In this document: positions 1 to 32,000 of the stretch, in pieces
Position numbering within the stretch: the first letter of the stretch is position 1
Layout of the letters: each line of letters begins with the position of its first letter
NCBI GenBank assembly: GCA_964432405.1
Contig: CAYSNH010000001.1
Span: 120,001-152,000 of the forward strand
Source of the DNA: an uncultured Candidatus Saccharibacteria bacterium
GTDB lineage: Bacteria > Patescibacteriota > Minisyncoccia > UBA6257 > UBA11618
DNA: 32,000 nucleotides
Reading direction: 5' to 3'
Position numbers and translations under genes: made by a program
Notes under the pieces: generated by a model
Seen by the model: only the letters and a program-made list of their open reading frames with translations
What the model was told of the DNA's origin: nothing
The model's database searches: none

Positions 1-1173
1 ATACATTAAGGGTTGAGAACAACGCCAACAGAAAGGATATTCATGCTCAATAGTTGTTTGATGATATAAAAACCCTCTCTTTTGAAGATCCTCCTTAATA
101 TCATCATCAGCTTGCTTAATAAACTTGCCAGCTCCCGGCAAGCCTTTTTTCATAATACCGTCTTCACTAACAGTTACTGGAATATCACCCTCTTCCATCT
201 CTTCCTTCATTATATTCAAATCCTCCTCACCAAAAGCCGGCGCCATGTGAACTAGACCAGTACCATCCTCGGCAGAAACAAATTCAGCTCCCACTACCTT
301 ATGAGGTCCTTTATTCTTATAAAGCGCCTCGTATTCTTTTCCTATCAAATCCTTACCCTTAACCTTATCTACAACCTCACTATCAACTTCTGGAGGAGCA
401 TTAACAGACCACAGATAATCCTTACCTACTTTATATTTGTTGTATATAAGATCTGGCTGGACTGCTATTGCAACGTTAGCTGGCAAAGTCCAAGGCGTAG
501 TAGTCCACACCAGCAAATACTCATTCTTAGCACCTTTAATTTTAAATTTTATATAAACAGAAGGGTCTTCGGTAAGCTTGTAAACTCCTGGCTGCCCCAT
601 TTCATGACTAGAAAGAGGTGTCTGACAACGCATGCAAAAAGGAACTACCTTATAAAATTTCTTCAAATACCCCTTCTTATCAACTTGCTGAAAAATCCAC
701 CAAAGAGTTTCTAAATATTTATTATCATAAGTAATGTAAGCTTGATCAAAGTCTAACCAAAAGCCAATTCTTTCAGTTAACTTCTCCCACTCATCTTTAT
801 ACTTCCAAACAGACTCTTTAGCCTTCTTATTAAACTTATCAATTCCATAGTCCTCAATCGCCTGTCTATTTTTTAAGCCTAATTTTTTTTCTACCTCAAT
901 CTCCACCGGTAAGCCTTGTGTATCCCAACCAGCTCGTCGAGAAATATAATAGCCTTGCATCGTTTTATAACGCAAAACCACATCCTTAAAAACACGTGCT
1001 AACACGTGATGAGTACCAGGTCGCCCATTAGCAGTCGGTGGGCCCTCATAAAAAACAAAGCTTTTCTTTTTATCTCTTTCTAGACTTTTTTCAAAGATTT
1101 TATTTTTCTTCCAAAACTCAAGAACCTTCTCTTCAATTTCTGGCAAGTTAAATCTTTCAGAGCCTTTAAGCAT
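1..1173 (-). CDS. ileS: isoleucyl-tRNA synthetase, N-terminal part (CDS runs off the left window edge)
   Basis: Absent from the ORF track because it is open at the window edge. My minus-strand translation from ATG 1173-1171 reads MLKGSERFNLPEIEEKVLEFWKKNKIFEKSLERDKKKSFVFYEGPPTANGRPGTHHVLARVFKDVVLRYKTMQGYYISRRAGWDTQGLPVEIEVEKKLG...KVVPFCMRCQTPLSSHE...TTTPWTLPANVAIAV with no stops down to position 1. The HIGH-region variant, GWDTxGLPVE and TTPWTLP motifs match the Thermus-type IleRS N-terminus. Confidence 0.9.
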   Translation of the reverse strand, partial: MLKGSERFNLPEIEEKVLEFWKKNKIFEKSLERDKKKSFVFYEGPPTANGRPGTHHVLARVFKDVVLRYKTMQGYYISRRAGWDTQGLPVEIEVEKKLGLKNRQAIEDYGIDKFNKKAKESVWKYKDEWEKLTERIGFWLDFDQAYITYDNKYLETLWWIFQQVDKKGYLKKFYKVVPFCMRCQTPLSSHEMGQPGVYKLTEDPSVYIKFKIKGAKNEYLLVWTTTPWTLPANVAIAVQPDLIYNKYKVGKDYLWSVNAPPEVDSEVVDKVKGKDLIGKEYEALYKNKGPHKVVGAEFVSAEDGTGLVHMAPAFGEEDLNIMKEEMEEGDIPVTVSEDGIMKKGLPGAGKFIKQADDDIKEDLQKRGFLYHQTTIEHEYPFCWRCSQPLMY

Positions 1174-1179
1174 ATATTC

Positions 1180-1208
1180 AAAATAAAATAAAAGAGCTAA
1201 TCAGTCAA
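1180..1208 (-). promoter_or_regulatory. putative sigma70-type promoter of ileS (TTGACT-17nt-TATTTT), 6 nt upstream of the ATG
   Basis: The minus strand reads TTGACT(1208-1203) gattagctcttttattt TATTTT(1185-1180) gaatat ATG(1173). There is no Shine-Dalgarno sequence between the -10 element and the ATG. The promoter overlaps the stop codon of the upstream ORF. Confidence 0.45.
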
Positions 1209-1859
1209 AAAATCTACACCCCAGGAACAAAAGCCGCACTCACTATGTGCTCGTGGCATTGGCCCTTGAATTAGCTCCGCTGCAGCTCGTACTACCCGAC
1301 GAGCTTTTTCAGAATCAGTAGCTACCTTCTTAACAACAACGTCAAACCTGGTCATCCCTCCCTCGCTAACTTCTTTAGAAATCCAATAGATAAGAAAAGC
1401 ATGACCAATATCAGGCATGTTATTTTCTTTAAGCATTAAGGCGTAACAATTCATCTGATTGAAATAATAATGCTCTCCACCCGGCTTTACATCATAACCT
1501 CGCGTCTTGTAATCAGCTGGTATATACAAGTCACCTTTGACCATCAAGTCATCTAAAGCGCCACTCAAAGTAGCCCCGCTCTCTGGATCGTTCCAAGTTA
1601 AACCAGTGCGCCAATTACGCCACCTATTCAAAGCCTCAACATCAGAAAACAACTCTGCCCCTTCAACCTCCCCCTCTATCTCCGGCGGCAACTTTCCTAC
1701 CGCTCGATATTTATCAAAATAAGTTTTAATTAAACCATCCATACCACCAGGCAAAGAAGGAAAAGGACCCATAGGTCGATGAACACCCATTTTCATTCGT
1801 AACCAAAAACATTTAGGACATTCGAGAAATAAATTTAAAGATGAGGGAGATAATCGCAT
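1197..1859 (-). CDS. PD-(D/E)XK (RecB/Cas4-like) nuclease family protein with terminal CxxC pairs
   Basis: 220-aa ORF. The N-terminal SPSSLNLFLECPKCFW is typical of PDDEXK_1/Cas4-like proteins. The catalytic-type motifs ALDDL...IPADYKT (D...DxK) and NQMNCY (QxxxY) are present. Cysteine pairs CPKC (N-terminal) and CGFC (C-terminal) suggest a metal or Fe-S site. G+C is visibly higher than in the flanking genes. Confidence 0.7.
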   Translation of the reverse strand: MRLSPSSLNLFLECPKCFWLRMKMGVHRPMGPFPSLPGGMDGLIKTYFDKYRAVGKLPPEIEGEVEGAELFSDVEALNRWRNWRTGLTWNDPESGATLSGALDDLMVKGDLYIPADYKTRGYDVKPGGEHYYFNQMNCYALMLKENNMPDIGHAFLIYWISKEVSEGGMTRFDVVVKKVATDSEKARRVVRAAAELIQGPMPRAHSECGFCSWGVDFLTD

Positions 1860-1866
1860 GGCAGTA

Positions 1867-1896
1867 ATTATAACTTATGCCTCCACTTATTTCCAA
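1867..1896 (-). promoter_or_regulatory. putative promoter of the nuclease gene (TTGGAA-18nt-TATAAT), 7 nt upstream of the ATG
   Basis: The minus strand reads TTGGAA(1896-1891) ataagtggaggcataagt TATAAT(1872-1867) tactgcc ATG(1859). The only GGAGG lies inside the spacer, too far upstream to act as an SD. Confidence 0.4.
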
Positions 1897-2054
1897 ATAA
1901 AAGGCTTGACTTTTAAATCTATATATACTATTTTAATGTGAATTGTTTAGCCTTAGTTCAAAGAACAAAGGTTGAGCAAAAGGTACTTTGTCAATTTCAG
2001 TGATCGGTTCATAACTCCACCAGTGAGTGCGAACCACAAAAAAGGACTTCCGTT

Positions 2055-3131
2055 ATGGCTAGTAACAAAGCGGCTAAGAGAGTTAAAAAAGCTGCTCTCA
2101 CCATTCACCATTCAGCACTTCATGTGCAAGAGGCTAGTGACGGCCTCCCGGAAAGAATTGTCATCCGAGGCGTAATTGACGCAAAAGAACTGGATCAAAT
2201 CATCTTTGATGATTATCAAAGATGTGAGCTGAGAGCAAAATCCCTCAAAAGAATCGCGGAAGGACTCAAGAATGGAACAGTCCTTCCCAACATCGATCTT
2301 GGAATGAGGGGGAGCAACGTAAGAAATCGCGAAAATACTCATTTTCTCTACAAGCCAGTCTTCTGCATCGACGGCAAACAACGAATTACTGTAGCAAAAC
2401 GATTGTTCGAAGAAGAAGGCCTTGCCTTTTCTTTAGGAGCGACAATTCACCTTGACACCAATTACCAATGGGAAATGGAAAGATTCAAACAACTGAATGC
2501 TTTCCGGACGTCAGTAAGTGGAAACGTCCTGCTGAGAAACATGAAGAAAGAGTCGAAGGTGGTGGCAATGCTCTACCGCCTAACAACGGAAGACAGCGGA
2601 TTCCCTCTGTATAGAAAGTGTCAATGGGATCAGTACAAGGGAAAGTGCATAATAACAGGAACAACTCTCCTAAAGATGGCCGCCATGATTCACAGCCATT
2701 GGGCATCAGGGTTGCTGGGCAGCTCCAGAGACGATCTAGTAAAGAGTCTGGAAACAGTGTTCCCGAAAATTGGCGAAAGAATATTTCGCGACAATGTGAA
2801 AACTCTCTTCGAACTCATCAATGAGATTTGGGGACTGACAGAGATTGTATATGTGAAGTCAGCCCCTCAACTAGGAAGCAACTTCCTATACTCACTTACC
2901 TCTGTTTTGGCCGATCATCCGATCTTCTGGAAAGACCGGAGATTAAAAATTCTCCAACCAGAGAAGAGCAAACTGAAAAAGTTCCCTCTGAACGATCCGT
3001 CCGTCATACAAATGGCAGGTGGCAGCGGAAAGATCCGTAACGTACTGCAAACGATGATCATTAAGCACATCAACAGCAGCAGGAGAAGTCGTAAGATTAA
3101 GACCTGGAAGGAAGAAGAAGCGAAAGGCTGA
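2055..3131 (+). CDS. ParB/sulfiredoxin-fold protein of the DUF262 / DGQHR (DndB-like) type, with no fused nuclease domain
   Basis: 358-aa ORF with an SD-like AAAGGA 8 nt upstream of the ATG. The motif order YQRCEL...LKNGTVLPNIDLG...PVFCIDGKQRITVAKRL matches the (F/Y)QR ... hydrophobic-P ... IDGQ(Q/H)R signature of DUF262/DndB-type ParB-like domains. The rest of the protein and its basic C-terminal tail are unassigned. G+C-rich relative to the window. Followed by a strong terminator. Confidence 0.6.
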   Translation: MASNKAAKRVKKAALTIHHSALHVQEASDGLPERIVIRGVIDAKELDQIIFDDYQRCELRAKSLKRIAEGLKNGTVLPNIDLGMRGSNVRNRENTHFLYKPVFCIDGKQRITVAKRLFEEEGLAFSLGATIHLDTNYQWEMERFKQLNAFRTSVSGNVLLRNMKKESKVVAMLYRLTTEDSGFPLYRKCQWDQYKGKCIITGTTLLKMAAMIHSHWASGLLGSSRDDLVKSLETVFPKIGERIFRDNVKTLFELINEIWGLTEIVYVKSAPQLGSNFLYSLTSVLADHPIFWKDRRLKILQPEKSKLKKFPLNDPSVIQMAGGSGKIRNVLQTMIIKHINSSRRSRKIKTWKEEEAKG

Positions 3132-3160
3132 TCGCTTCCAGCCTTAGAGTCGTCAGTCAC

Positions 3161-3191
3161 CCCCCCGCCTGAATTCAGGTGGGGGGTTTTT
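3161..3191 (+). terminator. rho-independent terminator of the 2055-3131 gene
   Basis: CCCCCCGCCTG aatt CAGGTGGGGGG forms an 11-bp stem with one G-U pair, followed by TTTTT (3187-3191). Confidence 0.85.
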
Positions 3192-3196
3192 AATTT

Positions 3197-3217
3197 AAAA
3201 ACCCCTGCTAAAGGGGC
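3197..3217 (-). terminator. rho-independent terminator downstream of ssrA
   Basis: On the minus strand, CCCCU uuagc AGGGG is followed by UUUUU, about 25 nt after the tmRNA 3' end. It sits back to back with the plus-strand terminator at 3161-3191. Confidence 0.6.
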
Positions 3218-3240
3218 TTTTAAAAAAATAATATAAATTG

Positions 3241-3583
3241 TGGAAGTGAGGGGAATTGAACCCCTGTCCGAAATATTTCTGCCAGATTTTCTACAAGCTT
3301 AGCCAAGTTAAATTTTGAGACCAATTAGCTCATTCTTGGCAAAAAACTAATTAGTCTTTGTCGGTTAATTTTTATTTCCTAGTCCCGACAACTAAGAAAC
3401 TAAGCTCGCTGTTTAACACCGGTGATGACCTAACGAGCATCAGCCGCCGATGCAGCATTTAAGCGTAAGCTAATGCTGGAGTTCGATTAACGTTGCCGTT
3501 TATCGGTTGTTTCAAATTTTAAAGAGTTTGAACTCTGCTTGCTTATCTAGTTTCAACCTTTCGTCGAAGCCTAGACCACTCCC
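3241..3583 (-). ncRNA. ssrA: tmRNA (SsrA), about 343 nt
   Basis: The minus-strand 5' end GGGAGUGGUCUAGGCUUCGACGAAAGG matches the conserved GGGG..G...GG.UUCGAC start. The 3' end GGACAGGGGUUCAAUUCCCCUCACUUCCA contains a T-arm plus the acceptor strand. Acceptor pairing GGGAGUG/CACUUCC includes the G3:U70 alanine identity pair. An internal tag reading frame at 3497-3459 (GGC AAC GUU AAU CGA ACU CCA GCA UUA GCU UAC GCU UAA) encodes GNVNRTPALAYA*, followed by a hairpin GCAUC-GGCGGCU-GAUGC. CCA is not fully encoded: the next bases are CAA. Confidence 0.9.
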
Positions 3584-3986
3584 TTTTCTTAATGTCCTCG
3601 CGTTTGTCAGCCCTCTTCTTTCCTCGACCTAAGCCGATCTCCATCTTCAACAAACGCCCTTTATTATAAACCCGTAAAGGCACTATTGTCAAGTTCTTCT
3701 CCTTAGTCTTTCCCATTAAACTTTTAATTTCTGCCGCTGACAATAAAAGTTTTCTAGTTCTCTTAGGATCATAGTCTTCAGGAGTGTTAGCCGGTTGATA
3801 AGGTGGTATATTAGCATTTAATAACCAAGTCTCGTTCTTTTTGATCACCACAAAAGAACCAGCCAGATTAATATGCCCAGTTTTAATGGCTTTAACCTCA
3901 AAACCTTTTAATTCCATACCCGCTTCGAAAGTATCTAATATCTCATAATCTCTACGAGCACCCCTATTTACCGCTATATTTTTCAT
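3543..3986 (-). CDS. smpB: SsrA-binding protein SmpB
   Basis: 147 aa. NRGARRDYEILDTFEAGMELKGFEVKAIK and the basic C-terminal tail are typical of SmpB. The gene lies immediately upstream of, and overlaps, ssrA. Confidence 0.92.
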   Translation of the reverse strand: MKNIAVNRGARRDYEILDTFEAGMELKGFEVKAIKTGHINLAGSFVVIKKNETWLLNANIPPYQPANTPEDYDPKRTRKLLLSAAEIKSLMGKTKEKNLTIVPLRVYNKGRLLKMEIGLGRGKKRADKREDIKKREWSRLRRKVETR

Positions 3987-4014
3987 TGACTTAATTATAC
4001 TTTCCTTGTATATT
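3986..4014 (+). promoter_or_regulatory. near-consensus sigma70 promoter of the infC-rpmI-rplT operon
   Basis: TTGACT(3986-3991), a 17-nt spacer, then TATATT(4009-4014). Next come 6 nt (tctact) and the in-frame ATT at 4021. The -35 element overlaps the smpB start codon on the other strand. A TATAAT for smpB (minus, 3999-3994) sits inside this spacer, 7 nt upstream of the smpB ATG. Confidence 0.6.
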
Positions 4015-4020
4015 TCTACT

Positions 4021-4518
4021 ATTAATCACAATACCAGAATAAACAACCGAATAACAGCCGAAAAGCTATTGGTAATTGATGAGAAAGGAGTCAATCTAGG
4101 AGTCCTTAAAACCAATGAAGCGCTGAAGATAGCTCAAGAACGTGGTCTCGATCTAATTGAGATATCACCTCTCGCTAAACCTCCGGTAGCTCGTATTCTG
4201 GATTTTGATAAATATCGTTATCAGCAAGAAAAAAAGCTGAAAAAACAAAAAAGTGGTACTAAAGAAGAGATTAAACAAGTTCAAATTAGTGTCCGCTCAG
4301 CTCAAAATGACCTAATGGTCAAAGCTAAGAGAGCTAATAACTTCCTAGCCAAAGGCCACGTTGTTCGCATCGTTATGGTGCTGCGAGGCCGAGAAAGAGC
4401 TAATAGAGACTTTGCCAAAGAAAAGCTAAAGAACTTCTTAGCTGGTCTCGACCCTCACAAGATAACCATGACTCCTAAATTCGGTGGCCGTGGTATTATC
4501 ACTCAGATTCAAAAGTAA
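4021..4518 (+). CDS. infC: translation initiation factor IF-3 (start uncertain: ATT 4021 proposed; the ORF is open from TTG 4006)
   Basis: The sequence ...RINNRITAEKLLVIDEKGVNLGVLKTNEALKIAQERGLDLIEISP...PPVARILDFDKYRYQQEKK... is canonical IF-3, followed by rpmI and rplT. The TTG at 4006 chosen by the ORF track lies inside the spacer of the predicted promoter. infC genes classically use AUU starts. Confidence 0.9.
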   Translation: MNHNTRINNRITAEKLLVIDEKGVNLGVLKTNEALKIAQERGLDLIEISPLAKPPVARILDFDKYRYQQEKKLKKQKSGTKEEIKQVQISVRSAQNDLMVKAKRANNFLAKGHVVRIVMVLRGRERANRDFAKEKLKNFLAGLDPHKITMTPKFGGRGIITQIQK

Positions 4519-4520
4519 TT

Positions 4521-4703
4521 ATGAAAAAAGCGGTTAGTAAAAGAATAAAGGTATCTAAAAGCGGCAAATTATTGCGTCGCCAAGTTGCTGTTGATCATTT
4601 TAGATCTAAAAAAACTGGTACTAAGATTCAGTCTAAAAGAAATCAACGAACCATTGCTAAAGGATACGAAAAGCAAATCAAAGGATATCTAACTTCTAAA
4701 TAA
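4521..4703 (+). CDS. rpmI: 50S ribosomal protein L35
   Basis: 60-aa basic protein (KRIKVSKSGKLLRRQ...) in the conserved infC-rpmI-rplT order. Confidence 0.9.
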   Translation: MKKAVSKRIKVSKSGKLLRRQVAVDHFRSKKTGTKIQSKRNQRTIAKGYEKQIKGYLTSK

Positions 4704-4707
4704 AAAT

Positions 4708-5052
4708 ATGCCAAGAGTTAAAAGAGGAAAAAACGCTTTAAAAAAGCGTACTAAAATTCTAAAGTTCACCAAAGGATTTAAATGGGGAAGAAAAAGCAAA
4801 GAAAGAGCTGCTAAAGAAGCCTTGCTTCACGCATGGACTCACGCTTTTCGCGGTCGCAAAGAAAAAAAGCGAACCGCTCGCACTCTTTGGCAATCAAAGA
4901 TTAATGCTGCTGCTCGTCTCGAAGACTTAACTTATGGTCAGCTAATTGATAAACTTAAAAAAAGTAACGTCAAATTAGATAGAAAGATCTTAGCTGATTT
5001 AGCAGAGAACGATCCTGAGATCTTCAAAGAGATCATTGCTCAAAGCAAATAA
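4708..5052 (+). CDS. rplT: 50S ribosomal protein L20
   Basis: MPRVKRGKNALKKRTKILKFTKGFKWGRK...WQSKINAAAR is the typical L20 sequence. Confidence 0.93.
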   Translation: MPRVKRGKNALKKRTKILKFTKGFKWGRKSKERAAKEALLHAWTHAFRGRKEKKRTARTLWQSKINAAARLEDLTYGQLIDKLKKSNVKLDRKILADLAENDPEIFKEIIAQSK

Positions 5053-5599
5053 TAATAATTTAGAGCGCGACATAATAATAATCTTTACTAGTGTTATAGT
5101 CGCTTACTTCATGTGGGATAGTCCTTTGTTATCTGGATTTTTTGAATCCTTAGAACAAGGGAGGTATATCGGCGCCTTTATTGCTGGTATTTTTTTTACC
5201 TCTATTTTTACTACCGCCCCAGCTATCATGATCCTAGTCAAAATCTCTGAATTTAATTCAATTCCTTTAGTAGCAATAATGGGAGCCGCTGGTGCCGTTA
5301 TTGGAGACTCTATTATTTTTTATTTTTTTAGAGATAGATTGTTCAATGACATCGCTCAAGTTGTTAAATTACCAAGACTAAAAAGAATTCGTCATCTTAC
5401 CCGATCAAAAATGATTCGCCTTTCGGCAGCTATGGTAGGAGGATTAATGATGGCTATTCCTTTATTCCCTGACGAAACCGCAATGGCAATAATGGGCTTC
5501 TCTAAAATATCTACTCGCCTCTTTATATTAATAGCCTTCTCTTTCAATTTTCTTAGCATCATCCTTCTTGCTTTTGGAGCTAAGTATTTCGGCTCTTAG
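5036..5599 (+). CDS. hypothetical integral membrane protein (DedA/VTT-like features, weak)
   Basis: 187-aa ORF with about 5 hydrophobic segments and a GAVIGDSIIFYFF motif reminiscent of DedA/VTT proteins. The start is uncertain: TTG 5036 overlaps the rplT end, and the next ATG is at about 5110. Confidence 0.45.
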   Translation: MLKANNNNLERDIIIIFTSVIVAYFMWDSPLLSGFFESLEQGRYIGAFIAGIFFTSIFTTAPAIMILVKISEFNSIPLVAIMGAAGAVIGDSIIFYFFRDRLFNDIAQVVKLPRLKRIRHLTRSKMIRLSAAMVGGLMMAIPLFPDETAMAIMGFSKISTRLFILIAFSFNFLSIILLAFGAKYFGS

Positions 5600-6122
5600 A
5601 ATCCTCGGTTTTCTTTTTTATATGATCCCAAGCCTTGCGCAAAATACCTGCCCTAACCTTAAAACGAGATAAATGCCTCTTAGCATCATTTAGATTAAAC
5701 CAAGCATAACCATCATGCTCATCAGATATTCTAATAATATCCTTATTAGCCTCGGCTAAATAAAAGATTACCACCTTAAACATTTTTTCCTTACCACGAT
5801 TATAAGGAAACTTTTCAAACTCTTTAAAATTTGTTTGCATTTTCAAATCCTTACGACTCAAACCAGTCTCCTCTTTAACCTCTCTAAAAGCGGTTTGTAA
5901 ACTTCGCTCATCCTCTTCCATTTTCCCTCTCGGCATGTCCCAAGTATTTCTACCTCTATATAATAATAAAAATTTTGTGCCTTCTTCAGTTTTTTTATAA
6001 ACCACAAAACCCGCCGAAACAACTTTTTTGCGTAACGAAGAAGATTTTTTTCTTATTCTCTTAATAGGTTTGTTCATTTTCTTTTCAACTCTTACCTTAT
6101 CAATCTCTTCAACTTGCTTCAA
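5580..6122 (-). CDS. Nudix hydrolase
   Basis: A Nudix box is present: GKMEEDERSLQTAFREVKEETGL (Gx5Ex7REUxEExGU). The N-terminal start is uncertain; an internal MNKPIK start is possible. Confidence 0.8.
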   Translation of the reverse strand: MKQVEEIDKVRVEKKMNKPIKRIRKKSSSLRKKVVSAGFVVYKKTEEGTKFLLLYRGRNTWDMPRGKMEEDERSLQTAFREVKEETGLSRKDLKMQTNFKEFEKFPYNRGKEKMFKVVIFYLAEANKDIIRISDEHDGYAWFNLNDAKRHLSRFKVRAGILRKAWDHIKKKTEDSKSRNT

Positions 6123-6134
6123 GAGGAGGCTGAG

Positions 6135-7097
6135 CTACATTCTATCTTCAGGCTCCACATAACTAAGACCTAAGGCTTTATAAATTTCCTCTTCGGTCTT
6201 TCCTGCGATCTGCTTACTACCTTTAAATAAACCATATTCATTTAACTTATAACCCTTTTTTAAGGCTAATTGACGAAGACCAATGTTATGATCCTTGGGA
6301 CCGGTAAAATAATTAAGGGCTGCTCCATAGGACTCCTCAGGAATCACTCTCAAATCGGCGTCTAGGCCACTTTTTAACTTAACCAGGGCCTTGGTAGTTC
6401 CTTTGGCAAAAACCTCCTCTACCTCCGGCATTGCGACAAAAAAATCTATTATCTTCTTACCAAATACCGATTTAGCACAAACTACTATATCAATATCACC
6501 AATTGTTTTTTTACCTCTCCTCAATGAGCCTGCTATCGTTACTTTTTTAACCCCCTTGAAACGTTTTAATTTCCTTTCAATGGCTTTTGCTTGTGGCAAA
6601 GCAACGGCCAAAGCTTGCCGTCCTTTTGATTGCCTTAGATATCCCAAGCCTCTCAAAATATTCTGCTCACTCTTTGCACCAAACCCCTTTAACTTACCAA
6701 CCTTACCCAACTTAATTGCTCTCTCTAACTGCTTAACTGTTTTAATACCTAGCTTCTCATAAAGAGTTTTGATGTTTTTTGGCCCCAAGCCTTCAATTGC
6801 TGTTAGCTCTGATAAATCAACTGGGATCTTCTTTTTTAATTTCTGATAATATTTTAACTTACCCGTCTTGATTAACTCCTCTATCTTTAAAGCAATAGAC
6901 TTACCAACTCCTGGAACATTCTCCAAAGCCTCAAGCCCTCCTTCCTTATATATATCCACCAAGCTCTTTTTCAGACCCGTGATAACATCCGCCACCTTTT
7001 CATAGGCCTGAGGCTTAAAAGCCACACCCTGCATCCTTAAACGATCTGAAATTTCATAAAATATTTTAGCAATTTCCGAATTCTTAATAATCTTCAT
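6135..7097 (-). CDS. family X DNA polymerase (Pol beta-like core only, no PHP domain)
   Basis: 320 aa. It has HhH-type GVGKSIALKI and GLGPKNIKTL motifs and the nucleotidyltransferase motif GSLRRGKKTIGDIDIVV. Its length corresponds to the polymerase core without the C-terminal PHP domain of most bacterial PolX proteins. Confidence 0.75.
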   Translation of the reverse strand: MKIIKNSEIAKIFYEISDRLRMQGVAFKPQAYEKVADVITGLKKSLVDIYKEGGLEALENVPGVGKSIALKIEELIKTGKLKYYQKLKKKIPVDLSELTAIEGLGPKNIKTLYEKLGIKTVKQLERAIKLGKVGKLKGFGAKSEQNILRGLGYLRQSKGRQALAVALPQAKAIERKLKRFKGVKKVTIAGSLRRGKKTIGDIDIVVCAKSVFGKKIIDFFVAMPEVEEVFAKGTTKALVKLKSGLDADLRVIPEESYGAALNYFTGPKDHNIGLRQLALKKGYKLNEYGLFKGSKQIAGKTEEEIYKALGLSYVEPEDRM

Positions 7098-7100
7098 AAC

Positions 7101-7766
7101 CTACTCTTGAACATGAGTAATGGGCTTGTGATCTCTGATAAGAACCCTTCCTTTACGCCCTTTGCGCTGAGGGAAAATTATATGTGGCACAAAAAAGATA
7201 ACTACAGCCGATAACAAAGAGAAAAATCCTCCCAAAACAAAAACCATTATAAAGCCAAATAACTTAACAATAATTCCACTAACCAAACCTGTAACACCGG
7301 CTGCAAAAGACATCGCTGTGCTATCAAGGGACCAATCCAGAGCCTCGTGATTCTTATCCAGGTGACGAGAGAACATTCCTGACCAAGAAGGAACGTACAT
7401 GCCAAAAGCGATCGCGTGAATTACTTGCACCGCATACAATTGCCAAATCTCTTCTACTAAAGCGAAGCTAAAAGCCGAAATGGAAGCTAGAACTAACCCT
7501 AAAACCAAAACCATAAAATCATCTTTCTCTCCTGGAGTTTTGTCTAAAAAGTTAGCGATAGGTATTTGGATAGCTCCTTTAATAATCCAATATACAGCAG
7601 CGGCCATACCAACTGTCACCACCGTAGCTCCATGAACCTTATCTACAATAAACAAAGCAAAAATTGGGTTGATTAATCCCCAACCAGCCAAAAGAGCCAG
7701 GTCCGCCAAAACAAACAGCCGAACAAAACGACCAACCTTGAGAGAAAAATTAAACGGCATCTTCAT
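7101..7766 (-). CDS. six-TM MFS-like membrane protein (half-size or truncated)
   Basis: 221 aa with about 6 TM segments. A loop FLDKTPGEKDDF sits in the position of the MFS D-R/K-x-G-R-R/K motif between TM2 and TM3. No second six-helix half is encoded. Confidence 0.4.
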   Translation of the reverse strand: MKMPFNFSLKVGRFVRLFVLADLALLAGWGLINPIFALFIVDKVHGATVVTVGMAAAVYWIIKGAIQIPIANFLDKTPGEKDDFMVLVLGLVLASISAFSFALVEEIWQLYAVQVIHAIAFGMYVPSWSGMFSRHLDKNHEALDWSLDSTAMSFAAGVTGLVSGIIVKLFGFIMVFVLGGFFSLLSAVVIFFVPHIIFPQRKGRKGRVLIRDHKPITHVQE

Positions 7767-7776
7767 AATATTGATT

Positions 7777-8433
7777 TTAACCGAAAATCAAACCCTTTTC
7801 TAAGTCCTCAAACTTAATATCTAATGATTTGTAAAAATCTCTTACTAACTCTGAACGTGATTTTGCTAGAACTGCAAATAAATCCTGAGGCTCTACATAA
7901 CTACCGCCTCTTTCTAAGGCTCGCTCTCCCGCCTCTTTTACAACCCTATCCAACATCTCCTTTATCTGACTCTTTTTAATTTTTATTTGCCCATCAGACT
8001 TAATCAATTGATCAATCTTCTTGACCGCCACCCTTACATCAACCTCTAATCGCTTCAACCCTTTTTTAATTTCCACTTGTTCAAGACATTGTTTAATCAA
8101 CCAAAGATCAAAATGACCACCTAAAAAATAACAGCGCTCTGAAGCCTTCTCTACAACATTATTAGTTGTTGGTAAAAGATATTCGTTAAGATTAACTCTT
8201 CCTGGTGGTAGTTCGGCTAATTTTTTATCCGCTTGATTAATATGCATCAAACGATCAATTAAAAATAAAATAATAAAAATCCCCAAACTCTGCATCCAAC
8301 GCAACTCTGCAAAAGATAAAACAATACTAGAGGCTGCCAAGGATCCGTAAAAGGCGTAAATAAATAAACGGGCTAAGAACCGTCCTCCCATTCCCATTTT
8401 CAATCTAATACTGTCAAAATAAAATCTATCCAT
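7777..8433 (-). CDS. membrane-anchored hypothetical protein with Clp-N-like repeat region (weak)
   Basis: 218 aa with two N-terminal TM segments. The C-terminal region (ASERCYFLGGHFDLWLIKQCL ... ERGGSYVEPQDLFAVLAK) resembles the double Clp N-terminal repeat. Confidence 0.35.
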   Translation of the reverse strand: MDRFYFDSIRLKMGMGGRFLARLFIYAFYGSLAASSIVLSFAELRWMQSLGIFIILFLIDRLMHINQADKKLAELPPGRVNLNEYLLPTTNNVVEKASERCYFLGGHFDLWLIKQCLEQVEIKKGLKRLEVDVRVAVKKIDQLIKSDGQIKIKKSQIKEMLDRVVKEAGERALERGGSYVEPQDLFAVLAKSRSELVRDFYKSLDIKFEDLEKGLIFG

Positions 8434-8435
8434 AG

Positions 8436-8666
8436 TTAGATAATGTAAAAGATTCTAATTATTAACCAGATAGGAATCAAAGCCCAAACAAAATAAATAA
8501 TAATTGCTATCAAAAAAGCCGCCCAATAAAGAATGAGGCTGTGACGCAAAGAGCAAACTAATTTTTTAAAAATTACATAAGTATTTCCATACCAATGAAT
8601 GAAAAAACCCAGCAACCTATTTAAAAAACTGCTGACCAAATAAGTAATCGTTAAATCTAATCTCAT
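8436..8666 (-). CDS. small hypothetical membrane protein
   Basis: 76-aa ORF with two hydrophobic helices, tightly packed between its neighbours. There is no other support. Confidence 0.3.
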   Translation of the reverse strand: MRLDLTITYLVSSFLNRLLGFFIHWYGNTYVIFKKLVCSLRHSLILYWAAFLIAIIIYFVWALIPIWLIIRIFYII

Positions 8667-8711
8667 GTTATTAAATCTAGCATAAACTAATTATAAAAAA
8701 TAAAAAACCCT

Positions 8712-9728
8712 TTAAAGTAGTAACCCTATAATTAGCCAAAGCATCCCCATTCCTGGTCTCAAGGTCCATAAGAAATGATCGGAAAAACCATATAGCAGAA
8801 GACTGGCTAATAATATAAAGGTTACCCCTCTTTCCCAATTAGCAAAACCTTGCCAATAAAAACTTCCGATAAACATTAAGAATAGTAGAAGACCTATCAA
8901 TCCCAGCTCTACTGCTATTAATAAATAAAGATTGTGAATTGGTCGCTCCCCCATGGCCAAAACTAAACCGCTACCTAACAAAGGCTTTTCTTTAATCTTT
9001 TCTAGCGCCACTTGATAATCAGTTAGACGTTCTTGAATAGTGAAATTAGTTGTTTCAATTTGCAAGCGAGGAATAACAGCCCAGGAAAAAGAAACTGCTA
9101 ATACTATTACTGAAACAATAATAACTGTTGTTAATCGCCACCAATTTTTTTTATTAATAAAATCTCTACTAAACAATAAGAAGATCAAACTCATTAATAT
9201 AGCAATTGCCCAGCCAACTCGAGAAAAAGTCACTAATAACCCCAGCCAATTAATAAATATCATTACTAACCACAAATATTGCCAGCGCTTTCCCGAGTAA
9301 CGAAAAAAGAAATAGTAGCAACTAATTAAAGATAGAATTAAAAAGGCCGCCAATATATTAGGATGAGGAAAAGTTCCGTAAGCTCTCAACAACAAACCAG
9401 GATTAAGAAAAGTTTTGGCTATTGTTAAATTTAATGGCTCTAAAATAGACTCCCCTAAAAATTGAAGCCCTAAACTTTTCTGCCTTATAAACTGAGTCAC
9501 CGCTAATAAAGACTCACCTAAACCACCAACGGCTAGCAACCAAAAAATAAATCTCCTAGGAATTAAGCTAACGAGAAAAGCTATCACCACCCAAGCTAAT
9601 AATTTAAAAAAGGCGTAGTTCCAAGATAAACTAGCCACTATTAAAAATAAAAGTAGAAATAATTTATTTAAATTCCACTGTGACTTCAACCACGCCACTT
9701 GGGTCGCTGGCGAAGGAATGTTCAACAT
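8712..9728 (-). CDS. O-antigen ligase/polymerase (Wzy_C)-like polytopic membrane protein
   Basis: 338 aa and about 10 TM segments. The region FSRVGWAIAILMSLIFLL followed by a periplasmic loop is typical of the O-antigen ligase family. The true start is probably downstream (GTG/TTG), because the track start overlaps the upstream gene by 65 nt. Confidence 0.5.
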   Translation of the reverse strand: MLNIPSPATQVAWLKSQWNLNKLFLLLFLIVASLSWNYAFFKLLAWVVIAFLVSLIPRRFIFWLLAVGGLGESLLAVTQFIRQKSLGLQFLGESILEPLNLTIAKTFLNPGLLLRAYGTFPHPNILAAFLILSLISCYYFFFRYSGKRWQYLWLVMIFINWLGLLVTFSRVGWAIAILMSLIFLLFSRDFINKKNWWRLTTVIIVSVIVLAVSFSWAVIPRLQIETTNFTIQERLTDYQVALEKIKEKPLLGSGLVLAMGERPIHNLYLLIAVELGLIGLLLFLMFIGSFYWQGFANWERGVTFILLASLLLYGFSDHFLWTLRPGMGMLWLIIGLLL

Positions 9729-10176
9729 CTATTTTATTAAACACTTCTTTTATCTTTCTTGCTAGCTTATTAGCCAATTGATTTTCAGTAGTTGTCACCT
9801 CCCAATTAGCATCTCCTTTCTTAATATTAATTAAACGATCTAAGGGGTCTATCTCAAAAGCAGTTCGACAAAACGACGTAACAAGCTCCCCTAACTCTTT
9901 CTCAAATTTTTTAGGAACTTTTTTTATAGTCACCCTCCCTTCGTATTGCTTATTTTTGATCATCTCACAAGCCGGACAAAGCTTAAATTTCATTTGAAAA
10001 TTATTTTCCTTATCTAAGTTTTTAAAATCTTCTATTTTATGGTGCCAGTGCTTATCAAAATAAACCGAGCCACAATCAGAACACATTAAAAACGGCTTTT
10101 CACCTTTTAAAAACTCCTGCTTGTAATTTCTCTCTTCTGGCAGATTGGACTTTCCTTGTTCTTTAGAATAGTTCAT
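9664..10176 (-). CDS. BCAM0308-family / NMD3-like zinc-ribbon protein
   Basis: 170 aa. It has two CxxC pairs (CSDCGSVYFDKHWHH ... CPACEMIKNKQYEGRVTI) followed by ...WEVTTTENQLANKLARKIKEVF.... This layout matches my recollection of the bacterial NMD3-related BCAM0308 family. Confidence 0.5.
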   Translation of the reverse strand: MNYSKEQGKSNLPEERNYKQEFLKGEKPFLMCSDCGSVYFDKHWHHKIEDFKNLDKENNFQMKFKLCPACEMIKNKQYEGRVTIKKVPKKFEKELGELVTSFCRTAFEIDPLDRLINIKKGDANWEVTTTENQLANKLARKIKEVFNKIDVEHSFASDPSGVVEVTVEFK

Positions 10177-11287
10177 ATATTTGATTAAGAATTATTAAAA
10201 TAAATAAAATTGATAACAAGCCAATAACCGACTTAGGAATATCACCTAAGATCATCTTACCTCTTCTCTTCTTTTTAGCCTCAATCCACATGGCCATTAT
10301 AAACAAGGCCTCCAATCCAAAGAACAAACCACCCGCCAAAGAAACTAGCTTAATAAAATCTTGGAAACCAGCCAGGTAAAAAGTTAATGGCAATAAAGCT
10401 ATCGCGGCCACTCTAAAAAATCCTGGCCACTTCATATCAACTTTCAAAATATCATTAACGTTATAGCCAATAATTATATAAGAACTCCAGAGACTTAATA
10501 AGCCAAGTACACCTATTAAGATAAGAAGACTAGATGGCAACTGACCGACTAAACCAGAAACGGAATCAGGAGAAACGGGAGCTGATAAAGCAATTACGGC
10601 TAAAATAAAAAATATATAAACTATTGCGGGAGTAATGGTTCCTAGAATTATAGACCTCCTTATCTTTATCACATTCTTCCTTGAAGAACGCGCTATAGCC
10701 AACACCGCCACTCTACCAACTAAGGCAAAAAAGATGGGGGCTATGGGCGATAAGGACTTTCCTACCGTTGGAACAGTAACGTCAATTACCAAAGGAAACA
10801 TTTCTGGTAAGGCTATTATAAAAATAACCGCGATAATACCAATCATGCCAATCGCAATAATAGATTCTAATAATCCCAACTTCTTTAAATTCAAAAAAAT
10901 AACAACCGTTCCTAAAAGCCAAAAGACTAATAAATGAGAAAAAGAACTACTACCAAAAATTAGTTTTGTGAAGCTTAAAGATAAAACTAAATAAATAACC
11001 AAGACCAACATCATCTGAACCACTGTCATCAAAACACTAAAAGCAGCACTAGTTGGTCCTAAATATAATCTAGAAAAACCTACAAAATTATGGCGCTCCT
11101 TTGTCCTAACGATAATGTCGGCATAAAACAGATGAATCATCACCACAACCGCTGTAGCTAACGCCATTATGACAAACCCATTAAAGATTCCTATCTGAGC
11201 AAAAATAAAAGGCAAAGAAAAAATACCGGCCCCGATAATAGCCCCGGCCATTATACCTGCTGGTATTAGAGATTTAGCCTTAATCAT
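10163..11287 (-). CDS. amino acid permease (APC/aromatic amino acid permease-like)
   Basis: 374 aa and about 11 TM segments, with an N-terminal GAIIGAGIFSLPFIF motif typical of APC-superfamily transporters. Confidence 0.55.
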   Translation of the reverse strand: MIKAKSLIPAGIMAGAIIGAGIFSLPFIFAQIGIFNGFVIMALATAVVVMIHLFYADIIVRTKERHNFVGFSRLYLGPTSAAFSVLMTVVQMMLVLVIYLVLSLSFTKLIFGSSSFSHLLVFWLLGTVVIFLNLKKLGLLESIIAIGMIGIIAVIFIIALPEMFPLVIDVTVPTVGKSLSPIAPIFFALVGRVAVLAIARSSRKNVIKIRRSIILGTITPAIVYIFFILAVIALSAPVSPDSVSGLVGQLPSSLLILIGVLGLLSLWSSYIIIGYNVNDILKVDMKWPGFFRVAAIALLPLTFYLAGFQDFIKLVSLAGGLFFGLEALFIMAMWIEAKKKRRGKMILGDIPKSVIGLLSILFILIILNQIYELF

Positions 11288-11865
11288 TAAACAAGATCCT
11301 TATTTTCTTTATCAATTAATTCAACAACTAGTTGTAATAATTTTTTAGGATCACTCTCAAAAGCTATCTTACCTGGTCCACGGTGAGCCTTAGCAACAAT
11401 ATCTCTGACTTCGTCTGCGATTCCACCAGTTCCCTCTAAGACTCCCATTGGCTTCTTATCTTCAAAAGAAATAGTAAATTCATTTAAAGTTCCCATTCGA
11501 CCACAAACGGTAATTACCGCATCAGCCGCTCGAGTTAATAGTAAATTTCTTCCTGAATAATCAAAGCCTGTAAAGATTATCATGTCATGATAATCAACCG
11601 GTAAACGATAGCTCTTAATGTGAGCGGCCTTAGAAACAGCTGGTGACAATCCAATAACCGTACCTCCTGCCTCCTTAGCTCCTTTGGCAGACCAATAAGG
11701 AGTACCAGTAGTTGCTCCAGTAACTAAAATCATGCCAGCTTTAGCAATCTCTGCGCCTAGTTGCTCAGCCTTTTCTAAAGCGTCTTTAGCACAATGTCCA
11801 GTCTCAGCTGCTCCAGAGACACAGATCTTATACTTCATATTATATTTGAAGTTGTTGTTAGCCAT
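11287..11865 (-). CDS. SLOG/LOG-superfamily protein (TIGR00725-like)
   Basis: 192 aa. KICVSGAAETGHC...AEIAKAGMILVTGATTG...AKEAGGTVIGLSP...DAVITVCGRMGTLNE shows a Rossmann-like pattern matching the TIGR00725/LOG family. Confidence 0.55.
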   Translation of the reverse strand: MANNNFKYNMKYKICVSGAAETGHCAKDALEKAEQLGAEIAKAGMILVTGATTGTPYWSAKGAKEAGGTVIGLSPAVSKAAHIKSYRLPVDYHDMIIFTGFDYSGRNLLLTRAADAVITVCGRMGTLNEFTISFEDKKPMGVLEGTGGIADEVRDIVAKAHRGPGKIAFESDPKKLLQLVVELIDKENKDLV

Positions 11866-11869
11866 TGTA

Positions 11870-13219
11870 TTAAATTATATCATAAGTAATTCCCTTCTGA
11901 GGGATACTTGCTGTAATAACTAATTCATCTCTAATCTTATCTCTAAGAACAGCACTAGCATCCTCTTCACCTTGAACAACAAAAACTTTTTTTAAAGTTT
12001 TTCTTCGTGGTCTTAGCCAATCTAATAACTGAGGCTGATCAGCGTGAGCCGAATAACCACCGATAGCTTTAATCTGGCAATTAACCTCTACATCTGCCCC
12101 ATGTATCCTAACCTTCTTTCTTCCATCAAATAATTGACGTCCTAAAGAACCTTTGGCCTGAAACCCAACAATTAAAAGAATGCTATTAGGATCTGGTAAG
12201 TAGTGTTTTAGATGGTGCAATATTCTGCCTGCGTGCATCATTCCCGAACCAGCAATAATTACCTTGGGCGGATCAACCTCATTAATAGATTTAGACTCCA
12301 TTGTTGTTAAAGTCTTTTTTAATCCTGGAAAATTAAAAATTGGCTCATCTGGACTAATCTCTGTAATAACATCTTTACTAAAATAATTGCGGTGCTTTCT
12401 ATATATCTCAGTTAATCTAATAGCTAGCGGACTATCAAGAAACACCGGCACTTTAGGCACTCGCCCCTCATCAATTAATTCGTGAATAACAAAAAGCAAT
12501 TGCTGACTTCTTTCCATGGCAAAAGCTGGAATCATTAATGTCCCCTTAGATTTAACAACGTTTTCAATCATATTTTCAATCGTTCCTTTTCTCTCTGCTA
12601 TGTCTTCGTGAATACGATCTCCATAAGTTGATTCAATCAAACAATAATCTGTTTCTGGCAACTCCTCTTTATAGCCAATCAAAGGAGCTGGGCTATTACC
12701 CAGATCTCCAGAGAAAGTAATCCTCTTACCATCAGCCTCAACATGAATAACACTTGAACCTAAAATATGCCCGGCGTTATAAAAAGTAACTGTAAAATTA
12801 TCAAGGCTAATCGGCTTATGATACCCCTCTCCTTTCCAAAGCTTCATTAAACCAGCAATATCTTCCTCTTTATATAAGATGGGTCTATTTGATCTCTCTG
12901 CCTCCATCTCTAAAATATGCTGCGAATCTTTTAACAGTACTCGTGAAAATTCTTTGCAAGGCGTTGTAGAATAAACCGTTCCTCTAAAACCATCTCTATA
13001 CAACTTTGGTAATAAGCCAATGTGATCGATATGAGAATGGGTAATGAAAACCGCTTTAATATCCTTAGGATTATAAGGAAAGTCATTCCAGTTTTGCCGT
13101 TCACTAAATTTCCCTCCTTGACGAAGACCACAATCGATTAATATTTTTGTTTCGCCACTTTCTAATAAGTAATTTGCTCCCGTGACAGCTTTAACACCTC
13201 CATTAAAAGTTAATTTCAT
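11870..13219 (-). CDS. MBL-fold beta-CASP RNA-metabolising hydrolase
   Basis: 449 aa. It has the HxHxDH motif (THSHIDHIG). The beta-CASP region and the C-terminal GYSAHADQPQLLDW are typical of the CPSF73/RNase J-like family. Confidence 0.8.
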   Translation of the reverse strand: MKLTFNGGVKAVTGANYLLESGETKILIDCGLRQGGKFSERQNWNDFPYNPKDIKAVFITHSHIDHIGLLPKLYRDGFRGTVYSTTPCKEFSRVLLKDSQHILEMEAERSNRPILYKEEDIAGLMKLWKGEGYHKPISLDNFTVTFYNAGHILGSSVIHVEADGKRITFSGDLGNSPAPLIGYKEELPETDYCLIESTYGDRIHEDIAERKGTIENMIENVVKSKGTLMIPAFAMERSQQLLFVIHELIDEGRVPKVPVFLDSPLAIRLTEIYRKHRNYFSKDVITEISPDEPIFNFPGLKKTLTTMESKSINEVDPPKVIIAGSGMMHAGRILHHLKHYLPDPNSILLIVGFQAKGSLGRQLFDGRKKVRIHGADVEVNCQIKAIGGYSAHADQPQLLDWLRPRRKTLKKVFVVQGEEDASAVLRDKIRDELVITASIPQKGITYDII

Positions 13220-13263
13220 AAGATCATTATATAATATTTCTTAAAAGTTAACTCTTAATAACT

Positions 13264-14415
13264 TTACAGACTCTTTAAAACAGCCCCTCTATCACTCCAA
13301 GCAATATTTTTACCTCCTTTTAAGTGAATAGAATTTTCACTGCCTTTGCCGGTAATAATAACCACGTCTCCAGATTGAGCTAGTTCAATAGCAATCTTAA
13401 TCGCTTCTCCTCGATCAATAACCTTCTTAGCTTGAGGACAGCCTTTAGCAATCTCCTCGATAATATTTTCTGGATCTTCATCATAAGGATCTTCATTAGT
13501 TAAAATAACTTCATCTCCATACTCAGCCGCAATCTTACCCATCTCGGGTCGCTTCCATTTATCCCTTCCCCCTCCAGCTGATCCCAAAACACAAATCAAT
13601 CTATCGTATTCCGGCTTGAGACTTTGATAGACCGCCTTTAGAGAATCTGGCGTATGAGCATAATCAACTATCACCGCAAAAGGCTCTTGTTGAATAAATT
13701 CCATTCTTCCAGGAATACCCGCAAAACCAACCACCCCTTTTCTAATATTTTCTTTATTAACTCCTAGCTCACTAGCGATAACTTCAACTAGCCCTACATT
13801 ATATTTATTAAACTCTCCGGCTAATTGGCTTTCAAGATTACTTTTCCCAAACCAAACCACCTTTCCTTGAGCCGCTTTTTCAAATTCCCTAGCATACTGA
13901 TCATCTTTATTAATAAAGCAAAGTTTTTGAGCTAGACGAAAAAGTTTTAATTTAGCTTCCTTATATTTATCAAAAGAACCATGAGCCTCAATATGCTCTG
14001 GAGCAAGATTAGTTAAAGCAGCCACATCCCACTTTATAAAAAGATGCCTGTTAGCAGCAATGCCCTCAGAGGTAACTTCAATAATTACATACCGACAACC
14101 AGCCTTAACAGAACGTCTTAAAAACTTTTGAATAAAAAAACGTCCAGGCATTGTAGTTTCGGTCTTATTCTTACCCTCCTCTTCTCCCACCTTAACCTTG
14201 ATCGATGAAAGAACCGCCACCTTCTCACTAGACGCTTCTAAAACAGCGCTCAATAATTCAATAGCAGTTGTCTTGCCTTTGGTTCCAGTAATGCCAATTA
14301 CAAAAATATCTTTTGAAGGAAAACCAAAAAACACCGCTCCTAAAAAAGACCAGCTAAAATGATACAACCAGGGAAGCCCTGGTATCATATAAAAAATTTT
14401 TCTTAAAAAATTCAT
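13264..14415 (-). CDS. murE: Mur ligase family protein, MurE-like, lacking the usual N-terminal domain
   Basis: 383 aa. Motifs: P-loop GITGTKGKTT; EVTSEGI...LTNLAPEHIEAHGSFDKYKEAKLKLF; DYAHTPDSL; GSAGGGRDKWKRPEMG; TNEDPYDEDP. A hydrophobic segment (IPGLPWLYHFSWSFLGAVFFGF) precedes the P-loop. Confidence 0.7.
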   Translation of the reverse strand: MNFLRKIFYMIPGLPWLYHFSWSFLGAVFFGFPSKDIFVIGITGTKGKTTAIELLSAVLEASSEKVAVLSSIKVKVGEEEGKNKTETTMPGRFFIQKFLRRSVKAGCRYVIIEVTSEGIAANRHLFIKWDVAALTNLAPEHIEAHGSFDKYKEAKLKLFRLAQKLCFINKDDQYAREFEKAAQGKVVWFGKSNLESQLAGEFNKYNVGLVEVIASELGVNKENIRKGVVGFAGIPGRMEFIQQEPFAVIVDYAHTPDSLKAVYQSLKPEYDRLICVLGSAGGGRDKWKRPEMGKIAAEYGDEVILTNEDPYDEDPENIIEEIAKGCPQAKKVIDRGEAIKIAIELAQSGDVVIITGKGSENSIHLKGGKNIAWSDRGAVLKSL

Positions 14416-14987
14416 TTCTTTACTTTCTTCAGAGCTTCTATTAAGCGATCTTCTAATTTTGTTAACTTAGGATCTATTTGAGAGATTATTTTTTTAGCTT
14501 GAGCCTTCGTATAATCTAAACTTACCAAAGCCTCTTCTAATTCAATATCAGACTCCATAGCCCTTACCACTTCCTCAGTACCTATAGCAACCACCTTACC
14601 TCTCAACTCCAAAACCACTCTCTCTGCCGTTTTTTTACCAATTCCTGAGGCACGAGTCAATAAATCCGGCTTACCTTCATTAATAGTTGCTATCAATTGA
14701 TCAACTGGAGCCACTGCCATCACTCCCAAGGCTGATCGAGGACCCACTCCGCTGATACTAATTAATTTCTCAAAAAAACCTAGTTCTAATTCTGTTGAAA
14801 AACCATATAGATCTAAAGCGTCTTCTTTTACATTTAAATAAGTATAAATTTTTAACTCTTCTCCTGTTTCTGGTAAAAGGTCGTGAGTTTTTGGCGATAT
14901 AAATACTTTGTAATTTACCTTATTAACATCAACGATAATAAAATCCTCTTTTTTAGACACTAACTCTCCTACTAAACGATAAATCAT
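14412..14987 (-). CDS. ruvA: Holliday junction branch migration complex subunit RuvA
   Basis: 191 aa. MIYRLVGELVSK...VNKVNYKVFIS...LISISGVGPRSALGVM...GIGKKTAERVVLEL is a canonical RuvA sequence. Confidence 0.9.
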   Translation of the reverse strand: MIYRLVGELVSKKEDFIIVDVNKVNYKVFISPKTHDLLPETGEELKIYTYLNVKEDALDLYGFSTELELGFFEKLISISGVGPRSALGVMAVAPVDQLIATINEGKPDLLTRASGIGKKTAERVVLELRGKVVAIGTEEVVRAMESDIELEEALVSLDYTKAQAKKIISQIDPKLTKLEDRLIEALKKVKK

Positions 14988-15029
14988 ACCTATATAGTAT
15001 AGAGAGGGCCGTAAAATAACAACTTTTAA

Positions 15030-15058
15030 GTGACAAAAGGCTAATTTTCCTTTATAAT
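15030..15058 (+). promoter_or_regulatory. putative uvrB promoter (GTGACA-17nt-TATAAT), 10 nt upstream of the ATG
   Basis: GTGACA(15030-15035), a 17-nt spacer, then TATAAT(15053-15058). The ATG is at 15069 and there is no SD in between. Confidence 0.5.
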
Positions 15059-15068
15059 ATGGGTCCTT

Positions 15069-16862
15069 ATGAAGTTTAAGTTAGAATCACCCTTCAAGCC
15101 CGGAGGTGATCAACCCCAAGCTATCAAAGAACTCGTTAAAGGAGTTAAAAAAGGCCATAAAGATCAGGTCTTATTAGGCGTAACTGGATCAGGTAAAACC
15201 TTTACCATTGCCTCAGCTATTAAAGAATTAAATATGCCAACTCTAATAATCTCTCCTAATAAAATATTAGCTGCTCAACTTTATCAAGAATTTAAATCAT
15301 TTTTTCCTAAAAACGCTGTTAATTACTTCGTTTCCTATTACGACTACTACCAACCCGAGGCCTATTTACCAATAGATAAAACCTACATACAAAAAGATGC
15401 TCGTATTAATTCAGAGATTGATAAGCTACGTCATGCTGCTATTCAAAATCTATTTACCAGAAAAGACTCTTTAATTATCGCTTCTGTTTCTTGCATTTAT
15501 GGAATCGGTAGTCCTGACAACTATAAAAAAGCCCGTCTAGAATTAAAAGTTGGTGGAGTGATTAGCAATAAAGATATTATTAATCACCTTAGCCTTCTTC
15601 AATATATTCGTAGCCAAAACAATATAGCCTTAGGAGAATACATATTAGATACTAATCGACTAGGAACAGGCAAAGTTATCATCCACCTAGTCACAGATAA
15701 TAAGGTGGAAATAGAAATGAATCGTAAAAAGATTATTTCTATTAAGATGGATGATAAAAATAGAGATAGTCTAGATATTTATCCAGCAAAATTTTGGGTA
15801 ACTCCCCAACATCAATTTAATCTCGCTCTACAAAACATTAAAAGCGAGATGGAGGAAAGAGTTAGGTGCTTTCAATCAGATAATAGATTTGAAGAAGCTG
15901 AGCGCTTAGAAAAAAAGACCTTGTTTGATATTGAGATGTTAAAAAAACAAGGTTATGTTAATGGTGTTGAAAATTATTCTCGGCATTTTGATTTTCGAGA
16001 ACCAGGCGAACCTGCTCTCACATTATTAGATTATTTTCCTAAGCCATTCCTATTAATAGTTGATGAATCTCATATCACGATCCCCCAACTAAAAGCCATG
16101 CAAACTGGTGATTCAAGAAGAAAAGATTCTTTAATTACATACGGCTATCGACTACCTTCTGCTATAGATAATCGACCCTTACGTTTTGAAGAGTTTGAAA
16201 AGAAGGTTGGGCAAACTATTTATGTTTCTGCTACTCCTGGTGATTATGAAATAAATAAAGCTAAAAAGAATGGCCAAATAACTGAGCAGGTGGTAAGGCC
16301 TACGGGAATTTTAGATCCTAAAATATCTATCCGACCAGCTCAAACTCAAGTGATAGATTTATTAAAAGAAATTAAGAGTCGTGTAGCTAAAAATGAACGA
16401 GTTTTAGCACTTACATTAACTAAAAGATCTGCTGAGGATTTAACTGAACATCTATTAGATCAAGGCATTAAAGCTAGCTACCTACATTCAGAGATTAAAA
16501 CCTTAAAAAGGCCTGAGGTTTTAGCCTCTTTACGTCGAGGTGATATTGACGTGGTTGTTGGTGTTAACTTATTACGTGAAGGATTAGATCTCCCTGAGGT
16601 AAGTCTAGTAGCTATTCTTGATGCAGATCGAGAAGGATTTCTTCGCAACTATCGAGGCCTTATTCAAATGGCTGGTCGAGCAGCTCGATCAACTAAAGGC
16701 CAGGTTATTCTTTATGCTGATCTCTTAACCAACTCTATTAAACAGACCCTAGAAGAGACCAAAAGGCGTCGGCAGGCCCAAACAAAGTTTAATAAAAAAA
16801 GTGGCATTACCCCTCAAGAATTGAACAAGCCCATCATGGTTAGTGATTTTAATATTGACTAA
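15069..16862 (+). CDS. uvrB: excinuclease ABC subunit B (short form without C-terminal UVR domain)
   Basis: 597 aa. FKPGGDQPQAIKEL...GVTGSGKTFT, DESH, GLDLPEVSLVAILDADREGFLR and GRAAR are the UvrB helicase motifs. The ORF ends shortly after ...ETKRRRQAQTKFNKKSGITPQ. Confidence 0.92.
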   Translation: MKFKLESPFKPGGDQPQAIKELVKGVKKGHKDQVLLGVTGSGKTFTIASAIKELNMPTLIISPNKILAAQLYQEFKSFFPKNAVNYFVSYYDYYQPEAYLPIDKTYIQKDARINSEIDKLRHAAIQNLFTRKDSLIIASVSCIYGIGSPDNYKKARLELKVGGVISNKDIINHLSLLQYIRSQNNIALGEYILDTNRLGTGKVIIHLVTDNKVEIEMNRKKIISIKMDDKNRDSLDIYPAKFWVTPQHQFNLALQNIKSEMEERVRCFQSDNRFEEAERLEKKTLFDIEMLKKQGYVNGVENYSRHFDFREPGEPALTLLDYFPKPFLLIVDESHITIPQLKAMQTGDSRRKDSLITYGYRLPSAIDNRPLRFEEFEKKVGQTIYVSATPGDYEINKAKKNGQITEQVVRPTGILDPKISIRPAQTQVIDLLKEIKSRVAKNERVLALTLTKRSAEDLTEHLLDQGIKASYLHSEIKTLKRPEVLASLRRGDIDVVVGVNLLREGLDLPEVSLVAILDADREGFLRNYRGLIQMAGRAARSTKGQVILYADLLTNSIKQTLEETKRRRQAQTKFNKKSGITPQELNKPIMVSDFNID

Positions 16863-16891
16863 ATTAATTTTTTTCCCTATCATCTCCCTAT

Positions 16892-17164
16892 ATGCCTAAT
16901 ACAGAATCAGTTAAGAAATCCCTAAGACAAAGCCAGCGTCGTCGTGCGCGTAATTTGTCACAGAAAAAAACTCTCAAAGAAGTTGTTAGAGATTTTAAAA
17001 AGACTGCTGAAACTAAATCAGATGAAGCTATTAAGATGCTTCCTAACGTATACAAGAAGCTGGATAAGGCTGCTAAGAAAAATATTATTAATAAAAATAG
17101 AGCTAATCGACTTAAGTCTCGCTTAACTCAGAGGATTACTAAGTCTAATAAGACTGTTTCGTAA
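16892..17164 (+). CDS. rpsT: 30S ribosomal protein S20
   Basis: 90-aa basic protein. SVKKSLRQSQRRRARNLSQK is the typical S20 N-terminus. Confidence 0.88.
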   Translation: MPNTESVKKSLRQSQRRRARNLSQKKTLKEVVRDFKKTAETKSDEAIKMLPNVYKKLDKAAKKNIINKNRANRLKSRLTQRITKSNKTVS

Positions 17165-17889
17165 TCTAATTTACCAGACTTCACTAAAACGTCGTAGTTA
17201 GAAAAAACATCTCTATCTGCGACGTTTTTTTGATAAGCTAAAAGATTAAATATCTTAGCTGGATCCTCATCTACCAACAACTTCTCTAAAGTAGATATCC
17301 TCATTTTAAGAGGAAATCTTTTTTGTAATTTAAACAACATCTGAAAAAGACTAGCCTGGGGTAAAGACTGAGTAACTGACCCTCCTAAAGCCAACTTATC
17401 TAACTCTGTTACAATCCCCCAATTATCATTCCTATAAGTCTCAGCAATCATATTAATATCAGTTGATGATAAAGATAAACTTCTCCTTGCGGCCTCTTGC
17501 CTAATAAATGAATAGATTTGGGTAGAAGTCAGATCGCTGAACTCTTGATTAATAACCGGCTGCTTAGTGAGAAATGAAAAATCCTTATTAAGAGTTTTTT
17601 CCTCCGAAATAAGCGCTATTACTTCTTTTTCTTCAGATAAGGATTCAAATAATTTAATTATGTTTTTTTCTTTAATCCCCCCTACATTAAAAGTAATTGC
17701 CAAACGATGACCGCCAAACAACGACCTCCCTTTAACAAAGTCCTCAAACCTAACCAACTCCTCTTTACCTTCGTCAAAATAAAAGCGATCAATTGTTAAG
17801 CTAGAATGCTTCTTTGCATACTCTCTAACTATTTCTTTAAGTTTCTGCTGACGTCGATATGAATCAGGACCGTGAAGATAAATAATCAT
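17128..17889 (-). CDS. holA: DNA polymerase III delta subunit-like protein (short)
   Basis: 253 aa. MIIYLHGPDSYRRQQKLKEI... and the overall pattern resemble short HolA proteins of reduced genomes. The assignment rests on weak similarity only. Confidence 0.5.
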   Translation of the reverse strand: MIIYLHGPDSYRRQQKLKEIVREYAKKHSSLTIDRFYFDEGKEELVRFEDFVKGRSLFGGHRLAITFNVGGIKEKNIIKLFESLSEEKEVIALISEEKTLNKDFSFLTKQPVINQEFSDLTSTQIYSFIRQEAARRSLSLSSTDINMIAETYRNDNWGIVTELDKLALGGSVTQSLPQASLFQMLFKLQKRFPLKMRISTLEKLLVDEDPAKIFNLLAYQKNVADRDVFSNYDVLVKSGKLDYETVLLDLVIL

Positions 17890-17927
17890 TGGCTTCTATT
17901 ATAACAAAAAAACGATTGATTATATAT

Positions 17928-18779
17928 TTAATTATTATCCTGACACTTTGGACAATAATGAAAAGACCGCCCTCCCTTCTTAGCCCTCTTCATTTTACTA
18001 ACCTTACACCTCCCACACTTTTCACCCTCTTTTCCGTAAGCTAAGCGATAATTAGCATAACCACCTCTCTTTCCTGAAGCGTCTCTATAGTCATCAACCG
18101 AAGTACCTCTAAACTTAACCGCTTTAGCTAATATCTGTTTAGTGGCTTTATGCATTAATTTTAACTGATCCTTGTTCAATTCATTTGCAGGCGTTAAAGG
18201 ATGTATTTTAGCCTTCCAAAGTATTTCACTAACATAAATATTACCAATCCCTGCTACCACCTCTTGATCTAGCAAGGTTTGATAAATAGTTTTTTTCTTT
18301 TTTAAAACATTATTTGAAAAATCTTTAAAAGATATTACTAGGGCGTCTGGGCCTAGTTTTTTTAACTCTGGTAGATTTTCTATCTCGTCCTTTGTTCCAA
18401 AGACCACTTTCCCAAATTTTCTTAAATCTGAAAAAGCAATCATCTTTCCATTATCTAAAACTAAAACAAAGTGAATAAAGCCATTGATTCTCTCTTTCAT
18501 CTCTTTGGGCTTTATTGGAATTACTTTTTTCTTTTTTATCTCCCACTCACCCACTAATAAATGCCCGGTCATTTTCATGTGAACCAGTAAGATGTGAGGG
18601 TCGGTAAAATAAAAGAGAATGTTTTTACCAATTCTTTCTATCTTTTTAATAGTATGCCCCTTAGCTTTATCAACTTGATTAAATTTTGGCCAATCGTACC
18701 AAGAACCAATAATCCGCCTACGGCGGACTTTTTTATTTAAACCATCAATAGTCGTCTGCACCTCTGGAAGCTCTGGCAT
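17928..18779 (-). CDS. mutM: formamidopyrimidine-DNA glycosylase (Fpg/MutM)
   Basis: It has the MPELPEV N-terminus, an H2TH region and a C-terminal CxxC...CxxC zinc finger (CGRC...CPKC). Confidence 0.9.
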   Translation of the reverse strand: MPELPEVQTTIDGLNKKVRRRRIIGSWYDWPKFNQVDKAKGHTIKKIERIGKNILFYFTDPHILLVHMKMTGHLLVGEWEIKKKKVIPIKPKEMKERINGFIHFVLVLDNGKMIAFSDLRKFGKVVFGTKDEIENLPELKKLGPDALVISFKDFSNNVLKKKKTIYQTLLDQEVVAGIGNIYVSEILWKAKIHPLTPANELNKDQLKLMHKATKQILAKAVKFRGTSVDDYRDASGKRGGYANYRLAYGKEGEKCGRCKVSKMKRAKKGGRSFHYCPKCQDNN

Positions 18780-18782
18780 AAA

Positions 18783-19940
18783 CTATTCCAAGATTTTTAA
18801 GGGTATTAATTTAGGATCGGTGGGTAGGGTGAAATAAAAAGTACTCCCTCTACTCTCTACCGAATCTACTCTAATAGTGCCTCCGTGACGATTAATAATA
18901 TTTTTAGTTAGATAGAGTCCTAAACCAGACCCCTCAACACCATATTGCTCGATATTCTTAGCTCTAAAAAATTTAGTAAACAATTTTTTTATATCATTCT
19001 TTGGAATACCTACCCCCGTATCTCGAACGCTGATCTCCACCATGGGCTTATTAGGTATTTTTTTCAAACTAACTATCACCTGACCATTTGGAACGTTGTA
19101 CTTAATAGCGTTATCAATTAAATTAGCTATTGCTAATCCCAAACGAGCCTTATCAGCATTCACAAAAACCTCTTTTGATTTTGGGCGTTTGTAATAAAGC
19201 TTTACTTTATATTCTTTTGCCACCGCATCAGCATCAGATAATAATTTAGATAAAAATTTATTTAACTCTAGTTTATTAAAATTATATCCAAACTTACCCT
19301 CTTCTATTTGAGTAATGTTAATTAAGTCATTAATCGTCTTAATTAAATTCTTAGCTGTCTGTCGAGCAATTTTTAACTCCCCCTTACTATCTTTACTCAA
19401 ACTCTTATCCTTGCTTAAATTATCTAAAGCCCAATTAAGCGCTGTTGTTGGCGTTCTCAATTGATGAGCGGCGATTGTAATAAAATCACTCTTAGCCCTT
19501 AATAATTCCAACTCTCTAGTCCTGTCCTTAATCACTTTAATAAAAACTCTCGTCTTACCCAAATCATCTACTATTTTATGAGTAACTATACGCAACTCTT
19601 TAGCTGGATTTTCTAAAGAGACCTCTATTATCTGAGGATAGGTACCTGGATCAGATCTTCTAATTACCGTCGGCGCCAAAGAAGGAAACATAGCTTGAGC
19701 TAAAACCTTTGATTTAAAACTTTTAGCTTTGGCTAATGAAAAAGTTTTTCCAACCACCTCACTCGCTTTAATTTTAAAAATATCTTCTGCAGATTTATTA
19801 AAATTAGAAACTTTAAAGCTAGTGTCATAAACTATCACCCCCTCTTCCAACCCCACTATCAAAGCATTAAGTAAGCCCTGATCAAGCGACCAGGTGGCTT
19901 TTTCTTCTTTTTCTTCTTTTTTTCCAAAAAACAAAGCCAT
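18783..19940 (-). CDS. cytoplasmic PAS-domain sensor histidine kinase (no response regulator in the window)
   Basis: It has the H-box AAHQLRTPTTAL, the N-box DNAIKYN, the G1 box RDTGVGIP and the G2 box GSGLGLYL. No TM segment is present. Confidence 0.88.
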   Translation of the reverse strand: MALFFGKKEEKEEKATWSLDQGLLNALIVGLEEGVIVYDTSFKVSNFNKSAEDIFKIKASEVVGKTFSLAKAKSFKSKVLAQAMFPSLAPTVIRRSDPGTYPQIIEVSLENPAKELRIVTHKIVDDLGKTRVFIKVIKDRTRELELLRAKSDFITIAAHQLRTPTTALNWALDNLSKDKSLSKDSKGELKIARQTAKNLIKTINDLINITQIEEGKFGYNFNKLELNKFLSKLLSDADAVAKEYKVKLYYKRPKSKEVFVNADKARLGLAIANLIDNAIKYNVPNGQVIVSLKKIPNKPMVEISVRDTGVGIPKNDIKKLFTKFFRAKNIEQYGVEGSGLGLYLTKNIINRHGGTIRVDSVESRGSTFYFTLPTDPKLIPLKILE

Positions 19941-19942
19941 TA

Positions 19943-21232
19943 TTAAAGATCAGCCCAATTTTTTCCTATCGACACATCAACCTTGAGACGCACAGGAAAA
20001 TCATAAACCGTTTCCATAATTTGAGTGATTTTTTTAACTACACTATTAACTTTATCACTCTTAATCTCAAACAACAATTCATCATGAATTGATAAAAGAA
20101 GCCTTACGTCATCATTTTTATATTGCTGATAAACTTTAATCATAGCTAACTTAATAATATCTGCCGCCAAGCTCTGAATGGGCATATTAATCGCCGCTCG
20201 CTCAGCCTCAGAGGCTAAAAATCTATTAACAGAATTGATGGCTGGTAGCCAACGCTTTCTACCATTCAGATTTTCAACATAACCGATCTTCAACGCCTTC
20301 TTTTTAATCTTTTCTTGCCACGCTTTTATCTTCTTAAAATCAGCTAAATATTCTTTAATGAAATGATCGGCCTCTTTTCTGCTCAAGCCACTACTACGAG
20401 CAAAAGCAACCGCTCCCATTCCATAAACAATTCCAAAGTTAAGTGTCTTAGCCATCTTCCTCATATCTACTGTTACTTTATCAAGCTCCACATTAAAAAC
20501 CTGGCTGGCTGTAAGGCGATGAATGTCTTGATCTTTTTTAAAGGCACTGATCATTTTTGGATCATTACTTAAACCAGCTAAAATTCTTAATTCAATCTGT
20601 GAATAATCTAAAGAAACCAACTTGTATCCTGGGCTAGCAATAAAAACCCTCTTAACCACTAAAGGAATGTTCTGAAGGTTGGGATTTTGAGAGCTTAATC
20701 TTCCTGTTGCGGTACTAGTCTGAAGAAAAGTTGTATGAACACGATCACCTAATTTTATTAATGGCTCTAAATAAGTAGATTTTATTTTAAAAGACTCTCT
20801 ATATTGAATAATTAATTTAATAATCGTGTGCTCTTCTTTTAGATCTTGTAACTTTTCTGCTCTAGTTGAATGCAAGCCACTTTTAGTAGCTCTCCCCCTT
20901 GGTTTAATCTCTAATTTTTCAAATAAAATTTTAGAAAGTTGCTGTGGGGAATTTATATTAAATTCTTCACCCGCCTCCTTATAAATATTTTTTTCTAATG
21001 TTTGTAATTCTTTATTGTAATCAGTTAAAAGTTTCTTGACGGTTTTTTTATTAATCTTAATTCCTAATCTCTCCATTGATCTTAAGACCTCAACCAAGGG
21101 TAGCTCAATCTCATTAAATATCTTTTCCAAACCCTCTTCTTTCAACCTACCTAGTAAATCTCCCTCGTCACTCATTGGGTTATCAGGGTTAAGAAGCCAA
21201 TTAGCTATTTTATTTTTTATTTCTTGATTCAT
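19943..21232 (-). CDS. polA: family A DNA polymerase, polymerase domain only (split PolA, C-terminal gene)
   Basis: 429 aa with Pol I motifs: motif A SLDYSQIELRILA, motif B RKMAKTLNFGIVYGM and motif C SIHDELLFE. It starts at the thumb region, with no 3'-5' exonuclease-like domain. Confidence 0.9.
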   Translation of the reverse strand: MNQEIKNKIANWLLNPDNPMSDEGDLLGRLKEEGLEKIFNEIELPLVEVLRSMERLGIKINKKTVKKLLTDYNKELQTLEKNIYKEAGEEFNINSPQQLSKILFEKLEIKPRGRATKSGLHSTRAEKLQDLKEEHTIIKLIIQYRESFKIKSTYLEPLIKLGDRVHTTFLQTSTATGRLSSQNPNLQNIPLVVKRVFIASPGYKLVSLDYSQIELRILAGLSNDPKMISAFKKDQDIHRLTASQVFNVELDKVTVDMRKMAKTLNFGIVYGMGAVAFARSSGLSRKEADHFIKEYLADFKKIKAWQEKIKKKALKIGYVENLNGRKRWLPAINSVNRFLASEAERAAINMPIQSLAADIIKLAMIKVYQQYKNDDVRLLLSIHDELLFEIKSDKVNSVVKKITQIMETVYDFPVRLKVDVSIGKNWADL

Positions 21233-22104
21233 TAATCAATAATATTTTCTAATCTATTAATTAAACTAGCAAAACCCATTTCTTGAAAAAAACTTTTAAT
21301 CCCATCTCTATTCAATGGCCTTCTTTTTAAATCGTCTAAAGAAAAATCAAATGGAATATCAACTCTAATCGTGGCTAAGTCCTTAGAAAATAAAGCTGCT
21401 TCTTTTTGATTCTCTAATTTATTACCAATCTTCTCTGGCAACTCCCAAAGATTTTCAAATAAATTATCAAGGTTACCGTACTTAGCTATTAATGGGCTAG
21501 CGGTTTTAGGACCCACCCCTTTAATACCTGGAATATTATCAGAAGTATCACCTAGCAACCCTTTGAGATCTGTTAATTGATTTGGATTTACGCCATAACG
21601 CTCAATTACCGCCTCCTCATCATAAAGCTTCGTCTCACTAATTCCCTTTTTTAAAAACTGAACCACTACCTTCTTACCATCTACTAATTGCAAGACGTCT
21701 AAATCTCCTGAAAGAATGATTACCACTAAATCCTTCTCGCCTTTAAACTTCTTAGCCAAAGACCCTATAACATCATCAGCCTCAAAACCCTCCCGATCAA
21801 TACTCTTAATTCCAAAAACCTCAAATAGATCACGAGCCTTTTTTACCTGCGACTGTAAATCGCTAGGCATGGTCGGTCGATGAATCTTATATTGATCATA
21901 TAACTTCCCTCTAAAAGTCTGGCCCGGTAAATCAAACGTCGCTGCTATATAATCAGGCCTCTGTTCTCTAATTATCTTTAACAAAACACTAGATAATCCA
22001 TAAACAGCCCCGCTCGCCTCTCCTTTTGAATTAGCTAAAGGTGGTAAGGCGTGAAAAAATCGATAAATTAAAGCGTGATTATCTATTAGTAATAAGGTCT
22101 TCAT
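21232..22104 (-). CDS. 5'-3' exonuclease / flap endonuclease (split PolA, N-terminal gene)
   Basis: 290 aa. LLLIDNHALIYRFFHA..., EADDVIGSLA and GDTSDNIPGIKGVGPKTA (H3TH) are typical of the Pol I 5' nuclease domain. Its stop overlaps the polymerase ATG as TAATG at 21232. Confidence 0.9.
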   Translation of the reverse strand: MKTLLLIDNHALIYRFFHALPPLANSKGEASGAVYGLSSVLLKIIREQRPDYIAATFDLPGQTFRGKLYDQYKIHRPTMPSDLQSQVKKARDLFEVFGIKSIDREGFEADDVIGSLAKKFKGEKDLVVIILSGDLDVLQLVDGKKVVVQFLKKGISETKLYDEEAVIERYGVNPNQLTDLKGLLGDTSDNIPGIKGVGPKTASPLIAKYGNLDNLFENLWELPEKIGNKLENQKEAALFSKDLATIRVDIPFDFSLDDLKRRPLNRDGIKSFFQEMGFASLINRLENIID

Positions 22105-22514
22105 TTTTTTATTTTAATCACTCTTTCTTTGGAGCTTTTACCATGCTCAAATTCTAACCAAATAGTCTCAGCAGGTAAAAGCTTTTTAATCCTATCAGCC
22201 CATTCTATTAAAATAATATTATTTTTATCCTTAATTAAATCCTTAAAACCTAAATCGACTAATTCTTTATCTTTTTTAATTCGATAAGCGTCTAAATGAT
22301 GAACTCTACGACCATCTTTAAGTTGATAACTGCGCATAATTACAAAGGTAGGGCTAAGCACCCTTCCTTTTACCCCTAGAGCTTTAAGAAAGGCCTGTAC
22401 AAAAGTTGTCTTCCCCGCCCCTAAGTCGCCCTTTAAGGCAAAAATTCTTCCTTTGGATTTTTTAGCTAGTTCTTGAGCTACTTTTTTAGTCTCAACAACT
22501 CCTTTTGTAATCAT
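22101..22514 (-). CDS. tsaE: tRNA t6A37 biosynthesis ATPase TsaE
   Basis: 137 aa. The motifs GDLGAGKTTFVQ, SPTF, HLDAYR and IEWA give the TsaE/YjeE signature. Confidence 0.88.
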   Translation of the reverse strand: MITKGVVETKKVAQELAKKSKGRIFALKGDLGAGKTTFVQAFLKALGVKGRVLSPTFVIMRSYQLKDGRRVHHLDAYRIKKDKELVDLGFKDLIKDKNNIILIEWADRIKKLLPAETIWLEFEHGKSSKERVIKIKK

Positions 22515-23488
22515 ATTAATCTTTCTTGAGGAACCTCACGACCTAAATGACGGTAAGCTGTTTCTGTCACCACTCTCCCAGAAGGAGTTCTAATTAAAAA
22601 TCCAATAGATAATAAATGAGGCTCATAAACATCTTCTATGTTTCCCGAATCATCATTTAAAGCTGCGGCTAATGAATTAATCCCTACCGGCCCACCTTTA
22701 AATTTATCAATCACTACCTCTAATAACCTTCTATCCATTGGCTCTAATCCTTCGCTATCAATCTCTAATAGATTTAAAGTATTTAAGGAAGTAGCCTTAT
22801 CAACATGATTAATATTATTAACATCAGCAAAATCTCTCACTCTTTTTAATAAACGGTTAGCTACTCGAGGAGTTGATCTTGAAGCCTTAGCTAAAACCTC
22901 AACGGCGTCATCATCCATTTTCATATTTAAAACCTTGGCTGATCTTTTAATAATATTTCCTATATCTTTTAGATCATAGAAATCTAATTTAAAAGAAGCT
23001 CCGAAACGAGAGCGTAATGGCCCGGATAATAAATGAGGGCGAGTAGTAGCGGCTATAATAGTAAAAGCTGGAAGGTCTAAAGTTACCGTTCTAGCACCTG
23101 GCCCCTTACCAATTACTAGGTGAAGCTTACGACTCTCCATAGCTGGATACAAAACCTCTTCAATAGACTTATTCAGTCGATGAGCCTCATCAATAAACAA
23201 AACATCATTCTCCTCTAAATTACTTAATACGGCTGCTAAATCACCCATCTTCTCTAAAGCTGGTCCGGATGTAATTTTAATATTAAAACCCAAATCTTTA
23301 GCCACTAAACCAGCTAAAGTTGTCTTTCCTAAGCCAGCTTGGCCATAAAATAATAAATGATCACAAGCTTCTCCTCTTTTTTTAGCGGCATCTAAAATAA
23401 TCCGCAGATTAATTTTAATCTTCTCTTGACCAACATAATCATCCCAATCTACAGGACGTAAAACACCATCAATAGTTAAATTATCCAT
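22511..23488 (-). CDS. ruvB: Holliday junction DNA helicase RuvB
   Basis: 325 aa. Motifs: LRPVDWDDYVGQEKIK, GQAGLGKTT, FIDEAHRL, TTRPHLLSGPLRSRF. Confidence 0.93.
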   Translation of the reverse strand: MDNLTIDGVLRPVDWDDYVGQEKIKINLRIILDAAKKRGEACDHLLFYGQAGLGKTTLAGLVAKDLGFNIKITSGPALEKMGDLAAVLSNLEENDVLFIDEAHRLNKSIEEVLYPAMESRKLHLVIGKGPGARTVTLDLPAFTIIAATTRPHLLSGPLRSRFGASFKLDFYDLKDIGNIIKRSAKVLNMKMDDDAVEVLAKASRSTPRVANRLLKRVRDFADVNNINHVDKATSLNTLNLLEIDSEGLEPMDRRLLEVVIDKFKGGPVGINSLAAALNDDSGNIEDVYEPHLLSIGFLIRTPSGRVVTETAYRHLGREVPQERLI

Positions 23489-23494
23489 AAAAAT

Positions 23495-23523
23495 TTGACA
23501 AAACCTTTTCCTCGTGATAGAAT
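23495..23523 (+). promoter_or_regulatory. near-consensus sigma70 promoter on the plus strand, driving the structured RNA at 23530-23702
   Basis: TTGACA(23495-23500), a 17-nt spacer, then TAGAAT(23518-23523). No plus-strand CDS lies downstream; both flanking genes are on the minus strand. Confidence 0.6.
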
Positions 23524-23529
23524 AACGCC

Positions 23530-23702
23530 GTTAAATAAAGGTCATTGATCTGTGGGCAGGGAGTTTCCTTTAGATATTTCGGGTAGCCAAGCTTCGGCTC
23601 GACTATTCCTCGATGAAACTCTGATTCTTTTATCCAATAAAAGATTTTTAGTCCTTCCGAGGGCAACGCCCACAGATCAATGGTCTTTATTTTTTTATTT
23701 TA
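23530..23702 (+). ncRNA. unassigned structured small RNA (~170 nt): 25-bp closing helix, internal hairpins, 3' U-tract
   Basis: Positions 23533-23557 pair with 23668-23692: 23 Watson-Crick pairs plus 2 G-U pairs, and those two positions would be A-C mismatches on the minus strand. Internal helices are GAGUUUC(23561-67)/GAAACUC(23615-21), AGCC-aagcuuc-GGCU(23585-99) and UCUUUUAU-cca-AUAAAAGA(23626-44). A possible pseudoknot is CCUCG(23608-12)/CGAGG(23658-62). The RNA ends in UUUUUAUUUU. The family was not recognised. Confidence 0.5.
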
Positions 23703-25364
23703 AAAGTTCAGGCTACCTGTAGCAGTCTTAACCTCATCTAAAGTCGTTATTCCCATCAACATTTTTAATAAACCATCTTGCTGCATCGTTACCATACCTT
23801 GCTTTAAAGCAAACTCTTGCAACTGCGTCTCACTAGCTTCCTTTTCAATTAAAGACTCTATTTCTTTCTTAACCTGTAATAACTCAAAAATACCTACACG
23901 ACCTTTATAACCCGTCTGGTTACACTTATCACAACCAACTTCTTTAAATAAAATTGGCGTTTGATATCTAACCCTATCTACTCTTTCTGGTAATGATGAT
24001 AATAGATGAGCCACCTTAACCCTCATCTCATCATCGACCTCTACTCTCTGCTTACAATCATCGCATAATTTTCGAACTAATCTCTGGGCCATAATCATAT
24101 TTAAAGCTGGGCCAACGCTGGTTGGTTTAACGTCTAAATCTAATAATCTTGGAATAGACCCAGCTGCCTCATTAGCGTGAACGGTAGAAAAGACCAAGTG
24201 TCCAGTTAAAGCGGATTGAATTGCGGTATTAGCCGTCTCATTATCTCTAATCTCACCAACTAAAATCACATCTGGATCCTGTCTCATTATCGCGCTTAAA
24301 CCATTAGAAAATGTATACCCCTTCTCCTCATTAACCTGAGTTTGCTCTATTCCTTCAATGTTATATTCGATAGGATCTTCGATGGTAACAATTTTAATTT
24401 CAGAAGAGTGACGTTGCTTTAAAAAACTATAAAGAGTGGTTGTTTTTCCAGATCCAGTAGGGCCGGTATTTAAAATCATCCCATTTGGCTCTTGAATTTC
24501 CCTCATTACAATCTCTAAATCATCTTCCCGTAAACCTAACTCTTTTAAAGAAATATTAATCGCATTTGGATCTAACACCCTCATAACCACCGTCTCACCA
24601 TATTCTGATGGAACTACAGAAACTCTTAACTCAATATCCTTATCTCCAAAAGCGATTGAAAACCTTCCGTCTTGAGCCTTACCACCAATATCAATCTTTA
24701 AACCAGTTAATAATTTAATTCTAGATAGCAAACTTTTATATGAGGCTGGTGGAAGATCGTCAATGATAGTATTTAAAATTCCATCAATCCTATAACGGAT
24801 TCTAATTTTATCTACATTTGGTTCAAAATGGATATCAGATGACTTAGTGGTAACAGCTCCTGCTAAAATTATTTCTAAAACATCACCTATTGGTTGTTGA
24901 CTAATATTAAAACTACTAATCTCTTCTTTTATTATTTTTAAACTAGTTAATTTTCTAGCTAGGTCTTCTAAATTCTTTTCTTTAACATTAATTTCTCCTG
25001 TTATCTCCCCTTGCTTTTTAGGTAGCGCATCATAACCCTTCCAAGCTTTTCTTATAGAGCTTAAAGATGATAAATAAATAACAAGGTTGAATCCCTTGCT
25101 TTTTAAACCACTTAAAACTTCTTGCGTCTTATTGTTTTTAGGATCAATAATCGCCACAACTAAATTCTGACCCTTTAACTCAACCGGTATTACTTGAGCC
25201 GCTTCAGCATCAGTCTTCGATAAAGTTTCTAAAGCTTTATCATCAATCGTTTTCATTGAGAGATCTAAATAATCCAATCCAAGTTCATCAGCCCTTCTCT
25301 TTACCTCTCTCTCTTCTGAATCTCTTTTTATTTTAATTAATTGTTCCTCAATTGCTGAAGCCAT
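23700..25364 (-). CDS. type II/IV secretion system ATPase (PilB/GspE family)
   Basis: 554 aa. It has an N-terminal T2SSE_N-like region, Walker A GPTGSGKTT, Asp and His boxes, and the tetracysteine motif CDDCKQ...CDKCNQTGYKGR. Confidence 0.9.
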   Translation of the reverse strand: MASAIEEQLIKIKRDSEEREVKRRADELGLDYLDLSMKTIDDKALETLSKTDAEAAQVIPVELKGQNLVVAIIDPKNNKTQEVLSGLKSKGFNLVIYLSSLSSIRKAWKGYDALPKKQGEITGEINVKEKNLEDLARKLTSLKIIKEEISSFNISQQPIGDVLEIILAGAVTTKSSDIHFEPNVDKIRIRYRIDGILNTIIDDLPPASYKSLLSRIKLLTGLKIDIGGKAQDGRFSIAFGDKDIELRVSVVPSEYGETVVMRVLDPNAINISLKELGLREDDLEIVMREIQEPNGMILNTGPTGSGKTTTLYSFLKQRHSSEIKIVTIEDPIEYNIEGIEQTQVNEEKGYTFSNGLSAIMRQDPDVILVGEIRDNETANTAIQSALTGHLVFSTVHANEAAGSIPRLLDLDVKPTSVGPALNMIMAQRLVRKLCDDCKQRVEVDDEMRVKVAHLLSSLPERVDRVRYQTPILFKEVGCDKCNQTGYKGRVGIFELLQVKKEIESLIEKEASETQLQEFALKQGMVTMQQDGLLKMLMGITTLDEVKTATGSLNF

Positions 25365-25428
25365 CGCTATTATCCTAGCCGTTTTTTAACAAAAAATAAA
25401 GTGGTTGACTTTAAGTATTTCTCGGGTA

Positions 25429-25457
25429 TTGACTAAATATTGATTGTATGTAATAAT
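25429..25457 (+). promoter_or_regulatory. putative promoter of the small lipoprotein gene (TTGACT-17nt-AATAAT with upstream TG)
   Basis: TTGACT(25429-25434) and a 17-nt spacer ending in tgt, then AATAAT(25452-25457). The SD AAAGGA lies 6 nt upstream of ATG 25498. Confidence 0.45.
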
Positions 25458-25497
25458 ATGCCCAGTTCTTCAAACCTCTTTCGAGAAAGGAATGCTT

Positions 25498-25713
25498 ATG
25501 AAGAGGCTGCTTTACCTTAGTTTGCCGCTGATGGCACTTTTCATTAGTGGTTGCGCGGTGGGAGCTGGTTTCCAAATCGGCTCCCAACATCGCTGTGTTG
25601 GCTCCGCCTTCTACAGCGAAGCAGGGCGAGATGGATCCCAAATCATCTCCGCCACCCAAGTTGGCAAGCATCGACTTGCCATCAAATCAAAAACCGGTGT
25701 CCGAAAGGACTAG
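25498..25713 (+). CDS. small G+C-rich lipoprotein (71 aa), function unknown
   Basis: MKRLLYLSLPLMALFISGC is a textbook signal peptide with a lipobox (ISG-C), followed by AVGAGFQIGSQHRCVGSAFYSEAGRDGSQIISATQVGKHRLAIKSKTGVRKD. The gene has an SD, its own promoter and a strong terminator. Codons are G+C-rich (ctg, ccg, gcg, ggc, tcc, gcc), unlike the neighbours. The track ORF 25444-25713 is the same frame with an upstream alternative start. Confidence 0.65.
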   Translation: MKRLLYLSLPLMALFISGCAVGAGFQIGSQHRCVGSAFYSEAGRDGSQIISATQVGKHRLAIKSKTGVRKD

Positions 25714-25719
25714 GTTCAC

Positions 25720-25757
25720 CCCTCCCTCCCGTATTACGGGAAGGAGGGTTTCTTTTT
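25720..25757 (+). terminator. rho-independent terminator of the lipoprotein gene
   Basis: CCCTCCCTCCCG tatta CGGGAAGGAGGG pairs at 11 of 12 positions and is followed by TTTCTTTTT. Confidence 0.85.
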
Positions 25758-25784
25758 ATAATTATTCAAGTTATATATAAAAAT

Positions 25785-26297
25785 ATGTCTGGTCACTCTA
25801 AATGGAAAACTATTAAACATAAAAAAGAGGCTAAGGATCAAAAAAGAAGTCAGGTTTTCTCTAAAATATTAAAAGCTATTTCAGCTGCTGCTCGAGATGA
25901 AACTGATCCTAAGTTCAACTCTCAATTAAAAAACTTAATTGAAAAAGCTAAAGAAAATAACGTTCCTAATGATAATATTAAAAAAGCTATCGAAGGAGCT
26001 AAGGATAAAGATTTAAAAGAATTATTAATAGAAGCTTATGGACCCGGTGGTGTAGCTATAATAATTAAAGCTGTTACTGATAATAGTAATAGAACTATCG
26101 CTGAGATACGCCACTTATTAAATAAAAATAACTGTAAAATGGCTGAGTCTGGAAGTGTTCAATGGGCTTTTGAAAATAACGAACCTAAATTCCCTCAAGA
26201 AATAACCCCTGAAGAAAAAAATCTTTTAGATAAGGTGCTTGAAATCCTAGAAGATCATTCTGATATACAAAACATAATTACTAACGCTAAAGACTAA
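25785..26297 (+). CDS. yebC: YebC/PmpR-family transcriptional regulator-like protein (short, 170 aa)
   Basis: MSGHSKWKTIKHKKEAKDQKRSQVFSKILKAI...YGPGGVAIII...TDNSNRTIAEIRH is the YebC signature. The start is set at ATG 25785, the conserved N-terminus, which lies downstream of the terminator. It is about 70 aa shorter than typical YebC proteins. Confidence 0.85.
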   Translation: MSGHSKWKTIKHKKEAKDQKRSQVFSKILKAISAAARDETDPKFNSQLKNLIEKAKENNVPNDNIKKAIEGAKDKDLKELLIEAYGPGGVAIIIKAVTDNSNRTIAEIRHLLNKNNCKMAESGSVQWAFENNEPKFPQEITPEEKNLLDKVLEILEDHSDIQNIITNAKD

Positions 26298-26774
26298 ATG
26301 AAAGTTCTTGGTATTGATCCTGGGTCATCTCGATGTGGCTACGGTCTAATTGAAAAAGATGGCTCTAAATTAACCCTTGTTAATCATGGATTAATTGAAA
26401 TAAAAGAAAAAGATATTAATCATAAACTAACCCTCCTTGGTCATGATTATAAAAAAATAATAAAAGAGTTTAAGCCTGATTTAGTAGCGATAGAGAAGAT
26501 ATTTTTTTCTAAGAATGTTAAAACCGCAATAGAAGTTGCTCAAGCTCGGGGAGTTATAATGTACCTATCTTTAAAAGAAGGGGCGGATATCGTAGAATAC
26601 AATCCTCAAGAAATAAAACTATCAGTTACTGGTTACGGATTGTCTGATAAAAAAGCTGTAGCAAAAATGGTTTCTTCTATACTTAAAATACCCCCCTTAA
26701 AGGTAATTGATGATGTTACAGACGCTATCGCAATTTCAATCACAGCTGCTAACTTGACACGAAATAATAGTTAG
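26298..26774 (+). CDS. ruvC: crossover junction endodeoxyribonuclease RuvC
   Basis: 158 aa. MKVLGIDPGSSRCGYGLIE..., AIEKIFFSKN and DVTDAIAISI are RuvC catalytic motifs. Confidence 0.9.
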   Translation: MKVLGIDPGSSRCGYGLIEKDGSKLTLVNHGLIEIKEKDINHKLTLLGHDYKKIIKEFKPDLVAIEKIFFSKNVKTAIEVAQARGVIMYLSLKEGADIVEYNPQEIKLSVTGYGLSDKKAVAKMVSSILKIPPLKVIDDVTDAIAISITAANLTRNNS

Positions 26775-26844
26775 TTATACTTCATCTCAATTATGCTAAA
26801 AAATAAATAAAAGGTCGTATTATTCTCTATAATAAAGTTGTTAT

Positions 26845-27003
26845 ATGACTGAATATAAAGTTTCTTTTTCACTAAAGAATCAAGCTGAAGACATTGAAGA
26901 CGGTGTCTATGATGAAATGGATGAAATGAGTGACGATGATTTGATAGATGAAGATGAGGTAGATGATGATATACTAGAAGAAGAGGGTGATGAAGATTAC
27001 TAG
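26845..27003 (+). CDS. hyper-acidic microprotein (52 aa), function unknown
   Basis: Below the track length cutoff. It encodes MTEYKVSFSLKNQAEDIEDGVYDEMDEMSDDDLIDEDEVDDDILEEEGDEDY*, with 25 of 52 residues D/E and only 2 K. A TATAAT lies at 26828-26833. A plus-strand-specific terminator follows at 27026-27049. Confidence 0.5.
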   Translation: MTEYKVSFSLKNQAEDIEDGVYDEMDEMSDDDLIDEDEVDDDILEEEGDEDY

Positions 27004-27025
27004 CCAAAATTATATGTAGATTATT

Positions 27026-27049
27026 ATCCCGTCTTATGACGGGATTTTA
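27026..27049 (+). terminator. rho-independent terminator after the acidic microprotein ORF
   Basis: ATCCCGTC ttat GACGGGAT is followed by TTTT. On the minus strand no U-tract follows the hairpin. Confidence 0.75.
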
Positions 27050-27054
27050 AAAGG

Positions 27055-29400
27055 ATGAAAAGATTTTTAAATTATTTATTTTTAATATTTATTATTTGCG
27101 CCCTGGGGTTCACTGGGTATTTTTTCATTATCACTAAAAACCTTCCTGACCCTGAATTATTTGATCAAAGACAAATAAATCAATCTACAAAAATATTCGA
27201 TCGTACTGGTGATACATTACTTTATGAGATTCATGGTGAGGAAAAAAGAACTGTTATCCCTTATTCAGATATTCCAGACTACGTTAAACACGCCGCTATT
27301 TCTATTGAGGATGTAAAATTTTACGAACACTCTGGTATCGATTGGCAATCATTAGCTAGAGCTTTATTAGTTAATTTAAAAAGCGGTCGAATTGTTCAGG
27401 GTGGATCTACTATATCTCAACAATTAGCAAAAAATGCCTTTCTTACCCCTGAAAGAACTATCTCTAGAAAAATAAAAGAGTTGATTCTCACCCTTCGCCT
27501 AGAAAAGAAATATTCTAAGGATGAAATATTAAACCTATACCTTAACCAAATACCTTATGGTTCTAATGCTTATGGTATTGAGGCTGCTGCTCAAACCTTT
27601 TTTGAAAAAAAGGCTAAAGACCTATCTATAAACGAAGCCGCTCTTTTAGCTAGTTTACCTAGAGCCCCTAGCTACTACTCCCCCTACGGCACTCATGTTG
27701 ATGTTTTAATGGATAGAAAAAATCACGCCTTAAAACAAATGATGATTGCTAAATATATTACCAAAGAAGAATATGAGGAAGCTAAAAATGGGGAGTTGGA
27801 ATTCTCTCCTCATACTATAGGGATTAAAGCCCCTCATTTTGTTATAACCCTTCAAGAATATTTAAACGATAAGTATGGTGAGGATTTTGTTCAGAAAGGT
27901 GGTTTGAAAGTTATCTCAACTTTAGATTGGGATATGCAACAAATAGCTGAAAGAGTTATTAAAGAGGGCGCTGAAAGAAATTCTAATTTATATAATGGTA
28001 AAAACGCCTCTTTAGTAGCTCAAGATGCTAACACCGGTCAGATATTAACCCTGGTAGGCTCTAAAGATTATTTTGACACTGATAATGATGGTAATTTTAA
28101 CGTTGCTGTTCAAGGACTTAGGCAACCTGGTTCTGCTATCAAGCCTTTTGCTTATGTTACCGCTTTTAAAAACGGATTCTCCCCTGAAACTGTGGTTTTT
28201 GACACTTTAACAGATTTCGACACAACTGGAAAAAGAAGTTACACCCCTCATAACTTTGATGATAAGTTTAGGGGTCCTGTTAATTTAAGAAATGCCCTAG
28301 CTCAATCTATGAACGTACCTTCTGTTAAGGTTCTTTATTTAGCTGGTGTAGGAAATACATTAAAAACCGCGGCTGATTTTGGTATCACTACCCTTACAGA
28401 AAGAAGTCGTTATGGTCTCTCATTAGCTCTTGGTGGTGGAGAGGTTAAGTTAATTGATTTAGTTGGTGCATACTCTGTGTTCGCTCAAGATGGTCTAAAA
28501 CACGAACAATCAATGATATTAAGAATTGAAGATAGTAAGGGGGAGGTATTAGAAGAGTATAAGGATGACGTTGATGAGGTTATGGATCCTCAACACATTC
28601 GTTTAATAAACGACATTCTTACCGATATAGAAGTTAGAAGACAACTTTATCAAAGTAGTCTTCACTTAACCACCTTCCCTAATAAAGAGGTTGCTTTAAA
28701 GACTGGAACAACTAATGAATATCACGATGCTTGGGCTATGGGATACACCCCATCGTTAGTAGCTGGTGTCTGGGTTGGTAATAACGACAACACCCCCATG
28801 CAACAAAGAGGTAGTTCTATCTTAGCAGCTCTACCTATCTGGAACGCCTTCTTAAAAGAAGTTTTAGTTGATCAACCTCTAGAGACATTTGAAAGACCTG
28901 AACCTGTTAATGTTCAAAAACCTATACTAAAAGGTAATTATGTTGTCGATGGTGAAATCCATAACATTCTTCATTATATTAATAAAAGCAACCCTGATGG
29001 ATCAGTGCCAGTTAATCCTAGACGCGACTCTCAATACGATAACTGGGAGAAGGCTTTAGTGGAATGGATGAAAGACAACCCTGATAAAGTAAATGAATTA
29101 GCTTTAATTAATAAAAAACTATCTATTAGTATAGAAAAGCCTACTAACGGCAGCTTTATTAATAAAAGTTTTTCTGTGAAAGCTAAAATACAATCATCTC
29201 AAGAAATAAGAGGTATAGAGATTTACTTTAATAACAAATTAATAGGTCAAAGATCAGGTAATTTTGGTCTAGAGTACACCTATCAAGATAATTTCAACTT
29301 AAAAGATATTAAATCTCAGAACGCATTAAAAATAAAAGTTACAGATAGTGATAATAAGAAGCTAGAGGAAGAGATCGTTATTTATCACAAAAACTCCTAA
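27055..29400 (+). CDS. class A penicillin-binding protein (PBP1A-type transglycosylase/transpeptidase)
   Basis: 781 aa with an N-terminal TM anchor. GT51 motifs: EDVKFYEHSGID, GGSTISQQLAKN, RKIKE. Transpeptidase motifs: SAIKPF (SxxK), SMN (SxN), KTGTT. Confidence 0.92.
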   Translation: MKRFLNYLFLIFIICALGFTGYFFIITKNLPDPELFDQRQINQSTKIFDRTGDTLLYEIHGEEKRTVIPYSDIPDYVKHAAISIEDVKFYEHSGIDWQSLARALLVNLKSGRIVQGGSTISQQLAKNAFLTPERTISRKIKELILTLRLEKKYSKDEILNLYLNQIPYGSNAYGIEAAAQTFFEKKAKDLSINEAALLASLPRAPSYYSPYGTHVDVLMDRKNHALKQMMIAKYITKEEYEEAKNGELEFSPHTIGIKAPHFVITLQEYLNDKYGEDFVQKGGLKVISTLDWDMQQIAERVIKEGAERNSNLYNGKNASLVAQDANTGQILTLVGSKDYFDTDNDGNFNVAVQGLRQPGSAIKPFAYVTAFKNGFSPETVVFDTLTDFDTTGKRSYTPHNFDDKFRGPVNLRNALAQSMNVPSVKVLYLAGVGNTLKTAADFGITTLTERSRYGLSLALGGGEVKLIDLVGAYSVFAQDGLKHEQSMILRIEDSKGEVLEEYKDDVDEVMDPQHIRLINDILTDIEVRRQLYQSSLHLTTFPNKEVALKTGTTNEYHDAWAMGYTPSLVAGVWVGNNDNTPMQQRGSSILAALPIWNAFLKEVLVDQPLETFERPEPVNVQKPILKGNYVVDGEIHNILHYINKSNPDGSVPVNPRRDSQYDNWEKALVEWMKDNPDKVNELALINKKLSISIEKPTNGSFINKSFSVKAKIQSSQEIRGIEIYFNNKLIGQRSGNFGLEYTYQDNFNLKDIKSQNALKIKVTDSDNKKLEEEIVIYHKNS

Positions 29401-30503
29401 CTCTTAATCGGCATCAAGATATAAAAGTGAGATGTATCATCGGCTGATTTTATTACCGATGGACGATTATTACCATTAACTCCAAAAATTAAATTCTCAG
29501 AATCAATAACTTTCAGCCCATCAATTAAATAACGCCAATTAAAGGCAACGTTATCAAAATCTTTTCCATCGCTCTTGGTAGGGATCATATAATTATTCTC
29601 CCCTAACATCTGATTAGCTAAATAAACCTCCATCACCTTATTATTTTTAAGAGCGAGATTAACATCATTATTTTTTCCACTAAAAGTGCTAACTAAACGA
29701 ACAGCGTTAATAAAATGATCCTTATTAACACTTAACTCAGTTTCAATGCTCTTGGGAATAATCTGCTCATAGTCCGGATAATCTCCATCTATTAATCTAG
29801 ATATTATTTGTAGATTATTGTTCTTAAAAAGAATTTGATTATCGTCTATAAAAATCTTAATAGGCTCATCATCGCTAAACACCCTTAACACCTCCTGAAC
29901 AGTCTTCAGTGGAACGATTACCTTAAAGCTGTGGTTTATATCGGATTTGAATTGATTGGAGCTAATACTCTTCTCTGCGAGCCTAAAACTATCGGTCGCC
30001 ACTAATTTTATAAGTGTTACTTGATAATCGATTAGCAAACCACTAATCTCTGGTCTAATCTCTGATATTTGAGCGGCACTAATAACCTTATTAACAGCCT
30101 TTCTTAAAATAACAGGATTGAACTCTATAAAATTCTCGCTTTTAACTTGAGGGATAACCGGAAACTCATCTTCTTTAAGTCCTTGGATCTTAGCTTCATA
30201 ATTATCTGTTTTAAAAATAAAGTTATCTCCATCCTTTTCCAAACTAACTCTTTCTTGATTAGTGTTATTAACAATATTGTTTAAAGTATTAAAAGGAATT
30301 GTTAATCCACCCTCTTCAATTATTTTTCCGGAAACAGTTTTTGTAATAGCTAGTTCTAAATTAGTGGTTGAGATATTAATCTTATTACCATTAGTTTTTA
30401 ATAAAACATTTCTAAGAATTGGTAGATTAGAACTTTCCCCTATAGCTCTCTCTACAGAAGATAACCCACCCTTTAAATTACTTTTCAATATAATAACCTT
30501 CAT
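29397..30503 (-). CDS. dnaN: DNA polymerase III beta sliding clamp
   Basis: 368 aa with a three-domain clamp pattern (MKVIILKSNLKGGLSSVERAI..., TDSFRLAEK, ...ILMPIKS). It lies directly downstream of dnaA and oriC. Confidence 0.9.
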   Translation of the reverse strand: MKVIILKSNLKGGLSSVERAIGESSNLPILRNVLLKTNGNKINISTTNLELAITKTVSGKIIEEGGLTIPFNTLNNIVNNTNQERVSLEKDGDNFIFKTDNYEAKIQGLKEDEFPVIPQVKSENFIEFNPVILRKAVNKVISAAQISEIRPEISGLLIDYQVTLIKLVATDSFRLAEKSISSNQFKSDINHSFKVIVPLKTVQEVLRVFSDDEPIKIFIDDNQILFKNNNLQIISRLIDGDYPDYEQIIPKSIETELSVNKDHFINAVRLVSTFSGKNNDVNLALKNNKVMEVYLANQMLGENNYMIPTKSDGKDFDNVAFNWRYLIDGLKVIDSENLIFGVNGNNRPSVIKSADDTSHFYILMPIKS

Positions 30504-30767
30504 ATTACTAATATATTTATATATTAATTATTAATAGTAGTAGTAGTTAGTAGTGTCGGACCTTTTTTGTGAATAACCTATTATAACCCTTTTATAATCG
30601 AATTAAAAATATTTTTTTAAATATGATAATCTGTTCACTTCCTGTGGATTAAGTTTGGATAAGATAGGAGTAAGTGGTTGGTAACTTTAGTCTTTGTTGA
30701 ATGGGGTGTTTTTTATTAACTATTTATCCATAACTAACTCACTAGTAATCCTCAGTTTATCCACAAG
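30504..30767. other. chromosomal replication origin (oriC) in the dnaA-dnaN intergenic region
   Basis: DnaA boxes: TTATCCACA is perfect at 30757-30765. One-mismatch boxes are TTATCCATA at 30724-30732, TGTGGATTA at 30643-30651, TTTGGATAA at 30654-30662 and TGTGAATAA at 30568-30576. AT-rich tracts lie at 30504-30534 and 30590-30630. A DnaA-trio-like array lies at 30532-30553. Confidence 0.8.
30532..30553 (+). repeat. DnaA-trio-like trinucleotide array TAA(TAG)4 T (TAG)2
   Basis: The sequence reads taa tag tag tag tag t tag tag. It is immediately followed by a GC cluster gtgtcggacc (30554-30562), T6 and a DnaA box (30568-30576). The AT-rich tract lies on its other side. Confidence 0.6.
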
Positions 30768-32000
30768 TTATCCCTTATCAATAATATCTCTGATCATGAT
30801 TATTTTTTGGTTCAACATTTGATTTTTTAAAATCTCTTTTTTGATTTTATCATAGGCATAAATAGCTGTAGTATGATCTCTTTTACCCAATTTATTAGCA
30901 ATGTAAGGATAAGATAATCCTAAGATATCCCTCAAAAGATATATAGATACTTGTCGCGGTTCAACAATCTCCTTTTTTCTAGATCGGCTAATTATATCAT
31001 TGATAGAAATCTCAAAAAAGTTAGATACGACTTTCATTATTTGATCAGGATTGGTTGTTTTAGCTGGTTTTTGAACTATATTATCAATTATTTGATCAAG
31101 TGTTTTAGCGCTAACCTCCTCTTTTTTAACCTCTTTATAAAATAAAACCTTATTTAAAATACCTTCCAACTCCCTTAAATTCTTCTGAGTCTTACCAGCT
31201 ATAGCATTAACAACCTCGTCGCTTAACTCCACCCCTTTTTCTTCTAATTTATTACGTAAAACAGCTACCTTAAGCTCGAAATCAGGTGATGATATATCAA
31301 CTGTCATCCCACCTTCGAAGCGAGAGCTTAGTCTTTCCTCAAGAACAGGTATGAATTTAGGTGATCTATCAGAAGATAATATAATCTGTTTATTTTGTTC
31401 AAATAAGGCATTAAATGTGTGAAAGAACTCCTCCTCAGTCTTCTCTTTACCACCAATGAATTGAATATCATCAATAATTAAAACATCTATATTTCTATAT
31501 TTAGCCTTTATAGTATCCATTCTCTTATTTCTCATCGCCCAAATAACATCATTGGTGAATTTTTCAGAGGAAACATATTTAACTTTAATATTTCCCTTAG
31601 ACTTCTTTTTTATCTCGTTACCAGCCGCTTGAATCAGGTGGGTTTTACCAACTCCCACTCCCCCATAAATAAAAAGAGGGTTGTATTTATTACCCACTGA
31701 ATTAAGAACGGCTGTTATTGCTGCATAAGCTAGCTCATTAGTTGATCCAACAGCATAAGACTGAAGAGTGTACTGAGGATTGAGGCTGGTTTCAGGGTCT
31801 ATCTTGAATTCAGTAAAGCTTAACTGAGTTTCGTTTTCAGAAGGGGTTTTTTCTACAAGATCACTTGGTATTAAAGGTTTCTTTTGAGAGTAGATAATAA
31901 ACTCGATCTTCTTAACAGTCTCATCTAGCGATCGTAAAGAACCTAAAATAACTTTATCGTACTTTTTTTCTACCCATTCCTTAGCAAAGTTATTAGGTAG
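30768..32000 (-). CDS. dnaA: chromosomal replication initiator DnaA (N-terminus runs off the right window edge)
   Basis: The track ORF 30768-31697 starts at an internal GTG. The frame stays open to position 32000 (LPNNFAKEWVEKKYDKVILGSL...YTLQSYAVGSTNELAYAAITAVLNSVGNKYNPLFIYGGVGVGKTHL...). It has Walker A and B motifs (LIIDDIQF) and the domain IV motif DHTTAIYAYDKI. Confidence 0.93.
   Translation of the reverse strand, partial: LPNNFAKEWVEKKYDKVILGSLRSLDETVKKIEFIIYSQKKPLIPSDLVEKTPSENETQLSFTEFKIDPETSLNPQYTLQSYAVGSTNELAYAAITAVLNSVGNKYNPLFIYGGVGVGKTHLIQAAGNEIKKKSKGNIKVKYVSSEKFTNDVIWAMRNKRMDTIKAKYRNIDVLIIDDIQFIGGKEKTEEEFFHTFNALFEQNKQIILSSDRSPKFIPVLEERLSSRFEGGMTVDISSPDFELKVAVLRNKLEEKGVELSDEVVNAIAGKTQKNLRELEGILNKVLFYKEVKKEEVSAKTLDQIIDNIVQKPAKTTNPDQIMKVVSNFFEISINDIISRSRKKEIVEPRQVSIYLLRDILGLSYPYIANKLGKRDHTTAIYAYDKIKKEILKNQMLNQKIIMIRDIIDKG

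What the first reader, a model, noticed from the sequence alone, without database searches (positions are those of the whole stretch)
1174..3240. G+C-rich two-gene insertion between ileS and the tmRNA 3' end: Cas4-like PD-(D/E)XK nuclease divergent from a DUF262/DndB-like ParB-fold protein (candidate two-component defence module)
Seen in the sequence: the block 1197-3131 is compositionally foreign. My hand counts of 60-nt lines give 27/60 G+C at 2581-2640 and 32/60 at 2701-2760, against 19/60 at 8521-8580 and 11/60 at 20761-20820. The richer composition also produces a pile of nested spurious ORFs on both strands (six track ORFs between 2112 and 3160). On the right the block abuts the 3' end of ssrA (3241), with back-to-back terminators at 3161-3217. 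Gene A (1197-1859, minus) carries RecB/Cas4-type motifs (ECPKCFW, ALDDL...IPADYKT, QMNCY, C-terminal CGFC). Gene B (2055-3131, plus) carries the YQR ... LPNIDL ... IDGKQRIT arrangement of DUF262/DGQHR ParB-like modules. Established knowledge: tmRNA 3' ends are classic island integration sites. DUF262 modules are the NTP-binding or sensing half of GmrSD and SspE type IV restriction enzymes, where they are fused to a DUF1524/HNH nuclease. DndB is a standalone relative. Inference: gene B has no fused nuclease, and a PD-(D/E)XK nuclease is transcribed divergently from a shared 195-bp control region. The pair could therefore be a split, nuclease-swapped GmrSD/SspE-like DNA-surveillance system. No dnd/ssp modification genes, integrase or att repeat are visible, so it may be a decayed or minimal island.
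Basis: partly seen in the sequence, partly recalled or inferred. Interest (0 to 1): 0.7.

Follow-up and report, generated by a model that had tools for sequence, protein, structure and literature searches.

The report
Lone phage-derived ParB-like gene beside tmRNA
This is not a two-gene defence island: one foreign, phage-type ParB/DndB-like gene was recently inserted next to the tmRNA gene of a marine Patescibacteria lineage, and it happens to sit beside a resident Cas4-like nuclease gene that it shows no sign of working with.

Summary
The sequence facts are correct: coordinates, G+C hand counts, motifs, nested ORFs, back-to-back terminators and the tmRNA 3' end all check out. The domain calls also hold. 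Gene A is a PD-(D/E)XK/Cas4-like nuclease. Gene B is a DUF262/DndB-type ParB-fold protein with no fused nuclease.

The "two-gene insertion / split GmrSD-like system" reading fails its own refutation tests. Gene A is a resident gene: it has over 1000 homologues (top 120 listed 53-100% identical, several named Patescibacteria), it lies next to ileS in relatives, and its GC3 is native (0.345, z=0.6).

Four close relatives (gene A 89-95% identical) have an empty site, with the tmRNA 3' end about 80 nt from the gene A start. Only about 1905-3237 is inserted: gene B plus a promoter-like site and a strong terminator. Its GC3 is 0.49 (z=3.0).

Gene B belongs to an unannotated family of 461 clusters found mainly on viral contigs, in replication/regulatory modules. 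The family has no conserved partner.

Homologues of A and B never co-occur outside this lineage, in 82 loci examined.

Gene B's function is inferred only: an NTP-gated DNA-binding protein acting alone. No integrase or att repeat was found.

The parts
1..1173 (-). 5' part of ileS (isoleucyl-tRNA synthetase). A resident flanking gene, not part of the insertion.
   Evidence: tblastn and Pfam context in L003, L004 and L006.
1197..1859 (-). Gene A: a resident Cas4-like PD-(D/E)XK nuclease of 220 aa. Across 15 family members aligned, D103, D116-Y117-K118, Q135...Y139 and four Cys (14, 17, 208, 211) are invariant.
   Evidence: Pfam PDDEXK_1 1.2e-12. TIGR00372 cas4 scores 28 bits against a cut-off of 65. 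1042 homologues. Invariant columns. GC3 0.345, z=0.64. Syntenic in relatives.
1860..1904 (-). Native spacer retained upstream of gene A. It holds gene A's promoter-like site, TTGGAA-18-TATAAT, at 1896->1867.
   Evidence: Aligns with the empty-site relatives L045 and L052-L054. Promoter scan.
1905..3237 (+). The inserted segment, about 1.33 kb. It replaces a spacer of about 40 nt that held the ancestral tmRNA terminator hairpin. The boundaries are accurate to a few bases.
   Evidence: Empty-site and filled-site alignments. No flanking direct or inverted repeat above chance.
1906..1934 (+). Promoter-like site for gene B (TTGACT-17-TATTTT, 9 of 12), lying at the insertion boundary.
   Evidence: Consensus scan only. 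Inference.
2055..3131 (+). Gene B: a stand-alone ParB/Srx-fold protein of DUF262/DndB type, 358 aa. Motifs are QR (55-56), DGxQR (106-110) and FxxxN (144-148), followed by a helical C-terminal domain from about residue 150 to 358.
   Evidence: Family of 461 clusters. Invariant residues. 64 of 111 members hit GmrSD_N and 16 of 111 hit DndB. AF2 model pLDDT 83.8. Foldseek matches to ParB, Noc, KorB and BrxU, and to viral GmrSD_N/DndB-like proteins. GC3 0.492, z=3.0.
3161..3196 (+). Intrinsic terminator of gene B: an 11-bp stem with 9 G-C pairs, followed by a T tract.
   Evidence: I3.
3202..3215 (-). Short hairpin plus T tract just downstream of the tmRNA. It is the replacement tmRNA terminator and lies within the inserted segment.
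   Evidence: Absent from the empty-site spacers.
3238..3583 (-). tmRNA gene (ssrA). Its 3' end forms the left junction of the insertion.
   Evidence: Rfam RF00023, 149.9 bits. ARAGORN.
3543..3986 (-). smpB, a resident gene whose 3' end overlaps the tmRNA 5' end by 41 nt. The smpB-ssrA cassette is inverted in this clade relative to more distant relatives.

Best explanation
Only gene B is an insertion. A segment of about 1.33 kb (window ~1905-3237) was acquired recently by a narrow marine Patescibacteria sublineage. It carries one gene, a promoter-like site and a strong terminator. It landed between the 3' end of ssrA and the promoter of a resident gene, and it replaced about 40 nt of spacer that held the old tmRNA terminator.

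Gene A is a resident, lineage-conserved Cas4-like PD-(D/E)XK nuclease. It happens to be the next gene along.

Gene B belongs to an unannotated family that is native to phages and sits in their replication/recombination/early-regulation modules. Members are stand-alone proteins with a ParB/Srx N-terminal domain of the DUF262/DGQHR type (QR, DGxQR, FxxxN) and a helical C-terminal domain. This is the DndB/NsnA-type architecture, with no DUF1524/HNH nuclease.

Inferred mechanism: the three motifs form a nucleotide pocket, NTP binding or hydrolysis gates DNA binding by the helical domain, and the protein acts alone. It would be either a DndB-like DNA-binding regulator or exclusion factor, or an Osa-like NTP-regulated DNA nickase.

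The structural and evolutionary statements are shown by the evidence. The biochemical activity and any benefit to the host are inferred.
For: Empty and filled sites:
- Empty sites occur in L045 (UBA11618) and L052-L054, where gene A is 89-95% identical. There the tmRNA 3' end is about 80 nt from the gene A start.
- Filled sites occur only in the window, L003, L002 and L072.
- Outgroups L004-L006 and L055 also lack gene B.

Composition and selection:
- GC3 is 0.492 for gene B and 0.345 for gene A, against a genome mean of 0.305.
- The gene B ORF is intact in four strain variants and keeps every invariant residue of the family.

Fold and family:
- The exhaustive search finds 461 clusters.
- 64 of 111 members hit GmrSD_N (best 9e-8) and 16 of 111 hit DndB. 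PADLOC gives weak hits to DzbA, NsnA, DpdB and DndB.
- The AF2 model has pLDDT 83.8. The top PDB matches are all ParB, Noc, PadC, KorB or BrxU. BFVD matches are viral GmrSD_N, DndB-like and ParB/Srx proteins, down to 2.8e-9 with TM up to 0.54.
- The motif definitions come from PMC12065111 and PMC4619093.

Context of the family:
- 32 IMG/VR loci and one clear phage carry it. Neighbours include GcrA, RusA, HTH, HNH, ERF and DnaB.
- In phage contigs the family gene's GC3 is close to that of its neighbours (median z about 1). In three low-GC cellular loci it is an outlier.
- No neighbour family is conserved: the best is found in 7 of 36 loci.
- No A/B co-occurrence was found elsewhere.
Against: - The window protein itself matches no Pfam, NCBIfam, PADLOC or PDB sequence model. 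Its family assignment is therefore transitive and structural.
- The W of the QRxxxW motif is absent.
- pN/pS among strain variants is high (0.6-1.1, from small counts). This could mean relaxed constraint.
- Foldseek TM-scores against PDB entries are low (0.2-0.3). Only the N-terminal domain is clearly matched.
- The insertion mechanism is unknown: no integrase, no att repeat, no terminal inverted repeats.
- A newly evolved functional link between A and B after the insertion cannot be excluded from sequence alone.
Confidence: 0.75

Rival explanations
1. Genes A and B form a split, nuclease-swapped GmrSD/SspE-like two-component DNA-surveillance system. They arrived together as an island and are transcribed divergently from a shared control region.
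For: - Both domain assignments hold.
- The genes are adjacent and divergent, 195 bp apart.
- DUF262 proteins without their own nuclease do work with separate effectors in Menshen, Dazbog and the GmrS1/GmrSD2 doublet (PMC12065111, PMC12373910).
Against: - Gene A is present at the same place in four empty-site relatives and in more distant relatives that lack gene B.
- Gene A has native GC3.
- Its promoter-like sequence is the same with and without gene B.
- There are 42 A-family loci and 40 B-family loci with no co-occurrence outside this lineage.
- The B family has no conserved partner at all.
Confidence: 0.05
2. Gene B is an inert leftover of a larger tmRNA-targeting integrative element or prophage. 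The integrase and the rest of the element were deleted. Gene B is a passenger drifting towards pseudogenisation, with no present function.
For: - It sits exactly at the ssrA 3' end, a classic island site by established knowledge.
- Its GC3 is foreign.
- pN/pS is 0.6-1.1, with a substitution hot spot and a 21-nt indel in the 5' half.
- It lies on the longest branch of the sampled family tree.
Against: - The ORF is intact in all four strain variants, and the indel is in frame.
- All invariant and nearly invariant family residues are retained.
- It keeps a strong terminator and a promoter-like site.
- No integrase fragment or att-like repeat is present.
- Two other low-GC genomes hold independently acquired lone copies with the same gene-plus-terminator layout. 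This suggests the single gene is retained for a reason.
Confidence: 0.15
3. Gene B is a one-protein defence or superinfection-exclusion gene (a phage 'moron'). It senses incoming, possibly modified, DNA through its DUF262 domain and itself nicks or blocks that DNA.
For: - DUF262 domains act as sensors of modified DNA in GmrSD and SspE (PMC12065111).
- ParB/Srx domains such as Osa, Bce_0392 and GmrS have NTP-regulated DNase activity (PMC5512222).
- The family gives weak PADLOC hits to DzbA, NsnA, DpdB and DndB.
- Lone copies were captured repeatedly by low-GC genomes.
- The N-terminal domain evolves fast between strains.
Against: - No PADLOC model matches the window protein.
- No neighbouring defence genes are present.
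- In phages the gene sits among replication and regulatory genes, not in obvious moron positions.
- No recognisable nuclease domain is present.
- No experimental data exist for any member of the family.
Confidence: 0.2

Closest known systems
DndB (PF14072, DGQHR domain; regulator of the dnd phosphorothioation operon)
   Same: Stand-alone protein of similar size (about 350-380 aa). It has a ParB/Srx N-terminal domain with the QR, DGxxR and FxxxN motifs, a helical C-terminal DNA-binding domain and no nuclease domain. 16 of 111 family members give DndB hits. BFVD matches include 'DNA-sulfur modification-associated' proteins.
   Different: The motif is DGxQR (DGKQR here), not DGQHR. The window protein does not match the DndB model. 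No dndACDE, ssp or dpd genes lie within 10 kb. The family is mostly phage-borne.
DUF262 / GmrSD_N (PF03235) sensors: GmrSD, BrxU, SspE; NsnA (Menshen), DzbA (Dazbog), GmrS1
   Same: The same three motifs and the same fold. 64 of 111 family members hit GmrSD_N (best 9e-8). BrxU is among the PDB fold matches. Viral stand-alone GmrSD_N proteins are the best whole-length structural matches (TM up to 0.54).
   Different: There is no fused DUF1524/HNH domain, and no conserved NsnB/NsnC, DzbB or second GmrSD partner. The W of QRxxxW is not conserved. All ten members checked individually score below Pfam's gathering cut-off.
Osa and other NTP-regulated ParB/Srx DNases of mobile elements (PMC5512222)
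   Same: A solo ParB/Srx-fold protein carried by mobile elements. It could combine NTPase and nicking activity in one pocket.
   Different: No sequence-level relationship was shown here. The activity is untested.
Cas4 / RecB-family PD-(D/E)XK nucleases (for gene A)
   Same: PDDEXK_1 is matched above its cut-off. The D...DxK and QxxxY motifs and four invariant Cys are present. PADLOC Cas4 models match down to 1.4e-10.
   Different: The score is below the TIGR00372 equivalog cut-off (28 against 65 bits). No CRISPR array or cas genes are present. The Cys are arranged 2 + 2 (CxxC ... CxxC). The gene is conserved and syntenic with ileS/smpB in Patescibacteria.
tmRNA (ssrA)-targeting genomic islands
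   Same: Foreign DNA starts at the very 3' end of ssrA.
   Different: The segment is only 1.33 kb and holds one gene. It has no integrase and no duplicated ssrA 3' segment. It replaces about 40 nt rather than duplicating a target.

Membership tests
DUF262 / GmrSD_N (PF03235) | Match to the Pfam model at or above the gathering score (33.2 bits) | tested here: not met
   The window protein has no hit at E<=1. 64 of 111 family members hit at E<=1, best 9e-8. The ten members scanned individually scored at most 22.6 bits.
DUF262 / GmrSD_N (PF03235) | Three motifs: QRxxxW (I), DGxQR (II), FxxxN (III) (PMC12065111) | tested here: met
   Q55-R56, D106-G107-x-Q109-R110 and F144 are invariant and N148 is at least 90% conserved across 143 sequences. 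The W of motif I is not present, so this resembles the DGQHR-type 'QR pair' (PMC4619093).
ParB/Srx fold | N-terminal domain adopts the ParB/sulfiredoxin fold | tested here: met
   The AF2 model has pLDDT 83.8. The top 22 PDB Foldseek matches are all ParB, Noc, PadC, KorB, pNOB8-ParB or BrxU, with probability 0.63-1.0 and E down to 1.9e-3. BFVD gives 46 matches at E<=1e-3, annotated as GmrSD_N, DndB or ParB/Srx.
GmrSD / SspE type IV restriction enzymes | DUF262 coupled to a DUF1524/HNH nuclease, either fused or as an adjacent GmrD | tested here: not met
   No HNH or DUF1524 hit in gene B or its family. The neighbours are ssrA and gene A. No conserved HNH neighbour is found in 36 loci.
   0 of 30 A-family cellular loci outside this lineage carry a B-family gene. 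The same is true of 0 of 10 A-family viral loci. 0 of 39 B-family loci outside the lineage carry the partner.
   The empty sites in L045 and L052-L054 keep gene A and lack gene B.
DndB (PF14072) of dnd systems | DndB model match and linkage to dndACDE | tested here: not met
   The window protein has no hit. 16 of 111 family members hit weakly. No dnd genes lie within +/-10 kb.
NTPase activity of the DGxQR pocket | Binds or hydrolyses NTP | not testable with these tools
   Inferred from motif conservation only.
Cas4 (TIGR00372 equivalog), for gene A | Score at or above 65 bits, and a CRISPR-cas neighbourhood | tested here: not met
   The score is 28 bits. No arrays are present. No cas genes lie within +/-10 kb.
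PD-(D/E)XK nuclease superfamily (PF12705), for gene A | Model match above the cut-off, and a catalytic D...(D/E)xK | tested here: met
   48.7 bits against a cut-off of 22. D103 and D116-x-K118, together with Q135/Y139, are invariant in 15 sequences.
ssrA-targeting integrative island | Integrase gene, and a direct repeat of the ssrA 3' end at the far junction | tested here: not met
   There is no integrase ORF in 1905-3237. Alignment scores at the far junction are no better than shuffles. No terminal repeats were found.
ssrA-targeting integrative island | Foreign DNA begins at the 3' end of ssrA | tested here: met
   Homology with the empty sites ends at the tmRNA 3' terminus.

The most novel reading that the evidence does not exclude
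The gene B family (461 clusters at 50% identity, with no Pfam, NCBIfam or PADLOC model and no solved member) could be a new functional class of solo DUF262/DndB-like ParB NTPases native to phages. It repeatedly lands as a self-contained, GC-rich single-gene cassette (gene plus strong terminator) in small low-GC genomes. Under this reading it is either a one-protein exclusion or defence factor with intrinsic NTP-gated nicking, or a gene that promotes its own transfer.
Probability: 0.2. Interest if true: 0.6.

Novelty: new member of a known kind. Interest (0 to 1): 0.3.

Why it matters
As proposed (a nuclease-swapped, split GmrSD/SspE system), the finding would have been a new defence architecture. 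The evidence shows that the adjacency is coincidental, so that claim should not be carried forward.

Three smaller points remain:
- There is a clean example of a single-gene horizontal acquisition at a tmRNA 3' end in a streamlined Patescibacteria genome, with empty and filled sites both in hand.
- There is a sizeable, unannotated, phage-borne clade of stand-alone DUF262/DndB-like proteins with no known function. A family model and one experiment would be worthwhile.
- Cas4-like genes in Patescibacteria are conserved residents and should not be read as defence effectors from adjacency alone.

Tried and rejected
- Single-sequence searches of gene B against Pfam, NCBIfam, PADLOC, PHROGs and PDB found nothing usable.
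- The word-indexed homologue search found only 2 relatives, which wrongly suggested an ORFan. The exhaustive profile search corrected this to 461 clusters.
- AF2 with a 3-sequence alignment failed (pLDDT 38.8). A 13-sequence alignment worked.
- A profile search of PDB sequences with the 143-sequence family alignment gave only chance hits.
- tblastn of gene B and of phage homologue P0277 against GenBank phages found no match.
- The family alignments were too diverse for the genome-contig scan. The single genome scan was therefore spent on gene A.
- I searched for an att-like copy of the ssrA 3' end or of the ancestral spacer at the gene A side of the insert. A MAFFT or local alignment looked suggestive ('AATTCACATTAAAATAG' against 'AATCACATAAAAAGAG'), but it scored no better than shuffles or random genomic 46-mers, so I rejected it.
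- No terminal inverted repeats were found.
- I considered whether the CAA-versus-CCA difference at the tmRNA end marks the junction. I rejected this because other empty-site relatives also lack an encoded CCA.
- A conserved-neighbour search for the B family found no partner.
Full report
**Observation.**
- The window is a low-GC genome (35.8% G+C) and corresponds to a marine Patescibacteria MAG lineage. It is 98.5% identical over 7 kb to JGI contig Ga0315337_000178 (L003). The nearest named genome is 'Patescibacteria group bacterium UBA11618'.
- Five further ORFs of at least 60 aa nest inside gene B on both strands.
- The tmRNA lies on the minus strand with its 3' end at 3238-3240.
- Two terminator-like hairpins sit back to back: 3161-3186 on the plus strand (11-bp stem) and 3215-3202 on the minus strand.

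**Composition separates the two genes.**
- Among 32 non-overlapping ORFs of the window, mean GC3 is 0.305 (sd 0.063).
- Gene B has GC3 0.492 (z=3.0), the only real gene at that level.
- Gene A has a raised total G+C (0.427) because of codon positions 1 and 2. Its GC3 is 0.345 (z=0.64), which is native.
- So the 'foreign block' is gene B, not A+B.

**Gene A.**
- It matches Pfam PDDEXK_1 (48.7 bits against a cut-off of 22) and PADLOC Cas4 models (to 1.4e-10).
- It falls below the NCBIfam cas4 equivalog cut-off (28 against 65 bits).
- No CRISPR array and no cas genes within 10 kb are present.
- In 15 aligned members, D103, D116-Y-K118, Q135...Y139 and four Cys (CxxC near each end) are invariant.
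- It has 1042 detected homologues. The best 120 are 53-100% identical, and several are named as Patescibacteria (Harrisonbacteria and others). More distant copies (34-43%) occur on 10 viral contigs, and phrog_31195 matches at 1.8e-41.

**Synteny and the empty site (the decisive result).**
- In relatives whose gene A is about 65% identical (L004, L005, L006), the order is IF3(-), tmRNA(-), smpB(-), geneA(+), (argS), ileS(+). Gene B is absent.
- In four close relatives (gene A 89-95% identical: L045 = UBA11618, L052, L053, L054), the order is IF3(-), smpB(+), tmRNA(+), geneA(+), ileS(+). Only about 80 nt separate the tmRNA 3' end from the gene A start codon.
- Gene B is present only in the window and three near-identical environmental contigs (L003, L002, L072).
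- Alignment of filled and empty sites places the junctions at the tmRNA 3' terminus (about 3237/3238) and at about 1904/1905, which is 45 nt upstream of gene A's ATG.
- The retained 45 nt contain gene A's promoter-like TTGGAA-18-TATAAT. This sequence is the same in empty-site relatives.
- The ancestral spacer of about 40 nt held a hairpin terminator that shows compensatory changes in L053. It has been replaced by 1.33 kb.
- The replacement brings a promoter-like TTGACT-17-TATTTT at its edge (1906-1934), gene B, gene B's terminator and a new small terminator for the tmRNA.
- No integrase, no terminal inverted repeats, and no duplicated ssrA 3' segment or spacer remnant above chance were found.
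- By parsimony and by GC3, this is a recent single-gene gain, not a loss in relatives.

**Gene B identity.**
- On its own the protein matches nothing: Pfam shows only DUF7567 at E=0.022, and PADLOC, NCBIfam and PDB sequences give no hit.
- The word-indexed search found only two relatives.
- The exhaustive profile search found 461 cluster representatives at E<=1e-3, of which 300 are at E<=1e-30. Nearly all of the best 150 listed are full-length proteins of about 330-420 aa.
- Across 143 aligned members, G39, Y54-Q55-R56, D106-G107-x-Q109-R110, E140, F144 and W191 are invariant, and N148 is at least 90% conserved.
- These correspond to the three signature motifs of DUF262/DGQHR domains: the QR pair, DGxQR and FxxxN (PMC12065111, PMC4619093). 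The tryptophan of QRxxxW is absent.
- Scanning 111 members individually, 64 hit GmrSD_N (best 9e-8) and 16 hit DndB (best 2e-5). The ten checked one by one were all sub-threshold.
- PADLOC gave weak hits to DzbA, NsnA, DpdB and DndB, all ParB-type components.
- An AF2 model from a 13-sequence alignment reached pLDDT 83.8.
- Its 22 best PDB matches are all ParB-family proteins: ParB, Noc, PadC, KorB, pNOB8 ParB-N and the GmrSD enzyme BrxU.
- In BFVD, 46 matches at E<=1e-3 are viral proteins annotated as GmrSD_N, DNA-sulfur-modification-associated or ParB/sulfiredoxin. Whole-length TM reaches 0.54 to stand-alone proteins of about 370 aa.
- The C-terminal 200 residues are helical and carry no HNH or DUF1524 signature.

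**Where the family lives.**
- 32 IMG/VR viral contigs carry it. One set of contigs is clearly phage, with GcrA, DUF6197, a lysozyme and large tail-like genes.
- I clustered all ORFs within +/-8 kb in 36 loci. The commonest neighbour family is present in only 7 loci and at variable positions.
- Recurrent neighbours are GcrA, RusA, HTH, HNH, ERF, DnaB and an AAA ATPase. This is a replication/recombination/early-regulation module.
- In viral contigs (43-65% G+C) the family gene's GC3 is close to that of its neighbours (median z about 1).
- In two other low-GC cellular loci it is an outlier, as in the window: L011 has 0.59 against 0.36, and L007 has 0.58 against 0.40.
- In those two loci it is again a lone gene followed by an 11-12-bp-stem terminator.
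- In a neighbour-joining tree the three cellular copies are not a clade. L007's closest relative is a viral contig (56%), and the window copy sits on the longest branch (at most 40% identity to anything).
- I read this as independent captures from a phage gene pool.

**Test of the two-component idea.**
- tblastn with 11 B-family queries found a B gene in only L003 and L072, out of 32 cellular A-family loci (290 kb).
- Seven A-family queries found an A gene in only L002, out of 40 B-family loci (569 kb).
- Ten viral A-family loci have no B gene.
- All the positives are the window's own lineage.

**Is gene B functional?**
- The ORF is intact in four strain variants, including an in-frame 21-nt indel at 2063-2083, and it keeps every family-invariant residue.
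- Divergence between the window and L003 is concentrated in gene B's 5' half. About 25 substitutions fall in roughly 420 nt, against about 1% elsewhere.
- pN/pS is 0.6-1.1 on small counts.
- This fits weak constraint or diversifying pressure on the ParB domain. It does not fit decay.

**Mechanism (inferred).** By analogy with DndB, NsnA and the DUF262 halves of GmrSD/SspE, the QR, DGxQR and FxxxN residues would form an NTP pocket that gates DNA binding by the helical domain (PMC12065111). With no partner, the protein would act alone in one of two ways. It could be a DNA-binding regulator or exclusion factor, or, as for Osa and other ParB/Srx proteins of mobile elements (PMC5512222), an NTP-regulated nickase. 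None of this was tested.

**Verdict.**
- The system-level interpretation is wrong. The thing present is a lone, phage-derived DndB/DUF262-like gene recently inserted at the ssrA 3' end, beside a resident Cas4-like nuclease.
- It is a new member, from an unannotated clade, of a known superfamily.
- Interest is modest. It lies mainly in the clean empty/filled-site pair and in the uncharacterised phage family.

Noticed in passing
window 3238-3986; compare L004 7225-7964 and L006 6972-7722: The smpB-ssrA cassette is inverted in the window clade (window, L003, L045, L052-L054) relative to more distant relatives (L004, L005, L006, L055). In those relatives smpB diverges from gene A with only about 36 nt between the two genes. 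The inversion predates the gene B insertion.
   Followed up: partly
window 3543-3692: The smpB stop codon (3543) lies 41 nt inside the tmRNA gene (5' end at 3583 or beyond). The same overlap occurs in L004. A perfect 12/12 sigma-70 consensus (TTGACA-18-TATAAT, 3692->3663, minus strand) sits inside the smpB coding sequence upstream of the tmRNA.
   Followed up: no
window 3238-3241; L045 ~3611-3614: The tmRNA 3' CCA is not encoded in the window (CAA) or in L052-L054 (CTA), but it is encoded in L045 (CCA). Maturation in most of these strains must therefore rely on a CCA-adding enzyme.
   Followed up: no
L003 10687-14079 (window ileS continues beyond position 1); L006 10553-13963: The IleRS of this lineage is 1130-1136 aa and has a His_Phos_1 (PF00300) hit between two tRNA-synt_1 stretches. 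The L004 enzyme is 949 aa and has no such hit. This may be a histidine-phosphatase-like insertion in an aminoacyl-tRNA synthetase.
   Followed up: no
L011 9688-10743 and L007 10001-11035: Two other low-GC cellular loci carry a lone B-family gene with strongly elevated GC3 (z = 2.9 and 2.1). Each gene is followed within about 25 nt by an 11-12-bp-stem terminator and sits among housekeeping genes (rseP-like/proS; HD/NUDIX). The layout matches the window's cassette, but the copies are phylogenetically independent.
   Followed up: partly
window 2001-2500: This is a strain-level divergence hot spot. Between the window and L003, substitutions are about six times denser in the 5' half of gene B (the ParB domain) than in flanking genes. 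There is also an in-frame 21-nt indel at 2063-2083 in the basic N-terminal tail.
   Followed up: partly
L045 3615-3695; L053 4915-4997: The empty-site spacer holds a hairpin flanked by an A run and a T run (AAAAAGAGGTTGGG-TTTTTA-CCCCGCCTCTTTTT). It shows compensatory substitutions in L053 (GGAGCTGGG...CTCAGCTCC). It is probably the ancestral, possibly bidirectional, tmRNA terminator that the insertion replaced.
   Followed up: no
window 6135-7097 (-); L004 3233-5002: The PolX-like DNA polymerase gene is 320 aa in the window lineage. In L004 and L006 it is 581-589 aa with a PHP domain, so the PHP half is missing here.
   Followed up: no
L073-L082: The gene A family is not purely cellular. Ten IMG/VR viral contigs encode homologues at 34-43% identity, and the window protein matches phrog_31195 (function unknown) over its full length at 1.8e-41.
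   Followed up: partly
window 301-714 (+): A 137-aa ORF antisense to ileS has GC3 0.496. It is a spurious ORF that mimics the compositional signal of gene B, and it serves as a caution against using G+C alone.
   Followed up: yes

Follow-up and report, generated by a model that had tools for sequence, protein, structure and literature searches.

A candidate structured RNA family encoded between pilB and ruvB in Patescibacteria

The gap that follows the pilB 3' end and precedes the ruvB start in the window (the whole stretch of DNA that was analysed, 32 kb in length) raises the question of whether it holds a gene of its own and, if so, of what kind. The initial annotation had proposed a plus-strand gene for a structured RNA of ~170 nt, running antisense to both neighbours. 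Synteny, covariation, a bias toward G-U pairs and the promoter support this proposal, and a genuine structured RNA gene is almost certainly present in the pilB–ruvB gap (predicted length ~160 nt in the window, 130–195 nt across its family). We assign the putative RNA to a previously uncatalogued family of Patescibacteria (the candidate phyla radiation, CPR, here of the Parcubacteria/Paceibacteria type). Patescibacteria make up a large, mostly uncultured share of bacterial diversity and have tiny genomes; to our knowledge, descriptions of their non-coding RNAs are still few. The family is notable for its breadth within the CPR, a very strong promoter, an unusually long closing helix and a fixed genomic address. 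Transcription, abundance and processing of the RNA are all deduced here from sequence. The features of the locus are collected in Table 1.

Table 1. Features of the pilB–ruvB locus in the window (P1–P5, helices of the predicted RNA).
Feature	Position	Strand	Remarks
ruvB	22511..23488	-	Pfam RuvB_N/AAA_lid_4/RuvB_C; divergent; start codon 6 nt from the -35 box
Sigma-70-type promoter	23495..23523	+	-35 TTGACA 23495-23500; -10 TAGAAT 23518-23523; score 11/12
P1, 5' strand	23533..23557	+	inner part CUGUGGGC conserved in the subtype; 16/22 modelled pairs compensatory
P2, 5' strand (GGAGUUUC)	23560..23567	+	all 10 modelled pairs changed on both sides; 95% of cells paired
Asymmetric internal loop, 5' side (CCUUUAGAUAUUUC region)	23568..23580	+	UAG semi-conserved across the family
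P3 arm, GGGUAG...AGC-UUCG-GCU...CUAUUCC, 29 nt	23581..23609	+	tetraloop 23593-96
Internal loop, 3' side (UCGAU)	23610..23614	+	window fold and family alignment
P2, 3' strand (GAAACUCU)	23615..23622	+	fold and covariation
Junction J2/4 (GAU in the window)	23623..23625	+	family consensus (U)AAC, common to both subtypes
P4 hairpin, UCUUUUAU-CCA-AUAAAAGA	23626..23644	+	7/7 modelled pairs compensatory, 93% paired
P5, small variable hairpin	23651..23664	+	missing in some members (e.g., L004); sequence not conserved
P1, 3' strand	23668..23692	+	pairs with 23533-57; covariation
U-run (UUUUAUUUUA)	23693..23702	+	directly after P1; overlaps the pilB stop codon 23700-02 (minus strand)
pilB, type IV pilus assembly ATPase	23700..25364	-	Pfam T2SSE and MshEN; convergent

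The near-consensus plus-strand promoter described in the initial annotation is present and proved to be conserved in the family. Its -35 and -10 boxes are 17 nt apart and the -10 box is extended by a TG at 23515-16 (TTGACA-17-TG-n-TAGAAT). Promoter-like sites scoring at least 11/12 number only four in the 32-kb window, the RNA promoter among them, and another of these lies upstream of the tmRNA of the window, i.e., it belongs to the same promoter class. The predicted transcription start is at ~23530–23533, with P1 beginning ~10 nt past the -10 box, a distance that varies from 2 to 55 nt across the family. A sigma-70 site of at least 10/12 on the strand of the RNA, ending 10–80 nt before the inner P1, was detected in 81 of the 96 unique family members, and among these 81 the TTGACA is perfect in 75 and the TG extension is present in 78. 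On the opposite strand, no conserved promoter was found across the 96 family sequences, where only scattered single matches occur. The U-run reported after the closing helix is likewise there, and is likely the intrinsic termination point of the predicted RNA; a terminator scan at the RNA locus in the window returned no terminator-like site. Of 98 family members, 46 have a U-run immediately behind P1, about 28 have a separate downstream hairpin terminator, and 24 have no obvious terminator. The locus had also been described as rich in G+C, which is borne out, although the enrichment is modest (0.41 compared to 0.358 for the window) and equals that of the tmRNA.

The 25-bp helix proposed to close the molecule is present, and its sole non-Watson-Crick pairs are a tandem G-U/U-G. 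The minimum free energy of the plus-strand RNA (173 nt) is -63.2 kcal/mol (z = -6.3; none of 200 shuffles was as good). Folding energy alone cannot give the strand, because the complement folds equally well (z = -8.5). In the interior enclosed by P1, the GAGUUUC/GAAACUC helix of the initial annotation is real and corresponds to P2, and its perfect 8-bp hairpin corresponds to P4. The hairpin that it wrote as AGCC-aagcuuc-GGCU does exist at this place but is better read as AGC-UUCG-GCU, with a cUUCGg tetraloop capping P3. A pseudoknot between CCUCG and CGAGG, which had also been suggested, is not conserved: it can be formed in two of 86 homologues, compared to 1.2 expected by chance. The P2/P3 internal loop was also considered as a K-turn or a sarcin-ricin motif; inspection of the alignment by eye showed that the GA/AG dinucleotides needed for either are not conserved, and both readings were dropped.

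Relatives of the RNA were sought at 80 ruvB loci, obtained in a RuvB protein scan with one genome per species. Searches of these loci with the element itself (nhmmer and blastn) matched solely L001, the nearest relative (RuvB 76% identical), which carries a copy of the RNA in the same place, on the same relative strand and behind the same promoter. Compensatory changes are visible between the copy in L001 and that of the window. More distant members were recognised by eye, by a DNA pattern and by a covariance model. Further copies upstream of ruvB have a common core, GGAYGG..UGGYUYCGRC..CC..UCCUC, and this core together with the inner P1 made up a degenerate DNA pattern that is blind to genomic context. 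Against the collected loci the pattern matched six known copies and no others, and against metagenomes it matched at least 120 loci, once in each. In essentially all of the metagenome loci with enough flank, tblastn showed the RNA to be bordered by ruvB on its upstream side (divergent) and by the pilB 3' end on its downstream side (convergent), both close by. One pattern match, in L175, is a false positive, which lies inside an ORF of 1531 aa and fails the covariance model. Synteny searches added about 20 further members in Patescibacteria genomes, which fall into two subtypes (the syntenic members are L001–L008, L011, L013, L015, L023, L033, L040, L042, L047, L057, L060, L072 and L074).

The primary sequence of the RNA is retained across RuvB identities of 52–89%, and reaches lineages whose RuvB is only 52–57% identical to that of the window. 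The RNA is missing from CPR loci in which pilB does not adjoin ruvB (L041, L043, L065 and L073), and it was not found in Firmicutes, Chloroflexi or other non-CPR loci among those inspected. Taken over all searches, the predicted RNA is conserved at the pilB–ruvB position in well over 100 CPR genomes, contigs being the basis from which the number of copies per genome and the full taxonomic range were extrapolated.

Minimum-energy folds of 45 members gave one common architecture. Covariance model R2, which comprises P1–P4, aligned 86 non-identical sequences (alignment A7), and in this alignment 94.5% of the cells hold standard pairs, compared to 76.6% after shuffling of partners and 54–56% after sliding by one column. 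Both sides have changed in 38 of the 49 pairs, and the score for covariation amounts to 0.562 against 0.235; these values are to be read with the fact that the sequences of the window's subtype (type A) were gathered by pattern and fitted to the model, which inflates sequence conservation and leans the pair counts toward the model, and that positions set by the search pattern are necessarily invariant. None of the 500 shuffles reached any of the observed values. All four helices covary, as the initial annotation would have it for an RNA gene: compensatory pairs amount to 16 of 22 in P1, 10 of 10 in P2, 5 of 10 in P3 (three more being invariant there, with 97.8% paired) and 7 of 7 in P4. P1 and P3 had given the same outcome in an earlier alignment, in which both were ungapped and sequence-anchored. 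Folds and covariation together show a predicted family architecture of a closing helix P1 (median 21 bp, up to 32 bp), an arm of P2, internal loop and P3, a (U)AAC junction, P4 and one variable hairpin, so arranged that the interior forms a tight four-way junction; the linker between P1 and P2 measures 0–2 nt in 79 of 87 type A sequences. Sequence conservation is highest, in both subtypes, at the GGR/UCC base of P3 and its small 1x2 internal loop. P3 has a GGR-Y.../...NA-UCC base and a UUCG-type cap, and P4 is rich in U and A.

The strand is indicated by the pairs themselves. The argument from the closing helix, that its wobble positions are G-U on the plus strand and would be A-C on the other, extends to the whole family: the helices of the family alignment contain 478 G-U/U-G pairs versus 101 A-C/C-A combinations (the latter are the would-be wobble pairs of the opposite strand). 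Model R2 scores the window at 112.9 bits on the plus strand versus 29.3 bits on the minus strand, and the gap is similar in all members. The excess of G-U over A-C, the plus-strand score of R2 and the conservation of the promoter on the plus strand thus argue for a plus-strand RNA. No ORF is conserved in frame across the RNA, and 63 of 86 homologues lack a stop-free stretch of 45 or more codons over the core in any frame. A small protein gene (an ORF of 56 aa at 23552–23722) was rejected on the ground that its frame is not conserved in homologues.

With these data at hand, the two readings in which the locus is not an RNA gene can be judged. The initial annotation had named as alternatives a MITE-like element with 25-bp terminal inverted repeats and an oversized bidirectional terminator for pilB. 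Both draw on the 25-bp inverted repeat, its A/T-rich outer ends and the U-runs found on both strands in the window. Nevertheless, the element occurs once in the window and once per locus in at least 120 loci, at the same syntenic site and with compensatory changes, and no copies were found in viral contigs or in plasmid or phage collections; its arms covary as RNA pairs with a G-U bias, and it has a conserved promoter of its own. It is not an oversized terminator, because what would be the "loop" is a conserved interior of 110 nt with three covarying helices, and the U-run directly after P1 is present in fewer than half of the members (see above). Copy number, synteny and covariation refute the MITE and terminator readings, and that the locus is no RNA gene at all is hardly credible.

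To which class, then, might the RNA belong? The 4227 models of Rfam 15, among them those of 6S, SRP, Y RNA, raiA, tmRNA, RNase P, riboswitches and ribozymes, were run at gathering threshold on the window and recovered only the tmRNA (3238–3583), and at E <= 10 the region 23440–23760 gave two chance matches of less than 18 bits. No match was obtained at the RNA in homologues either (L001–L008 and seven short loci; 16 homologous loci in all). The failure of the initial annotation to match SRP RNA, 6S RNA or RNase P RNA by eye agrees with Rfam 15, which gives no family for the RNA. A literature search retrieved no description of this RNA nor of any CPR 6S RNA, within a coverage that is incomplete and leaves a prior description elsewhere possible. 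The resemblance to 6S, SRP or Y-like RNAs that had been pointed out holds for the general shape, but the RNA does not show the full set of defining features of any of these classes.

Among them, 6S RNA (RF00013) comes nearest in outline. The RNA might be a strongly diverged RNA of the 6S type, binding the sigma-70 RNA polymerase holoenzyme as a mimic of an open promoter. In common with 6S RNA, it is of suitable size, is driven by its own strong promoter, pairs its termini over at least 20 bp in a closing stem (P1 being 25 bp in the window, with a median of 21 bp), has a second long arm and occurs lineage-wide, probably as a single abundant RNA in each genome. Shape is what is mainly conserved among 6S RNAs, which counts for such a reading, as does the fact that the literature search, incomplete in coverage, found no work joining "6S RNA" with "Candidate Phyla Radiation". 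On the other hand, no match to 6S, 6S-Flavo or any other Rfam family was obtained at E <= 10 in the members tested. 6S RNA has a large central bubble with a single-stranded 5' strand of ~10 nt or more; here no such bubble exists, and because the linker between P1 and P2 is mostly 0–2 nt in the window's subtype, there is no single-stranded template for a product RNA. The interior is instead the tight four-way junction, which is backed by covariation (in P2 at all 10 pairs), P1 is a near-perfect, unbulged helix compared to the bulged stems of known 6S RNAs, and P3 is conserved in primary sequence. We regard a 6S-type RNA as quite unlikely.

Bacterial Y RNAs (YrlA/Yrn1) and SRP RNA share with the RNA a long stem of the 5' and 3' ends that carries internal modules, including an arm in which an asymmetric internal loop is combined with a stable tetraloop. 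The Rfam models of both were included in the searches and gave no match. YrlA carries a tRNA-like T-loop module and has rsr as a neighbour, whereas the RNA described here is without a 7-nt T-loop hairpin, and no TROVE/Rsr gene was found among the window ORFs scanned. SRP RNA has a GNRA tetraloop and helix-8 loops; in the present family the apex is C/U-U-U/C-C-G closed by G-C (i.e., a UUCG/UCCG tetraloop), the stem beneath it consists of covarying Watson-Crick and G-U pairs, and there are no helix-8 loops. The reported absence of both ffh and ffs from Parcubacteria (PMC4508563) counts against SRP RNA, and a scan for the G4-box motif of Ffh/FtsY detected none in the 1.58 Mb of collected loci. 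A divergent SRP RNA or Y RNA is accordingly a highly improbable identity for this gene.

Two further classes were considered. A riboswitch or other cis-regulatory leader was rejected, the downstream pilB being convergent in nearly all loci; a gene on the same strand follows the RNA in L047 and L013 only. The P1 of ~21 bp leaves no obvious alternative fold. A retron msr-msd RNA was also rejected: the neighbouring genes encode RuvB, T2SSE, TsaE and a 5'-3' exonuclease, and no reverse transcriptase domain is present in the window. The closest company of the RNA is provided by the lineage-specific orphan structured RNAs found by comparative genomics (e.g., the raiA motif RNA, Bacteroidales-1 and Chloroflexi-1). 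Like these, it appears as a stand-alone gene of 100–200 nt with its own promoter and terminator and with covarying helices, limited to a single large lineage, with one copy in each genome and no function assigned at discovery. It differs from them in being restricted to Patescibacteria, in its very long, near-perfect closing helix, in its fixed pilB–ruvB site and in matching nothing in Rfam 15.

The explanation that we favour, and that we hold to be evenly balanced between right and wrong, is that of a stable, abundant, trans-acting RNA that binds protein and whose P1 protects or processes its ends. The near-consensus promoter would drive the synthesis of large amounts of the RNA, which, being stable, would then bind protein or provide a scaffold in trans and be recognised through the deeply conserved internal loop of P3 and the junction. 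The ends would be sealed and protected by P1; where leaders or trailers are longer, P1 might also serve as a double-stranded processing stem (of the RNase III type) that defines the mature ends. What suggests this latter role is the constancy of P1 between variable leaders and trailers. A point against the favoured explanation is that a perfect helix of 21–30 bp is unusual in a stable bacterial RNA, RNase III being expected to cut such helices. A conserved macromolecular partner seems a better candidate for what the RNA recognises than local base-pairing, since the sequence of internal loop and junction is kept, the G-U pairs are strand-specific, and the RNA has survived changes of its neighbours. 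The fixed position between pilB and ruvB would then reflect inherited synteny, or an added local antisense effect.

A more specific version of the trans-acting explanation holds that the RNA is a subunit of a housekeeping ribonucleoprotein peculiar to Patescibacteria, in which protein would bind at the invariant GGA-Y/NA-UCC loop of P3 together with the UAAC junction; in this narrow form we consider it unlikely. Examples of such a particle are a machine that offsets a lost universal component (such as SRP), or a new class of regulator of RNA polymerase, of the ribosome or of the pilus/DNA-uptake apparatus. Other points against a trans-acting role are these: no partner protein is predictable from the neighbourhood, and the constant site in the probable pilB–ruvB unit together with the lack of a visible ruvB promoter fits a local antisense RNA or insulator at least as well.

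The genomic neighbours bear directly on this last reading, according to which the RNA is a cis-encoded antisense RNA or a transcriptional insulator of the pilB–ruvB (competence/recombination) unit. It would collide or pair with read-through from pilB, RNase III would cut the duplex, and the expression of ruvB (or of a ComEA-like gene) relative to pilB would thereby be set. Nearly all loci with sufficient flank have the RNA in the gap from the pilB 3' end to the ruvB start. It is absent from the CPR loci in which pilB is away from ruvB, and in the window the gaps are tiny on both sides (Table 1). No minus-strand promoter for ruvB is detectable in the window or across the family, so that ruvB is probably transcribed from pilB through the RNA gene, in antisense; if so, the RNA promoter and its product must interfere with the pilB–ruvB transcript. 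In four loci (L101, L125, L134 and L196) ruvB is replaced by a gene for a ComEA-like helix-hairpin-helix and lamin-tail protein, followed by yebC. The substitute is a DNA-binding protein that again points to DNA uptake. Cis-encoded antisense RNAs in general also have a strong promoter opposite the flanking genes, full complementarity to the (here probable) read-through mRNA, and stable stem-loops.

Several observations fit this local role less well. Selection acts on the plus-strand fold (G-U far exceeding A-C), and the sequence of loop and junction is deeply conserved over large divergence, neither of which a pure antisense RNA needs. In L047 and L013 the RNA and pilB are separated by an inserted TPR gene that has the same strand as the RNA, and the RNA is there not antisense to the operon junction; it likewise persists where the ComEA-like gene has taken the place of ruvB. 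Survival of both exchange and insertion of neighbours sets the RNA apart from known cis-antisense RNAs. We rate an antisense or insulator function, including the mechanism just outlined, as unlikely, yet as the main rival of the favoured explanation. A cis-antisense role and a trans-acting role are not mutually exclusive.

Whichever role applies, the RNA is very likely important to Patescibacteria cells, because it is kept at one locus across deep lineages, behind a strong promoter and with four covarying helices. It offers a concrete target for pull-downs, for mapping of metatranscriptomes and for structure determination, and the new covariance model can be used in the annotation of CPR genomes. 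Should the RNA turn out to act like 6S RNA, to regulate type IV pili and DNA uptake, or to form part of a new ribonucleoprotein, this would bear on how episymbionts cope with few canonical systems.

The second subtype consists of nine members (L011, L015, L033, L040, L042, L057, L060, L072 and L074), which were found by position and thus not blind to context. Further variants occupy the pilB–ruvB position in L005, L006, L007, L013, L023 and L047. Each of the second-subtype and variant loci has a consensus promoter and a P1 of 14–32 bp, often with CUCUAAGCAAU/AUUGCUUAGAG. A tRNA-like cloverleaf was considered for the second subtype and rejected, as it is without T-loop or D-loop signatures. In an alignment made with MAFFT only, i.e., without any fit to a model, 90.8% of the second-subtype cells are paired, compared to 78.9% when shuffled and ~50% when slid, and 28 of 46 pairs are compensatory. 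The arm of the second subtype has an AGGA-Y.../...UA-UCCU base, a UAAC junction and a 3' hairpin as in the window's subtype. The extra variable hairpin stands on the 5' side in the second subtype and on the 3' side in the subtype of the window.

Several members of the RNA family found between pilB and ruvB in Patescibacteria carry, 10-40 nt past the long closing helix P1, a separate compact, G+C-rich terminator hairpin (in loci L003, L114, L107, L117 and L083), and in some members, e.g., L003, an additional small hairpin is present in the 5' leader. Judging from these sequences, the primary transcripts of the members with a separate terminator must be longer than the conserved module.

The neighbours of the RNA are altered in some loci. 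In two Moraniibacteriota/Paceibacterota loci (L047 and L013), a TPR-repeat protein gene lies immediately downstream of the RNA and on the same strand. In L101, L134, L125 and L196, ruvB is absent upstream of the RNA, and the adjoining gene there encodes a secreted ComEA-like protein in which a helix-hairpin-helix part is joined to a lamin-tail-like domain; yebC comes next (the ComEA-like and lamin-tail-like domains of these four loci were assigned by eye).

The window itself is unusually rich in genes of DNA repair and recombination, and because dnaN and dnaA are located at its right end, a replication origin is probably close by. The DNA polymerase I gene (19943-22104, minus strand) appears to be split: one ORF, of 290 aa, encodes the 5'-3' exonuclease and the other, of 429 aa, the family-A polymerase domain, and Pfam reported a 3'-5' exonuclease domain in neither. 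The real start of yebC is probably about 240 nt downstream of the listed TTG, because the Pfam N-domain does not start until residue 83 of the listed ORF, the upstream portion of which overlaps an 86-aa minus-strand ORF without a Pfam match.

Two neighbouring ORFs may be the pieces of one transporter gene that is split or has a frameshift (the match of the first, 7101-7766, to the Pfam profile MFS_1 is confined to the first half of that profile, and 7777-8433 is without a Pfam match). The match of a 170-aa ORF to NMD3 probably reflects just a zinc-ribbon region in common, since NMD3 is a ribosome export adaptor of eukaryotes and archaea. The 5' end of the tmRNA is overlapped by about 40 nt by the smpB ORF, and some 80 nt separate the tmRNA from a perfect promoter that lies upstream, inside smpB.

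Coordinates of features in the window and in homologous loci (L-numbers)
Feature	Position	Strand	Remark
tmRNA	3238-3583	-	149.9 bits
smpB ORF	3543-3986	-	directly upstream of tmRNA
Promoter TTGACA-18-TATAAT	3692-3663	-	12/12; within smpB coding region
polX-like, ruvA, uvrB, fpg, polA, 5'-3' exonuclease, ruvB, yebC, ruvC	6135-7097, 14412-14987, 15069-16862, 17928-18779, 19943-23488, 25551-26774
Paired ORFs	7101-7766; 7777-8433	-	~220 aa each
170-aa ORF	9664-10176	-	NMD3 family, 36 bits, weak but above threshold
DNA polymerase I ORFs	19943-21232; 21232-22104	-	abutting
86-aa ORF	25411-25671	-	just upstream of pilB
YebC ORF as listed	25551-26297	+	TTG start
dnaN	29397-30503
dnaA	30768-31697
TPR-repeat protein gene	L047 2586-3569; L013 2519-3499	-	~327 aa; between RNA and pilB
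ComEA-like region	L101, L134: 146-1081 and 5590-6450		RNA-oriented coordinates
Separate terminator hairpin	L003 ~3060-3130	-
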